Of a stretch of 64,000 nucleotides of DNA, positions 1 through 64,000 are shown piece by piece (position 1 is the stretch's first letter; every line of letters begins with the position of its first letter). Where the stretch lies: IMG/VR virus record IMGVR_UViG_3300009838_000020. One strand, written 5' to 3'. Below the pieces are notes generated by a model. It was given only the letters and a program-made list of their open reading frames with translations. It was not told the DNA's origin and ran no database searches. The position numbers were made by a program, and so were the translations under genes. This stretch comes from an uncultured virus (IMG/VR IMGVR_UViG_3300009838_000020). Its lineage: Duplodnaviria > Heunggongvirae > Uroviricota > Caudoviricetes.

Positions 1-161
1 AAAAAACAGCCCGATAAAATCGAGCTGAATTTTCTGGCTGTTTCCCAGTGTAGAATTGTTTCCGTTCTATTGGAGAATTTCTTTCTCCGCATAGCCAATA
101 AACGGTTTGGCGACATCCTTTAACAGCTCCCTGTCGAGTTCTATAATGCTGTCAGGAATAG

Positions 162-233
162 TAGCGTAGGCTGGAATCGAACCAGCGACCTCTGGAATAT
201 GAGTCCAGCAAGCTACCCCTGCTCTACCACGCT
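162..233 (-). tRNA. tRNA-Met (CAT), initiator-like, no encoded CCA
   Basis: Reverse complement folds as a cloverleaf: acceptor AGCGTGG/CTACGCT, D stem GAGC/GCTT, anticodon arm CTGGA-CTCATAT-TCCAG, T arm GCTGG-TTCGATT-CCAGC. Confidence 0.93.
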
Positions 234-287
234 GTATGGTGCAAATATAGATATTTTAATTTATCAAACAATATTTTTATCAAAATA

Positions 288-319
288 TTTGTTATTCTAA
301 ATAATACTTTTTATATTTG
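288..319 (+). promoter_or_regulatory. Bacteroidota-type sigma70 promoter (TTTG-N20-TATATTTG)
   Basis: Matches the -33 TTTG / -7 TAnnTTTG consensus; a divergent TATATTTG on the - strand (242-249) lies upstream of the tRNA. Confidence 0.7.
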
Positions 320-355
320 TCAAACAAAAGGTTATCATTTAATAAAAAGCAAATT

Positions 356-697
356 ATGCCCTATTTAAGCGAAAAAATAATCATTGCCAACACTGAGCAT
401 GACCGAAGAGTAAAAATGTCTCCAGAGCAAAAAATTGAAGCTATTGAGTTGAGAAAAAATGGTGCTACTTATTTGAGCATTGCTAAGGTTTTTGGTGTTT
501 CTAAATCACTAATAATGTTTATCTGCAAGCCAGAGGCTTTAGAGCGAAATTTAGCACTCAGAGAAGAGCGTGGTGGCTGGAAACAATACTACAGCAAAGA
601 GTCTCGTAGAAAGGCTCAAAAAGAAACTAGAAGCCATAAGCAGGGGCTTTTCCTTGAAGGCAAAATAAAAATTGATGAAGAGTTAAATAAATCCTAG
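356..697 (+). CDS. helix-turn-helix DNA-binding protein
   Basis: GATYLSIAKVFGVSKSLI HTH-like motif; ATG at 356 lies downstream of the promoter. Confidence 0.65.
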   Translation: MPYLSEKIIIANTEHDRRVKMSPEQKIEAIELRKNGATYLSIAKVFGVSKSLIMFICKPEALERNLALREERGGWKQYYSKESRRKAQKETRSHKQGLFLEGKIKIDEELNKS

Positions 698-723
698 ATA
701 TTAATATTAAAAACCGAGAAACA

Positions 724-1221
724 ATGAACACAGCACAAAGAAAATTTTTAATTGAAAAGATTACAGAAAAAGCAAAAGCAAGAATTCGAGCCTTAGAACA
801 AAGCAAAGAAACAGCTCCTTCTGCATCAAATTACATTTTTAAGGCTATTTTAAACGGTAAGCTTAAATTACAGCCAGATGAAATTACCCTCAAAGCAATT
901 GAGCAAAAAGCTATCAAAGCAAAAGAGGGCGATAATTGGCTGTCGGAAGAAAGAAATTGGAGTGCAAGCGGAAACTTTATTAAATTAAACCTCACAGACC
1001 TGTTAGTTGTTCCAGAGGATTACTTTATTGAGTTAGAAAAAGTAAAGGCTCACAACCAAGCTATAAACAAAGAAATAGCTGAACTACAAATGCAATTAGA
1101 CACAATGGAAGTCAGAATTCAACTTGCCAGCGATAAAAATCTACAGTCGTTAATTAATGATATTGATGATATGGGCGACGTTAAGTTGGTAGACAGTCAC
1201 TTGAAACTTTTAAACAAATAA
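724..1221 (+). CDS. hypothetical coiled-coil protein
   Basis: 165 aa ORF, helical. Confidence 0.6.
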   Translation: MNTAQRKFLIEKITEKAKARIRALEQSKETAPSASNYIFKAILNGKLKLQPDEITLKAIEQKAIKAKEGDNWLSEERNWSASGNFIKLNLTDLLVVPEDYFIELEKVKAHNQAINKEIAELQMQLDTMEVRIQLASDKNLQSLINDIDDMGDVKLVDSHLKLLNK

Positions 1222-1226
1222 TTATC

Positions 1227-1838
1227 ATGGCAAAATTAGATATGAGCTTTTTACCAGACGGAATTTCTGGTGTGTGGGAAATAACTAGCTTTACAGTTGG
1301 CAAAGAAATTTCTCAATTATTATCGATTATGCAAACTGGCAGAGGAGTTCCAGCTGGTAACTACAAAAAACTGTCAAGAGGCGGTATTGTTGTAATGAGC
1401 AATACCCCAGACGAAATTAGAGACTTTTTACACTTTACTAGCACGGCTAAAGGTTCGGTGTTAATTAACGGCTTAGGATTAGGCTGTGTAGTCAAGGTTT
1501 TGCTTGACAAACCAGAGATTAAAAAAATAACCGTAATTGAGCAATCAAAGGACGTTATTAGATTGGTTTCTCCTTACTTTACAGATAGTCGTTTAGAGAT
1601 TATCCATGCGGACGCTTTCACTTACGAAGTGCCAAAAGACGCACAGTATGATGCCGTTTGGCACGACATCTGGGACAATATTTGCGGTGACAACATAAAA
1701 GAAATGAACCAGCTTCACAAAAAATATAAAAAACACACGCAATGGCAGGATAGCTGGGCAAAAAAACTTTGCCAAAAACACAATAGAGAAGAGAAAAAAT
1801 GGGAAAAAACGAAAATGTTTTTAAATAGATTGTCCTAA
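1227..1838 (+). CDS. SAM-dependent methyltransferase (spermidine synthase-like fold)
   Basis: VLINGLGLG motif I, VIE motif II, IIHADAF, YDAVWHDIW. Confidence 0.75.
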   Translation: MAKLDMSFLPDGISGVWEITSFTVGKEISQLLSIMQTGRGVPAGNYKKLSRGGIVVMSNTPDEIRDFLHFTSTAKGSVLINGLGLGCVVKVLLDKPEIKKITVIEQSKDVIRLVSPYFTDSRLEIIHADAFTYEVPKDAQYDAVWHDIWDNICGDNIKEMNQLHKKYKKHTQWQDSWAKKLCQKHNREEKKWEKTKMFLNRLS

Positions 1839-1839
1839 A

Positions 1840-2076
1840 ATGAGCCTACAATAAATTATAAATATTTTTCCAGAGGAAGAATTTTTAAAAGCAGACGGTT
1901 TTGATGAAGCTATAATTGGTGTTTGCCCACTGTCTTTTCGGATAGCCTACAGCATAACAAAGTGCATAGAAATTTTAGAACGAGAAATGAGCACAGAAGA
2001 TGCACATGAGTATTTTAATTTCAATGTTATAGGGTCTAGTGTTGGAGAAAAAACTCCTATTTTTTTGTACATGTAA
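1840..2076 (+). pseudogene. conserved phage hypothetical protein with in-frame TAA at codon 5
   Basis: Reads MSLQ*IINIFPEEEFLKADGFDEAIIGV...YFNFNVIGSSVGEKTPIFLYM*; missing from the ORF track. Confidence 0.6.
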
Positions 2077-2116
2077 CTTTTAATAAAAAATATATTGTAT
2101 TATTAATAATATTATT

Positions 2117-2124
2117 TATATTTG
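2117..2124 (+). promoter_or_regulatory. Bacteroidota -7 promoter element TATATTTG
   Basis: Intergenic, 25 nt before ATG 2150; the same 8-mer recurs at 312, 5463, 14289, 16439 and 59452. Confidence 0.65.
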
Positions 2125-2149
2125 TGTATAATTTAAAAAATGTAGTAAC

Positions 2150-2575
2150 ATGGCAAACATTGTAGAAGTAATTTTTGATGACGGAGAGGTTATCAGCATT
2201 GGCGAAATTAAGCCGTTTAAGTCCTCAGATAATCCCGCAGAAAACAGACAGAACCAGAGAATTTATATGCGTCAATTTTCAAAATTTCAAAAAGAAGTTT
2301 TAGAACATTTTGATAATGATATTTTGACCGAATATGCAAAAGACTGGCTTGACTTAATTGAAGAAGGCGAATGTGATTGCGAAGAAAAAACAATTGAAGA
2401 TTTTGATAGCGAGGAATTAATGAGCGAATTAAAAAGCCGTAATCTTATGCCAGCCCAAACTATTGTAAATGAATTGTTTTTACAGCGTTTCGCAAAAATT
2501 TCTAGCATTTCTAATCCGCTAGAAATAGATTCCATACTAACTGAATTAGAAACTAAACTTAAAATTTTCGCATGA
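2150..2575 (+). CDS. hypothetical protein
   Basis: 141 aa ORF after promoter. Confidence 0.6.
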   Translation: MANIVEVIFDDGEVISIGEIKPFKSSDNPAENRQNQRIYMRQFSKFQKEVLEHFDNDILTEYAKDWLDLIEEGECDCEEKTIEDFDSEELMSELKSRNLMPAQTIVNELFLQRFAKISSISNPLEIDSILTELETKLKIFA

Positions 2576-3048
2576 GCAAAAAAATCTATTTAAGCGGTAA
2601 AATAACTGGTATTGAAGTTGAGGCAATTGACATTTTTGAAAATGCTGAAATACTACTTTCAACTATGGGCTACAAAGTCGTAAACCCGATGAAACTAAAT
2701 CACAACCACGACAAAGACTGGCACAGCTACATGAAGGTTGATATTAAGGAATTATGCGACTGTGACGAAATTTACATGCTTCAAAACTGGACAGACAGCA
2801 AAGGAGCTATTATCGAGCACACTATTGCTTTATGGCTGGGTCTAAAGATTATTTACGAGCCAAAACCCGAAGACGCTACGGTTATGATATTTGTAACGCT
2901 TGACGGAACTTTTGAAGTTGTAGAGTGCTGGAGGACTAAATATAAAGGCTATTCACATGGAGAAAGAGCTATGGCGGACGGTTTTGCTAGCTACGAAAAA
3001 GCGTCTGAGTTTTGTTTTAAAAGAAATTTAAAAGTAATTAAACAATGA
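2572..3048 (+). CDS. DUF4406-like (nucleoside 2-deoxyribosyltransferase-like) protein
   Basis: KIYLSGKITG...VVNP...L.DCDEIYMLQNWTDSKGAIIEH motif pattern. Confidence 0.75.
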   Translation: MSKKIYLSGKITGIEVEAIDIFENAEILLSTMGYKVVNPMKLNHNHDKDWHSYMKVDIKELCDCDEIYMLQNWTDSKGAIIEHTIALWLGLKIIYEPKPEDATVMIFVTLDGTFEVVECWRTKYKGYSHGERAMADGFASYEKASEFCFKRNLKVIKQ

Positions 3049-3494
3049 AAGATTTAAAAAAATTCACATCAAAAGAGGTTATTTTTTGCTCAAATTATTT
3101 GGAAGTTTTGGCAATTGCAAAGCAGATGCACGATGCAAAAATTAATTGGTACAACACCGAACCGTTTTTTTACCAAAACAATTTTAATGCAATCAATGTT
3201 GAGTTAATCAAGGAGCTAATTGATTCAAATGATTTTGTTTGGATACCGAAAAAAAACATGTACTACAGTTTAGCGAAAGCAAAAAATGCAGGTTGCTTTG
3301 TACACCTTGCTATCGACTATATTGACCCAGATGCCGACTACGAATTTGGCGGTTCTATTTCTCCAGAAGTTTATGTGTCAAAAAGCTATTATCCTAAAAA
3401 TTGGATTGGCGGACAGCGATTAAAAGGAACAATGGGCTATCTTAATTGGAAGTATGCGGTTTTGTCTCCATGCGAATTTGGTAATGTTTTGTAG
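3045..3494 (+). CDS. hypothetical protein
   Basis: 149 aa ORF, ATGA overlap with the upstream gene. Confidence 0.55.
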   Translation: MKDLKKFTSKEVIFCSNYLEVLAIAKQMHDAKINWYNTEPFFYQNNFNAINVELIKELIDSNDFVWIPKKNMYYSLAKAKNAGCFVHLAIDYIDPDADYEFGGSISPEVYVSKSYYPKNWIGGQRLKGTMGYLNWKYAVLSPCEFGNVL

Positions 3495-3549
3495 TTTTGT
3501 AGATTATGACTCAAAATTTAGTATTTTTGAGCTTTAATCCCTTATTATT

Positions 3550-3792
3550 ATGAACGCAAGTACGAAAAAAATAATTGTTTATTCATTTGTAGCATTAGCT
3601 TCTGGCGGAGTTATTTACTTTATTGCTAGCTTTTTTAAAAAGGATAGCATTACAGTCGGAAACACCACTGTAGAACTGGATTCCGAAGAAAAAGAAACTA
3701 TTCCTGCTCAGTTGCAAATTAAGAACAATTTTTTTGCAGACAAGTTAGCTGAAAGCCAAGAGACCATGAAAGAGTTGTGGTCATCTAAGTAA
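3550..3792 (+). CDS. small N-terminally anchored membrane protein
   Basis: KKIIVYSFVALASGGVIYFIASFFKK hydrophobic segment, similar in style to late-region membrane proteins. Confidence 0.6.
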   Translation: MNASTKKIIVYSFVALASGGVIYFIASFFKKDSITVGNTTVELDSEEKETIPAQLQIKNNFFADKLAESQETMKELWSSK

Positions 3793-3810
3793 GCTTTTTA
3801 ATTACTGATT

Positions 3811-3847
3811 TTTTTTAAAAGGGTGAAGCTTTTTGCCCTTTTAAAAA
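3811..3847. terminator. intrinsic terminator-like hairpin
   Basis: AAAAGGGT...GCCCTTTT stem flanked by T/A runs. Confidence 0.45.
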
Positions 3848-3890
3848 TTTTATTGCCTACAACCAAGCAAACACATAAATACAACAAACA

Positions 3891-4829
3891 ATGAAAAAAA
3901 ATTTTTCATTAAAGATTTTTAATCTACTTACCCGACGTGTTTTTCTAATTTCTAAAAAAAGAAAATATGGTTGGAGCTGGCAAGACTGCCAACGCTGGAC
4001 ATCTACATTTTTATTTCAAAAATACAAAGGACAAAAGCTATCTAAAATTAAAGTTACCCAAGTTGACCAAGTCATCAAAGACATGCTCGATAAGGGAATG
4101 GATGTTTTACCTGCAAAAAAACAAAAAGGTCAGAAAGCAGGTGCGGTTTCTTATGCAGGTCAGCCCAAACAGCTACAAAATTGTGCTAATGCCTTAGAGC
4201 TTACTCCAGCAGACTTATTTAGTGTAGAATGGTGGAATATTGCAAACAGCGAGGTTTGGTTTCGGTTTGAAGATAACTTACCAATGCGTGTTGCCTTCGA
4301 TAATGTGGTTGATACTGGTGTCGTTTTTAAAAAGGATTTGCCTGAAATGTTGGGTATTCGTGAGAGTTTAAGAAAAGCTTTAGGCGGTGAATACCCAGAT
4401 GTTGTGTTTAAGGTTCTTGTAAAACAAGGGTCAAAAGACGATGGGAAACCCTGCTCTTATTACGTTTTAGTAACCACAGAAAATAGCTCTTTTGATACCG
4501 ACAATCCAGAGGAAATAACAGCCTTAACTAGTATTGGTAGCCTTAGTCCCGAAAATATTGAAGAAAAACAGCGTCGTTTAGAGTTGCAAAAACAAAGAAG
4601 GGCTGAGAATGAATTGCTGGAAAAAGCCAAAAAGAGAGAGAGACCAAAACAAGTAGAGCCGAAACAAACCGAAGAAAAGAAAAAGCTACCAGTTGGTGTT
4701 TATAAGGAGCTTACAAAAATCCTTAAAATGCTAGAGCGTCAATATAAAGAGGGTATATTAACCAGAAAAGAATTTTTGAGTCGTCAACAAATTATTTTAG
4801 ATAAACTTGACAAAGGAGGTGTAATCTAA
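3891..4829 (+). CDS. hypothetical protein ending in LDKGGVI motif
   Basis: 312 aa ORF; C-terminal xxGG motif as in the late-region proteins. Confidence 0.6.
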   Translation: MKKNFSLKIFNLLTRRVFLISKKRKYGWSWQDCQRWTSTFLFQKYKGQKLSKIKVTQVDQVIKDMLDKGMDVLPAKKQKGQKAGAVSYAGQPKQLQNCANALELTPADLFSVEWWNIANSEVWFRFEDNLPMRVAFDNVVDTGVVFKKDLPEMLGIRESLRKALGGEYPDVVFKVLVKQGSKDDGKPCSYYVLVTTENSSFDTDNPEEITALTSIGSLSPENIEEKQRRLELQKQRRAENELLEKAKKRERPKQVEPKQTEEKKKLPVGVYKELTKILKMLERQYKEGILTRKEFLSRQQIILDKLDKGGVI

Positions 4830-4851
4830 CAACCAACTAACAAACAAACAA

Positions 4852-5397
4852 ATGGACAAACACATCGAACTTGCTAAAAAACTAAAACAGCTGGCAGACA
4901 AAGGTATTGGAGGCGAGAAAATTAATGCCGAGCAAATGCTTAACAACCTTTTAAAAAAACACAACCTTACTTTAGAGGACATCGAAGACGAGGTCAAACA
5001 AGACTTTTTTCTACAGTTCACAGACCCGTATCAATGGAAGCTTTTTAGTCAAATTACAGCGTTAATAGACCCAAATATTCCTAAATACGGTAAGTTTCCG
5101 CAAAATGTTATTAAAACACATCGTTTGAGAGGCAACTACATGATTACATGTACTGTGTCTCAATTTATTGAAATTCAAGCGATGCACGAATTTTATTTTA
5201 GGCTTTACATAAGCGAGCTTGATGTTTTTTACACTGGTTTTTTACACGCAAACAAGCTATTGTTGCCACCAGATGCCGACCAAAAGCCCGAAGACCTTTC
5301 AGACGAAGAGCTAGAAAAAGAGCTACGAATTCGCAAGCTATCACAAAGCATTCAAAGCGAGCAATTCCGCAAACAACTTGAACAGAACAACAACTAA
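4852..5397 (+). CDS. DUF2786-like protein
   Basis: N-terminal KKLKQLADKGIGGEKINAEQMLNNLLKKHNL pattern. Confidence 0.55.
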   Translation: MDKHIELAKKLKQLADKGIGGEKINAEQMLNNLLKKHNLTLEDIEDEVKQDFFLQFTDPYQWKLFSQITALIDPNIPKYGKFPQNVIKTHRLRGNYMITCTVSQFIEIQAMHEFYFRLYISELDVFYTGFLHANKLLLPPDADQKPEDLSDEELEKELRIRKLSQSIQSEQFRKQLEQNNN

Positions 5398-5512
5398 AAA
5401 AGCTTTTTTTGTGAGGACAAAAATAAAATACTAAAAATATTTTGTATTAATTAAAATATGTTTATATTTGTGTAGCAAACAACAAATCATTTTTAATTTA
5501 ATACTTTACATT

Positions 5513-5842
5513 ATGCACAAAGAAGTTAACCCAGTTGATGTTTTAGACTACTTTACACTAGAAACCATTGATGTTGTCAAACAAAAAGTTGCTGAAAAAA
5601 TTTTCAAAGATGTTCCCAAAAATCGTGTAGTTGAAGGTGCGGTTGCCTTTGCGGATGTTCCAATGAAAAACAACGCTCCAGTTAATCTTTTTTTTGAATA
5701 TAGGGCTATAGACAAAGAAAACAGTCTATGTATTATGGAGATTACTTGTATAATAATCTACACTGATATTCCAGATGTTGTTTTAGACAAGTATAATTTT
5801 CACAAAAAACAAGCAGAAAAATACAGAAACAATGAAAGTTAG
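5513..5842 (+). CDS. hypothetical protein
   Basis: ATG at 5513 follows the TATATTTG at 5463. Confidence 0.55.
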   Translation: MHKEVNPVDVLDYFTLETIDVVKQKVAEKIFKDVPKNRVVEGAVAFADVPMKNNAPVNLFFEYRAIDKENSLCIMEITCIIIYTDIPDVVLDKYNFHKKQAEKYRNNES

Positions 5843-6311
5843 AAAAATAGATTTCAGAAAAGAGCTGTCTCGGTTTGGATACAACTCAGGAAATGCAGTA
5901 GATGTAGATGTCTTAGTCAATCAAATTTTACCTAAAATTTATGAACGGGAGTTGATTATTATAATACAACTGAAAATGTTGTTGGAAATGGATGAGAAAA
6001 AAATCAAATGTCTGGAACTAAGTAGGATAAATGATAGAATAAATCATAGTGTAATGGACGCACTCAAAAAAAACACTATGGACTTTAGAGAAGAGCTGGC
6101 TATTTGGGGCTACAATGAAGGTAATTCGGTAGATGTAAAAATTTTACTAGACGAGATTTTACCTAAAATTTATGCTGAAATGTATGGAAAAGAAGATTTG
6201 AAGTCTTACGGAGAGTTTTGTGTAGCCAAATTTAACGACAAGAAAAAGGTTTCTTTAGTAGAAGAGTATTTTCAACAGTGGGTGAAACAATTTAAAAACA
6301 AACAACCATGA
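5832..6311 (+). CDS. hypothetical protein with an internal 31-aa duplication
   Basis: DFRKELSRFGYNSGNAVDVDVLVNQILPKIY and DFREELAIWGYNEGNSVDVKILLDEILPKIY. Confidence 0.6.
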   Translation: MKVRKIDFRKELSRFGYNSGNAVDVDVLVNQILPKIYERELIIIIQLKMLLEMDEKKIKCLELSRINDRINHSVMDALKKNTMDFREELAIWGYNEGNSVDVKILLDEILPKIYAEMYGKEDLKSYGEFCVAKFNDKKKVSLVEEYFQQWVKQFKNKQP

Positions 6312-6595
6312 CCATACATTATTTAAAAACAGCCCCAGAGTATTTTGAAAAATGCTGGCTACAAGAAAAAAAATTTGAAGTTCGTAAAAACGACCGAAAC
6401 TTTAAGTTGGGTGATTATGTCTGTTTAAAAGAATATGACTCACAAAAAAACTTGTTTACAGGGCGTAGGTTGATGACTGTTATAACTTATATTTTACAGA
6501 AATTTATAGCGTTAGACCCTTCTTATGTTGCTTTTTCTTTTAGAATTACTCAGCATATTGAAGGACTGCCTTATGAAAACACCATCAATGAATGA
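6308..6595 (+). CDS. DUF3850/ASCH-domain protein
   Basis: HYLKTAPEYF...KKFEVRKNDRNFKLGDYVCLKEYD...TGR...ITYI. Confidence 0.8.
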   Translation: MTIHYLKTAPEYFEKCWLQEKKFEVRKNDRNFKLGDYVCLKEYDSQKNLFTGRRLMTVITYILQKFIALDPSYVAFSFRITQHIEGLPYENTINE

Positions 6596-6669
6596 AATAT
6601 CATTCATAAAATTACAAAAACACAAATAAAACATTGTATATCATACGTTAACAACTAAAAACTAAAAAA

Positions 6670-6906
6670 ATGAAAAAAACAAAAATTCAAGAAAACTGGA
6701 AAATGATTAACGATGCCGAAAAAGCAGTTCAAGAACAAACTGGAGACCCAAAGGCAGGGTTTGTTGGTTCGTCTTTTTCTATGGAGGGCTTATATTTAGC
6801 AATCCCGTGCATACACAGTCATAAAACAGTGGAAAAGGGCGGAAGAAAATTGACAACAGGTGCAAAACAAACTTTAAATTTAACCCTAAACCCAGCTATT
6901 GTGTAG
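6670..6906 (+). CDS. hypothetical protein, probably truncated by the cassette array
   Basis: The last ~14 codons are the right half of a cassette site. Confidence 0.45.
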   Translation: MKKTKIQENWKMINDAEKAVQEQTGDPKAGFVGSSFSMEGLYLAIPCIHSHKTVEKGGRKLTTGAKQTLNLTLNPAIV

Positions 6907-6940
6907 CATATGTTACTGGCTGTGTTTTTAATTCACAACA

Positions 6941-7357
6941 ATGTATTTAGACCATAAAATTATTAGAGAATTTGAAGAATCAAATGGTTACAAAACTATT
7001 ATTGATAAAAATATCCAAATTGGTAAGTTTTTAGGATTTGAACCTGAAATTGAATGGATGGTAGGAACTGATGAAAGTTCTTGTTTTCATCCTAAATCTT
7101 GCGGATATAACGATACTGGAAGTCAAAAAGTAATTGCAGAAAAATGGCTTAATGAACAAAAAGAAAAATACCCAAATGGATGGGTTATAAAAGAAGGAAA
7201 TCAAGTTATAAAAAGAGAGTATTTTCCAAACTTTCATACTGATTGGAATCATTTAATGGAATGCGTGAAACGATTAAAACTACTAGGAATTGAAATAAAT
7301 ATATTTTCGGATAATATTTTTCAAACTTGGTATGAGGTTTCGCAACATAGCCAGTAA
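6941..7357 (+). CDS. cassette 1 hypothetical protein
   Basis: Flanked by GTTACTGGCTGTG (6912) and CATAGCCAGTAAC (7346-7358); the stop is the TAA of TAAC. Confidence 0.7.
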   Translation: MYLDHKIIREFEESNGYKTIIDKNIQIGKFLGFEPEIEWMVGTDESSCFHPKSCGYNDTGSQKVIAEKWLNEQKEKYPNGWVIKEGNQVIKREYFPNFHTDWNHLMECVKRLKLLGIEINIFSDNIFQTWYEVSQHSQ

Positions 7358-7481
7358 CGTCCGAGTGCTTGGCGAATAAGCGGTAAAAAATGCGTAAACT
7401 TTCAATTAAGCACCAAACTAACGAAGAAAAAACAAACTTTAAATTAATAACCGAACCCGCTTTTTTGCCAAACACTTGTTA
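7355..7481. repeat. attC-like hairpin site 1 (127 bp)
   Basis: TAAC-GTCCG-AGTGCTTGGCGAATAAGCGG...CCGCTTTTTTGCCAAACACT-T-GTTA. Confidence 0.8.
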
Positions 7482-7514
7482 TGTGAGGTTGTGGGTTTTT
7501 AAAACAAAATGTAA

Positions 7515-7691
7515 ATGAAAGAAACATTTGAAAGCTATTTGCAAAGATTAAAAGATAGACGAACCGAAGATAATTATAAATATACTGATGAAGATTTTGA
7601 AAAGTACAAAAATTACATACGTGATTGTTGGCTTACTAATTTAAGCGTTTACAAATGTTTGGAATTTATGTACTTTGAAATTCAATCGTAA
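7515..7691 (+). CDS. cassette 2 hypothetical protein (58 aa)
   Basis: MKETFESYLQRLKDRR...FEIQS*; flanked by GTTATGTGAGGTTGT / ACAATCTCACATAAC. Confidence 0.65.
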   Translation: MKETFESYLQRLKDRRTEDNYKYTDEDFEKYKNYIRDCWLTNLSVYKCLEFMYFEIQS

Positions 7692-7701
7692 CAATCTCAC
7701 A

Positions 7702-7827
7702 TAACGGTCTGGCGGTTGGCGACAGGCGGGATTTTGAAAAACTAAATTTGATACAAGATGAAAAGATTATTTGAAAAACTAAAGTTGATGTTTGCACGTC
7801 AGCCCCGCTTGCGCCAAACGTGTGTTA
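7702..7827. repeat. attC-like hairpin site 2 (126 bp)
   Basis: TAAC-GGTCTG-GCGGTTGGCGACAGGCGGG...CCCGCTTGCGCCAAACGT-GT-GTTA. Confidence 0.8.
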
Positions 7828-8060
7828 GTGGCTGTTGTTCTACCGAATTTGAACAACACTACAAACATTCTCATACAGATGCTATTGCTTTTGTAAGCAA
7901 GTTGCATCACAAAGATTTGTATGAAGTCCTTGACTTGGTAAGTGGTCAATGGATAAAACAGAACTACACTTACTTGGAAGATAATAATGAGCAGGAAACG
8001 ACACAAAAAATGTTACACGGTTTTCGTATGGGATGGTTGCGTCCTTACAATAGCCGATAA
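7758..8060 (+). CDS. cassette 3 hypothetical protein, starts inside the hairpin loop
   Basis: ATG lies in the site-2 loop, the frame reads through the GTTA box, and the stop is the TAA of TAAC. Confidence 0.65.
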   Translation: MKRLFEKLKLMFARQPRLRQTCVSGCCSTEFEQHYKHSHTDAIAFVSKLHHKDLYEVLDLVSGQWIKQNYTYLEDNNEQETTQKMLHGFRMGWLRPYNSR

Positions 8061-8184
8061 CGTTTCTCGGCTTTGCTTTGTTGCGGAAAAGTAAGCCAAA
8101 AACTTTGAATTAAAAACAAAAATAACAAATATAAACAGAACATTCAGTTATGCCCGAAACCGCAATAGAGCAAAACCGATGTTA
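8058..8184. repeat. attC-like hairpin site 3 (127 bp)
   Basis: TAAC-GTTTC-TCGGCTTTGCTTTGTTGCGG...CCGCAATAGAGCAAAACCGA-T-GTTA. Confidence 0.8.
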
Positions 8185-8197
8185 TAAGTAGCTTTTT

Positions 8198-8407
8198 ATG
8201 GAAGATATATTGATTGAATTTCAAATTTACCTTAATAACAAAAAACTAATTAATAATCACGATTGGGACTTTGAAAAAGAGGCTAAAAAATTTATAAAAC
8301 AAAGAGTTGTTAAACCTCAAAAATGTAAATGCAGAAAAGCAACTTTTACAAGAACTGTTGATGCTGATTTTAATTGTCTTTGTGGCAAATGTGGTCATCC
8401 GATATAG
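8198..8407 (+). CDS. cassette 4 small Cys-containing (zinc-ribbon-like) protein
   Basis: CKC...CGKCGH; flanked by GTTATAAGTAGCTTT / AAAGTTACTTATAAC. Confidence 0.6.
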   Translation: MEDILIEFQIYLNNKKLINNHDWDFEKEAKKFIKQRVVKPQKCKCRKATFTRTVDADFNCLCGKCGHPI

Positions 8408-8425
8408 TTCGTTTAAAGTTACTTA

Positions 8426-8551
8426 TAACGTTAAAGCATATATTTCAGTAGCGTAAAAGTAAACAACAAAGTAAAAATTAAACAATTAATAGCCAAACAC
8501 ACACTAACATTAAATTAAGCGTATAGTAGCTATTGAATATATGCAGTGTTA
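8426..8551. repeat. attC-like hairpin site 4 (126 bp)
   Basis: TAAC-GTTAAA-GCATATATTTCAGTAGC...GCTATTGAATATATGC-AGT-GTTA. Confidence 0.8.
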
Positions 8552-8578
8552 GTAGCTGTGTTTTTATCCACAAAAATT

Positions 8579-8896
8579 ATGAATACAAATGAATTTATTT
8601 TACCGATTATTTTAGTTTCTATTTTACTAATTATGATAGTAATAGGAAATATCAAAAAACGTGCTTTTCTGAAAGGTTATAAAAAAGCGGAATTTGATAT
8701 AACGTCAAGTATGTTAGATAATGCAACTTGGTTTGGAGGTAGACCTATATTTTACAATACACTTTATTTGTTTGCTGTTAAATACAGAAAATACGGATAC
8801 GTTTCTGCAAGCAGATTTCGTGATGATATTTTAGAAGTTGACCACGAAAAAAGAGTTACAGATTTACCTAAAGAAGAACTTGAACGTATTGTTTAG
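8579..8896 (+). CDS. cassette 5 membrane-anchored hypothetical protein
   Basis: N-terminal TM FILPIILVSILLIMIVIG; flanked by GTTAGTAGCTGTGTT / AACATAGCTACTAAC. Confidence 0.65.
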   Translation: MNTNEFILPIILVSILLIMIVIGNIKKRAFLKGYKKAEFDITSSMLDNATWFGGRPIFYNTLYLFAVKYRKYGYVSASRFRDDILEVDHEKRVTDLPKEELERIV

Positions 8897-8909
8897 GTAA
8901 CATAGCTAC

Positions 8910-9036
8910 TAACGGTTCGTGGCTTTGCTTAGTGGCTGAAAAGCAAGCCTAAATTATTGAATTAAAAACAAATTTTACAAACACAAAACAGTGTTTAAAT
9001 TTTGCCCGAAACAGCCATTGAGCAAAGCCACTGTTA
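8910..9036. repeat. attC-like hairpin site 5 (127 bp)
   Basis: TAAC-GGTTC-GTGGCTTTGCTTAGTGGCTG...CAGCCATTGAGCAAAGCCAC-T-GTTA. Confidence 0.8.
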
Positions 9037-9051
9037 TAACTTCGGCTTATT

Positions 9052-9354
9052 ATGGATAATTTAATGGAACAAGCAACAGGAATTTTACAAGTTTTATTGA
9101 AAGAAAAAGACTTTCAAGAATTTAAGGAATTAGATGAAAATTATAATTGCTATGAAAAGAAATCAGATACACCTGATGAACATAGAAAGCAAACAATTTC
9201 AAGATTAGAGTATTATATGAAGTTTATGTACAAAGATATGATGCAAGAAGCACCAATGTACTCAACTATGCTTTGTCAAAAAGTAATGGAACGATACGAT
9301 TATTATATGGCTAAATTTCTTGAAAAGCAATCTACGTCAAAAGCTGAGTTATAA
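9052..9354 (+). CDS. cassette 6 hypothetical protein
   Basis: Flanked by GTTATAACTTCGGCTT / AAGCTGAGTTATAAC; the stop is the TAA of TAAC. Confidence 0.65.
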   Translation: MDNLMEQATGILQVLLKEKDFQEFKELDENYNCYEKKSDTPDEHRKQTISRLEYYMKFMYKDMMQEAPMYSTMLCQKVMERYDYYMAKFLEKQSTSKAEL

Positions 9355-10040
9355 CGTGATAGCGGCTTGCCGAAGTGCGGGCAAAGGAAGCACGAACTTT
9401 CAATTAAGCACTAAAGTAAGGTTTTTATTTTTTTTGAGCGTTGGCAAATTGCTGACGATAGGAAGCAAAACAATAACATTTTAAAATTAAAATTATGAGT
9501 TACGATGAAAACAGAATTTCAGACCTGATAGATGGAGGTTTGAAACAACAGCAAGAAAGCATAAAAATTGATTATGCTCTTTATCGAAAAATTACAGATG
9601 AAATCCCTTTGATTAGATTTAACAATTTAAAAGATGCTAAAGAAGAATTTATAAAATCCTCTGACTATACAATGATAATTTGCGAGGTTTCAGAATTGAT
9701 AAATGGTAAAAGGATTATAATGCAAGAGCGAGTTTTAAAAGCACCTCAAATTTGGCTACCTGCCGATAGGTTTATTCCAGAATTTGACGATGATTTTTTA
9801 TGCTACTTAGTTCGTGAAGAAGAGTGCGGAAATATCGTAAAATGGCAAGAGGTATTGCGATTTGAAAAATTGGAATGGCAAAAAAGAAGCGATACTTGTG
9901 TAACACATTGGATGATTGTCGAAGACCCTATTTTGGGTGCAGATTTTAAAAAAGCGTTGGAGAAAAAAATAAAAACCGAGAAAGGAAGCACTAAAGATGA
10001 ATTTAGCACTTAACCCCGCATTTTGGCAAACTGCCTGTTA
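9352..10040. repeat. attC-like hairpin site 6, expanded by a gene inserted in its loop
   Basis: Arms GCGGCTTGCCGAAGTGCGGG (9362) and CCCGCATTTTGGCAAACTGC (10015) lie ~650 bp apart. Confidence 0.75.
9495..10013 (+). CDS. hypothetical protein (C-terminal DUF551-like W..A.R.IPE...VTHWM) nested in site 6
   Basis: 172 aa ORF lying mostly between AGCGTTGG direct repeats. Confidence 0.6.
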   Translation: MSYDENRISDLIDGGLKQQQESIKIDYALYRKITDEIPLIRFNNLKDAKEEFIKSSDYTMIICEVSELINGKRIIMQERVLKAPQIWLPADRFIPEFDDDFLCYLVREEECGNIVKWQEVLRFEKLEWQKRSDTCVTHWMIVEDPILGADFKKALEKKIKTEKGSTKDEFST

Positions 10041-10065
10041 TACGGTCGTTTTAATGCCGTATAAC
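10037..10065. repeat. empty cassette 7 (29 bp palindrome)
   Basis: GTTATACGGTCGTT-TT-AATGCCGTATAAC. Confidence 0.75.
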
Positions 10066-10186
10066 GTTTTGCAGATATACCCAGTTTGGGTTTAAATAGT
10101 AGAAACTTAAAATTAAGATAAAATGAATAAAAATGTAGAAGAATCAAGATTTAAACAGAACCCCAAATTGGGTATATCTGTTGTTA
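10062..10186. repeat. attC-like hairpin site 7 (125 bp)
   Basis: TAAC-GTTTT-GCAGATATACCCAGTTTGGG...CCCAAATTGGGTATATCTGT-T-GTTA. Confidence 0.8.
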
Positions 10187-10338
10187 TGCCACGTTTTTTA
10201 TTACGTCCATTTTACCTACTCTTAAAAAAAGATATGGTAAAGAGGTTAAGTGAAAAACATGGTGAGCAATTTATTGACGATGTTATGGAAACATTCGGAA
10301 TGCCAACAAATTTAATGGACAAATATTATAAAAAATAG
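10123..10338 (+). CDS. cassette 8 protein a, starts inside the hairpin loop
   Basis: ATG lies in the site-7 loop; the frame reads PKLGISVVMPRF through the arm and GTTA box. Confidence 0.6.
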   Translation: MNKNVEESRFKQNPKLGISVVMPRFLLRPFYLLLKKDMVKRLSEKHGEQFIDDVMETFGMPTNLMDKYYKK

Positions 10339-10342
10339 AAAT

Positions 10343-10531
10343 ATGCAAGTAAATACAAGTGAAGTAGTTGAATGTGGTAATAAATTGTATTACGACATTA
10401 ACCCAAATAGTAAAATGGATGTACCATCTATGTTCTATGTTAGGTTAGAAAAAGAGTGGGTAAAATGGAAAGAAAGTGGGAGTGAATTATCATTCTACGA
10501 TTTCTGTAAGTCGCAGTTAAATGTGGCATAA
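10343..10531 (+). CDS. cassette 8 protein b
   Basis: Stop is the TAA of AAATGTGGCATAAC. Confidence 0.6.
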   Translation: MQVNTSEVVECGNKLYYDINPNSKMDVPSMFYVRLEKEWVKWKESGSELSFYDFCKSQLNVA

Positions 10532-10655
10532 CGGCGGAGCATTGCCGAAGAAGCGAAAAAAATAAGCGAGTACTTTCGGTTTAAAAACCAAAATAACAGA
10601 TACAAAACCAATATCATAGTTTGCCTTAACTCGCTTTTTTGGCAATGCTATGTTA
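10529..10655. repeat. attC-like hairpin site 8 (127 bp)
   Basis: TAAC-GGCGG-AGCATTGCCGAAGAAGCGA...TCGCTTTTTTGGCAATGCT-AT-GTTA. Confidence 0.8.
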
Positions 10656-10670
10656 ACAGTAGCTTATATT

Positions 10671-11174
10671 ATGGCAAAAGTAATAACGTTTTCTCAAAAG
10701 TTTCCAAGCTATCATCCAAAAGCTGGACAACCTACATATTTTGTAGAAGCATTTTATAAATCATTATTCGTGATGAAATGTTTACCAAAAGAATTAGAAG
10801 AAAGTTTTAATCACGAAGTTTTTTTAAATGGAAAGACTAAACATCATACAGTTAGAAGTGGCAATAGATTTAAAAAAGGCGACTTTTTTAGTCCAAGAGT
10901 TTGGGGAACTGATGTAAATCCAAAAAGCGGTAAAAGTGGAGCTTACCACTCAAAGCAAATAATTTTATCTCACGATACTGAAATAAAGAATGTTTGGGAT
11001 ATTGAAATAAACGAAGCAACCGAAATTTCAATTAATGGAAAATTTATTTCTTATGGTTGGGAAGTAGAATTAGCAAATAATGACGGATTAAGTTGGCAAG
11101 AATTTAACGATTGGTTTTCAAAACTACCATTCAAAGGGCAAATAATCTGCTGGAACGATGAAGTTTCTTATTAA
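10671..11174 (+). CDS. cassette 9 ASCH/PUA-like phage protein
   Basis: K.HTVR.G.RFK.GD...LANNDGL...F..WF pattern; flanked by GTTAACAGTAGCTTA / TAAGTTACTGTTAAC. Confidence 0.55.
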   Translation: MAKVITFSQKFPSYHPKAGQPTYFVEAFYKSLFVMKCLPKELEESFNHEVFLNGKTKHHTVRSGNRFKKGDFFSPRVWGTDVNPKSGKSGAYHSKQIILSHDTEIKNVWDIEINEATEISINGKFISYGWEVELANNDGLSWQEFNDWFSKLPFKGQIICWNDEVSY

Positions 11175-11182
11175 GTTACTGT

Positions 11183-11308
11183 TAACGGCGGACGCTAACC
11201 GATGTTCAGGAAAAGTAAGGACTGAACTTTCGGATGATGACTAGACTTACAGACACAAAAAGACAATTGAATTAAACCAAAAGCCTGAATAGCGGTTAAC
11301 GTATGTTA
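11183..11308. repeat. attC-like hairpin site 9 (126 bp)
   Basis: TAAC-GGCGG-ACGCTAACCGATGTTCAGG...CCTGAATAGCGGTTAACGT-AT-GTTA. Confidence 0.8.
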
Positions 11309-11336
11309 TCACTTCGGCTTTTTATTCACAACTATT

Positions 11337-11570
11337 ATGAACGAAAAAGAATTGAAAAAAGAGCAGTTTATCGCAAAAGCGATGGAGAATAAAAAGAAAT
11401 TTGAAATACATAAAAGACTTATTGAAGAAAATTTATGTATTGGTGGCGAAATGTACATTAAAGATTTGAAAGTATTTGCCGAAAGACAAGTAGTAGATAA
11501 TCAATTACTTTTAAACTTAATGCAATATGCAGAAAGTTTTGCTAAAGAATATGCCGAATTGCAAAAATGA
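11337..11570 (+). CDS. cassette 10 protein a
   Basis: 77 aa ORF after GTTATCACTTCGGCTT. Confidence 0.6.
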   Translation: MNEKELKKEQFIAKAMENKKKFEIHKRLIEENLCIGGEMYIKDLKVFAERQVVDNQLLLNLMQYAESFAKEYAELQK

Positions 11571-11857
11571 GAACAAAAACAACATCAAAAATTTTTTCTG
11601 AAACGTCAGAAGAAACAAAAGAAAAAGTAAGAAATAATGCTAACAATTTAATAAACAAAAAAATGGTCACACAAAAAATGACAACACAAGAAAAAGCGTC
11701 AGAATTAGTGCAGGATTTAGGTTTAAATCACGCTATTTATGTTACTGAAGAAGTAATAACCATTCTTAAAGATTGGGATGGAACTGAATTAGCTCAAAAA
11801 GATTGGATTGAAATTAAAGAAATCATAGAAAGTATAGAACCAATAACCTTAAAATAA
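11567..11857 (+). CDS. cassette 10 protein b
   Basis: 96 aa ORF, ATGA overlap. Confidence 0.55.
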   Translation: MRTKTTSKIFSETSEETKEKVRNNANNLINKKMVTQKMTTQEKASELVQDLGLNHAIYVTEEVITILKDWDGTELAQKDWIEIKEIIESIEPITLK

Positions 11858-11864
11858 TAAAAAA

Positions 11865-12110
11865 ATGAACATTCAAGACGAAGTACAAAAAATCCATAAT
11901 CAATATGGAACAACCGAAATGGCAAACTATCAAATTGAAAAACTATTTGATAAAAAAATGAAAGAAGATAATCACACTCTTTTAGAAAAAATCAAAAACG
12001 GATTTGATGATATTTTTAAAAGTGAAAAACCACAATTAAAGGCTTTTGAAATTTATTATAATATTTATGGTAAATATCACCGCTTAGACCGTTCCAACGA
12101 AGCTGAGTGA
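11865..12110 (+). CDS. cassette 10 protein c
   Basis: Ends within AAGCTGAGTGATAAC (12100-12114). Confidence 0.6.
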   Translation: MNIQDEVQKIHNQYGTTEMANYQIEKLFDKKMKEDNHTLLEKIKNGFDDIFKSEKPQLKAFEIYYNIYGKYHRLDRSNEAE

Positions 12111-12137
12111 TAACTCGTAGATAACACTTACTAAATT

Positions 12138-12374
12138 ATGCAACTGCCTAAAAATAAAGTGATTACAAAGACTTTTAAAAACTACCCTTTTATAGTTTGT
12201 CTTAACGATGGCTTTTTGTATCAGTTGCAACATTGTCCGAGAAAAAGAACCAAATCTTTCAGAAAATTAACCTACAATTTTACTCGTAAAGCATATTATA
12301 TTAACGGGCGGTTGGTTTCTAAAGCAAGACTTACTAAATTAGCCTCACCAAAAAACAATAACAATGGCTTCTAA
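12138..12374 (+). CDS. small basic hypothetical protein right after the array
   Basis: 78 aa, K/R rich. Confidence 0.55.
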   Translation: MQLPKNKVITKTFKNYPFIVCLNDGFLYQLQHCPRKRTKSFRKLTYNFTRKAYYINGRLVSKARLTKLASPKNNNNGF

Positions 12375-13203
12375 ACAACTAATCGAAACACTAGGAATTG
12401 AAGACTACAAAAAGTCAATCTACAAATTTACCTCAGTAGATGCCGATATTAAAAAACTACAGGACACTGGAGAAGATTTTTACGTCAGACGTGGCTCGGA
12501 AGTGGTTGAAATTATCTATGACGGCGTACACTACTTATACAATTCCAAGTCAGGCAACTTTAATAAAAAAAGTATATTTTTATTCAAGCTAGTAAGCAGA
12601 GACGCAAGAGCTTTTATTGAAAAAAATCCGTTTATAAACATCCCAAAACACCAAGAAACCAAGCAATACAATGTATATTACGACGACAGTTATGGCAAAA
12701 TAGTCGGTACTGACCTAAACCACGCTTATTGGAGGCTTGCATACGTGAAAGGGTATATTACCAAAAAAACTTATGAAAATGGCTTAAAAGACAAGTGTAA
12801 GCAAGTTAGAAATGCTTCAATATCTGTGCTGGGAAGAACAAAAAGTTTTGAAAAATACATAAAGGGCAAAAAATTTAGCGATATTGAAACCCAAAAAGAA
12901 GACAAGTTGTTAAAGATTATTTTTAAAGACATTCGGCACACTTGCTTTGCAATTATGAATGAGATTGCTATTATGCTTGGTGATGATTTTGACTGCTACA
13001 AAACAGACTGTATTTATTACAGAGACACCCCAGAAAACAGAAAAATAGTTGAAACTTGTTTGGACACGTATAATCTTGTATACAAGCATCTAGTAGATAA
13101 CTCAATGGACTCTTTTGAAAAACTAGAAACACCAAAAACTTTAAAAAATGGAACAACAAAAAATAGTACAAATAGTAAAATCGATTCTGGAAACAAACGC
13201 TGA
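12364..13203 (+). CDS. minimal family-B DNA polymerase-like palm protein
   Basis: Motifs in order: GTDLNHAYW (A-like), KQVRNASISVLG (B-like), YKTDCIYY (C-like); no exonuclease domain. Confidence 0.5.
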   Translation: MASKQLIETLGIEDYKKSIYKFTSVDADIKKLQDTGEDFYVRRGSEVVEIIYDGVHYLYNSKSGNFNKKSIFLFKLVSRDARAFIEKNPFINIPKHQETKQYNVYYDDSYGKIVGTDLNHAYWRLAYVKGYITKKTYENGLKDKCKQVRNASISVLGRTKSFEKYIKGKKFSDIETQKEDKLLKIIFKDIRHTCFAIMNEIAIMLGDDFDCYKTDCIYYRDTPENRKIVETCLDTYNLVYKHLVDNSMDSFEKLETPKTLKNGTTKNSTNSKIDSGNKR

Positions 13204-13450
13204 GGCTAGGTCAGACAACAACAAGCTTTTCATGCTTTTCATATTTCACTATATCCACAAAGATGAAATCACAAACTTATCGGCTTATGAGTTTGTAAAT
13301 GCTGTATACTGGCACGACGCAATACCAAGCGTAGAAACGGTTGTTAGAACAGCCAGAAGAGTGAAGCAACAAAATCCAGAGCTAAGAGGTGTAAAAAAAA
13401 CCAATGTTGACCAAAAAAAGCCTATTTTTAGTGTCAAAAACAGAGATTAA
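13148..13450 (+). CDS. hypothetical phage protein
   Basis: ARSDNNKL...PSVETVVRTARRVKQQNPELRG pattern. Confidence 0.6.
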   Translation: MEQQKIVQIVKSILETNAEARSDNNKLFMLFIFHYIHKDEITNLSAYEFVNAVYWHDAIPSVETVVRTARRVKQQNPELRGVKKTNVDQKKPIFSVKNRD

Positions 13451-13546
13451 TGAAAAATAAAAAAGAAATTAAAGTGGAGATTTTAGCGTGGGTTTTTGTA
13501 CTGTTTATTGCTTTCTTGTTTTACAAAATTTACAAAAGCCACAATT

Positions 13547-13578
13547 AAAAAAAGAGCGGTTAACAACTCCGCTCTTTT
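13547..13578. terminator. bidirectional terminator hairpin
   Basis: AAAAGAGCGG-ttaacaact-CCGCTCTTTT. Confidence 0.7.
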
Positions 13579-13698
13579 ACCAAGAAACTTAAAAACACAT
13601 GGACAAGTGCTAATAATACCCAAATTTATATTTTAGCATCCAAATAAACTAAACCGTTGTTGCGGATAATCAAAAAAAAACGAAAAAAAATAATTTCG

Positions 13699-13986
13699 AT
13701 GTCTAAAATAAGATTCTACAAATATTATTTTTCTAACATAGACAAGCCAGTTATCATGGAAGCAGAGTCGAGAATAGATGCCGATGCCATGCTGGATACA
13801 CTGGGTCAAAAATCAAACTCCAATATTTCATTAGACCAAGTTATAGATGTTCGTATAGAAACACCTATTGTTGGTATTTCAAAAAGAAAGCGTCGGGGCG
13901 AAAACTATGTTTGGGTAGGCAAAGATTATAGTTCAGACGGCTGGCTACTTGAAAGCGAATTTAATAAAATTAACAAAAATGAATAG
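13699..13986 (+). CDS. hypothetical protein
   Basis: ATG 13699 (MSKIRFYK...). Confidence 0.55.
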   Translation: MSKIRFYKYYFSNIDKPVIMEAESRIDADAMLDTLGQKSNSNISLDQVIDVRIETPIVGISKRKRRGENYVWVGKDYSSDGWLLESEFNKINKNE

Positions 13987-14224
13987 AGACTTTTTTAATC
14001 TACAGAAACCAAAAAAAATATTTAGCCTACAACTTACAGAAACTCCAAGCGGTAAATTTCACCGATGCTTATTTCAAGGTATTCCAATTACAGAGGAAGA
14101 GCTTTTAAACAGAATACTTAAAGTCCAAAAAAAGAACGAACCAATATCAAAAATGGTACTTGATTACTCAAAACAAAACAGAATATTTAATTTGCGTATA
14201 AGACGCTTAAAATCAGTTTCATAG
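13949..14224 (+). CDS. hypothetical protein
   Basis: ORF; start probably at the internal Met (MNRDFF). Confidence 0.45.
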   Translation: MKANLIKLTKMNRDFFNLQKPKKIFSLQLTETPSGKFHRCLFQGIPITEEELLNRILKVQKKNEPISKMVLDYSKQNRIFNLRIRRLKSVS

Positions 14225-14324
14225 CTTCTTTTTTATTATTTTTAAAAATATTTCTTTTACAAATGTTTTGTATTTTAAAAAATATATTTATATTTGTGCT
14301 GTAACAACATTAAAAAGAACAAAA

Positions 14325-14723
14325 ATGGAAACTTATTTGTTGACAATTGAATTTAGATATGCAGACGCTCCTAACGCAAAACTAGACTCCACAGTAAGAG
14401 ACAAAATTATTACAATTGGAACTTATGACGACTTTGAACTCGCTTGTATTCATGGTAACAAAGCTCTCGAAACTCTTGAAAGCAGATTTGAACTACACCG
14501 ATTTCCTGACGGTAGTTTAGCTGAAAAATACCGATTCAGCACAAACGGAGGATGTTTTGGTGGTAAAAATAATTTAGTGACAAATTTAGCTTACCTAAAA
14601 ACTCCTTTTCATTTTTATGCCAAAATAACAACTCAAAAACATGGTGACATAAACGAAACTGTTGACGAGGTGCTTGCTTCCCTAAAAAGACACAAACAAT
14701 ATTTAACTGAAAACCAAGAATAA
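14325..14723 (+). CDS. hypothetical protein
   Basis: ATG follows the TATATTTG promoter at 14289. Confidence 0.6.
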   Translation: METYLLTIEFRYADAPNAKLDSTVRDKIITIGTYDDFELACIHGNKALETLESRFELHRFPDGSLAEKYRFSTNGGCFGGKNNLVTNLAYLKTPFHFYAKITTQKHGDINETVDEVLASLKRHKQYLTENQE

Positions 14724-14872
14724 AAAAAACCCTTATAAAAATGAAAACGATAATCACTTTAATTCTAGCAACAATAGGTTTGCTTTCAAAAACAACCGAG
14801 CTTTCAATAGCTTGCCTAATTCTTATTTTATTAATCATGGCTTACCAGCCAGCAAAAAAACAACTTTAAAAA

Positions 14873-15493
14873 ATGAAAACCTTTATTAAATTTTTAACAA
14901 TCTGCTTTTGTGCCTTAATAGCCCAAACAAGCAAAGCACAAGAAAAATTCAGCACTTATGACAACACTTATAGTGATAAAACATACGAAATTAAAGTGTT
15001 CTCGAAAGAAAAAGACAAATTTTCCCTATACATTGATGCCCTCTCATTAGATGCCACGTACGAAAAAGGTGGGATATACATGGATGAAAAACAGCACGAA
15101 ATTTTTTTAAACGCAATTACCGAAGCTAAGACAAAATATGCGGAGTGGGTAAAAACAGCAAAAGAAAATAATGTGAAAGAACTTCATAAATTAATAGCTG
15201 TCAAAAGCAAAGTTAGTGGCTATTTTATGTATGGTAGCAAATGGAATTTTCAGTTTACAGTAAATCTAAAATTTGAGTTTAAAATTTTAGAAAGTGTGGG
15301 AGAAACCAAATACTTACTGATAATAAGAACTGGTGAATTACAATCTTCGAGCAATCAGTTTATTAAAGTAGACGGTTTCGTTTTAGTGTTCGGGTCAGTG
15401 GCAGAAATTGAAGAATTTACCACCATAATATTAAAAGAAAAAGTTTTAGATTTTGTAAACGCACCAAAAAAAGAAGAGCTGTTTAAAGATTAA
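14873..15493 (+). CDS. exported protein with signal peptide
   Basis: MKTFIKFLTICFCALIAQTSKA|QEK, a Bacteroidota-style signal peptide followed by Gln. Confidence 0.65.
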   Translation: MKTFIKFLTICFCALIAQTSKAQEKFSTYDNTYSDKTYEIKVFSKEKDKFSLYIDALSLDATYEKGGIYMDEKQHEIFLNAITEAKTKYAEWVKTAKENNVKELHKLIAVKSKVSGYFMYGSKWNFQFTVNLKFEFKILESVGETKYLLIIRTGELQSSSNQFIKVDGFVLVFGSVAEIEEFTTIILKEKVLDFVNAPKKEELFKD

Positions 15494-15506
15494 AAAATGT
15501 AGTGCA

Positions 15507-15878
15507 ATGAAAAAAGATGTTCCAATAACAAGAAGTGAGTGGGAAGGTGTTTTAGAAAACATGACCAAGTTCAATAGAAATAGCGGGTATGTTGATTTTA
15601 TCGACTTCAATAACGGAAAGGTACAGCTTACTTTTTTTGACCACGACCCTAGAATAAACGGAATCAAAGCTCTTGCGGTAACAAGAACTTCTGTTATAGA
15701 GGCTATTTTAGCCTATCCAGAAACTAATATTGCCGAAAGTCAATTTGGAGTACACCAGAGCCATTGTTGCGAGCAAGAAGGCTGTAAATATGGTTGCAAA
15801 GACTGTCCAGTTGTTTTAAGAATTGTCAAACAAAAATACGCTTGTGAAGGCTGTGATTGCGGTTTCAAAAATTGTTAG
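15507..15878 (+). CDS. Cys-rich hypothetical phage protein
   Basis: GVHQSHCC...GCKYG...CPVV...Q.Y.CE.C. Confidence 0.6.
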   Translation: MKKDVPITRSEWEGVLENMTKFNRNSGYVDFIDFNNGKVQLTFFDHDPRINGIKALAVTRTSVIEAILAYPETNIAESQFGVHQSHCCEQEGCKYGCKDCPVVLRIVKQKYACEGCDCGFKNC

Positions 15879-15904
15879 TATATTTAACAAAAAACAACAA
15901 CAAC

Positions 15905-16426
15905 ATGAAAAAATTTATTCTTTTTATTTTTTTATTTTCATTATCCTTTTCGCATTCACAAATAAAAAAAGGTGAAAGTGTTTATGGGGCTATCAATATT
16001 AGCTCAGACCCTTATGCTATCTATAAAGAAGGTGGTATCAATATTTCTTTTGAATACGAAAAAGTTGAAAGACTAGCTTATGTTAAGGCTGGAGCTGAAT
16101 TTTTTCCTGTTTTAGATGGTGGTTATAACTTTTTTTACACTGGTGCTGGATTTAATTTAAAGATTGGTCATTTTGATAATTGGAGGCTGTTTTCTGGAGT
16201 TAAAGCTGGTGCTGTGCTTAGAGGCAGTCATAGCTATGGTAATTACGGAGGTGAGGCTGGTGTAAACTATATTTTTCCAAACGGTGCTATTCTAGGTCTA
16301 AAAACAGACGCTATTTATAGAAGTGATTTTTTATATTGGAATGGAGACCCCGAATTTGTAGGTAGTGGATATATCACTTTAGCGTTTAAAATAGATAAAA
16401 AAAGTAAGAGCCAGATTGTAAAATAA
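15905..16426 (+). CDS. putative outer-membrane beta-barrel protein
   Basis: Signal peptide, then alternating Gly/aromatic strands (YTGAGFNL, GGEAGVNY, GYITLAFKI). Confidence 0.6.
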   Translation: MKKFILFIFLFSLSFSHSQIKKGESVYGAINISSDPYAIYKEGGINISFEYEKVERLAYVKAGAEFFPVLDGGYNFFYTGAGFNLKIGHFDNWRLFSGVKAGAVLRGSHSYGNYGGEAGVNYIFPNGAILGLKTDAIYRSDFLYWNGDPEFVGSGYITLAFKIDKKSKSQIVK

Positions 16427-16500
16427 CTTTTAATACATTATATTTGTAGTGTATATTTTTCACATTGCCTGTGTTACTATTACAAAATGATGTTGCTTGT

Positions 16501-16528
16501 AAAACCCTCTCAAAAAGAGGGTTTTTTT
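16501..16528. terminator. bidirectional terminator at the strand switch
   Basis: AAAACCCTCT-caaaa-AGAGGGTTTTTTT between convergent gene blocks. Confidence 0.8.
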
Positions 16529-16865
16529 ATCCTAAACTTAAATCTAACAAAGTAATGTCGGTATTTGGTGTGCAGTATATTGTTGTGCCTACAAAACTAT
16601 ACAAGCCAATACCTGCCGTGTTTAAAAGACTAACTAATTCAGAAATACTACTTACCGTTCCGCCTGAAAAAGACAACCCGATTGGACTTGGTGCTCTCAA
16701 ATATCTTTGCGTGAAACTAATTATCCCAATGAAATTTTCTGTGCTTAAATCGAACTCATAAATTACGGTTGCTGGGTCTCTGTCTTTTAATGGATTAAAC
16801 AACTCAGCTGTTTGCAACAAGGCTGTGTTGTTTGTGATTTTTAAATTTATGTCGGTCTTTTTCAT
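16527..16865 (-). CDS. putative virion structural protein
   Basis: MKKTDINLKITNNT..., beta-rich. Confidence 0.5.
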   Translation of the reverse strand: MKKTDINLKITNNTALLQTAELFNPLKDRDPATVIYEFDLSTENFIGIISFTQRYLRAPSPIGLSFSGGTVSSISELVSLLNTAGIGLYSFVGTTIYCTPNTDITLLDLSLG

Positions 16866-17326
16866 TATTTGTTTTTTCTTAAAAAATACAGCCCAATTAG
16901 TGCTACAGCAGTAATCGCTGTCCACCTAAAGACCTGATTGCTAAAATATTTTTTTTCACTTGCAAAATTTATAAAATGCTCGCAATTAAAGTTGACAAAA
17001 TCATATTTTAATTCCTTCAATGCGTCGTACATTTCGCTTAAATCTCCGCTGGTCATTTTTGTTTTTTGAACCGATATTATGTCCCGTCCTGAAATAAAAT
17101 CCTTAATGTCCTCAATTATTAAGCCTCCTCCTTTTGAATTTATTTTGTCTGGCTGGTTGTGATAAATATAGGTTTTCTCGCCTCTTTTTTCAATAATACC
17201 ATAATGATAAATAATTGGCAATATTTCAGACTTCACTTTAATCATGTCACCTGTTTTAAGCTTAGAAACAATAAAGTCCCTGTTTTGAACCTGTATTGCG
17301 TGAATTTTTGGCGGACTATAATTCAT
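16865..17326 (-). CDS. LRAT-like (permuted NlpC/P60) acyltransferase/phospholipase with C-terminal TM
   Basis: GDMI...YHYGI...IYH...YDFVNFNCEHF signature. Confidence 0.75.
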   Translation of the reverse strand: MNYSPPKIHAIQVQNRDFIVSKLKTGDMIKVKSEILPIIYHYGIIEKRGEKTYIYHNQPDKINSKGGGLIIEDIKDFISGRDIISVQKTKMTSGDLSEMYDALKELKYDFVNFNCEHFINFASEKKYFSNQVFRWTAITAVALIGLYFLRKNK

Positions 17327-17759
17327 CGTGAAAATCTTTAAAAAAGTCGTTTTCGTAAAAATCATTTGGAGGTAAATAATCAGATGCCGACAATTCGTTT
17401 GTCTTAATGATTACAATTACAGATTCATTTGGCAAAAGCATAAATGAAAAGGTGGTTTGTCCATTAATAACAACGTTTGCACGGGCTAACTCAAACCAGA
17501 TAGATTTTTGAAATTGATACGGGTCAACTGTGGGTCGCTGGGCAAATGCTTTTACTGTTCCCGAAACATCGTATGACAAAACATCAAACCCTTCCAGTAA
17601 TTGCTGATTAGAAGATGCGTTGGTATACACCCTGTCAACAATATACACATAACTGCCGAGTGAATTTAAAATAGTGTCGTAAGATGTTCCATCTAAGCTC
17701 TCTATTGTAAACACTCCGTTAGGAAAATTTATCAATGTTGGTGAATAACTACCCGCCAT
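17316..17759 (-). CDS. paralog of the candidate major capsid protein (minor capsid?)
   Basis: Collinear similarity to 36733..37431, e.g. PTVDPYQFQ vs PTIDPYQQQ. Confidence 0.55.
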   Translation of the reverse strand: MAGSYSPTLINFPNGVFTIESLDGTSYDTILNSLGSYVYIVDRVYTNASSNQQLLEGFDVLSYDVSGTVKAFAQRPTVDPYQFQKSIWFELARANVVINGQTTFSFMLLPNESVIVIIKTNELSASDYLPPNDFYENDFFKDFHDEL

Positions 17760-17761
17760 AA

Positions 17762-18112
17762 CTATTCTTCTTCTGCAATTACGTTACCACTTGCGTCCAT
17801 AGCTCTTAGCTTACCTGTTTTGGTGCTAATAACCACTTTAATATTAAATTTTTTATAAACTTCACTGCTGAGTTTATCCAATTCGGTTTTTGATTCTCCA
17901 GCCGAAATAGCGTCTCTCATTGCTTGCATTCCAATAACCGCATTTGTGTGTTGGTTTTTGGTTACTTCGCTTGCTATTTTAGGAATAGAATACTTGTTTT
18001 CTTCGCCTTTTTTTGAAACACCAAAAGGATTGCTACCTTTTGGCAACAGTAGCCAAATTAAGCCAGTGGTTATTCCGACAACTATCAGCAATTCTTTTAT
18101 TTCTTTGTTCAT
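17762..18112 (-). CDS. membrane-anchored virion protein
   Basis: N-terminal TM. Confidence 0.55.
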   Translation of the reverse strand: MNKEIKELLIVVGITTGLIWLLLPKGSNPFGVSKKGEENKYSIPKIASEVTKNQHTNAVIGMQAMRDAISAGESKTELDKLSSEVYKKFNIKVVISTKTGKLRAMDASGNVIAEEE

Positions 18113-18447
18113 TTTTTTTGTTTTAGTTTTATAAATATAAATATCGTGCCGACTACTGCAATTGCCAGACCTGCATATAAAATCAACTTGCCTTTTTGAC
18201 CTTCTTTTTTAAGCTGTTCGTTTTTTGCGTTTTGAACAAACTCTACCAGATACTTTTCTCTTGCTGTCTGACTCTGCATTTGAGACAAAGCTTCGTCTAG
18301 CTTTTTCTTTTGTGCATCGGATAGGTTGTTAAGCTGATTGGTAAATTCTTTTGTTTTTTTGGCTTCATCCATTTGAAACAAAGTAGTCACCGCCATGCCT
18401 GCAACAGCTCCCAAAGCTTGACCAGCAATATTGTTATAATTGCTCAT
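18109..18447 (-). CDS. membrane protein (coiled coil, C-terminal TM plus Lys tail)
   Basis: MSNYNNIAG...LILYAGLAIAVVGTIFIFIKLKQKK. Confidence 0.6.
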   Translation of the reverse strand: MSNYNNIAGQALGAVAGMAVTTLFQMDEAKKTKEFTNQLNNLSDAQKKKLDEALSQMQSQTAREKYLVEFVQNAKNEQLKKEGQKGKLILYAGLAIAVVGTIFIFIKLKQKK

Positions 18448-18449
18448 TT

Positions 18450-18989
18450 TTAATCTTTTTGAGTTAGTGCGTAAACGCCATAAAGCATTGTCATTCCAAA
18501 ACCAATGAAAGCAACATAAATCCAAGTATCTCTAAGCCTTTTTGTGCTTTCGCCTTGTAGATTTTTTCTATAATCAGTCAAAGAGTTAACAAGTATTGCC
18601 GTTCGGTCTGTTTCTGCCTGCATTTGCAGTTGCTCGTAAAAAAGCTTTTCTTCAAAGGCTTGGTCTGCCAGAAAAATTTGCTTCTGAACTTCTCGGTTCT
18701 TTTTACCCTCTTTTTGTGCAAAAAGTCCTGTAACTACTGAGCTTACTACAGCTCCTCCAATAGCAACTAGTGGTAATATGTTTAACTCCCCTTCATTATC
18801 AATAGCGTTTGCCAGTTTTGAGGCAAATTTCTGGTCATTATTCGATAATGCCGTTAAGGTCTGGGTTGTTATCTGGTTTAGGGTTGCTTTTTTAACAGGA
18901 ATGTTGTACCCGCTGTCATTTAAAACGGCAAGTACAACATCTGGTTTTTGGTATATAAAGTCGGTTATGTGCTTGATACTGTCTTGCAT
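18450..18989 (-). CDS. membrane protein, paralog of the 35170-36637 family
   Basis: PDVVLAVLNDSGYNI N-domain, Gly-rich hydrophobic middle, C-terminal TM. Confidence 0.6.
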   Translation of the reverse strand: MQDSIKHITDFIYQKPDVVLAVLNDSGYNIPVKKATLNQITTQTLTALSNNDQKFASKLANAIDNEGELNILPLVAIGGAVVSSVVTGLFAQKEGKKNREVQKQIFLADQAFEEKLFYEQLQMQAETDRTAILVNSLTDYRKNLQGESTKRLRDTWIYVAFIGFGMTMLYGVYALTQKD

Positions 18990-19042
18990 ACTGTGTATAA
19001 TTAGTTAATGTCTAATATACTACAATATTACAAAATTTTTGT

Positions 19043-19948
19043 CTAAATGCACTCGGTTACACCTTTTATGATTTTTTCAACGCTAAAAACGTTGTTTAAA
19101 TCATTATAAGGTATTCTTGATATGTCTTCAAACAAGCTTATTTTATTAAAGCTAGCATGATTCATGTCTAACGGTTTGTCAAATGGTTCTGCAAGAATAT
19201 TTGTGTGCATGTCGTACCCAAAAACTTTTGGGCTTGTTCCCACCCAAGTAACTACGGAAGGTAATTTTAGTGCTGTGCTTAAATGCATTGCAAAAGAGTC
19301 GATAAGCAATCTTTTTGAAGACATGCTCAATAATACAGCTATACTTCTATATCCGTCAAGGGCTGAAAGACAGTTTTGATACTGTAGCTGGTCTTCCCTT
19401 CTAATCTGAACAACAGCGTGTGTTTGTGAAAAATAGTTAATCACGGTCTGAGCAATTGGCTGTGGTATGTCTCTAGTCCAACTATATTTCAAGGGCTGGT
19501 TAAACGCTCCTCCGTGTGGCTGTATAACAAAAATAGGCTTGTCTAGGTTGTAAAATTGCTGAAAATACTGCTTCTCTGGGTTTGATAAAAAGAATTCTGG
19601 CAACTCCCCGTTGTATTTAATTCCAAATTGCTCGCACCAAATTTGTATAAGATGCTTTTTTTCGGTGATGAAGTCTGAATTGGTATAAGGGTCTGTCAAA
19701 AAAACTTTGCAGTCTTTGTTTTCGATATAGTCTCTGTGAATGCCTAGAGTGTTTGCGTGCGTAACAACCTTGTTTACGTTAGGGTTGTTTGCAAACACTT
19801 CTGGATACGAAGAGATTACAACTACGTTTGCTTTTTTGTACTGCTTTTTTATTGCTTTTAAAACGGCTGTAGCCATGATGCTTTTTCCTAAACCGCCTGA
19901 TACGTCAAATAGTATGTTCATTGTTATTTTGTTTTGTTGTTTTGCCAA
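19043..19948 (-). CDS. glycosyltransferase, GT9 (heptosyltransferase)-like
   Basis: GGLGKSIMATAVLKAIK...NPNV...IDSFAMHLSTALKLPSVVTW...P..FGY. Confidence 0.75.
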   Translation of the reverse strand: MAKQQNKITMNILFDVSGGLGKSIMATAVLKAIKKQYKKANVVVISSYPEVFANNPNVNKVVTHANTLGIHRDYIENKDCKVFLTDPYTNSDFITEKKHLIQIWCEQFGIKYNGELPEFFLSNPEKQYFQQFYNLDKPIFVIQPHGGAFNQPLKYSWTRDIPQPIAQTVINYFSQTHAVVQIRREDQLQYQNCLSALDGYRSIAVLLSMSSKRLLIDSFAMHLSTALKLPSVVTWVGTSPKVFGYDMHTNILAEPFDKPLDMNHASFNKISLFEDISRIPYNDLNNVFSVEKIIKGVTECI

Positions 19949-20135
19949 ATTTTATTTTTACCCAAACCCTTTCATGCACAAAATACATAAATGGTTTTAT
20001 TACTACTTCTGTAAGACCGATGCTTCCTGCTATCCAAAAATTACCTGTAAAGAAATAAGAAATAATGCATGTTTGCAAAGTTCCTAAACATCTGTAGCTA
20101 ACCGCTTTTGCTACATGCCTTTTATAGCTTTCCAT
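19905..20135 (-). CDS. DUF2061 membrane protein
   Basis: RHVAKAVSYR...T...TG...AGSIG..E...K...Y..HERVW. Confidence 0.8.
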   Translation of the reverse strand: MESYKRHVAKAVSYRCLGTLQTCIISYFFTGNFWIAGSIGLTEVVIKPFMYFVHERVWVKIKFGKTTKQNNNEHTI

Positions 20136-20526
20136 CTTTTTTTAATTGCTCTCTAATTTTTGTAGCGGAAATTTCTGCAACTTCTGCTGGCGGAATATGC
20201 TCGATAATGTCATACCCAACTCCTCTGCCAAACTCAACACTGTTAATATCTGGAATGATAATGACAGACGCTCTGTCTTGTAAATTATTTTTTAATATAA
20301 ATTCTTGATTTATTTGATACTTAACCTGACCCGACGTAAACGGGTTTTTTTCATCTGGCTCAATATCTCTGATTGCTATAACAATGCTTTTACCTTGATT
20401 TAAAGCTTGTGCAAATAAAGCTTTGTGCCCTTCGTGCAAAGGTTGCCAGCGACCGATAAATAAAGCTGTCTGATTTTCTTTTCGAGTCATTGACGACGCA
20501 ACGTGTATGTATTTAGTCCACTCCAT
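20122..20526 (-). CDS. cytidylyltransferase-like (HIGH) nucleotidyltransferase
   Basis: FIGRWQPLHEGH and ISATKIR motifs. Confidence 0.85.
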   Translation of the reverse strand: MEWTKYIHVASSMTRKENQTALFIGRWQPLHEGHKALFAQALNQGKSIVIAIRDIEPDEKNPFTSGQVKYQINQEFILKNNLQDRASVIIIPDINSVEFGRGVGYDIIEHIPPAEVAEISATKIREQLKKDGKL

Positions 20527-20527
20527 T

Positions 20528-20860
20528 TTATCTAATTGTAGCTTTGTTGTTTTTAAAAACTATTTTTTTAGCCAAACAACTAATTGAGTATTTCAAAACA
20601 CCTTCGATTGGTCTTTTTGTAGTTGCTGTTTTGATTTTTATTTTTACATCCGAACAAAAAAATTCAATTGTGTGGGTTTCTTGCGGGGTTGGATTTGTTA
20701 TTGTAATCCTCCAGCTTTTACTGCCGTCTGTGTCTTTATTATTGTATCTTAAATCCACAATATAGAATTCATTAAAGCATTCTGTTTTTGGTTTTATGAC
20801 AACTTTTTCCCCTGTAGAAATTTTTTTTTGTACTTTTTCTTGCACTGCTATTTTGTCCAT
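20528..20860 (-). CDS. hypothetical protein (paralog 3 of 3)
   Basis: C-terminal KIVFKNNKATIR. Confidence 0.55.
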   Translation of the reverse strand: MDKIAVQEKVQKKISTGEKVVIKPKTECFNEFYIVDLRYNNKDTDGSKSWRITITNPTPQETHTIEFFCSDVKIKIKTATTKRPIEGVLKYSISCLAKKIVFKNNKATIR

Positions 20861-20884
20861 TGTTTTTAAAAAATTAATTGGTTA

Positions 20885-21184
20885 TTACATGATTGTTGCT
20901 ACACCTTTTTCAATAATTATGCTACTGGAAAGGCAATTTATTTTTGGCATAGAGCCATTTTTTCTGGAAAATGTGACTGGGTTTTTTGTGATAATTTCTT
21001 TTACAAGATATGTTTCGCCATTGAAACTTATTGAGTAATTGTCTTGACATTCTTGGATGAAAACGTCAAAATTATTTTTTTTCTGTGGGGTAAAAACAAC
21101 TTTAGAGCCTCTATCAATAAAAACCTGAGTTTGTTGATTGTCTCTTTGTTTCGCTTTTTGCAAACGCAATTCTTCTTGTTCCAT
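20885..21184 (-). CDS. hypothetical protein (paralog 2 of 3)
   Basis: C-terminal SIIIEKGVATIM. Confidence 0.55.
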   Translation of the reverse strand: MEQEELRLQKAKQRDNQQTQVFIDRGSKVVFTPQKKNNFDVFIQECQDNYSISFNGETYLVKEIITKNPVTFSRKNGSMPKINCLSSSIIIEKGVATIM

Positions 21185-21202
21185 GTTTTTAAGTTTCTTG
21201 GT

Positions 21203-21541
21203 TTAGCTAATTGTGGCTACTTGATTTTCAAAAACAACTTTGTTGGCTTTGAAAAGTACAAAAGGCAAATTAAGCGTGTCTGTGCTTACTCTGTTTAAGT
21301 AATCACTTACTTCTTGAATTTCAGACGAAACATTTTCGCAAAAAACTCTTTCACCATTAACAACTACAGCAAATGGCTGTGGCATTTGTTTTCTGTGTTT
21401 TCTAAAGCGTACTCTGCATCTAAAAAACTTACCTTCTTCTGCTTCAATAGTGTGTGGTTCGTTACCATTCACTAATAATTGTAACTCCGAAACATTTTCT
21501 GTAATCGGTTCTACTACTGGGTTGTTTGTTTCTTCACTCAT
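21203..21541 (-). CDS. hypothetical protein (paralog 1 of 3)
   Basis: C-terminal KVVFENQVATIS. Confidence 0.55.
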   Translation of the reverse strand: MSEETNNPVVEPITENVSELQLLVNGNEPHTIEAEEGKFFRCRVRFRKHRKQMPQPFAVVVNGERVFCENVSSEIQEVSDYLNRVSTDTLNLPFVLFKANKVVFENQVATIS

Positions 21542-21546
21542 TTTTT

Positions 21547-22002
21547 TTAGTTTTTTACATTAATAATATCCAAAATGGAATTCAAACATGTTATTTCGTC
21601 GTTGTCCGTGTCTATAAAAGTATAGTTTTCCTGTGGCGTTTCATAATTTACAACATGAAAATTTTCTCTTCCTCTAACTTGGCTAGTTTTCAAATAAAAC
21701 TCTAGTGCATCGGTGTCTTTTTTTAAATCTTCTCTCATATCTAAAAAAGGACTCACCAAAGTTATGACAATGATATTGTTTTTGTTTTGATTGTGCAAAT
21801 ATTTCGCAATAGAGTAGGCTAGTTCGATGTTTTTTCGTCGTCCTGCCTCACTATAGTCTTTGTTGTTAAAAAGCTCTCTAATGTGGTCTCCGTCGATGTG
21901 AAAGCATTGAGCTGTTGGTTCGGCAACATTTAAACACTTTATTAGTGCTTTGCCTAAAGTTGTTTTGCCTGAATGTGGTTGTCCTGTAAAATTAAGTATC
22001 AT
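21547..22002 (-). CDS. cysC: adenylyl-sulfate (APS) kinase
   Basis: TGQPHSGKTT P-loop, IDGDHIR, DYSEAGRRKNI, LVSPF..MRE, YETP. Confidence 0.85.
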   Translation of the reverse strand: MILNFTGQPHSGKTTLGKALIKCLNVAEPTAQCFHIDGDHIRELFNNKDYSEAGRRKNIELAYSIAKYLHNQNKNNIIVITLVSPFLDMREDLKKDTDALEFYLKTSQVRGRENFHVVNYETPQENYTFIDTDNDEITCLNSILDIINVKN

Positions 22003-22013
22003 GTCGTTTGTTT

Positions 22014-22835
22014 TTATACATATCCAAAAAGGTCAAAAAACCATTTGTAGTGATTTTTTATTTTTTGACAATTTTCATAGCCCAAAACCTCAAAATAATC
22101 ATCTGGCAAACGACCAAACTTAGGTCTTAATTTATGGTCTCCATAAATACCGTGCATTTCATCGTTTTCGTGCGTAAACTGAGTTATGTTTTGAAAATCG
22201 TGTTTTTCGTAGTAAGGTTGGTTTATGAATTGGTAATATTTTTTTATTTCAACCTCTGGCTGTGCCATTAAGTCTTCATATCTTATGAACAACATTTTTT
22301 TCCCAATACCTTGCTGAATTATGTCTTTTAATCGGTCAATTGAAATGCCGACTGGAATTCCGTTTGACCATATATCTATCCTTTTGTCAAGAGTAGTTCC
22401 TACTAATTGCTGGGTATTTTGCACATGGTTTTCTTTGTGTGGGTTTTTTCTAAAATTTTTTTCCATCGAAGCGTAAATTGCTCTTAAATCCCGCACTAGG
22501 CAAACAATTTTTGGGTCTTTATAAAACATGTTTATAAAGTTGTAGCTTACCCCGTAGCCTCTGTTTTTATCTAATACAAAAGGTTTATTTGTTAGTGCAT
22601 TGAAATAACCCTGCATGCTGGCATTGCAAAAATTAAGAAAAGCAATTTCCATTTGTTTAGCGTCCTGTGCTTTAAATTCTGGAGACTGGTTGTAAACCTG
22701 TTTTGCACCATCAATTAAAGATAAAAGACCGCTTGTGGGAGTTGCGTAAAATTGAGGGTTTTGAGCAATAATGTTTTGAAATAAAGTAGAGCCAGCTCTA
22801 GGTAATGAACTGTTAAAGAATATCTGTTTTGCCAT
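22014..22835 (-). CDS. sulfotransferase
   Basis: SLPRAGSTL 5'-PSB motif, VRDLRAIYAS 3'-PB motif, IRYEDL. Confidence 0.85.
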   Translation of the reverse strand: MAKQIFFNSSLPRAGSTLFQNIIAQNPQFYATPTSGLLSLIDGAKQVYNQSPEFKAQDAKQMEIAFLNFCNASMQGYFNALTNKPFVLDKNRGYGVSYNFINMFYKDPKIVCLVRDLRAIYASMEKNFRKNPHKENHVQNTQQLVGTTLDKRIDIWSNGIPVGISIDRLKDIIQQGIGKKMLFIRYEDLMAQPEVEIKKYYQFINQPYYEKHDFQNITQFTHENDEMHGIYGDHKLRPKFGRLPDDYFEVLGYENCQKIKNHYKWFFDLFGYV

Positions 22836-22870
22836 TTTATTGTTTCTTGAATTACAAATTTATAAAAAAA

Positions 22871-22901
22871 AATATACCGTAAGAAGTTCTTACGGTATAT
22901 T
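22871..22901. terminator. hairpin downstream of the fibre gene
   Basis: AATATACCGTAAGAA-g-TTCTTACGGTATATT. Confidence 0.6.
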
Positions 22902-22948
22902 TCGCCAAATAATCAAATTACAAACCTAATCACTATCCTAACTATTTT

Positions 22949-25663
22949 TTAATAAACAATACAAAGTGCATTACCTACTCTATAAACAGCACCAGCTGGC
23001 AGTCCTGTGCTGTCTGTTGGTATGCCCATAATAGATAAATTATTAACAAATAAAGTATCGTCTCTGTCGGCAGTAATTCCACAGCCCGCTATAAAAGTAT
23101 AATCTCTAAGAATACAGTTATAAGACCCCCCTAATATAGCCGAGTATTTAGCACCCTCTGATATGTTGTTTTCTTTACCGCCCGCTATAAAGTTATAACC
23201 ACAGTTAGTGTTTAAATTAATTATATTGTAGACCCCCGAAGCTATACCGCTATAATTTGAATTAGATATTGCGTTACTGTAACCACCTGCAACAATCGAC
23301 CCCTGAGAGCAAATTATTTGGTTAGCACTTCCAGAAAATACACCAGAACAATAAGAGCCTGCCTGTATTTGGTTTTGAAGCCCCGACAAAATTGCTGAAA
23401 AAGTTGAATTTCCGCAAATTGTATTTTGTTGACCTCCTCCTATTACAGACACACATGAATTTAACAAACGGTTATAATTTCCTGAGACTATTGAAGAATA
23501 ACAAGAGTCTGCAACTTTATGTTCATAACCAGATAAAATACTTCCTTTAACAGAATTAGTAAGTACATTACATAAGCCAGAAAATATACCTGAATGATAT
23601 GAACCGCATATAGTGTTTGACTTTCCAGAAACTATAGCAGAATAATTTGAACTTTGCAAAACAGAATTACAATGTCCTGACGCTACAATAGAATAAATAG
23701 ATTCAACATTGTTTGCACGTCCACTTAAAACTCCAGACCCACTGCTACCATTACATATACAGTTGTAAGTTCCAGAAATTATATTAAACGATGTCGATGC
23801 ACCTATGTAGTTGGCAGTACCATTTAGTATAATGTTTTGAGTTCCGCCTAATATATTATTAACACCGTTAATTATTGTGTTATATCCCGTAGCATCATAA
23901 CCTACCGCATTATAACAACCTGAAAGAATAACCGATGATTTTGATTGTACAGAATTGTAACAGCCAGTTAAAATAGATGCACAATCTTTACTAACGCTAT
24001 TGTTTAACCCTGTTCCTACAAAACTATGTGTTCCAAATACTTGATTACAGAATCCAGAGCCTATAATTGAGTAATTACCGCATAAATAAGCAAACTTTCC
24101 TGTGCCTATCATTGACTGATTACCTTGTAAGGCGTTGCAATATCCGCCACCTAAATTATTATAGTTACCATAGACCGCATTGTATTTTCCGCCTATAATA
24201 GCATTATAATCCCCTGTGTTTACACCGCAATAGCCATTTATGATAGAACTGAATTTACCACATACAGTTGACTGACTTCCATTTCCTGCAAACCCAAAAC
24301 AATCTCCGCAAAGCCTGTTGTTGTATCCACCAACAATAACCCCTGAGCTTTCTACTATAAGATTGCTGTTTCCTCCCACTATTACTCCAGTTGCGTTATT
24401 GTAAATAAAGTTGTAAATTCCGCCAACTATTACTGACTGTATTGAGCTAACGCCAATAGTGTTATTATATCCGCCAACTAAAACTGTTTGGTTAGAGCAA
24501 GAGCTGTTACATCTACCACCTACCAAAACAGTTTCGCTTCCTTGTAATAAATTACAACTTCCAGAACCTATAAAAGATGAACAGCCACTTAATTGATTAG
24601 CAAACCCTCCTGCTATTACCGCTGTGCTAGCTATTAATGAATTATTAACCCCTGCCCCAACAAAAGATGCACAACCGCAAACGAAATTTACTTCTCCAGA
24701 AACAATAGCTGACCCTCCTTGATAGTTGCCTCCAAGCACGGTATTATATTGACCGTTACCTATAAAGCTAAATACTGACGCAAGATTGTTTCCTCTACCA
24801 GCTCCAATAAATCCAATAACAGAGCCACATATTGTGTTTTGCTGTCCGCCTACTATAGTGCTTCCGTAACAACTATCTGCAAAAATATAATTATCAGAAC
24901 CGCTTATTACCGTGTTGCTACGACCGCATACTTTATTGTTACAGCCGTTTAAAATTATATTTCTACTGCCAACTATAAGGTTGTTGTTCCCTGCACCAAT
25001 TATGCTGTTTCCTGCTTGTGGAGAGTCTGGGCAAATAAAGTTTTGGCTGTTGCAAATAATATTACAAAACCCGCCTATAACTGTACTTTTTGCCATGTTA
25101 ACCACGTTGCATTCGCCTGATAAAATAGAAGCAAATTTAGTTGGTGTAAATCCATAAGCTGTGATACTACCGCAAAGAACTACGTTATTCGCTCCAGCAA
25201 ATATACCAGAAGCATCGGCATCAACATAATTACTGTTACCCCCTGCTATAACAGAACTTTGCTTGTTGGTAATGTTGCCACTACCGCCTCCTATAAACCC
25301 GTAATTTCCGTAAGAGCTATTGGCTTCTCCTCCAGCAATTGTGCTGTAGCTACCCCCTAAAATTAAATTATTACCGTTTTTTGGTTTGATTGTACATACA
25401 CCGCACGAAAATTCAAACGGGCTAATATCACCACCGCCACCTGATTTTATGACCAAACCACCGTCGGCAGTACTGCTCTGAAACCAATACTCCACGCCTT
25501 GCACATTGACTGTTAGACCAATATATCTCGCTGGTAATGGTATTTCAGACAATACTTCGGCTGTATTTGCATAAGGTTGACCCGCTTGATTGTAATAAAC
25601 AGAGTCAACTGGGTATGGATTAAGTATTTTGACCCCTTGTGGTATTTCAATTGTCTGTCCCAT
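22949..25663 (-). CDS. fibre/spike protein with ~14-15 aa G/N/S/C repeats (beta-helix-like)
   Basis: Dozens of (S/F)xIxGGxxNxx repeats; C-terminal PTDSTGLPAGAVYRVGNALCIV. Confidence 0.7.
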   Translation of the reverse strand: MGQTIEIPQGVKILNPYPVDSVYYNQAGQPYANTAEVLSEIPLPARYIGLTVNVQGVEYWFQSSTADGGLVIKSGGGGDISPFEFSCGVCTIKPKNGNNLILGGSYSTIAGGEANSSYGNYGFIGGGSGNITNKQSSVIAGGNSNYVDADASGIFAGANNVVLCGSITAYGFTPTKFASILSGECNVVNMAKSTVIGGFCNIICNSQNFICPDSPQAGNSIIGAGNNNLIVGSRNIILNGCNNKVCGRSNTVISGSDNYIFADSCYGSTIVGGQQNTICGSVIGFIGAGRGNNLASVFSFIGNGQYNTVLGGNYQGGSAIVSGEVNFVCGCASFVGAGVNNSLIASTAVIAGGFANQLSGCSSFIGSGSCNLLQGSETVLVGGRCNSSCSNQTVLVGGYNNTIGVSSIQSVIVGGIYNFIYNNATGVIVGGNSNLIVESSGVIVGGYNNRLCGDCFGFAGNGSQSTVCGKFSSIINGYCGVNTGDYNAIIGGKYNAVYGNYNNLGGGYCNALQGNQSMIGTGKFAYLCGNYSIIGSGFCNQVFGTHSFVGTGLNNSVSKDCASILTGCYNSVQSKSSVILSGCYNAVGYDATGYNTIINGVNNILGGTQNIILNGTANYIGASTSFNIISGTYNCICNGSSGSGVLSGRANNVESIYSIVASGHCNSVLQSSNYSAIVSGKSNTICGSYHSGIFSGLCNVLTNSVKGSILSGYEHKVADSCYSSIVSGNYNRLLNSCVSVIGGGQQNTICGNSTFSAILSGLQNQIQAGSYCSGVFSGSANQIICSQGSIVAGGYSNAISNSNYSGIASGVYNIINLNTNCGYNFIAGGKENNISEGAKYSAILGGSYNCILRDYTFIAGCGITADRDDTLFVNNLSIMGIPTDSTGLPAGAVYRVGNALCIVY

Positions 25664-26619
25664 TAGTTCGTTGTTATTACGTGATTCGCACTTGTAGAAT
25701 ATGGTATACTAGTTTCATAGGTATACATATTAAACGTTCGGTCTGTTCCTCCAGCATCTTTTACTGTCAAAGACGAAAGAATGTAATCACTGGTTAAATT
25801 TGCGTTTAAATTTGTAGTATCTATAACGCTTGTAATTGTTATAGAAGGTGGTAAGATAACAACAAACTTAGTCTGTACTGTTCCCGTTACTAACGTGAAA
25901 GTATTTACCCCGTTTGTTTTAAAAGCTCTTGAAGGCAAAGCCTCTGCATAAATCCTGTTTGCCGTACCGTCAGAAGGGTTTGCTGGCAATGTTGCCGTTG
26001 CACCCCAATATCTGTAAAACAAAGATGTCACAACAAAATTATTGCTGTCTACATCCGACCCAGTATCGTTATTTGCAATACCTTTCCAAGACTGATTTGC
26101 ATTGTTGGCATTTAACTGAATAGTTGTAATAGCAACCGCTTGTGTCCCGTCGTTTGGAGTGCCAGCCAACAACGTTGCGTTAGCAGTATTGTCAAAAATG
26201 TCAATAGTGTTTACGTCACCGCTGTTTTCTGTAATAGCCCAGTTGAATGTTTTGCTACCAGATAAGGTTGTTCCGACTTCTATGGTTGTGGCTTGACCTG
26301 CTACTGTAAATGCCGTAAACGCAGGATTAACATATTCTAAAGCAATGTCTTCCATAAGCTGTTGAAATGTCCATCCTTCACACGGAATGGTCTGCCCGTT
26401 AGTGTACTTTCCTAAAGATTTTGTTCCGCTTAATACAACTGGAATGTCCGCAGTCAAAACCACGTTTCCGCCAGTGTTTAGATAATCAGAAGCTCTTTGA
26501 ACGTTTCCTCTAATGTCTTTTAACATCAACTCACCCGTAGTGCCGTCAACAAAAATTGACAAACCATTACCCTCGTCGGTTCTAATGTTTTGTCTTTGGG
26601 ATTTTATTAATTCGTTCAT
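25663..26619 (-). CDS. putative virion structural protein (Thr-rich, beta)
   Basis: 318 aa, T/G/N rich, adjacent to the fibre gene. Confidence 0.55.
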   Translation of the reverse strand: MNELIKSQRQNIRTDEGNGLSIFVDGTTGELMLKDIRGNVQRASDYLNTGGNVVLTADIPVVLSGTKSLGKYTNGQTIPCEGWTFQQLMEDIALEYVNPAFTAFTVAGQATTIEVGTTLSGSKTFNWAITENSGDVNTIDIFDNTANATLLAGTPNDGTQAVAITTIQLNANNANQSWKGIANNDTGSDVDSNNFVVTSLFYRYWGATATLPANPSDGTANRIYAEALPSRAFKTNGVNTFTLVTGTVQTKFVVILPPSITITSVIDTTNLNANLTSDYILSSLTVKDAGGTDRTFNMYTYETSIPYSTSANHVITTN

Positions 26620-26634
26620 ATTTTTTTGTGTTTA

Positions 26635-26955
26635 TTAACCGAAAAAGCGTTCAAAAAACTTTAAAACAAACGTCCACATAGCACCGATTACCAAACCTCC
26701 GCCAATTAATTTTGCTTTAAAAGATTTGTCTCTCTCTATGTATTTTTCGTGCTCTTCTACTTTTTTTATCAATCCTGTTTGTCCATAAGTAGTGTTTCCT
26801 ATTACGGAAATATCCACATTGTTCAACGTTGTGCTCATGGTTTCAATTTTCTGAGACAACTTCGTAACCGTTTCTTTAATAAACTCTATGTCCGAAGCAT
26901 TTACGGATATAGTTTTTGTTGTTCTTTTTGTTCTAGTAGGTTTGGGTTGCATCAT
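26635..26955 (-). CDS. coiled-coil membrane protein
   Basis: Coiled coil plus C-terminal TM. Confidence 0.55.
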   Translation of the reverse strand: MMQPKPTRTKRTTKTISVNASDIEFIKETVTKLSQKIETMSTTLNNVDISVIGNTTYGQTGLIKKVEEHEKYIERDKSFKAKLIGGGLVIGAMWTFVLKFFERFFG

Positions 26956-26957
26956 GG

Positions 26958-27368
26958 TTATAATCCTAAATTTTCTAATTGTTTTGCTAGCGAAACAGTT
27001 TTCAATTTTAGATTACTATTGTAAAAGGCAAGTCCAATTTGCTCTTTTGAATTTTTATCTGTGTATTTCATAATGAAACAGCAAGTGCTTTCAATATCCA
27101 CTTGGTGTTCTTTTGCACATTCTATCAAAGACTTTTTCATATATGGGCTTGCAATACTTTCGTATCCTAAAAAATCAATCTTCTTGTCCATTATGCTTAA
27201 AAAAGTTACTTTTTCTTTCCCTACAAATTCAACGCAGGTTTCGTAAAAAACACCGCCTTCTGGGTTGTTTGTGACTTTAATTTGAACTTGGTTGTTACCC
27301 ACGTTGTAAATATTTTGGTATTTGTTAATACCAGTCGTCATTATTTTTTTTATTACTCCTTCAATCAT
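26958..27368 (-). CDS. hypothetical protein
   Basis: 136 aa ORF. Confidence 0.55.
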   Translation of the reverse strand: MIEGVIKKIMTTGINKYQNIYNVGNNQVQIKVTNNPEGGVFYETCVEFVGKEKVTFLSIMDKKIDFLGYESIASPYMKKSLIECAKEHQVDIESTCCFIMKYTDKNSKEQIGLAFYNSNLKLKTVSLAKQLENLGL

Positions 27369-27430
27369 TGTTTTTTTGTTTCTTGGTTATACTGCAATAA
27401 TTAATGTTGTTTGTTTTACTGGTAAATTTA

Positions 27431-27994
27431 CTATTTTTTTTCAAAAATACCGAAAACCTTTGGGTATTTAGATTTTAAATTTTCTAAAGTGTCTGAAAAG
27501 CCCCAGTCTTGTGCAAAATCCGCAGAATAATTAACTTTTTGCTTATCAAACCTAACAGTGCTGTTTATGTTCATTAATTTTAACTTCATAACACCGTCAA
27601 CTACCACATCTATTGGTTTGCGTGCCACAACATTTGCTACAAAAGTTGGCAACGATTCTTTAATGCTAGATTTTTTTATTGTACCAAAAGCATCTATTTT
27701 AAAAGAGGTGTTTGGCTGTATTGTTACTATGTCGTTTGAAACAACGCTTGCAAATTGTACGTTGTTGTAAAAAAGGTCTAAGTCAAATGAATTTATCACA
27801 ACCTGAAAATTGGATTTGTTGGTTATTTCAATGATAACCTTTACATTTACATCGTCACCGTCAATGCCGACCAAAGTAAAATCTTTTATTTTGTAATCAT
27901 AGCTCAGTGCTAAATCGACCTGTGTTTTAAAATACTTATAAAACGCAAAGCCAATTACACCGAGTCCTGTTACTATTAATACTTTTCTTATCAT
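27431..27994 (-). CDS. LEA_2/WHy-like protein with N-terminal TM
   Basis: IEITNKSNFQVVINSFDLDLFYNN...IQPN pattern. Confidence 0.65.
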   Translation of the reverse strand: MIRKVLIVTGLGVIGFAFYKYFKTQVDLALSYDYKIKDFTLVGIDGDDVNVKVIIEITNKSNFQVVINSFDLDLFYNNVQFASVVSNDIVTIQPNTSFKIDAFGTIKKSSIKESLPTFVANVVARKPIDVVVDGVMKLKLMNINSTVRFDKQKVNYSADFAQDWGFSDTLENLKSKYPKVFGIFEKK

Positions 27995-28182
27995 TATTTT
28001 TTCTTTTTTACAAAGTATGCAAACGCTGAAATTGCAACAATGCTTACAAACAAAATTATTCCGTACCTTGCAATATCTTTTTTTTCAAATTCTTGTTTGT
28101 CGATTTCTTGAAAGTCTTTCTCTTGCTGTACCAATAGTTTTTCGATTCTATCGTATGCGGAGCTATCGTATGTTTTACCCAT
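27994..28182 (-). CDS. small C-terminally anchored membrane protein
   Basis: TM plus KKKK. Confidence 0.55.
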   Translation of the reverse strand: MGKTYDSSAYDRIEKLLVQQEKDFQEIDKQEFEKKDIARYGIILFVSIVAISAFAYFVKKKK

Positions 28183-28532
28183 TATTTTAACTTTTTTTGA
28201 GAAAAGCCCCAGATTAATAAAAGAGCACCAATTAAAACTACCGAACTAAAAAACACTTTTTTATTTCTTTGGTAAATACTTTCGGATTCTATTCTTAGTT
28301 TGTCGTACTCTGAAAAAGTGTCAGCAATACCCAGTACTTTTTCTGCTTTTTGTTCCGCCAAAACAAGCTCGCAATTTAGGTCTTTGAAAGCTTTTCTTTT
28401 TGACTCCAAACTTGCTTTGTCGTACACTAGTTTGTCCCTAAGCCTGCCGTCGTTTAAAGATAAAACAGTATCACGCTCAATATTGTTTTGTAGAGCTTGT
28501 ATATCGGCTTGTAATTTTGCACAGTTGCTCAT
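28182..28532 (-). CDS. membrane protein (Cys pair, coiled coil, C-terminal TM)
   Basis: Architecture similar to 28775..29188. Confidence 0.55.
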   Translation of the reverse strand: MSNCAKLQADIQALQNNIERDTVLSLNDGRLRDKLVYDKASLESKRKAFKDLNCELVLAEQKAEKVLGIADTFSEYDKLRIESESIYQRNKKVFFSSVVLIGALLLIWGFSQKKLK

Positions 28533-28542
28533 TTTAACGAAT

Positions 28543-28773
28543 TTATAGTCTTCTTGTTACTCCAGTTGACCTAGTTATTGATGTTGGTGCTATTTCGCTA
28601 GCTCTGGTGCTGTTTCTAAGTATTAGCCCAGTTCCCGTATCTACTTCGGCAATTTCTTTTTCAATGTCGGAAATCATTAATTCTTTGTCTACTGGTTTTT
28701 TCTTAACGAAAACATACCAAGCCACAACGCTTAATCCTGTAAATACAACAAATATTCCTACTACTTTTTTCAT
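28543..28773 (-). CDS. small membrane protein
   Basis: N-terminal TM plus KKK. Confidence 0.55.
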   Translation of the reverse strand: MKKVVGIFVVFTGLSVVAWYVFVKKKPVDKELMISDIEKEIAEVDTGTGLILRNSTRASEIAPTSITRSTGVTRRL

Positions 28774-28774
28774 T

Positions 28775-29188
28775 TTATTTTTTTAAAATTATGTATAGCC
28801 CAGCTAAAAACAATACTGAACCGACGGCAAAATAAGCTGTTTGCTCGTTGTAGTTTTTACCTAAAACAGCATTTTCAGACTCAATTGCTGATTTTGTTGC
28901 CAATACTCCCGTTTCTGTAAGCCTAAGATTTTCTATTTTATTACGGCAATCTGCATAATTGAAATAGTTTTTCATGTCGGCTTCACGTTTGACCAATGCG
29001 GTTATGTAATAATCGTCTCCTCTTCCAGCTAGTTTTTTGTTGCGTTCGCTGATAATTTGCTCGTTTATTTTTTTTAGCATTTCGTCTATAACAATACAGT
29101 CTTTCCCTTCGTAGTAAAAGTATTTTTTTGCTTTTACTTCGGCTTCCATTGTTCTTAATTGCTGTATTGATAAAACGGGTATAGACAT
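28775..29188 (-). CDS. membrane protein (Cys pair, coiled coil, C-terminal TM)
   Basis: TM plus KK tail. Confidence 0.55.
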   Translation of the reverse strand: MSIPVLSIQQLRTMEAEVKAKKYFYYEGKDCIVIDEMLKKINEQIISERNKKLAGRGDDYYITALVKREADMKNYFNYADCRNKIENLRLTETGVLATKSAIESENAVLGKNYNEQTAYFAVGSVLFLAGLYIILKK

Positions 29189-29192
29189 GATT

Positions 29193-29612
29193 TTATTTTT
29201 TTCTAAGTAAGATGTATGCTCCCAAAACGGCTACTGCTACATAAGCCCAAAAACAACTTTTGCATTTTGGACATTCTTTATTTTCTTCTGGTGTATTTGC
29301 TGTCATGTTTGGTAATGGTTTTATGCCACCTGTTACGGTTGCTTCTTGTGGTTTAACAATTGGTGTTACGATTTCTGGCTCAACAATAGCACTTGCTCCT
29401 GTTATTGGTTTTACGCCTCCATCTATAAGCTCCTGTGATAAAACTGGAGTACTAATAGCGGTTACTGGTGTAGCTACTGGTGCTGGTGCTGTTTGATTTT
29501 TTGCATTGCACTTAATAATAAAGTACTTTATAAAATCCTCCCTTTCTTTATCGCTTGCAAAAGTTTGATTTAGTGTTGCATAGCGTGCTTGTTCTTCGCA
29601 TGTATATTGCAT
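29193..29612 (-). CDS. Pro/Thr-rich membrane protein
   Basis: CPKCKSC then C-terminal TM plus RKK. Confidence 0.55.
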   Translation of the reverse strand: MQYTCEEQARYATLNQTFASDKEREDFIKYFIIKCNAKNQTAPAPVATPVTAISTPVLSQELIDGGVKPITGASAIVEPEIVTPIVKPQEATVTGGIKPLPNMTANTPEENKECPKCKSCFWAYVAVAVLGAYILLRKK

Positions 29613-29624
29613 AGCTTTTTATTT

Positions 29625-30152
29625 TTATTTTTCTAAAATGAAACCAGCTCCATCTACAATAGGTCTGATTTTGTTTTTTAATGCTCCGTCAAGAAAACCA
29701 AGCTCTTCATTTAGCCATTCAACTAAATTTAGGTTTTCATACTGTCCTAGCAATTTCCACAATCCAGAAGGTGCTTTTCCGTCGAAATCCCTACTCCTTA
29801 CCCCAAAATTGTTGTAAATTAATTTAAAGTCTTCCGAGTTGATTTTTGAGAATACATTTTCTATTATCGACTTGTCAGTGCCCCAGTAATAATTAAAAGC
29901 CTCATAAAGACTTTCTGCATAGTTTCTGGCTTGCTGACCTGTAATGGTTAGCTTGTTTTGGTCTACATTCTGAATAATCAACTTTCCAGTCAAAGGGTTT
30001 GTACCCTTAATTTGCTTATTGACCCTTTTAACTACAGCCACAGCCACAACAGCCAATATTGTTGCTCCGCCTATATAAAGCAAAGGTTTTTTGTTGTTTC
30101 CAATAAAAGTGCCTGTTTTTGTAATAACATCACCTACGTTTATTTTTGCCAT
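29625..30152 (-). CDS. membrane-anchored protein with annexin-repeat-like segment
   Basis: AESLYEAFNYYWGTDKSIIENVF resembles the annexin L..AM.G.GTDE..I motif. Confidence 0.5.
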   Translation of the reverse strand: MAKINVGDVITKTGTFIGNNKKPLLYIGGATILAVVAVAVVKRVNKQIKGTNPLTGKLIIQNVDQNKLTITGQQARNYAESLYEAFNYYWGTDKSIIENVFSKINSEDFKLIYNNFGVRSRDFDGKAPSGLWKLLGQYENLNLVEWLNEELGFLDGALKNKIRPIVDGAGFILEK

Positions 30153-30158
30153 AGCTTT

Positions 30159-30431
30159 TTATTTTACGGATGTTCCACCCTGTGTGTTGTATTTTTTGCC
30201 TTTAAAAAGAAATGTTGGTTGCCCAGCCAAAACAGCGGTAGCCCAAACATCTAAAAATTCTTTTTCAAAAGTAGAAATAAATTCCATGTCGGCATTTTTA
30301 CCAGCATCAAAAATTATCTTAACATTATCATCCTTACTGCGACCAGAGGTTTTTTTCAGTTCTTTCCAGACGAAAAAACCTCCAGTTAACAGTATGGTTG
30401 CGACAATTATTTTTACGGTTATATTTTTCAT
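30159..30431 (-). CDS. small membrane protein
   Basis: N-terminal TM. Confidence 0.55.
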   Translation of the reverse strand: MKNITVKIIVATILLTGGFFVWKELKKTSGRSKDDNVKIIFDAGKNADMEFISTFEKEFLDVWATAVLAGQPTFLFKGKKYNTQGGTSVK

Positions 30432-30435
30432 TTTT

Positions 30436-30915
30436 TTATATTTTAGAGACCGTTTGGTTTGTTTTGTTGTACTTGTAGCCTAATTTTTTTAATTCGCTTT
30501 CTAAACTTTTAATTTTTAGTTGAAGCTGTGTTATTGAATTAGCGGTGCTTACACCTGCCTGCGGTCTGTAATTTGTAATTTGCTTTTCAGTGGAAACAAT
30601 TTGTTTTCGTAAAAGCTCCGCTCTTTCTGCTATTTGTTTGGCAATAGAAGCTTCTTCTGCAAGCAAAGTTGGCGGTGTATTGGCATTAATGTCATTTAAA
30701 GTGCCTTTAGCTTTTTCTATTTGATTTTTAATTGAACCTAAAAAGCCACCGCTTTTTGTGCTGGTGGTTTGTGCAGTTTGTGCTTCGTTTTTTTCAGCCT
30801 CACTTCCTGTGTCGCTAATTTTTAGTGCTTCCAAATTTTTTTTCTTTTGAAAAAAAAGAAAAGCTCCAAACCCAACAACAGACAAAACGGTCATTCCAAT
30901 TAATACTTTTTTCAT
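30436..30915 (-). CDS. membrane-anchored coiled-coil protein (paralog of 30919..31290)
   Basis: MKKVLIGMTVLSVVGFG...LGYKY. Confidence 0.6.
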   Translation of the reverse strand: MKKVLIGMTVLSVVGFGAFLFFQKKKNLEALKISDTGSEAEKNEAQTAQTTSTKSGGFLGSIKNQIEKAKGTLNDINANTPPTLLAEEASIAKQIAERAELLRKQIVSTEKQITNYRPQAGVSTANSITQLQLKIKSLESELKKLGYKYNKTNQTVSKI

Positions 30916-30918
30916 TTT

Positions 30919-31290
30919 TTATAGTTTTACAGCTTTTCCGTCAACATATTTAAAACCCAAATCCAAAAGCTGTCTGTTTAAATTGTTGATTTCGTCTTGT
31001 GCTTTTAGCCTTGTGTGAAAACTACTGCCTTTGGTGTCTTTTAGCACTTGACGACTCTTTATTTTTTCAGCTATTTGCTGTGCTAATAAAGTTGTTCCTG
31101 TTTCTATTGCCTTAACAACTTCGTCGTCGCTTTTTGGCAAAGCCGATTGACTTGCTGGACTAGTTGCTGGTGCTTTTTCGTCGCTTACAGCATCGGTCGA
31201 TAATTGTGTTGCTTTTTTCTTTTGTAAAAAAACAAAAACTCCGAATCCAACAACAGACAAAACGGTTAATCCAATTAATACCTTTTTCAT
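30919..31290 (-). CDS. membrane-anchored coiled-coil protein (paralog of 30436..30915)
   Basis: MKKVLIGLTVLSVVGFG...LGFKY. Confidence 0.6.
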   Translation of the reverse strand: MKKVLIGLTVLSVVGFGVFVFLQKKKATQLSTDAVSDEKAPATSPASQSALPKSDDEVVKAIETGTTLLAQQIAEKIKSRQVLKDTKGSSFHTRLKAQDEINNLNRQLLDLGFKYVDGKAVKL

Positions 31291-31300
31291 TTTTTAATAT

Positions 31301-31762
31301 TTATCCGCCGTTAGAAGCAAAACTAGTTCCTCTTGTGGGTCTGGTGGTTATCGGTGTTAATTGAAATTGTGCTGGGGCTGTGTTTGCTGGCGGAGACGAT
31401 TGCAACCATGACAGTTCCTTAGAGGTCAATGGCACATTCATGCTAGGGTCTTCTGAAACTACAGCAAGCAAAGAAAATCCAGCTGGAATTTCTACAGCAG
31501 GCGTGGGCGTTGTTTTCACTCCTCCTAACTGAACAGCATCTTCAATGGTTAATTGAGGTGCTTTTACAATTGCTGGCTGTGGCTCAAAAACAACATCTGA
31601 TACATTGCTAACTGGCAAAACAGAGGAAACCAAATCGTTGGCTTTGTCTTTTGCGTCATCTAATGTTTCTTTTACTTTCGCTTTGTTGTTTTTATAAAAA
31701 TACAAGCCTAATGCAACCGCAAGACCTGTTCCTCCTACTAATAAAATTGTTTTTGTTTTCAT
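31301..31762 (-). CDS. membrane-anchored Pro-rich protein
   Basis: MKTKTILLVGGTGLAVALGLYFYK anchor. Confidence 0.55.
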   Translation of the reverse strand: MKTKTILLVGGTGLAVALGLYFYKNNKAKVKETLDDAKDKANDLVSSVLPVSNVSDVVFEPQPAIVKAPQLTIEDAVQLGGVKTTPTPAVEIPAGFSLLAVVSEDPSMNVPLTSKELSWLQSSPPANTAPAQFQLTPITTRPTRGTSFASNGG

Positions 31763-31768
31763 GATAAA

Positions 31769-32182
31769 TTATTTTTTGGTAGTTAGGTCAATAAGTGTAG
31801 GTTGTGCAGATTTTTTAAATTGATTAATACCGTATTTTAAAGCTAAAGCGTCGTATTTGGCTTGGTCTGAATTTTTAATAAATGTTGATTTTCCTGTTTT
31901 TATCATCGGAAGTATTAATGACGCATATTCTTTTGCGTCAGTAATATTCATTTTGTCAATCATTTTGTTTAAGCTATTAATTCCTTCTGCCAAATCATTG
32001 TGGTAAGGCAGTTTGTCTATTTCGTCTTGAACTTGTTTTTTTAACAAATCTTTTTCGGAAATATCAGTTGGATTAACATCTTCTAAATTAGATATTTTTT
32101 TTGATTTTTTTTTATAAAAATATAAACAGGCTACAATTGCCAAACCTACACCGCCAATGATTAAAATTTTTTTTGTTTTCAT
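31769..32182 (-). CDS. membrane-anchored protein
   Basis: MKTKKILIIGGVGLAIVACLYFYK anchor. Confidence 0.55.
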   Translation of the reverse strand: MKTKKILIIGGVGLAIVACLYFYKKKSKKISNLEDVNPTDISEKDLLKKQVQDEIDKLPYHNDLAEGINSLNKMIDKMNITDAKEYASLILPMIKTGKSTFIKNSDQAKYDALALKYGINQFKKSAQPTLIDLTTKK

Positions 32183-32207
32183 GCTTTTGTTTTTTTTGTA
32201 ATTAAAG

Positions 32208-32432
32208 CTATAAAGCAACTTTGGTTTTTCCTCCTGCCGAACTTTTTGGTTTTAATTTATTTATTTTGTTTTCAACGTAATACAACGCATAAACTGACGC
32301 TATGCCAATAAAAAGCCCAGACACACAGCCTAAAAAAATATTTTTATTAAGTATTTTTGCCGAAACGCCTCCTGCAACTATACCTGTTGATGAAAAAGCT
32401 ATTGCTCTGTTGAATGATTTTTTGTCAAACAT
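32208..32432 (-). CDS. small two-helix membrane protein
   Basis: Gly-zipper-like hydrophobic segments. Confidence 0.5.
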   Translation of the reverse strand: MFDKKSFNRAIAFSSTGIVAGGVSAKILNKNIFLGCVSGLFIGIASVYALYYVENKINKLKPKSSAGGKTKVAL

Positions 32433-32443
32433 AAAAGTTTTTT

Positions 32444-32944
32444 TTAATTTAAGCCAAAACCACTACCAAAATTAGTGCTTTGAGTTGCTGGTGTAAATTT
32501 CTTTGTTTTAATTACAAAAAACTCATAAAAGTCTTTTTTAATTTGCCCTAACACAAAACCAAAACCAAAACTATTGTTGTATTCGTTAATTTCTTTTGTG
32601 TTTGGATTGTTTTGCATGTTCATAACAGCTTGCTCGGTTTTGCTACCAAATATGCCGTCTTCAATTAAATCTGGCACTGCGTAATTGTTTTCATTCAACC
32701 ACGCTTGTAGTGTTTGAACATTACTTCCAACAGACCCTTTTTTCAACGGAAAAGAAGCGACTGATAAATTTTTCACAACATTTGTAATAGGGGCTGTAGT
32801 TTCAACAACTTTCTCAATTACCTCTTGCGTTTTTTGCTCTGCTGGAGTTTTTACGATTTTCTGTTTAAGGTTTTTGTAAACCAAATATCCTCCTGCACCT
32901 ACTAACGCAAAAGCTCCTAATAATAAACCTAATTTATTTTTCAT
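32444..32944 (-). CDS. membrane-anchored peptidoglycan-binding protein (PG_binding_1)
   Basis: LKKGSVGSNVQTLQAWLN...DGIFGSKTEQAV. Confidence 0.8.
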   Translation of the reverse strand: MKNKLGLLLGAFALVGAGGYLVYKNLKQKIVKTPAEQKTQEVIEKVVETTAPITNVVKNLSVASFPLKKGSVGSNVQTLQAWLNENNYAVPDLIEDGIFGSKTEQAVMNMQNNPNTKEINEYNNSFGFGFVLGQIKKDFYEFFVIKTKKFTPATQSTNFGSGFGLN

Positions 32945-33726
32945 CTTAATACCATTTTATTTTTTTCAAAATCACGAATAAATTTATCAATTTTATCGTA
33001 TCTGTTTTTGTTTCCTTCGTTTGGAGCGTCTTTAAAAACTTCTAGGAAAGCCCTGTAGCCTTCGATTCTAGGGTATCCTAGTCCTAAATAAATCAGCAAG
33101 CCATTTATGTCCGCTTCGGTTTCATCGTCCATATTTTCGTTTAGATAAAAATGGCTAAACTCATGGCACAAAATAGCAAAACGCATAGGAACGGTGTAAG
33201 TGTCGAAATGTTTTTTACTAACTTGAATTCTACCGTTTACTCTTGAAATCCTTGCTGGAGTAGTTAATTCTTTACCGTTGCTCCCGATAATTTTCGGCAT
33301 GTACTCAATAAGAAACCTCCCATTATCTGACTCATACGTTTTGTTAGGCTCAATATAAGCACTATTAAAGCTAAACCTTTGAGCGAAATCGACAAAATTA
33401 TTAACACTAGCATTTCTAATATCGACCACATCAAGCCTTTTTTCCAGCGGTGCTTTGTCCATAGAAACAAGCCGAATGTTTTTTTCTTGGTCTCTAGGCG
33501 TGTTGCCTTTGTTGTCGTCATAAATTGAAATAATTATACTTTCTGGCGTCAACGGCAATCGTATGTGAAAAATTTCAGTGGTTTTTACGGTTTTATACCT
33601 ATCTGTAAAAACAGTTTTAGGTTTTTTTTCGTCGTATATTTTGATACGAACCACGCATGGTTGCTGTACAGCTACCTTAATCACTAAGCACATTTCGTCG
33701 TATCTTGTAGAAAGTCTATAATTCAT
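32941..33726 (-). CDS. zinc metalloprotease-like (HExxH) protein
   Basis: FAILCHEFSHF...ETEAD zincin motif. Confidence 0.7.
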   Translation of the reverse strand: MNYRLSTRYDEMCLVIKVAVQQPCVVRIKIYDEKKPKTVFTDRYKTVKTTEIFHIRLPLTPESIIISIYDDNKGNTPRDQEKNIRLVSMDKAPLEKRLDVVDIRNASVNNFVDFAQRFSFNSAYIEPNKTYESDNGRFLIEYMPKIIGSNGKELTTPARISRVNGRIQVSKKHFDTYTVPMRFAILCHEFSHFYLNENMDDETEADINGLLIYLGLGYPRIEGYRAFLEVFKDAPNEGNKNRYDKIDKFIRDFEKNKMVLR

Positions 33727-34043
33727 TACTTTTTATTCTTATAGATATTAATAGCTACTGCAATCAGTATAAGACCAAAAGAAACGGCTAATATGGACTT
33801 GCTAAAACCCATAGTTTTCGCATTCTCACTGGCATTAGCTTTTTTGGTTTGTTCCAATTTCTGCTGTATTATTTGCTGTGGCGTGATTTCGTCACCATCA
33901 ATGTTATTGAATTCTTCCAGCTTTTTGTTTGGCAAAAATCTACCCTTGTCTTTTTCTCGCTGTAACCAATCTTTAAATGGCAAAAGGCTTCCGCTTTCTT
34001 TCCAAAGCTGGTTAGCCCCTTTTTTTAAATCAACATTTTCCAT
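33726..34043 (-). CDS. membrane protein, C-terminal TM
   Basis: FNNIDG motif; TM plus KNKK. Confidence 0.55.
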   Translation of the reverse strand: MENVDLKKGANQLWKESGSLLPFKDWLQREKDKGRFLPNKKLEEFNNIDGDEITPQQIIQQKLEQTKKANASENAKTMGFSKSILAVSFGLILIAVAINIYKNKK

Positions 34044-34046
34044 AAA

Positions 34047-34175
34047 TTATTTTTTTGCTAAGTTTTTGACTTCCTCTTGTGCTTCTTTTTTTGGCTTATA
34101 AATAGCGAAATAAATATACACTATAGCACAAGCCGAAACTGTCAACAACACCGCTCCTATATCTGATTTTTTCAT
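34047..34175 (-). CDS. small membrane protein (42 aa)
   Basis: MKKSDIGAVLLTVSACAIVYIYFAIYKPKK...; below the ORF-track cutoff. Confidence 0.5.
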   Translation of the reverse strand: MKKSDIGAVLLTVSACAIVYIYFAIYKPKKEAQEEVKNLAKK

Positions 34176-34223
34176 TTTTTTTAAAAGCTAAGAATTAAAC
34201 AAATTTAGCAAAAAATTATTTTA

Positions 34224-34361
34224 TTATTGCGACTTTTTCCAAGCTTTACCAGCAATATAAACTGTCACAAAAACAACCGCCAAAGAAACAGCCAAAGCTA
34301 CTGCTTTTGTTTTTAAATCCGTTTTTTTTGGTTGTGGGTCAACCATTTCTGTAGTTTCCAT
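34224..34361 (-). CDS. small membrane protein (45 aa)
   Basis: ...VVFVTVYIAGKAWKKSQ*. Confidence 0.55.
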   Translation of the reverse strand: METTEMVDPQPKKTDLKTKAVALAVSLAVVFVTVYIAGKAWKKSQ

Positions 34362-34379
34362 AATTACTTAATTTTTGAA

Positions 34380-34493
34380 TTAAACTTCCTGTGATTTTTT
34401 CCAGCTTTTTCCAGCTACATAAACGTAACCGTAAACTACTGCGAATGAGATAACTAATCCCAAAACTCCTGCTAATAAACTTGGTTTTTTCAT
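34380..34493 (-). CDS. small membrane protein (37 aa), paralog of 34224..34361
   Basis: ...VVYGYVYVAGKSWKKSQEV*. Confidence 0.55.
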   Translation of the reverse strand: MKKPSLLAGVLGLVISFAVVYGYVYVAGKSWKKSQEV

Positions 34494-34505
34494 TTTGTTA
34501 TGTAT

Positions 34506-34949
34506 TTAATTTTTTGTTTTCTTTTGTGATAATGCGTAATCGATTGAAAAACCGAGCCCGCCTAATGTCATGCTTAACACTAATGCAATACCAAAGCCTT
34601 TCCAAAAGCCTGTTTTATTGGCAAATGAATAAATTACGCCAGTTGTAAAACCCACACTTGAACCAATTAGTTGGGCGGTATGGTTTGTCGCCACTGTTTG
34701 TTGCTCTTGTGCTTTCATTATGTTATCTTTATTTTGTTTAACAATTTTTTTTTCGTTATAAGCCTTGCTTAATACGGGGTCGGATACAAATGGAATGCAT
34801 TTCTCGTTTGGTAAACATTTACGCTGTTCAAACTTATGACCTACTTTATATTTGTCAAAATCCTCTACAGCTACATACAGTTCTGTTTCTTGTAGCTCCA
34901 AAGCCAAAGTGTTTGCGTATTTTTGGTTTTCAGCAGTGCTCCAATCCAT
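34506..34949 (-). CDS. membrane protein with two C-terminal TMs
   Basis: Gly-rich hydrophobic hairpin. Confidence 0.55.
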   Translation of the reverse strand: MDWSTAENQKYANTLALELQETELYVAVEDFDKYKVGHKFEQRKCLPNEKCIPFVSDPVLSKAYNEKKIVKQNKDNIMKAQEQQTVATNHTAQLIGSSVGFTTGVIYSFANKTGFWKGFGIALVLSMTLGGLGFSIDYALSQKKTKN

Positions 34950-35170
34950 TACTTTTTATTTACAATTACAGCTGTTGCAAGCCCTCCAATTAATGCCCCA
35001 ACTAAACCACTAGTGTATGTGGGAAGGTTTTTGTAATACCCAACCATCATTCCTATAACCAAACCAGCAATTGCACCGTTAATTGATGCTTTTGATGTCA
35101 AACCTAAAATTTCTTTTCTGTCTTTGTCAACAATTTGTTTGGCTTCTGATATGTAGTCTTTTGTTTCCAT
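34949..35170 (-). CDS. small Gly-zipper membrane protein
   Basis: GAIAGLVIG...GLVGALIGGLA. Confidence 0.55.
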   Translation of the reverse strand: METKDYISEAKQIVDKDRKEILGLTSKASINGAIAGLVIGMMVGYYKNLPTYTSGLVGALIGGLATAVIVNKK

Positions 35171-35685
35171 TACTTTTTAGTTGCTAGATAAATAACTGTT
35201 CCTAAAATAGCCACAGCTCCAATACCTAGCCCAACATACAACACCGTATTGTCTTTTCCTCCGCCCAAAGCTAAAGCTTTTTGAGCTTCAAGTTGTGCTA
35301 AAACAGTTTGTTGGTTAAGTTGTGCAATAGCTAATTGAGCTTGTGCTTTTTCTCTTTCTATTCGGGCTTCTTTTTCAAGTAATTTACCAGACTGTTGCCC
35401 TGTGTAAATCTGACCTCCTAAAGCTGTTAACCCAGTAATTGTTCCACCCCAGTCAAAGTTTAAAAACTCTTCGCTTGACAAAACCTTTTTGTTGGCTTCT
35501 GCAAACTTAATAAAGTCGTTTTTAAATTTCTCTGAGCTTCCCAAACCTGCAATTACAGACTTAACCATATCACTTGGTCTTGAAGGGTCGGCATTAATTG
35601 TTACACCGTTTTGGTTTAACATTCTGGCAACCTCTGCTGGGTACAGCCCTACTGTTCTTCCTATTAATTTTGCTGTATCACTCAT
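35170..35685 (-). CDS. virion membrane protein family member
   Basis: PAEVARMLNQNGVTI N-domain, FLNFDWGG, coiled coil, TM-IYLATKK. Confidence 0.6.
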   Translation of the reverse strand: MSDTAKLIGRTVGLYPAEVARMLNQNGVTINADPSRPSDMVKSVIAGLGSSEKFKNDFIKFAEANKKVLSSEEFLNFDWGGTITGLTALGGQIYTGQQSGKLLEKEARIEREKAQAQLAIAQLNQQTVLAQLEAQKALALGGGKDNTVLYVGLGIGAVAILGTVIYLATKK

Positions 35686-35688
35686 TTT

Positions 35689-36243
35689 TTATTTTTTTTT
35701 GGTTGCGAAATAAATCAACCCACCGATTAGTGCTGTTCCAACAACCCCTAAAACAACATAAAGTGCTGTGTTCGATTTTGGTGGTGGCGGTACGATTGGA
35801 GCTGTAGCAATAATGGCATCTGCTTCTTTGCTTCTTACCTCTAGCTCTTTTGCGTCTTTATACTTTTCAAACAAATTAGTTGCTACTCCTAAATACTTTT
35901 CAAAAGGGTTTTGTGTTGCTGGTGCAACTGGAGGTGTAGAAGCGGTCGGGCTTGTGCTTGTGGTAGCTGTTGCAACGCTGTTCTGTGGAGTCCAACCTAT
36001 ACCGCTTGAAAAGTCTGCTCCTGTGAAATTCATCATGGTTTCTTTTTCCATAACAGTTACAGCCAGTAATACTTCTTTTTTGAAAGCCTCTGATTTTTTC
36101 ATGGCTTCAATAATTGTATTGGCAAGCTCATTATTGGAAATAGATTTTTTTACCAAAACACCATTTCTACGCAAAATACCTAAGTACTTGTCTTTGTTTT
36201 TATTGATTGAATTCAACAATAATGATTTAAAATTTACATCCAT
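35689..36243 (-). CDS. virion membrane protein family member
   Basis: KDKYLGILRRNGVLV N-domain, MMNFTG, TM-IYFATKKK. Confidence 0.6.
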   Translation of the reverse strand: MDVNFKSLLLNSINKNKDKYLGILRRNGVLVKKSISNNELANTIIEAMKKSEAFKKEVLLAVTVMEKETMMNFTGADFSSGIGWTPQNSVATATTSTSPTASTPPVAPATQNPFEKYLGVATNLFEKYKDAKELEVRSKEADAIIATAPIVPPPPKSNTALYVVLGVVGTALIGGLIYFATKKK

Positions 36244-36247
36244 TTTG

Positions 36248-36637
36248 TTATTTTTTTGTAATTAATGCTAACGCAACAACAAAAGCCCCAGCCAACACTA
36301 GCGTGTTTAATTGGTTGTAAAACGCAACACTTGCTTGTTTTTGTTGGGTATCGTCTGTGCCAGAAGCGTTGAAGTAAGCGTTTTTAGCTTTTCCACAATT
36401 ACCTCCGCACCCACATCCTGATTCTTTTTTTTCCGTACTTTGAAAAACTTCTAAAATCACATCTTTATCTGGATGATTCTCTAAAACCTTTACCAAAGCT
36501 GGTTCACCAACATTGGCTACTAGCTCTCTAAGGCTTCTACCTAAGTCGCTACGGTTTGTAATTTCATAACCAAATGAATTGACAATATTCATTGCCTTAT
36601 TTGGGTTACTTGATGCGACGTATTCGTAAACGTTCAT
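36248..36637 (-). CDS. virion membrane protein family member
   Basis: PNKAMNIVNSFGYEI N-domain, CGCGGNCG, YFNASG, C-terminal TM. Confidence 0.6.
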   Translation of the reverse strand: MNVYEYVASSNPNKAMNIVNSFGYEITNRSDLGRSLRELVANVGEPALVKVLENHPDKDVILEVFQSTEKKESGCGCGGNCGKAKNAYFNASGTDDTQQKQASVAFYNQLNTLVLAGAFVVALALITKK

Positions 36638-36654
36638 ATATATTGGTTTTAATT

Positions 36655-36693
36655 AAAAAAGGCAAGCCGAACGAAATTCAAACTTGCCTTTTT
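36655..36693 (-). terminator. intrinsic terminator after the capsid candidate
   Basis: AAAAAAGGCAAG...CTTGCCTTTTT. Confidence 0.65.
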
Positions 36694-36732
36694 GATTATA
36701 CTCAATTCGGTATTTACATTGTCTGATGTTTA

Positions 36733-37431
36733 CTAAGCTTTAAGCTTAATAGTCTGACCGTTTACAACATTTGGATTACCAAATTGTTTGCTCACCGTTT
36801 GACCACCCAAAGCTCTCGCTAAGTTGATGTTGTCAGCTGGGTAGAAGTACAATTTAACAGTTGCGTTCGCCAAAATTTGACGGATGATGATTTTTGTGAA
36901 ACCATCAATTCTGTATGGATACTTCATTGCAATGATGTTGGTTTGTTGCTGATAAGGATCAATTGTTGGCACTAAAGTTTTTTGTGCTAAGTTACCGTTA
37001 GCGTCTTTAGTGTTTACAGAGAACGTTTCCAAAACCTGACCAGACGTTGAAGACTGGATATAGGTTAAACCAACACTGTAAGGTTGATTCATAAATTGAT
37101 ACAACATTTCACGGTAAGTAATGTCTGGAATACCAGATTTGATTGTTACTGAACCGATTACAAGGTCTCCACCTGCTGTGAAACCTGCGTTGTTGATGTA
37201 CTGGTAAGAACCTAATACTTCAAAATTCGCTACAGCTGAACCAGATGCCGACGTTACGTCGATAATGTAAGGCTGTGAAGTTTGAACATTAGCTCCCATT
37301 CCGCCACCTGCGTTGCGGAAAAAGTCATCACCTGTGAAAGACAAATCGTCATCGATAAACCCATCAGCCGAAGCGAAGGTCTCCATAACGTTTCTCTCAG
37401 CGTTTGCGATATAATTTTTAACGTGATTCAT
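36733..37431 (-). CDS. candidate major capsid protein (single jelly-roll-like)
   Basis: 232 aa, beta-rich, no TM, amid membrane-protein genes; AAC/TTC/ATC-rich codons suggest high expression; own terminator; near the packaging ATPase. Confidence 0.5.
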   Translation of the reverse strand: MNHVKNYIANAERNVMETFASADGFIDDDLSFTGDDFFRNAGGGMGANVQTSQPYIIDVTSASGSAVANFEVLGSYQYINNAGFTAGGDLVIGSVTIKSGIPDITYREMLYQFMNQPYSVGLTYIQSSTSGQVLETFSVNTKDANGNLAQKTLVPTIDPYQQQTNIIAMKYPYRIDGFTKIIIRQILANATVKLYFYPADNINLARALGGQTVSKQFGNPNVVNGQTIKLKA

Positions 37432-37460
37432 TTTTATTCTTTTTTAAAATTTTACGATTT

Positions 37461-37586
37461 TTACTCTACCACTTCTGGTGCTAAAGTTTTGGTTTTTGCT
37501 AGTTGTCTTTTAACTGCGTCGGCAACTAAAATGCCTAAAGCAATTAAAACTACCATTTTCCCACCTTCAAGTAATTGGTTTTTCAT
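37461..37586 (-). CDS. small membrane protein (41 aa) upstream of the capsid candidate
   Basis: MKNQLLEGGKMVVLIALGILVADAVKRQLAKTKTLAPEVVE*. Confidence 0.55.
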   Translation of the reverse strand: MKNQLLEGGKMVVLIALGILVADAVKRQLAKTKTLAPEVVE

Positions 37587-37718
37587 TTCAGAATGTTTTA
37601 AATTTTTTCATATTATTTTCAGAAATAATGATAATCCAAAGATAATAGTAGCTTAAATACATTTATGACATGCAAACTTGTTTATCGTAAACTCAAAAAA
37701 AAATAAAAATTTATGTTG

Positions 37719-38174
37719 TTAAAATTTAAAAATCGGTCGAGATATTCCTAGTCCTATAAACATACCAAATTTAGGCTCGTCTGTTATGCCAAATCCATAG
37801 CCTCCCACAAATCCCAAAGACCATTTTTTGTCCGCCTGTTTTTTTACTATGTCTATTATTTCGTCTTTTTTATCGGACTTGTCTTGTAGTTTGTCTGCTT
37901 TTAGTTCTAGCCCAGCTACTTTTTGTTCAAGTAAAAGAATAACACTGTCCCTTTCCGAAATAGCTTTCTTCATTTCTTTGATGTTGTCGTTAAGCAACTT
38001 TCTTTCTGCCTTACAAACGTCTCCATCGATTAAGTCGTTTGCAATGTACAAAGCGGTAATTGTGTCAATTCTCACCAAACTCTTCTCTTCTTCTTTCTTT
38101 GTACCTTTCTGTGAAATAGCGTTCAAACATGTTAGCATCATAACTAACAAAAGAGCTTTTTTTATCTTTCCCAT
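37719..38174 (-). CDS. spanin-like/exported coiled-coil protein
   Basis: Signal peptide, coiled coil, C-terminal beta-hairpin; overlaps the upstream gene in the lysis module. Confidence 0.5.
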   Translation of the reverse strand: MGKIKKALLLVMMLTCLNAISQKGTKKEEEKSLVRIDTITALYIANDLIDGDVCKAERKLLNDNIKEMKKAISERDSVILLLEQKVAGLELKADKLQDKSDKKDEIIDIVKKQADKKWSLGFVGGYGFGITDEPKFGMFIGLGISRPIFKF

Positions 38175-38460
38175 CTTTTATAATTTTATCGATTTTGCTG
38201 TTGTTGTTGTTTATTTTTTCGTCAATTAAATTAAAGCTGTTTTTGTACAAATCAATTTTACCGTCGATTTTGGCGTTTGATAAATCTATTTTTTTTACGT
38301 CAACGTCAATTTGTTCGATTTCTTTTTCGATTTTTTCCAGCTTCTTGCTCATGCTGTAGTCTTGGTATACGAAATACGCTAATACCACAAACAAAGCGAT
38401 TGCTACAATTAAAATAAGCTTTAATCGTCCTTCTAGTTTTTGCAAATACTGTTCTACCAT
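38065..38460 (-). CDS. i-spanin-like protein
   Basis: N-terminal TM plus long coiled coil, directly after the endolysin. Confidence 0.5.
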   Translation of the reverse strand: MVEQYLQKLEGRLKLILIVAIALFVVLAYFVYQDYSMSKKLEKIEKEIEQIDVDVKKIDLSNAKIDGKIDLYKNSFNLIDEKINNNNSKIDKIIKDGKDKKSSFVSYDANMFERYFTERYKERRREEFGEN

Positions 38461-38464
38461 TTTT

Positions 38465-39016
38465 TTATAATATTGGATAAACGTACTTTACCCCGTTAAT
38501 AATTTCTGTTGTAAACTTGCCTTCGTCAACTAGTTTTTTTAATGACCTTGCATTGTGTCCAAATGTTAATTCAAAATGCGGTTTGTCTTTAAAATTTTTC
38601 CAGTCACCACCCCATACAAAACCTAAAGATTTGAAATAATCCACAACCTCCATCCAGTCTGCCGTGCCGTCTTTATCAAAATCCAAAGTGGTATTCCATG
38701 AAGCGGTTTCAAGTGTTCCGTCACCGTCTTTGTCTAGCAACAAAACAATGTCCCATGCGAGACCATAATTGTGAATGCTAAATCCTCCTTTTACATAAGT
38801 TACGATTCCTAATCGTTTTCCGTCTGCATCAAACAGTCTACTTCTCCCTTGTGCGTAAAGAGCGTCTTGCTGTTCTTTTGTTGCGTATGTTCTAGCGAAA
38901 CGAAGCCTAACCCCTTTTCCTAAAAGCTTGTTGTTTGCGAACTGATACGCTTTTAATACTCTATCCCTGATGTTCGGGTGGAGTGTCTTGATTCTCTCCA
39001 GTGTGATTGTATCCAT
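38465..39016 (-). CDS. endolysin, M15 family peptidase (L-Ala-D-Glu type)
   Basis: QDALYAQGR...SIHNYGLAWD...WGGDWKNFKDKPHFE. Confidence 0.9.
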   Translation of the reverse strand: MDTITLERIKTLHPNIRDRVLKAYQFANNKLLGKGVRLRFARTYATKEQQDALYAQGRSRLFDADGKRLGIVTYVKGGFSIHNYGLAWDIVLLLDKDGDGTLETASWNTTLDFDKDGTADWMEVVDYFKSLGFVWGGDWKNFKDKPHFELTFGHNARSLKKLVDEGKFTTEIINGVKYVYPIL

Positions 39017-39215
39017 TGCTGTTTCTGATTTTATAAAATTCTTTTACTACTGTGATAACCGTTTCGCTTCCTATGTAAACACTAGCTATTATAACCCAGT
39101 CTGGAGACTCAATATTTCCCACAAACATACCTATGCTTGCAACCGTAAAAACGGTAAGCTTCCTAGATACAAGCTTGTGTATTAAAGAGTCAACTATTTC
39201 CTTTCTTGCTGGCAT
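38961..39215 (-). CDS. putative holin
   Basis: SRKL plus two TMs (WVIIASVYIG), directly upstream of the endolysin. Confidence 0.65.
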   Translation of the reverse strand: MPARKEIVDSLIHKLVSRKLTVFTVASIGMFVGNIESPDWVIIASVYIGSETVITVVKEFYKIRNSNGYNHTGENQDTPPEHQG

Positions 39216-39576
39216 TTTTTTGAAAACTATTAATGTATAGTTTGTCCCATTCTTTTTTTTCGTTGCGTGTCAATGACTCATAAGCGAAGTGACCGTATTG
39301 CAATTTTTGCTTGTCATCAAGTTCAGAAAATTTTACTGGAAAAAATCTAAAATAAACAAAACCAAAATATAAAACTAGAGCCGTCAAAAAATACAAAACC
39401 CAAATTAAAAAACTCGGTGTTGGGTAGTTAGGATTCGTGGCTACAAAATAGCCTGTTACAACAAATACTGGAAAAATAATTCTGCTGGCTCTTGGAGCAC
39501 TGTAGGTTTTCCCAAAAATTGAAATTGTGTAATCTAACACAAAATGCTTAATAATTAACTTTCTAAGTTTTTCCAT
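39190..39576 (-). CDS. membrane protein
   Basis: Two TM segments. Confidence 0.55.
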   Translation of the reverse strand: MEKLRKLIIKHFVLDYTISIFGKTYSAPRASRIIFPVFVVTGYFVATNPNYPTPSFLIWVLYFLTALVLYFGFVYFRFFPVKFSELDDKQKLQYGHFAYESLTRNEKKEWDKLYINSFQKNASKKGNS

Positions 39577-39578
39577 AA

Positions 39579-40400
39579 TTAATCTAAATAATATTTAAGA
39601 ATTCGCTCTCTATGAAACTTTACGGCTGACTCTGGTGTGTGTTTTTTTTGACCCCTACCTATGTCTTTATGTTGTAGCATCGGGCTGATAAGCTTTTTAT
39701 AGTTTATCGAAAGATAATCGTCAATAATAGGCATAAATTTAGCTCGGTCTATTCCTTTTATTTTTTCATCTTCAATATCAACATAAACATAAATTCTTTG
39801 ATTTCCAGCATGATACTCGCTATTTGTATACATTTCTACAAGTTTAAGCATTTCATACTTATCTTCAAACTTATTTCGGTGTTTATCTACTGAGTCGGTG
39901 TTTTTATGAAACCTAATCCAGTTTAAGTTTTGCCAGATTTTTGGGCTAATTCTACCAATACTTTGAAAGTGTAAAATTAAATCGGTGTCCGTATGTCTGT
40001 TGGTGCAAATAGCTCCAACCAAATCGTTTGGCAAATAATCCGATATGTACCTGTTGATGTCTTCAATTAACAAAAGCCCTCCTCTGTAATCGTTTAGGAT
40101 TTTGAAAAGAGTGTCTTGTATTTCTTGAATTGTCATTCTGATACCGTTATCGTGAAACGGTCTAATTCGTCTTGCTTCAATTATAGGGTGCGAACTAAAT
40201 CGAATTACGTCTTGTATTTTAAGAGCTTTTACGTGCTCAAATTCATCGTTAACATCCAATATCAAAGCACGTCTTGGAGGTATACCTCTTGCGAGGTCTC
40301 CAGCGACGTATCTTTGTATCATTTTTTCGGTTTGATAGGTTTTTCCGCAACCTTTTCTACCGACCCCAACTCCTAATTTTGGTTCTCTCTCATTTGCCAT
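39579..40400 (-). CDS. A32/FtsK-HerA-type genome packaging ATPase
   Basis: Walker A GRKGCGKT, Walker B LLLIED, NRH...LILHFQ motif; 273 aa, no nuclease domain. Confidence 0.7.
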   Translation of the reverse strand: MANEREPKLGVGVGRKGCGKTYQTEKMIQRYVAGDLARGIPPRRALILDVNDEFEHVKALKIQDVIRFSSHPIIEARRIRPFHDNGIRMTIQEIQDTLFKILNDYRGGLLLIEDINRYISDYLPNDLVGAICTNRHTDTDLILHFQSIGRISPKIWQNLNWIRFHKNTDSVDKHRNKFEDKYEMLKLVEMYTNSEYHAGNQRIYVYVDIEDEKIKGIDRAKFMPIIDDYLSINYKKLISPMLQHKDIGRGQKKHTPESAVKFHRERILKYYLD

Positions 40401-40482
40401 ATTTCAAAATAAGTATTAAAGCAATTACATAAACCCACATAGCTATGTAATAAATGTAAAAATTAATTTTTTTATTTTTCAT

Positions 40483-41544
40483 TTAGCTATTTTTTGGCTT
40501 TCTTCTTGAAGGAACTGTTCTTAAAACAACCTTTTTTGTTGTACGGCTTTTTTTGGCAATCTTATCTATACCTTTTAACGTTTCTGGGTCTCCAAAACTC
40601 GGCATGTTAGAAGGTATTTTAGTTTCTTGTGCAAATCCACCTGTGTTTTTCAAGTTAGAATAAACAACGTCTTCTTCTGGCTCGAAATACTCTAGCTGTT
40701 CACCAACTGGAGTTTTAGGTGTTTTACGGGCTGGTCTACTGGCTGTTGTTGGCTCAACGACTTCACTTATTTTTTCTGTAAATTCTTCCTCTGGCTCTAC
40801 TCTTGAACTTGGTGTTGGTGTTGGTGGAGTGGGCTGTGATGTTGGTTGCACTGGACTTGGTTGTGGCTTAGGTGCTCTGGACTCTCTTAGTGCTTGGGTG
40901 TTACTTACTAATGCTTCTAAAATACCTTTGTTTGTTTTATATAATGCACCAGCAGATATTAATTTTGGTGTTACATCCATACCGACTAAATACATAAGAG
41001 TCTGCGTATCGGTCATTCCAATACCTTTCTTTTTATAGATTCTTACTAGTACTGGAGTTACTTTTTCCTTAAATTCATCTTCAACAATAAAAGCCTCTTT
41101 TACTGTCTGGTTGTACTCTGTGGCAAATTCCTTAATGCCAACTTCTCCGCTCTCTGTTGGTAATGTAATGTCTGGGTCTATTTGACCTTCGGCTATTAAT
41201 CTGTCAATTTTTGTTTCTGAAATTTCTCCAATTTTACCTAAAAGACCACATAATTTTGCGTATAAGTCTACGCTCATTTCTGCCATCATTTCAGCTCCCA
41301 TCGTTTTCTCTTTGCCGTCTAACTGAGAAAACTCTTCGTTAAAAACACGGTCTTCTGTTTTGCCACTGTCTTCGGGTTCGTCAAAATCATTAAAAGAAGG
41401 AGGTGTAAACGACGGCTCTTCAAGAGGCGTTACAATTTCGTCTTCTGTAATTTTGTGGCTTGTATAAGCTCTTTTTTTTACTGGTGCTCCTAATGGTGAG
41501 TAATCATCAATAATTGCTTCTGCGTTATAAGTTTCTTGGCTCAT
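40483..41544 (-). CDS. acidic/Pro-rich hypothetical protein
   Basis: 353 aa ORF upstream of the ATPase. Confidence 0.6.
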   Translation of the reverse strand: MSQETYNAEAIIDDYSPLGAPVKKRAYTSHKITEDEIVTPLEEPSFTPPSFNDFDEPEDSGKTEDRVFNEEFSQLDGKEKTMGAEMMAEMSVDLYAKLCGLLGKIGEISETKIDRLIAEGQIDPDITLPTESGEVGIKEFATEYNQTVKEAFIVEDEFKEKVTPVLVRIYKKKGIGMTDTQTLMYLVGMDVTPKLISAGALYKTNKGILEALVSNTQALRESRAPKPQPSPVQPTSQPTPPTPTPSSRVEPEEEFTEKISEVVEPTTASRPARKTPKTPVGEQLEYFEPEEDVVYSNLKNTGGFAQETKIPSNMPSFGDPETLKGIDKIAKKSRTTKKVVLRTVPSRRKPKNS

Positions 41545-41977
41545 TTAATATAGGTTTAATTTTTGTTTCTACTTCTTCTAATTTTTGTAATATTTTTTTA
41601 TCGTAAGGATGTGTCGGGTCTAGGTTTGCAATTTCTTTACGAACAACTGAAATCATCGTTTCGGATTTTTTTAGAATGAACGAAACATCGACCGACTCAA
41701 ATCCAAAATATTTTATCAAAATAAAAGCTACAGCTCCGTTGGCTATGCGTCTATGCATTTTTCTAGCGTCTGAAAAAAACTGCCTTTTTGTAATTTGAAA
41801 AACTTGGCATGTTTCTTCAATAATTCTAGTGGCTAGATTAACTTTTTCTTCATCCAAATTAACTTCTGCCTTTTGTATGTTGACTAGATGCTGGGTCAAT
41901 TTGTCTACTCCTAAAATGACAGCTGTTTTACCAACTTCATTTAGCAACGTTTGCATTTTTAAATTATCCTGACTCAT
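41525..41977 (-). CDS. hypothetical protein, possible DnaA-C-terminal-like HTH
   Basis: IIEETCQVFQIT..QF.S..R pattern (weak). Confidence 0.4.
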   Translation of the reverse strand: MSQDNLKMQTLLNEVGKTAVILGVDKLTQHLVNIQKAEVNLDEEKVNLATRIIEETCQVFQITKRQFFSDARKMHRRIANGAVAFILIKYFGFESVDVSFILKKSETMISVVRKEIANLDPTHPYDKKILQKLEEVETKIKPILNEPRNL

Positions 41978-42618
41978 AGCTTATATTTTTTTATAAATTC
42001 TGGGTGTTTGATAATTGCATTACCTACTAATCTAGCAAAATCATTATCTGTCGGGTAGTTAAGCCCTAAATAAAGTCTGCTATATGCCACATCGTCAATT
42101 AGCTCTTTGCAAAACTTATGAAGAGAAGGGTTGCTACTAGCAATAACATTTAGAACCACATAAGCATAGCAAGTGTGTCCGCTTGGGTAAGACGGACTGT
42201 TTGCTGAATTGCTGGCGTAAGGAAATAGCTTTAGCTTTTTGTAGTTAGCAAGCTGGCTTGGGCGAGGTCTTTGAAACTTGTATTTCAATTTGAGTATAAA
42301 CGGCACAATGTCTTCATATACTTTGGCTGTTAACTCCTCCACATTAACTCCTTTTTGCAAAATCAACGAATTGATAGACTGCATGATGTTTCTGTCATAC
42401 GACCGATACCTTTTAAGGTAAATTTCGTTTTCAGAACTATCAAGCTCCTTAATCATTTCGTTTATTTCGTTAAGCTCTTCCACAACCAGCTCAGAGTCAT
42501 TGTTTGGGACTTGTGAAATAGCCAAGCTCGCAAACAAATCGTCTGTTATCGATGTTTGTGTTATTGCTTTTTTTTGTTCATGTGTTGGGTTTCCGTAAGT
42601 TACTTGGTTTATGTCCAT
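41974..42618 (-). CDS. PAP2/haloperoxidase-superfamily phosphatase
   Basis: KYKFQRPRP, PSYPSGH, SRLYLGLNYPTD (third-motif His replaced by Asn). Confidence 0.8.
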   Translation of the reverse strand: MDINQVTYGNPTHEQKKAITQTSITDDLFASLAISQVPNNDSELVVEELNEINEMIKELDSSENEIYLKRYRSYDRNIMQSINSLILQKGVNVEELTAKVYEDIVPFILKLKYKFQRPRPSQLANYKKLKLFPYASNSANSPSYPSGHTCYAYVVLNVIASSNPSLHKFCKELIDDVAYSRLYLGLNYPTDNDFARLVGNAIIKHPEFIKKYKL

Positions 42619-42861
42619 TTATGTTGTTTTTTTGCAGTCCTGTAAAAATTGCTCTTTCATTTGTGCTAGAGCCTCTGGTGTCGCTCTAATTGTTTGTGCT
42701 TGTTCCATCCACTTCTGTTCGCAATCACTAAGTGATGTGTCTGCTTCTTTTGTCGGGACTATCATTTTTGCTAATGACTTTGACTTTCCTAACACGTTGT
42801 ATGAAGCTACTAAATAACCAGCAACCATACCTCCTAAAACTAATAATAAATCTCTTTTCAT
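42619..42861 (-). CDS. small membrane protein
   Basis: N-terminal TM, Cys pair. Confidence 0.55.
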   Translation of the reverse strand: MKRDLLLVLGGMVAGYLVASYNVLGKSKSLAKMIVPTKEADTSLSDCEQKWMEQAQTIRATPEALAQMKEQFLQDCKKTT

Positions 42862-42863
42862 AA

Positions 42864-43202
42864 TTAAACTGCTTTGTAGGCGTTGCCCATTATTTTTTTA
42901 ACATTCATTTTTATTTCGTCAACATCCGAAATCAAATCTTCGATGTCGGTGTTGTTTTTGTCTTCATCTATTTTTTTTATCGCTTTTCGATAATAAACAG
43001 TTGAAAAAACACTTGATAATAAAAGAGCTACCAACACTACTATTTCAACGGTTTTCATTTTGCCAGATTTTGCAAAAACGCCTCCAGACTCCATTTCTTG
43101 AACGGGTGCTGGTGCTGGTGCTGGCGTTGTTTGTAAGGGCGGTGTAGATGCCGATACTTGGGCTGGAGCTTGTGCTTGCGGGCTATCGATTTGTCCTTCC
43201 AT
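42864..43202 (-). CDS. membrane protein with Pro-rich leader and MESGG motif
   Basis: PAPAPAPVQEMESGGVF then TM. Confidence 0.55.
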   Translation of the reverse strand: MEGQIDSPQAQAPAQVSASTPPLQTTPAPAPAPVQEMESGGVFAKSGKMKTVEIVVLVALLLSSVFSTVYYRKAIKKIDEDKNNTDIEDLISDVDEIKMNVKKIMGNAYKAV

Positions 43203-43216
43203 TTTGTTTTTTTTTT

Positions 43217-43651
43217 TTAAATTTTGTTTTTGATTACTAGCCCAATAATGGCTAGTCCTAGAAATCCTGAAACACCTGCGTAAACTAGCCGATGTTTATA
43301 CAAATGCTCTTTTGCGTTTGTGATTTTTTGCTTAGTGCTCTCGCTTGAAAAAACAGTTGGCTTGAAAGGTTTAGTTCCTACTAAAACAACTTCGTCAAGC
43401 ACATCTATAGACTCGTACATTTTAATTTTTTTGTTTTGTAACTCTGATGCTATAAATTTCTGAGTAACAAAACCAATATAGCTGATTTCAAAAATCGAAC
43501 TAGAATCAAAATCATCGCTCTCCAATACAAAATATCCGTCAAGATTTGATATAGTGCCGACTTTTCCAGCTTTTTGACCAGACTTTAGCGTGACGTTAGC
43601 AGAAACCAACGGCTCATTATTTACATCTACTATTTGACCTTCTATTTTCAT
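43217..43651 (-). CDS. CarboxypepD_reg-like domain protein with C-terminal TM
   Basis: GQIVDVNNEPLVSANV...GTISNLDGYF...ISYIGF...LDEVVLVG. Confidence 0.8.
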   Translation of the reverse strand: MKIEGQIVDVNNEPLVSANVTLKSGQKAGKVGTISNLDGYFVLESDDFDSSSIFEISYIGFVTQKFIASELQNKKIKMYESIDVLDEVVLVGTKPFKPTVFSSESTKQKITNAKEHLYKHRLVYAGVSGFLGLAIIGLVIKNKI

Positions 43652-43815
43652 TGTTGTTTTTTTGAATAAATATTTTTTATTACGTTGTAATTTATTATAA
43701 GAGAGGTAAAAAACAACAGTATTCCCGTTGCGACAAATATGTGGTCAAGCTTGCGTTTTAGTTCGCTTGAGTTTTTTTGTTCTGGTGGCGTTACCACTGG
43801 TGTTTCTGCGTTCAT
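43648..43815 (-). CDS. small membrane protein (55 aa)
   Basis: MNAETPVVTPPEQK...HIFVATGILLFFTSLIINY. Confidence 0.5.
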   Translation of the reverse strand: MNAETPVVTPPEQKNSSELKRKLDHIFVATGILLFFTSLIINYNVIKNIYSKKQQ

Positions 43816-44492
43816 TATTTTTTGTAATTTTTATATAAATAAATACCTCCCAATGATAATAAAAAAACCCCAATAATTAAACCTGCTGTAGCATTTTTTT
43901 TACCAGAATTACTAATAGCGTAAGGCTTATTGAGCACGTAAAAAGCGTCAAGTCTATTTAACCATCCTTTTAGATTAGCTGGCTGATTTAGACTGGCGTA
44001 TTTTGATGCTCTAAAATCATATAACTGCTCAAACAATTCTGGCGTTTGCCCTTTTGTATCAAGCTCGTTAACGTAATTTGCTATTTCGGTTATGTTTGAA
44101 AAAGACTTGCCGTATTTTGTTTTAAAAAAACTTTTTAACATGCTAGTAGCTCCTCCTACTCCGCTTCCCCAAGCCATTTCTACAAAAACATTTGCTATTG
44201 CCTGATTTCTTATTGTGTCACATTTCATAGGCTTCCAAAAGCCAGACAAATAAATTTTTTCCCAAACAGAATCGGGCATGTTTAGAAAATTACTACAACT
44301 GGCTTCATATCCACCGCTACCAGAAAGTCCTTTAAAAGTAATCCATTGAATTCCTTTATTTGTGTGATAAGGGTATCCGTTTTTTCCGTTACCACACGGA
44401 GCTGGATTTCTTCTTGCCGTGTCTGTTTGTGCGGAGCTGAGACCTCCTTCTGCTTTCCTTATGAAAGGAATTATGTTTTTATAGTTCGCCAT
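43815..44492 (-). CDS. glycoside hydrolase family 108-like muramidase with C-terminal TM
   Basis: EGG...TNKGI...IY..GFW...WGSG...GWLNRL. Confidence 0.75.
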   Translation of the reverse strand: MANYKNIIPFIRKAEGGLSSAQTDTARRNPAPCGNGKNGYPYHTNKGIQWITFKGLSGSGGYEASCSNFLNMPDSVWEKIYLSGFWKPMKCDTIRNQAIANVFVEMAWGSGVGGATSMLKSFFKTKYGKSFSNITEIANYVNELDTKGQTPELFEQLYDFRASKYASLNQPANLKGWLNRLDAFYVLNKPYAISNSGKKNATAGLIIGVFLLSLGGIYLYKNYKK

Positions 44493-44785
44493 TACCACAA
44501 TATTTTATCCGCATAATAACCGTTTGTGCCTTTTGCGTGACGGTCTTTTTCGTGTCTTTGTTTATAAAGTTGTCTACGCTTGTTTGCGTATCCTTTTTTA
44601 TATTTTCCTTTTTTTTCAAGCTCTAAATAGGTCGGGTAATCTTTCATACCTCTTGCCCCTATGCTAGCAACTTTTTCACCATTTTTAAAAACGTCAATTT
44701 TTTTCAAAGGGTTTTTTGAGGGTTTTATTACAACCCCTAGCTCTCTGGCTTTGTTCAGACTATATGTAGTTATTTTATAACCCAT
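44492..44785 (-). CDS. Tlr6F/DUF5754-like basic protein
   Basis: PS...KKIDV...IGARGMKDY...RR.LY..RH...ADKILW. Confidence 0.55.
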   Translation of the reverse strand: MGYKITTYSLNKARELGVVIKPSKNPLKKIDVFKNGEKVASIGARGMKDYPTYLELEKKGKYKKGYANKRRQLYKQRHEKDRHAKGTNGYYADKILW

Positions 44786-45072
44786 TAATAAATGACGCTT
44801 ATAAACATACAACTCATAAATACTCCAAGCAAAATGCTAAAAATATCTAGCGGGTCGTATTTTTTTGACTTTTTTATAACCCCAATCATTTCTCTGGAAA
44901 AACTGAAAACCCACCAAAGGCATATCATAAATGCTAGTTGAAACACAAAAGGAACGCTGTAAAAAAATCGCATCGTTAAAAAAATAGGATATATTACAAA
45001 ATTGATTGCAAAAGCAAAAACTGCATAAACATGATAGTTGTTTTCAAATATGTAATTTAAAAAATCCTTCAT
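44785..45072 (-). CDS. multi-pass membrane protein
   Basis: Three hydrophobic segments. Confidence 0.55.
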   Translation of the reverse strand: MKDFLNYIFENNYHVYAVFAFAINFVIYPIFLTMRFFYSVPFVFQLAFMICLWWVFSFSREMIGVIKKSKKYDPLDIFSILLGVFMSCMFISVIY

Positions 45073-45074
45073 TT

Positions 45075-45770
45075 TTAATTAAAATATAAATCCATAAACC
45101 CTTTCACACCAACCATTTTCAAAACGTAAGCACGGCTTTCTAAACTAAAAGATTTGTCAACAACTATTTGAGCTGTTGTTTTGCCTTTTAACTTTGTTCT
45201 AGCACCATAATAACCAGCGTTGTAGGCTATCATCACTTTTGCTAAACTGGTTTTTTCGTTTTCTTTTAAGCCTTCAAGCATCCATCTGATTGTAGCTGTG
45301 CCTATCATAATGTTAAACTCAATATTCTTTTCTAGTGCTGACAATATTTGTGTTGTTTCTGCACTGGTAGGCACTCTGTTCTGATTCCATTTTGAAGCTG
45401 TTGAAACCGCTTGGTTAAGAAGCGTTTTTGTTGCTGTAGAAAAAGGTACTTTTACATTTCTACTCCATTTTGTAACAATTTCATAGACCGTGTTTGGAGT
45501 AACTTGCATCAAACCTGTCGCTTTTGCTGAATTTGGCTTGGCATTAACTCCACCGCTTTCAGTACATATAAAAGCTATAATTATACCTCTGTCGATGTCA
45601 AAAACTTTTGCCCACTTGTCGATAAATTTTCCAAAGTCCGTCTCTACTTTTTTAAGCATAGCCGTATTACTAGCCACAACGTTAGGTTTTGAAAAATCAT
45701 AAGTGCCTGACTGGTTTGTGTAAGCCCTATTAAGCTCTGGAACGGTAATGTCGTATTTTGTGTAAGCCAT
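45075..45770 (-). CDS. lytic transglycosylase (SLT)
   Basis: TESGG, ATGLMQV and AYNAG motifs. Confidence 0.85.
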   Translation of the reverse strand: MAYTKYDITVPELNRAYTNQSGTYDFSKPNVVASNTAMLKKVETDFGKFIDKWAKVFDIDRGIIIAFICTESGGVNAKPNSAKATGLMQVTPNTVYEIVTKWSRNVKVPFSTATKTLLNQAVSTASKWNQNRVPTSAETTQILSALEKNIEFNIMIGTATIRWMLEGLKENEKTSLAKVMIAYNAGYYGARTKLKGKTTAQIVVDKSFSLESRAYVLKMVGVKGFMDLYFN

Positions 45771-45772
45771 GA

Positions 45773-45937
45773 TTATTCGTTTAACGGTTCTACTACTGGT
45801 GGTGTGTCGTATTTTTGAACACGTATAACCCCGCCTCTAACTCTTTTTACATTACGTGTTAGGTATTTGGTGACTGCAAAACCAGTCACCGCTATGCCCA
45901 ACAATCCAACAAATAAATAAACTCTACTAACTTTCAT
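45773..45937 (-). CDS. small membrane protein (54 aa)
   Basis: MKVSRVYLFVGLLGIAVTGFAVTKYL... Confidence 0.5.
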   Translation of the reverse strand: MKVSRVYLFVGLLGIAVTGFAVTKYLTRNVKRVRGGVIRVQKYDTPPVVEPLNE

Positions 45938-45970
45938 ATTGATTTTTTAATGAAAGTTGTTGCCAACTCT

Positions 45971-46375
45971 CTATTTTTTCCACAAATTTATAACTCCACC
46001 AGTAAGTAATGCCAGTCCCAGTATGCCTATTATTCCTAATGTTGAAATACCACTTTGTTTTTTTGTGTCATTATCATCTTCGTTTTCTAACACAATTACT
46101 GGCGGTGTGTCTGTTGTCTGATTGTTTGCTGGAGGTGTTGCCTGCTTTACAGCAACCTCTGCCTGCAACATTTCAATTAGCTCTATCTCATAGTCTTCAA
46201 AGTACTCTTTGATTTCTGACAAAGCCTCTTCGTTTTCTGGCGTAGGCTCTTTTTCATAAATGTCTTCTGCTTTTTCAAGCTTATCTAAAAGCTTGTTATA
46301 AGAAAGAAGCATTTTGTCCAATTTTGCACTTACCTTGTAATCTAATTTTTCCAATAAACCTTTTACTGTATCCAT
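45971..46375 (-). CDS. acidic membrane protein, C-terminal TM
   Basis: TM plus WKK. Confidence 0.55.
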   Translation of the reverse strand: MDTVKGLLEKLDYKVSAKLDKMLLSYNKLLDKLEKAEDIYEKEPTPENEEALSEIKEYFEDYEIELIEMLQAEVAVKQATPPANNQTTDTPPVIVLENEDDNDTKKQSGISTLGIIGILGLALLTGGVINLWKK

Positions 46376-46404
46376 GTTTTTTAGTTTTTAATATACAAAT
46401 ATAA

Positions 46405-48132
46405 TTATTTTTTTTGTGCTTTTACGTGTTCGACTGCACGGCTAAAAGCCTCTCTCCAAGTTTCACCTTCCTTTCTGTTTGCTTTTGCATACAAAGTAGC
46501 TTTGACCATAGTGTTTTGTGCTTTTTGCCCAATCGGTAATATCCGTACAGGTAATTGCTTTTTTTGTTGTCGTTTTGGTTTTAAACCATACGACTTTGCT
46601 ATAGCTGTTTGTTTTTTGTTTGTAACCCAAACACCTCCAAACAGATTTTGACCACTGATTTTATTGTTGTCTTCGTCGTTGTAATCGAGAACTACATAAT
46701 CAATTTTGTTACGATAAATGTATCTTGCATCCTCTGGCAATTTGCCTCCTTTTGCAAAAAGTTTCAACTGGTTTTTCGGGATGGCTTCTGGTAATTTTTT
46801 CTTTGATACATGAATGCCACTTATAATTTGATTTCCGTCCATTCCTCCTTGATTGATTTCTCTGCCGTCTTTCAAAACAATTTTTCTAATCAAATCTACT
46901 CCGTAATAATTTTCGTAGTCTGGACGGTCGGTTAGACCTCCCTTTTCGTATTTATTTGGTAGTGCGTTTGCTGTGATTTTTTCACCTAGTTTTGAATATT
47001 TTCTAGTTTTAGGCAAGCTCATTCCTTCTCTTTCTATAATCTTATAATCTTCCGAACTTCCGTCTACTACCATAAACCCGTCTACTGATTTTTTTAATTC
47101 ATTAAAAGCTGTTTTGCCTTTATCAAAAAAATCATCTACAACTTCTAGCGGAACAAATCGTCCTGATTTTTGATACCGCTCCAAAATTCTTTTGGTTATT
47201 ACTTCTTTTGGCACGTTATCCATGTAGACAATAAATATCTTGTACCCTCTTTTTTTAAGAACTTCGACTAAAGGGATATATGATTTTATACTGTTCATTG
47301 TGCCGTCGTAAATCAAATCAAAATCGCATGGAATTCCAATGTTTTTGTCGCTTACTAGAATATTTACAATGTCTTTTGTTTCCAGATGTGTTTGAGAAGC
47401 GTTGTACCCTTCGTATTCTGGTAATTTTGCACGTATTTCGTCGGCATCTATTTTCAATATTTCATCGCTTAATAGAAACGGGCTGTACTTCTTTAAAAAA
47501 GAAGACTTTCCACTCGCAGGGCTACCCCCCATTAAAATAGCAATTGGCTGACCGTTTGTTATACAGACAACTTCTTTTTTAAATTGGTTGATAATTTTTG
47601 CGTGAAGCTTTTTTCTTGACGGTTTATAGTCTCCAGTTTTAGCGTCAAAATGCATTGATTTTGTTTGTGGCAAATCATTGATATAATCGGTCAATCGCTC
47701 AATGCTTTCTTTGTCAATCTTACGCACACCATTTTCGTCTTTTGGTGGCATTGTTGGCAATTTTCCGCCTTGCTTGTAATACTCTGACCAATTTATTTTT
47801 CCTCCATTAGCAAAGGTTTTCCCCATTGAAAGTCCTTGAAAAACATCACTTGCTGGAATAGGGTCAAAGCTTGTGTCTCTTTCAAACCCTAAACCAAATT
47901 TGTTTCTATAATTTTCAAGCTGACTTCTTGAAATACTTCCAACTTCTGCACCATATCCCAAATCCACTATGCCCCATAAATAATCAGGGTCGTCTGGGTC
48001 TGAATTCATAATAAACCAATACCCTTTTCCATAAGGATTAAATATTTTTACAATAACGTTTTGACTCATGCTACTTCCTTTTGGATAGTTAGCAAAAAGC
48101 TTTTTGTCGTCTGACTTAGTAAATAATTTCAT
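46405..48132 (-). CDS. multi-domain protein: DUF2958-like plus zeta-toxin-like P-loop kinase
   Basis: KIFNPYGKGYW...WGIVDLG.GAEVG...ERD; MGGSPASGKS, IDADEIR, YDGT; four xxGG motifs. Confidence 0.75.
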   Translation of the reverse strand: MKLFTKSDDKKLFANYPKGSSMSQNVIVKIFNPYGKGYWFIMNSDPDDPDYLWGIVDLGYGAEVGSISRSQLENYRNKFGLGFERDTSFDPIPASDVFQGLSMGKTFANGGKINWSEYYKQGGKLPTMPPKDENGVRKIDKESIERLTDYINDLPQTKSMHFDAKTGDYKPSRKKLHAKIINQFKKEVVCITNGQPIAILMGGSPASGKSSFLKKYSPFLLSDEILKIDADEIRAKLPEYEGYNASQTHLETKDIVNILVSDKNIGIPCDFDLIYDGTMNSIKSYIPLVEVLKKRGYKIFIVYMDNVPKEVITKRILERYQKSGRFVPLEVVDDFFDKGKTAFNELKKSVDGFMVVDGSSEDYKIIEREGMSLPKTRKYSKLGEKITANALPNKYEKGGLTDRPDYENYYGVDLIRKIVLKDGREINQGGMDGNQIISGIHVSKKKLPEAIPKNQLKLFAKGGKLPEDARYIYRNKIDYVVLDYNDEDNNKISGQNLFGGVWVTNKKQTAIAKSYGLKPKRQQKKQLPVRILPIGQKAQNTMVKATLYAKANRKEGETWREAFSRAVEHVKAQKK

Positions 48133-48143
48133 TTTTAAGTGTA

Positions 48144-50507
48144 TTAATTTTCCGCTCGGTGTTTTGCTGTTTTTTTACAGTTTGGTAATTTTCCGCCTTT
48201 GGCTAAACGCATGGCTCTGTCTCCTTTTGCAAATTCAATAATTTCTTTGCTGGCTGAATTGTTTTTTGTGCCAATAATAGCTGTAGAAACATCCCCGTTC
48301 TTTATTTGTTTTCTGCCAAGACCAACAACAATGTTTAAAATTTCATCGTTTGTCAAGTCGTTTTCGTCAATGTATTTGTTTATGGCATCTACTTTGACTC
48401 CTGTTAATCCGCTAATTTCTAACACGTAACGCTCTCTAGGTGTCAAAACTCTGCCTCCTTTAGCAAACATGTCACCTCCATAATCTTTTCTAAAAGGTGC
48501 GTCAAACTTTATAACCATCTTACCTGTTTGTGGGTCTCTCGAAAATTTATTAAATTCACTGCTGGTAATAAAATATTCTTTGCCTTCTACTTTAATTCTA
48601 GTTCCGTTTTCGCCAGCCAAATCATAGAAGTCGTCTGACAACTTGCCCATTCCTAAACCTCTGTAGGTTATTTTGCCTTCATCTAGGTTTTTTTTGAAAT
48701 TTGGTATGTCGCTTACTTTTGTAACCACCACACCCCCTTTTGCATAATTGTCTTCTGGGTCTTTAAAAAACTCTAGCTCTGATGCGTCATAAGTTTTTTC
48801 GGTGTCATCCACAAACTTTATATGAAACTTTCTGCCGTAAGTTTTAATTACAACTCCAGATTTTCCTCCAATAACGTGAGCCATGTCTCCACTCTCTACT
48901 TCTTGCCATCTAACTTTTTTTTTTACGTCTCCGCCATTAGCATACTGCCCTTCTCTGATATGTTTTTCTAATGATAACTTAACATATCTAGGTAATTCTG
49001 AGGCTTTTGTTTTAACTAATTTTTCCGAATCAATTATTTGGAATCCTGAATTTTTTCCAGCAGATGTTCGCATTGGCTTAGTTGCTCTTTTTGCGACCTC
49101 GTTATACAAATCTTCATTAAGTCCTATTTCCTCTTTATGGTCTGAGAGAAAATGATTTTTTTGTTCGTTGCTCCATATTTTATCCCAAAAATCACCATAA
49201 TAAACTCCTTCGTATTTGTTTTTTATTTTTCCGCCTTTTTCAAAAGGTAGTGGTGGCGTGGTGTCTCTGTAGCCGTTTGACAAATCAACATACATTGTTT
49301 TGCCGTCTTTCGTTTTTATTTTTTGAACGCCTCCAGATAGTGTTTTTACAATTGTATCACCAGCTTCTAAGCCGTGTGAAGATAAAGCTCCGCCTTTGGC
49401 GTAACCATATCCTTTTCGGTGTGGCTTTCCTTTTGAATACCTGTTTTCATGGTCTTCAAAATGATTGTAATATCTTCTGTCTTTCAACAAAGCCCACTTT
49501 GGTCTAGGTTCGTCTTTTGTTTTGCCTCCTTTTGCATAGTTTTCGCTATCAACTTCTACTTTTGAACCAGACGCAATTTGCTCCATAAGTTCTTTGTCAT
49601 GCGGTCTAGCAATAACTTGAACGCTCAAATCTCCCAATTTTTCTACTGGGTGGTCTGGCATAAAGTTTTTGATTTTTTTATAAACAGCGTCTCTGCTTTC
49701 TTTTGTTTTTGCAATAAATACATAAACAGCGTCTACAACTCCTCCTTTTGCAAAAAGTTCACCTGCTGACAGAGCTCCAGTTTCACCAACTAAATCGGTA
49801 TACTGCGTTCCAGACATTCCGTCTAAAACACCTGCTTCGCCTCCAACTGTTTTTGCTGTAGGCACTCCTGCCAAGTCTGCTGTTGAAAGATTTCCCCCAG
49901 CCTGTAGCTTGTAGTCTTTGTTCGGATAAGACGGTGCTAGCCTGTCTGAGCGGTTATCTCTGTTTTCATAATAAACACGACCTCCTTTGCTTTCTCCATA
50001 TTGGTTTTTCCAGCCAGCTTTTGAAACTCTTTTGCCTCTAACTCTAGCTTCTAGCTTTGCGTCTTTTTTGATAGTTGTTCCCGAAATGCCGTCAAGCTCT
50101 TTTCTGTTTTTTACAAAATCCAATAGTTTTGCCATTTCAGCATTCATTGTTTTTTGAATAGCCTCATTGTTTTTTTTCTGCACCTCTTTTGCTCTGGACA
50201 AAGCATCTTTCCAAGTTTCGTTTGGTTTTCGTATCTCTTTGGCTACATCAAAAAGTCTATTTGAACCAGACGTTTTGGGTGTGGCGTTTGGCGAAGACTT
50301 TATAGCTTCTGGGTTTTTTTCTTTCAGCTTGTCAATAATAACATCAAGGTTCTTTTCGGCTTTTGCCAAAACAGCATCGTCGTCTGTTTTAAAGTTTTTC
50401 GTTCCTTTTTTAAGGTCTGATAAAATCTTTTTTTGAGAGTCAGTCAATTTAGACTGGTCTATAAGCTGGAATTTTTGTTCTATATTCATTTTAAAATTCG
50501 TTTTCAA
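48144..50507 (-). CDS. large basic protein with nine [FYL]xxGG motifs
   Basis: LQAGG, FAKGG, YAKGG x3, FEKGG, YANGG, FAKGG, LAKGG; includes a KOW/SH3-like segment. Confidence 0.7.
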   Translation of the reverse strand: MKTNFKMNIEQKFQLIDQSKLTDSQKKILSDLKKGTKNFKTDDDAVLAKAEKNLDVIIDKLKEKNPEAIKSSPNATPKTSGSNRLFDVAKEIRKPNETWKDALSRAKEVQKKNNEAIQKTMNAEMAKLLDFVKNRKELDGISGTTIKKDAKLEARVRGKRVSKAGWKNQYGESKGGRVYYENRDNRSDRLAPSYPNKDYKLQAGGNLSTADLAGVPTAKTVGGEAGVLDGMSGTQYTDLVGETGALSAGELFAKGGVVDAVYVFIAKTKESRDAVYKKIKNFMPDHPVEKLGDLSVQVIARPHDKELMEQIASGSKVEVDSENYAKGGKTKDEPRPKWALLKDRRYYNHFEDHENRYSKGKPHRKGYGYAKGGALSSHGLEAGDTIVKTLSGGVQKIKTKDGKTMYVDLSNGYRDTTPPLPFEKGGKIKNKYEGVYYGDFWDKIWSNEQKNHFLSDHKEEIGLNEDLYNEVAKRATKPMRTSAGKNSGFQIIDSEKLVKTKASELPRYVKLSLEKHIREGQYANGGDVKKKVRWQEVESGDMAHVIGGKSGVVIKTYGRKFHIKFVDDTEKTYDASELEFFKDPEDNYAKGGVVVTKVSDIPNFKKNLDEGKITYRGLGMGKLSDDFYDLAGENGTRIKVEGKEYFITSSEFNKFSRDPQTGKMVIKFDAPFRKDYGGDMFAKGGRVLTPRERYVLEISGLTGVKVDAINKYIDENDLTNDEILNIVVGLGRKQIKNGDVSTAIIGTKNNSASKEIIEFAKGDRAMRLAKGGKLPNCKKTAKHRAEN

Positions 50508-50901
50508 TGTCGTTAAGTAAACTGTCTAAATCAACGTTATCTTCTACATCCTCGTTTCCAGCTGTAGGTGCTGTTGTTGCTGGAGGTGTTGGTGTTGGCT
50601 GTGGAGGCTGAGGCGTGCTTACTGTCTGCTTGGTGCTTTTGGCTTTTGCTTTCAATCTTTGTGCTTCTGGCGTAACTTTAGCTTTTGGTTTTTTCTCCTC
50701 TTCTAAAATGTCAATTTCTGTTTGTGCTAAAAGACTTTTTAAAATATCGGTTAACAAGTCTTTTTCCTCTCCTTGCAAATCAATATCATTAATGGTTTCT
50801 ACATCATTAATCATATTAGTTAATGTTTTTTTTCTGTATTCTGGGTCTTGAAAAGCCAGTACAGTTAAGTTTTTTTCTATGTCATCTAACAAGTAGCTCA
50901 T
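50491..50901 (-). CDS. hypothetical protein
   Basis: Acidic/Pro-rich. Confidence 0.55.
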   Translation of the reverse strand: MSYLLDDIEKNLTVLAFQDPEYRKKTLTNMINDVETINDIDLQGEEKDLLTDILKSLLAQTEIDILEEEKKPKAKVTPEAQRLKAKAKSTKQTVSTPQPPQPTPTPPATTAPTAGNEDVEDNVDLDSLLNDIENEF

Positions 50902-51225
50902 TTACAATATAATAATGTTACCGTTTGCATCAAAACTTATTTCAATTAGCTCTGATAAAAATTGCACCTTTTGGTTTAAGTTATCAAAGTTATTCAAACA
51001 ATCCGAAACTTTTCCATTTTTGTCTACACATTTTACTTCTTCATTTGAAAGTATACTGTTGTCGTTCATTACCTCATAACTAGTATACTTTGCATATACC
51101 TTGTTTGGAGTTAGTGCGGTGTACATAAATTTAAGTTCTCTTTTTGCTTTTGGGTCGCCTAAATTTTCTAAAATTTGCCGTAATGATTGTAGCTGTGAAG
51201 CTGTTATTGAAGCTTGATTTCTCAT
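50902..51225 (-). CDS. hypothetical protein
   Basis: 107 aa ORF. Confidence 0.55.
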   Translation of the reverse strand: MRNQASITASQLQSLRQILENLGDPKAKRELKFMYTALTPNKVYAKYTSYEVMNDNSILSNEEVKCVDKNGKVSDCLNNFDNLNQKVQFLSELIEISFDANGNIIIL

Positions 51226-52898
51226 ATTGAATTTATTTCATTGTTCATTTCTTGTACCTTTTCTGCAAACTTTTTCTTTTTTTCTGCCTCTTGCTCTGGA
51301 GTATCAGAATATTCTCCTGCATTTACCAGACTGTATTTTTCTACTAACATAGATACCACATAAGACCTTATAACGTTTTTTAGTTCTACTTTAGTTGAAG
51401 GAATTGTAAAAACGGTTCTAAAAAATTCGTTTTCAATCATTCGGGTATAAAGTTGCATAATGAATTCTCGCATGTCTAACATTTCTATTGCCAGATAATC
51501 TAAATAATAAAAATATTTAAAAAACACCTCATGTATTGTGTCGAGTAAATCCTTATATTCAACCGTATCGCCTAAAATATCATACCCTGTAGTTGCCATT
51601 GCAAATTGAAAATTTTCGTTAACAACTTTTGTGTTTACAAATGGTTCGTTTCTGTTTTTTTTAATCCAGTTTTTGTACACCTGCATCATAAAATTCATGT
51701 ATACAGGGTTGTAGTATTCAACGTTGCGAAACTGAGCTTGTGTTATGTTTTGCCTTGCTCTTTGTACGCCGTCGTTTTGTGCCATAACTTTTAAAAAAGC
51801 AAAAAAAGTTTGTGCTGACGAGCTTTTACCTAATAGGTTATAAATTCTATCAAAAGACAATTTACAAGACTCATTATAGTCTTTTACTGGCACTGAAATT
51901 GCTGTATTAACTGAATTATCACTTCCTAGTCTAACTGCTGAAATTCTGACTTGTATTCCGTATTTTTCTATGGTACTTGCTATCAAATAGGCTGGCATTA
52001 AATACAAAGCTCGGTTGCCGTCACCTATAGTTAAAAAATTAACTGGAAAAAAAATATCAACATGCTTTACGCTGTCTTTCTTTTTTTCATAAAGTAAATA
52101 ACTTTTTTTGTTACTAGAGGCGTATTTGAGTTTTACATTATTTTGCCCATTGAAAATTTTGCTAGGGTTTGCTGTTTCATAAGTGACCTCTATACCGTCG
52201 CTGTTTTCTTTTAAAAAACACTTGTCTGGGTACGTTTCATGTACCTTAGTAGCTCCTTTTTGTCTGCGGACGCAAGAAAAAGTTCTATTGTCTACTGACA
52301 CATTATAAACCCTGTTGCTTCCGACCATTACCAAGTTTACTTTTTCTGGGTCTGCTACTCCATCTGGGCTTTCAAGATAAAAAAAAGGATTTTTTGTATT
52401 GCTATTTTTTATGTAATCTTTAAGTTCTTGTGAGAAAAATTCAACTGGTCTAAACAAGCCCTGACTAGCCAAAGAAAAGTCAAAAACTCCTCTTTTGTCT
52501 TCGGTAATTTTAATGCGGTCGTTTTTATATAAACCTCCTAAATTTACTATAGCTTCTAAGTTTTCTACAATTTTGCCTGTTGTTTTTTTAATTTTTGTAA
52601 AATTTGCAGTACTAGAATTAACACTGTCCAAAAAAGCGTTTAAATTGGTAAAATTTGAACCAGACACAAAACTTAGAGCACTTGTCGCATAACTTGGTAT
52701 TTTATTTTGACTCCTTAGCTCTTGTACTAGATTGTATGCATCTTCTAGTGATTTATACTGCTTAAAAACAAAGCCGTTACTGAACATGTACGAAAAAGTG
52801 TTTTGACCGCCTGTAATACTATTTTGCGACAAATTATTCACGTACATAGAAAAATCACGTGGCGGTAATGCTTTTATTAGCTCAAAAATGTTGTTCAT
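51222..52898 (-). CDS. hypothetical protein, possible divergent vWA partner of the MoxR ATPase
   Basis: 558 aa, directly after the AAA gene; IASTIEKYGIQVRI...PVKDY resembles vWA-like partners (weak). Confidence 0.45.
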   Translation of the reverse strand: MNNIFELIKALPPRDFSMYVNNLSQNSITGGQNTFSYMFSNGFVFKQYKSLEDAYNLVQELRSQNKIPSYATSALSFVSGSNFTNLNAFLDSVNSSTANFTKIKKTTGKIVENLEAIVNLGGLYKNDRIKITEDKRGVFDFSLASQGLFRPVEFFSQELKDYIKNSNTKNPFFYLESPDGVADPEKVNLVMVGSNRVYNVSVDNRTFSCVRRQKGATKVHETYPDKCFLKENSDGIEVTYETANPSKIFNGQNNVKLKYASSNKKSYLLYEKKKDSVKHVDIFFPVNFLTIGDGNRALYLMPAYLIASTIEKYGIQVRISAVRLGSDNSVNTAISVPVKDYNESCKLSFDRIYNLLGKSSSAQTFFAFLKVMAQNDGVQRARQNITQAQFRNVEYYNPVYMNFMMQVYKNWIKKNRNEPFVNTKVVNENFQFAMATTGYDILGDTVEYKDLLDTIHEVFFKYFYYLDYLAIEMLDMREFIMQLYTRMIENEFFRTVFTIPSTKVELKNVIRSYVVSMLVEKYSLVNAGEYSDTPEQEAEKKKKFAEKVQEMNNEINSI

Positions 52899-52901
52899 TT
52901 T

Positions 52902-54260
52902 TTAATTTTTTGGCAACATGTTTTCAATTTCATCTAACTCTTCTGGTGTGTTGATTTCGTCGATTGGTAATTTGTCTTTTGTTTTCACAATAGAAAGCCA
53001 TCCGTCGTAATCTGTTTTTGATTTTAATATATCCGCTTGCTCTGGTGTAAATAAACTAAAAAATTCATCTAACGAGTCTTTTACCCTTTTTACAGTATCA
53101 GACTCCATGATAGCAATAACCTCAGAATATAATGCTGGGGTAAAAGAAACATCTTCGTTTGGTAACGGTACAACTTTTGTGTTTTTACCAGCATTTTGAC
53201 GAATCATTTTTGAAACATACCATGTTTTTTGAACCGACTGCATTAAACGTATAGAAACAAAAGCTTTTGCTGTAAAGCCCTCATCTACAATTGCTTTTCT
53301 TAGTTTGTTTAGATACAAGTAAATAAAAGCCCATCTTTGTCTTAATATGCCCTCCCACTCAAATCTTTCGTCCACAAATACTTTGTAGGTTGAGCCAGCA
53401 AAACGGTCTTGTAATGATAAATCCTGCTTAAAGTTGGCTTCATACTCGGCATCTTTTGTGTTTAGCAAAGAGTTACCCGTTGCTAGAACAAAAAAGTCAC
53501 CTCTGCTAAATTTTTGACCTCTGGCATTTGTTACTTTTGCGGGCATGTTGTCGCTGTCATATTCCCCTGCTTTTGCCAAAATTGAGTTTAATAAACCTGC
53601 GGTATTTGGGTCTATTTTTGGTAATTCATCTAACAACAAAATACATCCTCTGTTTGTTGGTTGCCCGAATTCATCTAAGTTAGCATAAGCTCTAATCGCT
53701 TTACCTTCTTGATAGCCGTCAATTGTTTGACCGCCTTGTATTTCAAGCTGTGATGTAAATTGGTTACAGTTAATTTCGATTAAATCCCAGTCTAAAAATT
53801 TAGCCAGTGTGCCAGCTAAATAGGTTTTCCCTGTACCTGCTCCTCCGTATAGATAAACATTGTTCCTTGCCAATAAGTCACTTAATACTTTTTGTATAAG
53901 CGGTCTTTTCATTTCGGGTTTTACGGTTAGATTTTTCTTGACTACAACTCCAGAAGCTTGCTGAATGTTCAAAGTCATTACGGCTGGCTGATTTGATAGC
54001 ATTTTTTTCACACTGCTATCTAAGTTGTCAATTGAAATTTTTTCGTCTTCAATTAAATCTCTGACTATTTTTTTAACTTCATTTTCGTCCAAATTGTTGG
54101 TTTTTTTTGAAGCTAACAACTGACTAAGTTGTATCATTTTCTGTGCAACTTCGTCTCCTTGAAATTCTGTTGCTAGTCTTTTTTTTGCCAACTCAACAAC
54201 TTTCTGATTGCTACTTGTGTTTATGGTCTCTAACAGCTGTTCTTTTGTTACTGTATTCAT
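52902..54260 (-). CDS. MoxR/CbbQ-type AAA+ ATPase
   Basis: NVYLYGGAGTGKT, LLLDE, ATGN, QDLSLQDRF. Confidence 0.85.
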   Translation of the reverse strand: MNTVTKEQLLETINTSSNQKVVELAKKRLATEFQGDEVAQKMIQLSQLLASKKTNNLDENEVKKIVRDLIEDEKISIDNLDSSVKKMLSNQPAVMTLNIQQASGVVVKKNLTVKPEMKRPLIQKVLSDLLARNNVYLYGGAGTGKTYLAGTLAKFLDWDLIEINCNQFTSQLEIQGGQTIDGYQEGKAIRAYANLDEFGQPTNRGCILLLDELPKIDPNTAGLLNSILAKAGEYDSDNMPAKVTNARGQKFSRGDFFVLATGNSLLNTKDAEYEANFKQDLSLQDRFAGSTYKVFVDERFEWEGILRQRWAFIYLYLNKLRKAIVDEGFTAKAFVSIRLMQSVQKTWYVSKMIRQNAGKNTKVVPLPNEDVSFTPALYSEVIAIMESDTVKRVKDSLDEFFSLFTPEQADILKSKTDYDGWLSIVKTKDKLPIDEINTPEELDEIENMLPKN

Positions 54261-54262
54261 GG

Positions 54263-54967
54263 TTAATCAAAAATTAAATTTAACACGTTGTTTATTCTTT
54301 CGGAATTCCTGTCTTCAAATATTTGTGCTCTGCCAATGGCTATTTTTGCTAGTGTTTTTGTTTTAAATGTTTTAATAATGTTTGGCGTATTAGCACCTAA
54401 AAACACTTCTACAGCAACTATGTCTGTGTCTGGAACAAAGCTTGTGTCAGATTTTGCTTTATCAAAATCTTCAATAGATTTTCTTAACAATTCATCAAAA
54501 TCTACAGCTTCATCATCGTCTCCAAAACTATCAGCTCCTTCACCCTCACCTTCGCCTTCTCCTTCTCCTTTGTCGTCATCGCTATCGTCGGTATTCGTGC
54601 CGTCATCTGGCTTGCCTTCATTATCGTCCTCGTCGTCGGGCGAATTTATACCTCCTTCGGTTTTTCCGTTATCGTTATTTTCGTCTTCACCGTCGCTTTT
54701 GTCGTCCTTACCATCATTGTCCTCTCCTTCGCCTTTGTCTGGCTCAGGATTGTTGTTTTTGTTTTCGTCTTTACCTTCGTTGTCTTTTGACTCTTTGTCT
54801 TTGTCAAAAGGGTCTTCTACATTGTCGGGCACTTTGTCTGGTGGTGGTGGTGGTGGAAAGCCACCTCCTTCTGGCGGAGTGTCGTTTGGCTCATTAACCC
54901 TTAATATTATGATTTTGTCTCTTTTGAGGTTGTATGTTGTTTTTCCTTTTTCCATTTTATAAATCAT
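54263..54967 (-). CDS. acidic low-complexity protein
   Basis: D/E/G-rich linker. Confidence 0.6.
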   Translation of the reverse strand: MIYKMEKGKTTYNLKRDKIIILRVNEPNDTPPEGGGFPPPPPPDKVPDNVEDPFDKDKESKDNEGKDENKNNNPEPDKGEGEDNDGKDDKSDGEDENNDNGKTEGGINSPDDEDDNEGKPDDGTNTDDSDDDKGEGEGEGEGEGADSFGDDDEAVDFDELLRKSIEDFDKAKSDTSFVPDTDIVAVEVFLGANTPNIIKTFKTKTLAKIAIGRAQIFEDRNSERINNVLNLIFD

Positions 54968-55475
54968 TAATGTTAACGTTCATTCTACCTGCGTTTCTTT
55001 TTGCTTTAAGAATATCCATAGCTTCTTTTTTTGACAGTTCTACAACAACAACATCTTCGGTGTCGGGGTCGGCATCAACAACTCTTCCAAACTTATTGCC
55101 AATACGCACGATGTCGTTTGGCTCTGGTAGCTCTTGAAACGTTTTTGGTGGTTCTGGAGGTGTTGGTTGCGGTGTTGTTTGTTGTGGTGGAGTCTCTTTT
55201 AATTGCTTAAATATCTCCTCTTCAAAAAACTCAATAGCGTCTTCAAAATTTTCTTTTAAATCTTTCGATTTGTTGAATTTTTTGTAAATCACATATTGCC
55301 CGTCAACCTCTTTGTATACAATATAAGGTTTATTTTGATTGTTTTCGTTGATAGTGTACTCAACTTCAATCACCATTCCGCTAGTTACGTGCGTTAGCCT
55401 TAACACATAAGTGTTTGGCTTGTTTGCAACTGGTGTGTTTGACTCTTTTAAAGTCCCTGATTTATATACAAACAT
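54957..55475 (-). CDS. hypothetical protein
   Basis: 172 aa ORF. Confidence 0.55.
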   Translation of the reverse strand: MFVYKSGTLKESNTPVANKPNTYVLRLTHVTSGMVIEVEYTINENNQNKPYIVYKEVDGQYVIYKKFNKSKDLKENFEDAIEFFEEEIFKQLKETPPQQTTPQPTPPEPPKTFQELPEPNDIVRIGNKFGRVVDADPDTEDVVVVELSKKEAMDILKAKRNAGRMNVNINDL

Positions 55476-58400
55476 ATCCTCCGTTTTTAAATCTTATGTC
55501 ATTGAAAAATTTGAAATAAAACGATTTTTTAGCCAACACGCTTTTTACTTGGTTGGGGTAAAAAGTTAAAAACTCGCTTTCTACCATCCACGCTGTTCGG
55601 TCTTGATTCATTGTGCCATCTGCATTAAATGTTGGCACATCACCTTCTTGAAACAGTGCGTCATATCCGTAATTTTTCATCGTTTCAATTAATTCCGTAT
55701 CGTTTCTTATAATGTTCCAAAACGGCATGTCCCTGTTCGGGTCTCCGCCTATTGCATTTAAAACGCTTGGGTTGTAATCTATAATTATACCGTAAGCGAC
55801 TGCTAAATAATCTTTTAGGTCTTTATATGTACCCCTAAAGCCCAAAGGTAAAAAAGAAACTGGATTTTTCACATTTAAAAAGACTTTATATATGAACGGA
55901 CTGTAATCCGCACTTGGGGTTGGTTGATTTTCAGATATACCTGCATAAAATTTAGCATATTCTAAATTGTCTGTAAAAAACGAAGCTGGATATGCTGGTG
56001 GCTCAAAAGAACCATAAGGTCTTTTTATACCACTTCCAGTGTTTAGCATTTGAGAGCCCTCTACATATTGTCTAACTCCATGATAATATATCTGTGGCTC
56101 TTTTGTTTCTTCGTCAATCATTACAGAGCAATTTAGATAGTTGCCTGTTTCGTATGCTTTTTCCCAGTCGCCAAACCAGTTTTTAAAATGCGGTGTCCGA
56201 ACGTTTAAATACGCACCAATAGGTAATTTACTTTTTTCGCCATTTGGTGTTGGTAAACCGCACGGCTCGTCAAGTTCCGCAACTGGACTCTGTCTTGCTT
56301 GCTGAAAATAATAATGCAATAAATTCTGTGGCGTAAAGAAAGATGTGGCATTATCTGTTTGATACGCATCGGACAGTATGCTTTTTTCTTTCTTCTCGAC
56401 CAGCGTACCCAACTCTTTTAATAGAATAGCACGCTCTATTGAATTACTTGCCCCTTGAAAAAATGGCAACATTTCTATCAATGCTTTGATGTCTTTATCT
56501 AGCTTGCCCTCATCGGTGAATTCTTGTGGCAAAGTTCTAATGTCTGCAACATTTTTTTCGTATTGCTCGGCATCAATTCTAGCTTGTTTATCTTCATCGC
56601 TTTCTGGAGCGTTAGTGCTTTGTGGTGCTACAGTCTGCCCTCTAAACCACGATAGCAAATCATATTTTTCTATCAGTTTTTTATAGTTTTCTTCGTCGTG
56701 AAAAGCAATGCTTTTTTCAAATTTTTCTGTCTCAAAAAAATCGATGTTAATTTCTCTTGGCTGGTTTGGAAGATGGTCAACAATTACAAAAGTCCATTTC
56801 GGTTTTACGTCGTTGAACTCAAAAGAAACTACAACATCGCCCATGCTTGATTCGTGAGAATAAACAACCGCTTTTTTAAATGAAATCCAGCTTGTAAATC
56901 TTTTGTCTTTTACTTTTTCAAAAAATTCATTATTACTTGCTTCTGTAATCTCAATACTAAAAATTGGTAATTTAGTATTTTGATTACTGGCTGTTTTTGG
57001 AGAATTAAACCATGTTCCAAAAGAATAGTCTGTATTAAGCTTTTCAAACAATTTTTCGTTGTTTTCAGCCATGCTTAAACCAAAATTTGAAGGCGTAATT
57101 TCGTCAAACGGAATTTCTTTAGCCGTAGCGGTTCTTAACCATTTGTTGTAAAAATCTACCCAAATCGTGTCATTATCGAGATTATTAAAAAAAACACGCA
57201 CACTTAACGTTTCAATACTTGGGTTTTCTTCCTGAAATTCTAAAATTGCTAATTTAAAGTCTTCAAAAGAGTAGTATTTTCTACCTCTATACTTTTGGTC
57301 AAAATAACTGCTAAACCAACCATCTATTGTCAAAAACTCTATTTTTGGCAAGCTGGTTGCTTTGCTTGTATTGGTTGACGCAATAGAGGTTACTGGAGTA
57401 GCGGTGTCAAAAATAAAGTCTTCAACATTTGTTTCAACAAATAAATCGTCGGCATTGTTTAAAACCCCTAAATTAATTAAAAAGTCGGCAGGCGTAAAAC
57501 TACGTAACAACAACGCTCTCTTTGTGGTTGTGTAATCATCTACAAATTTTAGATAATAAACCAAAGCAAAAGGAGCAAATTGGACTTTTAGCGAAAACTC
57601 ATCTATAGTATTTGACGTAATTTGTTTTGCGTTTGCGTTTTCTACGTATGATATTAGCCAAGCTTTTAATTCTTCAAAGTTTTTGACTGTCAGTCCGACG
57701 TTGACGCTATCTGAAATAGTCGATTTATCTTTAGCAATAACGTTGTGCAACGATATTATATTTATCTTTTCAATCTGAATTTTATTTGTGGATGGTGGTG
57801 CTGTTACTGCTGTTGCACTAGATTTTTTTGCTACTGATTTCTTTGTTTTTGGCTGTTTTTGATTTAAAAAATCCTCCACGTCCGTCTCCTCAGTAAGTTT
57901 TCTCCATCCACTTTGTCTTTTGGTCATTCTTATTACGTCAACACCTTTAAATGTTTCTGGATTAACTCTTTGAACTGTGTTTTTACTCCCTCTAGTTACG
58001 TTAAGCAAAAAAACGTTGGGTCTTGGTGGAAAAGAAAAGTAAAGATATGCACCTCTTATGATTTGGTTTTTTTCGTAAATTTCATTAATCGCTTCTTTAA
58101 GGTCGTCCAAAGTATTATATGTGTTGCCAGCCAAATCTGATAATGAATAACTTGCCGTTGAAATTTTAATTCCAGTTATTGCTTCTTTAGTTACGCCACC
58201 ATCTTCAAAAGCTTGTGTTATTTCATCGTCAGTAACCTCACTTGCAATTGCTTCTAAGTCTTCGTTTTCAATTAACTTTACAACTCCAAAATGTAGGTTT
58301 TCTGGAAACTCTTCCAGTTCAAACCATCCGTAATCAGTGTTTTCCCAGTTTAATTTTGGCACGAACTCTTCATCGACAAAAGCAATAAAATTATAAAACG

Positions 58401-59145
58401 TAAATTGTCCCGATTTAAAAACATAAGAAGGCTGTAATGTTTCTAATTGATACCCAGTCTCTTCTTCTGCTTCTCTGACAACCGCCTCTATAACGCTAGT
58501 TTCACCTTCGTCCATCTTTCCGCTAATGATTCCCCATGTGTTTGGTTCGTAGACGTGCTTACTTCTTTTTAGTAATAGAAATCTTTTTGTTGATATGCAA
58601 AAAACCAATACACCGCCAGCAACACTACCCCAAAAGGTAGAAGGCACTCCTCCTTTTTCAAAAAGTTGTGCCATTTGCTCTGCTGAAATCTCACCACCTT
58701 TTTCATGGTCACAACCGCAGTCTTTTATCTGGTTAATAATCTCGTAATCGGTCATTGTTTTTCCTCCATACTCATAGCTGTTGCCGTAAAAATATATTTC
58801 ACTCGGCACTTCTCCTCCTTCTGCAAAAGATACTCCACCGCCTTTTGAATTAATTCTGGATAATATTTCTCGGTTTGTAAGCATTTCTCCTTCAAACATT
58901 CTTCGTTGTTGGTCTGCAACTGCTGGAGCTGTAATGACAACTTCGCCTCCTTGCATTTCTAAAGGCTGTCCAGTAGATTTATTAACAGCTTTTATACCGT
59001 TTTCGTCGTGTAATCTACCGACTAAATATCCTCCAGCTGTTCCTTTGTCGTGTACGATTGTTTGCCCCTTTCTTTTACCGACTAAAACACCTCCAGCTTG
59101 GGTTGCTTTTGCTTTCTCTTCTGTAATATTTATTTGTTTTGCCAT
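55462..59145 (-). CDS. polyvalent protein: N-domain, Nudix hydrolase, 4 repeats, ADP-ribosyltransferase-like (ART-PolyVal) domain
   Basis: Nudix box GKMDEGETSVIEAVVREAEEETG; RTPHFKNWFGDWE...YYHG...FFTDN..YA..YA...VFLNVKNP...GYD...F.PNQVKS. Confidence 0.75.
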   Translation of the reverse strand: MAKQINITEEKAKATQAGGVLVGKRKGQTIVHDKGTAGGYLVGRLHDENGIKAVNKSTGQPLEMQGGEVVITAPAVADQQRRMFEGEMLTNREILSRINSKGGGVSFAEGGEVPSEIYFYGNSYEYGGKTMTDYEIINQIKDCGCDHEKGGEISAEQMAQLFEKGGVPSTFWGSVAGGVLVFCISTKRFLLLKRSKHVYEPNTWGIISGKMDEGETSVIEAVVREAEEETGYQLETLQPSYVFKSGQFTFYNFIAFVDEEFVPKLNWENTDYGWFELEEFPENLHFGVVKLIENEDLEAIASEVTDDEITQAFEDGGVTKEAITGIKISTASYSLSDLAGNTYNTLDDLKEAINEIYEKNQIIRGAYLYFSFPPRPNVFLLNVTRGSKNTVQRVNPETFKGVDVIRMTKRQSGWRKLTEETDVEDFLNQKQPKTKKSVAKKSSATAVTAPPSTNKIQIEKINIISLHNVIAKDKSTISDSVNVGLTVKNFEELKAWLISYVENANAKQITSNTIDEFSLKVQFAPFALVYYLKFVDDYTTTKRALLLRSFTPADFLINLGVLNNADDLFVETNVEDFIFDTATPVTSIASTNTSKATSLPKIEFLTIDGWFSSYFDQKYRGRKYYSFEDFKLAILEFQEENPSIETLSVRVFFNNLDNDTIWVDFYNKWLRTATAKEIPFDEITPSNFGLSMAENNEKLFEKLNTDYSFGTWFNSPKTASNQNTKLPIFSIEITEASNNEFFEKVKDKRFTSWISFKKAVVYSHESSMGDVVVSFEFNDVKPKWTFVIVDHLPNQPREINIDFFETEKFEKSIAFHDEENYKKLIEKYDLLSWFRGQTVAPQSTNAPESDEDKQARIDAEQYEKNVADIRTLPQEFTDEGKLDKDIKALIEMLPFFQGASNSIERAILLKELGTLVEKKEKSILSDAYQTDNATSFFTPQNLLHYYFQQARQSPVAELDEPCGLPTPNGEKSKLPIGAYLNVRTPHFKNWFGDWEKAYETGNYLNCSVMIDEETKEPQIYYHGVRQYVEGSQMLNTGSGIKRPYGSFEPPAYPASFFTDNLEYAKFYAGISENQPTPSADYSPFIYKVFLNVKNPVSFLPLGFRGTYKDLKDYLAVAYGIIIDYNPSVLNAIGGDPNRDMPFWNIIRNDTELIETMKNYGYDALFQEGDVPTFNADGTMNQDRTAWMVESEFLTFYPNQVKSVLAKKSFYFKFFNDIRFKNGGYVCI

Positions 59146-59363
59146 TATTTTATGTATTTTGTCAGTGTTCCAACTAAATATCCTGCAATAATTGAAGTCC
59201 CTATCATTTTTAATAATTCGTGCTTTTCTGGAAAATGGAATTTAAAAGATTTATCATCCGACCCATTTTGCTTACCGTAAGAGTAATGAATTATGTTTTC
59301 TGTCATGTTTGTTATAAACACAATTGCACCTGTAGTTAATGCGAGCCTTTGGTGTGGTTTCAT
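59145..59363 (-). CDS. small membrane protein
   Basis: Two hydrophobic segments. Confidence 0.5.
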   Translation of the reverse strand: MKPHQRLALTTGAIVFITNMTENIIHYSYGKQNGSDDKSFKFHFPEKHELLKMIGTSIIAGYLVGTLTKYIK

Positions 59364-59514
59364 TTAGCAATACTTTAATTATCAAAAGTACTATTTTTTC
59401 AAATAACTAACATTTTTTTGTTTAAAAAAAGAAAGTAAATGAAAAATTCTTTATATTTGTTGTGCATAGGTTTTTAATTAGATTAATGTATTTTGAAAGG
59501 CATTTTTTGACACG

Positions 59515-59542
59515 AAAAAACCCTCTTTTGAGGGTTTTTTTT
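59515..59542. terminator. bidirectional terminator
   Basis: AAAAAACCCTC-tttt-GAGGGTTTTTTT. Confidence 0.8.
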
Positions 59543-60836
59543 ATTTTAACAAGCTATCAAAAACTAATTTGAATCTATTGTTGACCGTATCCCACGTTGT
59601 TTTTCTTATTTTTTCATAAGCCCTTTCGATAATTGCTTCTACTGATTTCATGGTTTCTTCTCCTTCCTGCCCTAGACCATAAACAACCTCGTATAATTTA
59701 GTTACTTCCGAAGGATTAATTACAAATCGTATCTTTTCGGCATCATTAACAAATACCATAGGCTGTGAAAACATAAAGGAAAAGCAGTTCTTTCCATCGT
59801 CTGTAATTTCAGTTAGTGCGGTGTGTTTTGGGCAAACAACTAGTGTTTTTGTTGCCATAGCTTCTGTGACGCTTAACCCCCATCCCTCTGCTGTTGTTGT
59901 TGTTATAAAGCAATTAAAAGAGTTGTAGATTTCGTTCATTTGCTCTTCCGAAACCCCTTTGTTTTCGGAGTATTTTTCTGGAAAAAAAACATCTTCACCA
60001 ACTTTTAAATTTAGCTTTCCTGCTAAATTCAGTAGGTTCACGCCCATCGGGTCTAAAGGATTGGTGTGTAAGTACAATACTGCTTTGTTTTGGTTGTTAT
60101 GCTTAAACTGAGCAAAGCCTAGTAATAATGAAGAAAGGTCTTTTCTTGCAGTATTACGATTAACAGTTCCAAAAACAAAATCGGCATTTGGAAACATTTT
60201 TTTCTGAATTTCTCTTCTCTTTTCAATATCCAAAGGCTTAAATATTTCCGTATCCGTACCGTGCGGAATCACTGTTATTTTTTTAAAAACTTGGTTGGAA
60301 ACCATGTGTTGACACAAGCTTTTTGCATACTCAGTATAAAGCACTATTTTATCAAAAAACTCAAAACCAGCTAGGTCGTTTTGTGAAGGCTGGCTGTCTA
60401 TTGGTGCGTATAAAACCGACTTGAACATTTTTCTTTTTTCCTGCTTTTTGTTTGTTTTTACAATATCCATGTGTGGTTTTAGAGTTGTAAAAAATTCTGG
60501 GTCGTTGATACAGAAAAGCAAATCCCAGTCTATACTGTAAAGCATTTTTAAAAACTCTATTCTGGCAAACGGGTCTTTTCTGTTTTCTGAGGTAAATAAG
60601 CACGGGAAAACCATTACATTTTCTGCGTCTTGGTGTTGGCTTGGAGCAAAATCGTTTATTGCCAAAACGGTTATTTTGTAGTTTTTGTTTTTTGCCAGAT
60701 TATCTACAATTTTTTTTGCAACTACGCCAAATCCAGTGGTGCAGTTGTAGTCTGCGTAAACTAATATTCTTTTAACCCCTGTAGCTTTTCTTGCTTTCTT
60801 TTCGTTGAATTTTTGTAATTGAATTGTTTTTGTCAT
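59541..60836 (-). CDS. glycosyltransferase, GT4 (GT-B)
   Basis: TGFG, IPHGTD...F.P, NRN..RK, EGWGLSVTEAMA. Confidence 0.85.
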   Translation of the reverse strand: MTKTIQLQKFNEKKARKATGVKRILVYADYNCTTGFGVVAKKIVDNLAKNKNYKITVLAINDFAPSQHQDAENVMVFPCLFTSENRKDPFARIEFLKMLYSIDWDLLFCINDPEFFTTLKPHMDIVKTNKKQEKRKMFKSVLYAPIDSQPSQNDLAGFEFFDKIVLYTEYAKSLCQHMVSNQVFKKITVIPHGTDTEIFKPLDIEKRREIQKKMFPNADFVFGTVNRNTARKDLSSLLLGFAQFKHNNQNKAVLYLHTNPLDPMGVNLLNLAGKLNLKVGEDVFFPEKYSENKGVSEEQMNEIYNSFNCFITTTTAEGWGLSVTEAMATKTLVVCPKHTALTEITDDGKNCFSFMFSQPMVFVNDAEKIRFVINPSEVTKLYEVVYGLGQEGEETMKSVEAIIERAYEKIRKTTWDTVNNRFKLVFDSLLK

Positions 60837-60847
60837 TTGTTGTTTTT

Positions 60848-61552
60848 TTAATGGTTTTCTAAATCGTGCACACATGTGACTTTTTTTATAACATAGCTAG
60901 TAAGATTGTTACTAAGCATTCTTTCTCGGCATCTATTCCACATATCTCCATCTGACGGAAAAAGCATTCTTTGTTCTGCCCAAACATTTCTGTACCGCAA
61001 GTCTAATTGCTTGTAGTCTATATAAACACTGCTGTGTATTAATTGTGCGTAAGCTGGCATTCTTGACTCTATTGTTCCATCTGGAGGCAACTGCGGAAAC
61101 ACTGGATTGTTTATAAACCTACTAAGTGTAAATAAAAAAGCTGGCTTCTTTGCAAATGCGTGGATTGCTTTGTTTATTTCTTCTAAGTGGTTTGGCATCC
61201 AATAATCGTCGTGGTCGAGGTGGCATAAATCATAAATACCTTCTGCTACCGCTTTGTTTATTGCATAATTAACTGCGTTTGTTCCGCCAGTGTTCCATAA
61301 TATTATTTTTTCATCTGGAGCTGTATAAACATCTCTCTCTAAGGCAAAGTTCAAATTAACCAACACTAGTTTGTCTGCTGGAATTATTTTAGAAATTTCA
61401 ATCAGCTCCTCTGGGTCATCATATCGGTCTCCAATTAAAAAAAGCTTGTAGTTCTGAAACGTTTGATTAACTATAGATTCTAATGCTCTTTTTAGAAATT
61501 TAGGTGTGCTACCGTCCGCTCTTCGGTATGTAGCCATTGTTATACCTATCAT
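60848..61552 (-). CDS. glycosyltransferase, GT2 (GT-A)
   Basis: ITMATYRR...RALESIVNQT...LDHDDYWMPNHL. Confidence 0.85.
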   Translation of the reverse strand: MIGITMATYRRADGSTPKFLKRALESIVNQTFQNYKLFLIGDRYDDPEELIEISKIIPADKLVLVNLNFALERDVYTAPDEKIILWNTGGTNAVNYAINKAVAEGIYDLCHLDHDDYWMPNHLEEINKAIHAFAKKPAFLFTLSRFINNPVFPQLPPDGTIESRMPAYAQLIHSSVYIDYKQLDLRYRNVWAEQRMLFPSDGDMWNRCRERMLSNNLTSYVIKKVTCVHDLENH

Positions 61553-62157
61553 AGTTTTTTTACTATAAATTCGTTATTAAATTCCAAATGTGGCAACGCT
61601 CCTAAAGTGTTTGGTAAGCTTCCAATTACCTCCCATTCTGTAGGTTTTAGCATTACAGAAAGTGCGTCAACCGCTTTTTTTACCTCTGGAGAATGCACAG
61701 AGTCTTGATAGTCGTCAAAAACAATATAGCCTCCTTTTTTTACAAAAGGCACATAGTTTAAAAAGTCTCTAATAACCGCATCGTGGCTGTGGTCTCCGTC
61801 AATAAAAAGCAAATCAATCTCATTATAAAGTGCTTTTATTATGTCAAGTATTTCATCGTCCTTGCTGTCACCTTTTAAATACACGTACTTGTTTTCTCCT
61901 GCAAACTTGTTTACTATTATTCTGCAAATAGTTGGTGAAATTGGCTCGCCTAAGTCTATAGATACAACTGTTGTGTTTGGTCTTTGTATCATTAAGCTTG
62001 CACTAGCTCCAGAATAAGCCCCTATTTCTAGGTAGTTAATGTGCCCTTTAAACTGGTCTGCAATATCCGCTAAAACATGGTGGTGTTCGTGAAATGTTTT
62101 TGCTTGTTTGGCTATTTCCCTAACGGCATCTAGTGATTTTTGTGTTGGTTGTATCAT
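61549..62157 (-). CDS. class I SAM methyltransferase (Methyltransf_24-like)
   Basis: YLEIGAYSGAS, GDS, DLLFIDGDHS, GGYIVFDDY. Confidence 0.85.
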   Translation of the reverse strand: MIQPTQKSLDAVREIAKQAKTFHEHHHVLADIADQFKGHINYLEIGAYSGASASLMIQRPNTTVVSIDLGEPISPTICRIIVNKFAGENKYVYLKGDSKDDEILDIIKALYNEIDLLFIDGDHSHDAVIRDFLNYVPFVKKGGYIVFDDYQDSVHSPEVKKAVDALSVMLKPTEWEVIGSLPNTLGALPHLEFNNEFIVKKL

Positions 62158-62738
62158 TATATTAGCTTTGCTGGTGTTCCTATGTAAGTTCCTGTTTTTG
62201 TTATGCTTTTAACCACTCCTGCGTTCATTCCTATTGTGCAATTTTTGCATATTTGTAGCTTTTCACGAACGATAGCACCTGTTCCTAAATAAACAAAGTC
62301 GTGTATCGTGACATTACCACTAACATTAACCGCTGGAGCTGTGGTAGAATAGTCCATTATCTCACTGTCGTGACCAACAGTTGTGTTTAAATTTAAGTGT
62401 ACGTGATTTCCAATTTTAATGTTTGTTGTCAAAACACAACCAGCCATAATTGCACATCCGTCACCAATTTCTATGGTTGCAATATCCAAAACATGTGCTC
62501 TTTTTGAAATATGTGTCCAATAGATTGTTTCTGCTGGTAGTTGTTTTTGTAGCATTAGTTTTGATTTTGGGTCTCCGACCGCAATTAATGCTAGGTGCTT
62601 GTCTGGGTCAAAATCTTCCAGCAATTCACAGTCGTCGTTCCAGTATTTTTTACTTACAAAGCACTTTAGTTTTTTGCCGTAATCTGCAATGATTTCTCTG
62701 GCAAAACCTCCGTTTCCAATTAACACTTTTTCTTTCAT
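62157..62738 (-). CDS. NeuD/PglD-type sugar acetyltransferase (hexapeptide repeat)
   Basis: IGNGGFARE, AVGDP, TVGHD, hexapeptide repeats, GTPAK. Confidence 0.85.
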   Translation of the reverse strand: MKEKVLIGNGGFAREIIADYGKKLKCFVSKKYWNDDCELLEDFDPDKHLALIAVGDPKSKLMLQKQLPAETIYWTHISKRAHVLDIATIEIGDGCAIMAGCVLTTNIKIGNHVHLNLNTTVGHDSEIMDYSTTAPAVNVSGNVTIHDFVYLGTGAIVREKLQICKNCTIGMNAGVVKSITKTGTYIGTPAKLI

Positions 62739-62768
62739 ATTGTTGGTTATTAAGTTTCTTGTACCGCA

Positions 62769-63407
62769 CTACTTATTGAATATTTTGAATTTTGAAAGGT
62801 CTGGATAAGACAATTCCACATCTGGATTGCTCCTTTTTGTGCCGTCTTGATTATAAAACTGTTTTATCAGTTGTAGCCCTCTTATAGCAAGCTCTGGCAT
62901 CATATAAAAATTCCATCCTATTACTGGGTTGTCATCAAAATTGTCGTCGTGGTAAGAGCACTCTGAGCGACCGCTAAATCTTGCTTTTTTTAGCCACAAA
63001 TAAGCTTTTTCGTCGTCAAGCAAAATAGCTCCTCCTTTTGATAATTTTAAATGCTTGTATGCTCCAGTAAACGATATGCACATAAATTGGTTTGGCACAT
63101 ACATATCTGCTGTAAATCTTAAAGCTGAGTCCCAAATTGGTAGCGGGCTTAATTGATAAGCTCCTTTCAATGTTAACCCAGTTGTTTCTTTCCATTTTAC
63201 CTTTGCTCCAGCGTGTATGATTTCACAAGGTACGCTTGGATAAGTTCTTTTTGGTATTTCTATTTCTCTTCCTTCGGCTTGCAAATACTTCAAGCATAAA
63301 AAGAGTGCGTTGCTTTGATTGTCAACGCAAACAACATACGGTGCTCCCGTATATTTACTAATTTCTTTTTCAAATTGTTCGGTAACTACATGTATGTCTT
63401 GTGCCAT
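62769..63407 (-). CDS. DegT/DnrJ/EryC1/StrS aminotransferase (short form)
   Basis: FEKEISKYTGAPYVVCVD..SNALFL, DSA, SF...K.L...GGAI. Confidence 0.8.
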   Translation of the reverse strand: MAQDIHVVTEQFEKEISKYTGAPYVVCVDNQSNALFLCLKYLQAEGREIEIPKRTYPSVPCEIIHAGAKVKWKETTGLTLKGAYQLSPLPIWDSALRFTADMYVPNQFMCISFTGAYKHLKLSKGGAILLDDEKAYLWLKKARFSGRSECSYHDDNFDDNPVIGWNFYMMPELAIRGLQLIKQFYNQDGTKRSNPDVELSYPDLSKFKIFNK

Positions 63408-64000
63408 TATGCCCCTAGTATTTTATATCCTTTTACATTTATTAAACACCCGAAAACCCTTTCTAATTCGTGGGCAACCGTGCCGTCTCCATCGTATCCG
63501 TTTGGAAACCTATCAATAACTTTATCGTAAATGTTGTTTTCCAAAAACCAATCGATTATTATTTTAAAGTTAACAAGAAACATTGTTCCTGCGACAAAAT
63601 TATACTCGTCAAATCTAATTGTTTCATTAAAATAATTTTGCTCATATCCAATAATTTTTTGTTTTAAAATCCAATTTTTGCTACCAACCATCTTTACCTC
63701 TGACAAACCAGCTACTTGGTTGTGATAATGCTCTAAAAGCCCGTTATTGAAAAGCAAGGCATTTACTAGGTCTTTTCTCCATCTTTCTCCCAAACCTTTT
63801 TCGTGTGCAAGGCTTTTTTTTGAGTGTATTTTTAGAATTGTCTTGTATCTATAACCATAATCAACTATTGTCTGCAAAACACTAACAAAAGGTGCAACAT
63901 CCATTCCTTTGTTTTCCACTAAATAAACCCCTGCATGTGGCAACTCCGTTATTATTCTTTCAATTGATTCAACAGGTTCAATTTCAGATACAGTTATGAA
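63407..64000 (-). CDS. RgpF (rhamnan synthesis F)-like protein, 5'-partial
   Basis: ENKGMDVAPF, LKIHSKKS, WR, FVAGTMF, AHELERVFG; the frame is open to the window edge. Confidence 0.7.
   Translation of the reverse strand, partial: FITVSEIEPVESIERIITELPHAGVYLVENKGMDVAPFVSVLQTIVDYGYRYKTILKIHSKKSLAHEKGLGERWRKDLVNALLFNNGLLEHYHNQVAGLSEVKMVGSKNWILKQKIIGYEQNYFNETIRFDEYNFVAGTMFLVNFKIIIDWFLENNIYDKVIDRFPNGYDGDGTVAHELERVFGCLINVKGYKILGA

Follow-up and report, generated by a model that had tools for sequence, protein, structure and literature searches.

The CTX-type phages integrate at dif by Xer recombination on folded single-stranded phage DNA, and for the T4-type promoter-stem-loop cassettes a homology-based shuffling of neighbouring genes has been proposed. 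Integrons comprise the IntI integrase, an attI site and attC sites that are recombined as folded bottom strands, on which a conserved G follows the AAC of R', as described in the available part of PMC2727003. Clusters of attC sites that lack an integrase (CALINs) have been reported in phages (Qi et al. 2023, PMC9892861). In the available part of that paper the sites are treated as classical attC and assayed with IntI1, P12002L_attC1 is the one of six without a verified junction, and the terms Flavobacterium, Bacteroidetes and Xer have 0 occurrences each.

Here we describe an array of small genes and repeated hairpins in a 64,000-nucleotide stretch from an uncultured virus (IMG/VR IMGVR_UViG_3300009838_000020), referred to as the window. 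The window phage is large and of the Flavobacterium type. Region 6855-12137 is probably a copy, devoid of a recombinase gene, of an integron-like gene-cassette array that would operate by the mechanism proposed below. Judged by sequence comparison, arrays of this putatively integron-like type are widespread in phages of Flavobacteriia.

Results

The array contains ten cassettes, each bounded by 15-nt inverted boxes (left, GTTA-N6-G-N4; right, N4-T-N6-TAAC), and nine hairpins, which corrects the picture given in an earlier note on this DNA. Except for hairpin 6, the hairpins are 125-127 nt long and run from TAACG to TGTTA. The parts are as follows (all on the + strand; bits refer to a covariance model of the hairpin).

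Left boxes (GTTA starts): 6912, 7478, 7824, 8181, 8548, 9033, 10037, 10183, 10652, 11305
Right boxes (TAAC starts): 7355, 7702, 8058, 8426, 8910, 9352, 10062, 10529, 11183, 12111
6855..6915, +, right half-hairpin before cassette 1: loop end, right arm and TGTTA; left half missing
6912..7358, +, cassette 1: GTTACTGGCTG ... TAGCCAGTAAC; ORF 6941-7357, TAA of TAAC is the stop codon
7355..7481, +, hairpin 1: 127 nt, TAACG...TGTTA; 119.6 bits
7478..7705, +, cassette 2: ORF 7515-7691
7702..7827, +, hairpin 2: 126 nt; 95.4 bits; loop ATG opens ORF 7758-8060
7824..8061, +, cassette 3: box mismatches at positions 5-6; ORF starts in hairpin 2
8058..8184, +, hairpin 3: 127 nt; 148 bits; matches to many relatives begin at 8057/8058
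8181..8429, +, cassette 4: ORF 8198-8407
8426..8551, +, hairpin 4: 126 nt; 82.7 bits; weakest stem of the set
8548..8913, +, cassette 5: ORF 8546-8896
8910..9036, +, hairpin 5: 127 nt; 139.2 bits
9033..9355, +, cassette 6: ORF 9052-9354; extra T in left box
9352..10040, +, hairpin 6: 689 nt, normal arms; loop holds ORF 9495-10013 (172 aa); read from the sequence
10037..10065, +, cassette 7: empty 29-nt frame, left box straight into right box
10062..10186, +, hairpin 7: 125 nt; 106.4 bits; ORF 10123-10338 starts in loop
10183..10532, +, cassette 8: two ORFs, 10123-10338 and 10343-10531
10529..10655, +, hairpin 8: 127 nt; 120 bits
10652..11186, +, cassette 9: ORF 10650-11174 (phrog_8581)
11183..11308, +, hairpin 9: 126 nt; 117.5 bits; matches to relatives begin exactly at 11183 and extend through the left box
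11305..12114, +, cassette 10: ORFs 11337-11570, 11567-11857 and 11865-12110; extra T in left box
12111..12137, +, array end: terminal TAAC then T, without hairpin; attI-like position, no recombinase gene after it

Covariance-model matches in the window are confined to the array's own sites and all lie on the + strand; the model missed hairpin 6, as its length of 689 nt would predict. The half-hairpin, into which ORF 6670-6906 reads as a fusion, shares 94.7% identity with the right half of a complete 126-nt hairpin in a related phage (L009), and its region gives a weak model match (6785-6927, 35 bits). The centre of the empty cassette 7, TCGTTTTAATG, is also present in a Polaribacter phage site.

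Each hairpin site consists of 5'-TAAC G, a 4-nt bulge, a covarying stem of ∼20 bp, an A-rich loop of ∼60 nt with a conserved A-rich stretch, and T GTTA-3'. Alignment of 14 sites gave 24 consensus pairs, of which 17 show compensatory changes; a G·U lies beside the core in 14/14. The covariance model detected 432 sites in 99 related loci, and in the 199 sites of the main length class two stem positions have fixed non-Watson-Crick pairs (position 5, C·A in 72%; position 14, G·T in 78%). On the + strand, TAAC is followed by G in 366 high-scoring sites, from loci fetched with two patterns that both contain TAACG; the site detector requires exact TAAC and GTTA, and the invariance of those letters is subject to this sampling bias. 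Since TAACG is invariant, the proposed crossover can be placed no more finely than within these five nucleotides.

When each left box was aligned with the reverse complement of the right box of the same cassette, position 11 had G opposite A, that is a G·T pair, in all ten window cassettes, with one extra T before it in cassettes 6, 7 and 10. Positions 5-10 are complementary in nine of the ten, cassette 3 having two mismatches (GTTAGTGGCT versus GTTATCGGCT), and cassettes 6 and 10 differ by a compensatory A/C change on both sides. The related records hold 324 unique cassettes, 261 of which, drawn from about 100 phage records, have at least 5/6 complementary positions and are termed box-matched; shuffled left/right pairings reach that level in 4%. 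At position 11, 220 box-matched cassettes have G/A, another 32 have G/A and a single additional base in the left box, and 9 have a different combination, mostly T/A; thus the G·T pair is conserved in 252/261, with 0 Watson-Crick pairs, and the right-box T is present in 261/261. These results confirm that the G·T pair, which the earlier note had described in the window, is real and holds across the whole cassette family. The two boxes that flank the same hairpin in the array show no pairing beyond chance (2.13/6 versus 2.08/6 when shuffled).

A scan of 150 of the 154 ORFs of 230-520 aa from related loci identified a gene for a small Xer-like recombinase (265-276 aa, with RKHRH-Y catalytic residues) in eight loci. 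In 8/8 it lies on the cassette strand and starts 43-52 nt past the terminal TAAC, and no hairpins occur beyond it in these loci. The protein scored 137.5 bits against an integron-integrase model with a cut-off of 265, matching in two pieces. No tyrosine recombinase gene was found in the window, in its 100%-complete 119-kb relative, in phage 11b or in snusmum6, and the enzyme would therefore have to come from elsewhere for these phages. The ORF that follows the array end in the window (12364-13203) is unrelated to the family's recombinase.

The earlier note had also proposed that the mobile unit is a hairpin plus its downstream gene. Hairpins did not co-segregate with the upstream gene: among 437 pairs of hairpins from different records with 85% identity or more, both members have the same downstream box in 187 and the same upstream box in 11, and at 97% identity or more the counts are 14/21 and 0/21. 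Hairpins are only partly linked to the downstream box (43% of all pairs, 67% at or above 97% hairpin identity). In 11 pairs of cassette homologues the upstream hairpin alone was kept in five, the downstream alone in none, both in three and neither in three, and 54 of 57 arrays close with a boxed cassette that no hairpin follows. The upstream hairpin supplies the ATG of the cassette ORF in 109/318 cassettes, and for the snusmum6 methylase it is the sole in-frame start (ATG, GTG or TTG) ahead of the domain.

Many homology edges fall at the TAAC core. Block starts number 225 at TAAC versus 58 inside hairpins, where 28 blocks end. For blocks of at least 150 nt and at least 90% identity, 51 start at TAAC position 0 or −1, 38 end at TAAC +2 to +8, and none starts at GTTA position 0. 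Homology between window cassette 1 and L009 ends exactly at 7358, the C of TAAC. The cassettes of snusmum6 and a 99%-identical relative are shuffled with respect to each other: four block edges coincide with TAAC(G), one more falls 17 nt into the left arm of the following hairpin, and the array end is at TAAC. Shorter blocks add 135 ends at GTTA and 188 ends 10-35 nt after it, and contigs from other samples diverge from the window at 7483, just past the GTTA of hairpin 1. This second boundary, at GTTA or just past the left box, points to a second exchange point or to cargo replacement, because of the shorter-block ends and of the 3/11 homologue pairs in which neither hairpin was kept. These linkages and edges indicate that each hairpin would travel with the gene behind it as the main mode; the proposed unit holds as the main one, not as the sole one.

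The stems are informative about the strand that would fold. At Watson-Crick-flanked stem positions in the window, G·T (11) and T·G (3) outnumber C·A (3) and A·C (0), as the earlier note had observed for the inner arms, and in the related set the G·T and T·G pairs total 701 versus 282 C·A and A·C. Folded by itself, a hairpin shows only a small strand difference (1.3 kcal/mol, with + favoured in 198/259), whereas for sites rebuilt as in a circle the + strand is the more stable in 254/259, by a mean of 4.2 kcal/mol. Together, the analyses indicate that the gene-coding (+) strand is the strand likely to fold, as had been suggested; the circle-site energies back this choice, and the wobble bias fits folding of mRNA equally well.

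Discussion

We propose that each unit of the array begins with a hairpin site, behind which lies a cargo of 0 to 3 small genes enclosed by its own boxes. A small tyrosine recombinase of the Xer-like kind, which the window phage would receive in trans, would act on the folded + strand and exchange one strand within TAACG at the hairpin's 5' foot, and hairpin, left box, cargo and right box would leave or enter as one circle. In the circle the right box would pair with the left box, lengthening the stem by 15 bp, and the fixed G·T, 10 nt from the TAA|C step, would mark the outer edge of a would-be 11-bp recombinase arm; it might, as the earlier note suggested, be a recognition determinant. The hairpin loop would provide expression signals, and often the start codon, to the gene that follows. 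Seen from the recombinase end, the order would be an attI-like site and then body plus site, repeated, with the + strand corresponding to the integron 'bottom strand'. The site geometry thus appears to match that of integrons with only the gene orientation reversed, because the recombinase gene lies beside the terminal TAAC in the eight loci. The earlier description of the system as the reverse of canonical integrons is therefore apt for gene orientation and fails for layout, which is attI-like site, cassette body and hairpin, as in integrons.

The conserved structures might instead serve at the RNA level, with hairpins and box stems in the + strand transcript taking part in its processing, its termination, its stability or the control of translation; G·U would then be tolerated in the transcript and any DNA exchange need not use the + strand. 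Hairpins do follow gene orientation (9/9 in the window; longest ORF on the hairpin strand in 309/318 cassettes), the left box is followed by T runs, start codons and the A-rich stretch lie in the loops, and wobble pairs are typical of transcribed structures. We nevertheless regard this explanation as unlikely, as it leaves unexplained the sharp TAAC edges, the shuffling between 99%-identical phages, the near-constant distance of the recombinase gene from the terminal TAAC and the fixation, beyond mere tolerance, of three wobble positions. An RNA function is compatible with the proposed array mechanism, the two not being exclusive.

It is improbable that the − strand is the folded substrate. 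The same invariants would there be three A·C mismatches, serving as unpaired marks like the extrahelical bases of attC; stem position 5 is a mismatch on the + strand and a wobble on the −; and the 4-nt bulge would lie on the 3' arm, the extra-base arm of integron attC in the available part of PMC2727003. However, 5'-arm cleavage as by IntI would put the crossover at GTTA, where long blocks never start, hairpins are unlinked from the upstream box, the variable stem positions 11 and 12 have G·T/T·G in 23-27% and C·A/A·C in 0-2%, TAAC is followed on the − strand by A and not by G, and the − strand is the less stable one in nearly all rebuilt circle sites.

An explanation that dispenses with a site-specific enzyme seems to us just as improbable. 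Hairpins would then be homology patches for gene shuffling by Erf or RecT, genes for which are present in related phages; block edges do occur inside hairpins, and most arrays have no recombinase gene in the sequence analysed, eight loci carrying one among the ORFs scanned. Homology patches, however, give no reason for the pile-up of edges at a 5-nt core, would neither generate nor maintain box complementarity across cassettes (261/324 versus 4%) and would not set a tyrosine recombinase at 43-52 nt from the array end. Canonical polarity, with the hairpin belonging to the preceding gene and crossover at G|TTA, would suit the hairpin-sized blocks that end at GTTA and the departure of other contigs at 7483, but as a main mode it is scarcely credible, being contradicted by box linkage, cassette homologues and array ends and costing many genes their start codon, and it may survive as a minor mode.

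The proposed phage array can be compared with four known systems. T4-type promoter-stem-loop cassettes likewise have small accessory genes between repeated stem-loops, which bear expression signals and lie where shuffling occurs; unlike the window array, to our knowledge they have no cross-cassette box complementarity, fixed core or dedicated recombinase. With the CTX-type system the array would share a Xer-family enzyme, a hairpin formed from one phage DNA strand, an asymmetric unpaired central region and a single-strand exchange completed by replication. There, an entire phage genome is integrated at chromosomal dif, whereas arrays of the window type would move single genes within phage genomes, with a recombinase family of their own.

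The phage CALINs, as far as they are covered in the available part of PMC9892861, are similar in being site arrays without a recombinase gene in virulent-type phage and in their DNA methylase cargo, which is frequent in the related arrays here. P12002L_attC1, a site of that study, is a weak member of the window's hairpin family. Integrons, on the available part of PMC2727003, share cassette arrays with imperfect palindromic sites and AAC...GTT cores, a G conserved directly behind AAC on the strand that folds (or, in the phage, would fold), an unpaired spacer beside the core, structural covariation free of sequence, cassette ends that pair, or in the phage would pair, only in the circle, and a recombinase gene beside a terminal primary site, from which the site lies on the far side of the body. 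In contrast to integrons, the phage arrays have a 265-276-aa Xer-like protein below the integron-integrase cut-off, a paired box of 15 nt with a fixed G·T and not of 7 nt, extra bases in the form of a 4-nt bulge on the arm that would be cleaved, and a phage as host; their cassette genes point toward the recombinase end, and the site precedes the gene and often holds its start codon.

Organization of the cassette array

The window consists of phage-like DNA with 31–39% G+C, in which a + strand block of genes (317–16761) is followed by − strand genes, and its DNA relatives in GenBank are Flavobacterium phages. It probably derives from a phage of ∼119 kb, since a protein 97% identical to that of the first cassette is encoded on a 118,934-bp viral contig that is rated 100% complete (termed L009). 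Within 6912–12114, ten segments each start with GTTA and end with TAAC, and the nine TAAC...GTTA elements between them measure 125–127 nt in eight cases and 689 nt in one, the latter because an ORF (9495–10013) lies within its loop. ORFs 7758–8060 and 10123–10338 also start within hairpin loops. None of the ten cassettes of the window has a recognisable function: Pfam contains no family for any of their proteins, and PHROG matches in the region are limited to two ORFs, both to PHROGs with no assigned function. Individual elements of the array are as follows.

9352–10040, + strand: hairpin with normal arms that holds a whole 172-aa ORF (9495–10013) inside its loop
6670–6915: half hairpin, in which ORF 6670–6906 (phrog_38446) extends into the right half and the left half is gone
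10037–10065: empty cassette of 29 nt with TCGTTTTAATG at its centre

ORF 9495–10013, the stop of which falls at the usual place of the loop end, looks like a gene that was inserted into, or captured by, a hairpin loop. The half hairpin may be a second such case or a deletion, and no left arm is visible in the sequence upstream of it (6596–6670). The 11 letters at the centre of the empty cassette are also found at the top of a short hairpin of a Polaribacter phage (P12002L_attC1, minus strand, ∼29996–30068 of locus L141), and an empty frame near-identical to 10037–10065 is present in a further related locus (L127). The motif occurs 11 times across all loci and in no case within a script-detected hairpin.

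Elsewhere the window encodes a tRNA-Met at its start (161–233, minus strand) and, on the minus strand at 20122–22835 and 59541–64000, a sugar and sulfur modification set. The first ORFs of this set are cytidylyltransferase-like, APS-kinase-like and sulfotransferase, followed by glycosyltransferases, a methyltransferase and acetyltransferase-like, aminotransferase and RgpF-like ORFs. A minus-strand pair (55462–59145 and 46405–48132) encodes a 1227-aa polyvalent protein with NUDIX and ART-PolyVal domains and a 575-aa protein with DUF2958 and a Zeta-toxin-like kinase domain.

A family of hairpin sites in related phages

Sites of the same kind are present in Flavobacterium phages 11b, snusmum6 and FPSV-D15 and, in a weak form, in Polaribacter phage P12002L. 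As divergence among the sites puts them beyond the reach of BLAST, they were searched for with IUPAC patterns and a covariance model; by blastn against GenBank phages, hairpin 3 of the window gave no match and the L009 hairpin matched three F. psychrophilum phages only. Around 100 IMG/VR contigs were retrieved with two left-arm patterns, which preselected one TAACG site per locus. The covariance model, built from 14 sites, gave 432 matches at E<0.001 across 99 loci, and in the window all of its matches lie on the + strand, with nothing outside the array. Compensatory changes were seen in 17 of the 24 consensus pairs of TAACG...TGTTA sites. A script detector that requires exact TAAC and GTTA cores and a stem alignment, and that takes orientation from the bulge side, returned 447 unique sites, a number that includes chance matches (for example, window 23196–23276) and omits long-loop or weak sites as well as cores other than TAAC or GTTA, such as one TAAG in phage 11b. 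Hairpin lengths in the related loci fall into discrete classes near 126, 118, 88 and 72 nt, and a stem profile was compiled from 199 sites. An Rfam scan of window 6000–13000 yielded only four chance microRNA matches, all below cut-off. Among the scanned array-bearing loci (L024–L127), DNA methyltransferases of the N6_N4, D12 and C5 classes, counted per locus and not per cassette, are by far the commonest recognisable proteins.

Invariant wobble pairs and covarying boxes

Every cassette opens with a 15-nt left box (GTTA-N6-G-N4) and closes with a right box of the same length (N4-T-N6-TAAC). An earlier note on this DNA had reported that G in the left box faces A in the reverse complement of the right box at position 11, equivalent to a G·T pair, and this is the case in 10 of 10 cassettes, all of which have complementary boxes. 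The accompanying details were likewise recovered, namely one extra T in cassettes 6, 7 and 10, positions 5–10 that are free to vary yet complementary apart from two mismatches in cassette 3, a compensatory A/C change on both sides between cassettes 6 and 10, and inner stems rich in G·T (14 G·T or T·G versus 3 C·A). The conservation of position 11, on which the note had staked its reading, also holds in the larger set. In 261 of the 324 unique cassettes that lie between two detected hairpins, at least five of the six variable positions are complementary, compared with 4% for shuffled pairings. All 261 right boxes carry T at position 11. In the left boxes this T faces G in 220 cassettes, G preceded by one extra base in 32 and another base, mostly T, in 9; a Watson–Crick pair at this position was found in none of the 261. 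The position-11 G·T and the covariation of the boxes are thus confirmed as real, family-wide features.

Positions 12–15 of the boxes are variable and paired again, and the G·T is therefore internal to the 15-bp stem, at a distance of 10 nt from TAA|C. A second invariant + strand G·T is formed by the G that always follows TAAC and the T that always precedes GTTA. At the fixed positions of the stem the pairs are G·T, C·A and G·T. No extra bases are constant except for a 4-nt bulge on the 5′ arm, directly after TAACG. The boxes on either side of one hairpin pair no better than shuffled boxes (2.13 versus 2.08 of six positions), and hence the 15-bp outer stem can form only in the excised circle or across a whole cassette. 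We infer that the position-11 G·T would lie at the outer end of an 11-bp recombinase arm and that the six nucleotides C-G-NNNN would form a one-sided central region. The G·T pair is a candidate recognition mark.

Linkage of hairpins to downstream genes

The mobile unit had been proposed to be a hairpin together with its downstream gene, the reverse of canonical integrons, with crossover at TAA|C. In the related loci, hairpins do not co-segregate with the upstream gene. Of 437 pairs of hairpins from different loci with at least 85% identity, 187 share the downstream box and 11 the upstream box, and among the 21 pairs at 97% identity or above the corresponding numbers are 14 and 0. Across 59 clusters that comprise 210 hairpins, 207 different boxes occur upstream and 146 downstream. 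A hairpin pair with at least 80% identity is contained in 13 of 24 clusters that share the downstream flank only and in 1 of 27 that share the upstream flank only. Among 11 pairs of whole-cassette homologues, the conserved hairpin is upstream alone in five, downstream alone in none, on both sides in three (two of which are plain duplicates) and on neither side in three. Start codons give a similar picture. For 109 of 318 cassettes, the upstream hairpin supplies the ATG of an ORF that continues for 40 codons or more into the cassette, and the methylase domain of snusmum6, read directly, has no alternative in-frame ATG, GTG or TTG start upstream. A gene moved without its preceding hairpin would therefore often lose its start, which fits the hairpin and downstream gene as a unit. 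A search of the loop consensus for a Bacteroidetes-type promoter on both strands gave no convincing match.

The edges of shared sequence point to the TAAC end of the hairpin. Blocks of at least 150 nt and 90% identity have 190 distinct starts, of which 51 are at the T of TAAC or one base earlier and none at the G of GTTA; 38 of 198 ends lie 2–8 nt into TAAC. Between snusmum6 and a relative, 99% identical blocks occur in different order, with four edges at TAAC(G) plus the array end at TAAC, and one edge each 17 nt inside the next left arm, after a left box and at the end of a left arm. Arrays end in a boxed cassette with no hairpin after it in 54 of 57 cases, usually with TAAC followed by T. 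First cassettes have a left box with no detected hairpin before it in 20 of 53, most of which are explained by the long-loop or weak sites that the detector misses, T and right-arm-like sequence being present upstream. Cassette 1 is 94.7% identical to L009 from 6855 to exactly 7358, and L009 has a complete hairpin before this cassette and none after it. Matches to relatives of hairpins 3 and 9 begin at 8057/8058 and 11183. Contigs from four other samples, which are assemblies of mixed communities with uninformative uncovered parts and supply divergence points and two joints and not proof of excision, diverge from the window at 11187, 7708 and 12114, each just past a TAAC. Fold energies do not discriminate between circles with the upstream and the downstream hairpin (−25.4 versus −25.5 kcal/mol). 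The inferred crossover lies within TAACG, at the 5′ foot of the hairpin, and can be placed no more closely than these five letters, since they never vary. Overall, the interpretation is supported under tests able to refute it.

A second boundary and changing cargo

The hairpin with its downstream gene is supported by linkage as a mobile unit, but a model with this unit alone is incomplete. Linkage of hairpin to downstream box is partial. When blocks of at least 90 nt are considered, 225 start at TAAC and 14 at GTTA, and 135 end at GTTA, 188 at 10–35 nt after GTTA and 31 at TAAC. Hairpin 9 with its left box and leader is found in six contigs, before other genes. The two joints in contigs from other samples connect 11324 to 12089 (11305–11324 with 12089–12114) and 7508 to 7684 (7478–7508 with 7684–7705), with both boxes of cassettes 10 and 2 kept and the cargo absent or different. 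Relatives with the same hairpin and boxes have cargo of ∼225 and ∼290 nt, compared with 810 nt in the window. A constant frame with changing cargo is therefore seen at 11305–12114 and 7478–7705. Given the partial linkage, the GTTA-side ends and the frame-keeping joints, it is likely both that exchange occurs at the other core, though more rarely, and that cargo is replaced within a constant frame. In integrons, the delivered strand determines whether sites that lack extrahelical bases recombine at R′ or at R′′ (PMC2727003), and by analogy this choice would be a precedent, not evidence, for a second exchange point.

The strand that probably folds

The + (coding) strand had been put forward as the folded substrate, and four lines of evidence point to it. 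At stem positions flanked by Watson–Crick pairs, G·T and T·G (701) outnumber C·A and A·C (282), and at stem positions 11 and 12, both of them variable, wobble pairs amount to 23–27% and the opposite class to 0–2%. The comparison of fold energies that the note had called for, carried out with DNA parameters on rebuilt circle sites (right box, hairpin and left box), showed the + strand to be more stable in 254 of 259, by a mean of 4.2 kcal/mol; when only the hairpins are folded, without the boxes, the + strand is favoured in 198 of 259, by 1.3 kcal/mol. IntI cuts the folded strand at the 5′ foot of the hairpin, and a crossover at the 5′ foot of the + strand hairpin therefore points to the + strand as the folded one. 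Similarly, the conserved G after TAAC on the + strand resembles the conserved G after AAC of R′ on integron bottom strands (PMC2727003, in the part headed ‘UCS mutations’).

The assignment to + strand DNA stays inferential, however, because folding as RNA fits too. If the + strand folds as RNA, all of the strand evidence would also follow, and the hairpins are always oriented like the genes, with the longest ORF on that strand in 309 of 318 cassettes. One of the fixed places in the stem, position 5, has C·A on the + strand in 72% of sites. The fixed marks could equally be read as A·C mismatches on a folded − strand.

A recombinase family at the array end

A Pfam scan of 150 of the 154 ORFs of 230–520 aa from the retrieved loci identified eight tyrosine recombinases, each of 265–276 aa. 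PF00589 is present in all eight and an N-terminal SAM-like domain (PF13495 or PF02899) in seven, the L026 enzyme having PF00589 alone. They form one family (47–94% identity) with conserved catalytic residues; the arginine of RVSE, the HxxR motif and the last Y are among the invariant columns of the alignment. The family's enzyme, which is not encoded in the window, has the two domains and R-K-H-R-H-Y residues of the Xer type. None of the curated models, including those for Xer and integron integrase, reaches its cut-off: the best is XerA (183.9 bits, cut-off 220), and the integron integrase model TIGR02249 gives 137.5 bits (cut-off 265), split into two stretches.

All eight recombinase genes share the strand of the cassettes, are followed by no hairpin and start 43–52 nt past the terminal TAAC (52 nt in six), and the spacer begins with TAYTATAT or TCCTATAT in seven of eight. 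The window array ends with TAAC-TCGTAGATAAC. From the recombinase end, the order is primary site, cassette body and hairpin, repeated; the recombinase is directed away from the array and the cassette genes point toward the recombinase end. The array is therefore laid out like an integron whose bottom strand corresponds to the + strand, and only the genes are turned, so that the reversed polarity claimed earlier applies to gene orientation and not to the recombination machinery. One locus (L027) has two arrays of 4 and 7 hairpins that face each other on opposite strands, with a recombinase gene after one only.

No PF00589 protein was found among the 105 ORFs of the 64-kb window, in the whole L009 contig (119 kb), or in phages 11b and snusmum6. 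ORF 12364–13203, the next sizeable ORF after the window array, was considered as a diverged recombinase and rejected, as it is unrelated to the family. The window array resembles a CALIN, a store of cassettes whose movement would require a recombinase supplied in trans.

Comparison with integrons and CALINs

The classic example of recombination on folded single-stranded DNA is the integron and, to our knowledge, strand choice and cassette origin have been studied almost only with IntI. Judged by the features of integrons in the sense of Cury and Mazel, the phage arrays have imperfect palindromes with AAC...GTT cores, variable sequence with kept pairing, and the complementary boxes at cassette ends that are the signature of a circular intermediate. 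They lack three defining features. There is no IntI with its extra domain beside the array; the hairpins are linked to the downstream gene instead of following a promoterless ORF that is read from attI; and the uncleaved arm lacks the extrahelical bases that decide the strand in integrons. With nine hairpins in a row within 6855–12137 and no integrase nearby, the array has the two or more sites of a CALIN, a membership by layout only, since the sites are not classical attC. A CALIN with sites described as classical attC was reported in Polaribacter phage P12002L by Qi et al. 2023 (PMC9892861), where section 3.4 gives P12002L_attC1 as the only one of six sites for which IntI1 yielded no verified junction; this site is a weak member of the phage hairpin family.

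Literature searches, bioRxiv preprint supplements excepted, yielded no description of the hairpin family, its strand marks or its polarity. It is possible, although we would place it somewhat short of probable, that Flavobacteriia phages have an IntI-independent system with a Xer-like enzyme, a site before the gene that is both swap site and expression leader, three fixed wobble pairs as strand mark, and frames that recur even when empty. A second enzyme family appears to use the folded-strand trick in phages, and this would account for the exchange of accessory genes, DNA methylases among them, between Flavobacteriia phages. If the frames are truly refilled, they would show how new cassettes arise, the main open question of integron biology. 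The sites are simple, ∼155 nt in length and open to testing. As they differ from integrons in their marks, which are G·T pairs at fixed positions and a bulge on the arm that is cleaved, and in their turned genes and separate start signals for each cassette, the phage arrays allow a natural comparison by which the essentials of strand choice could be identified.
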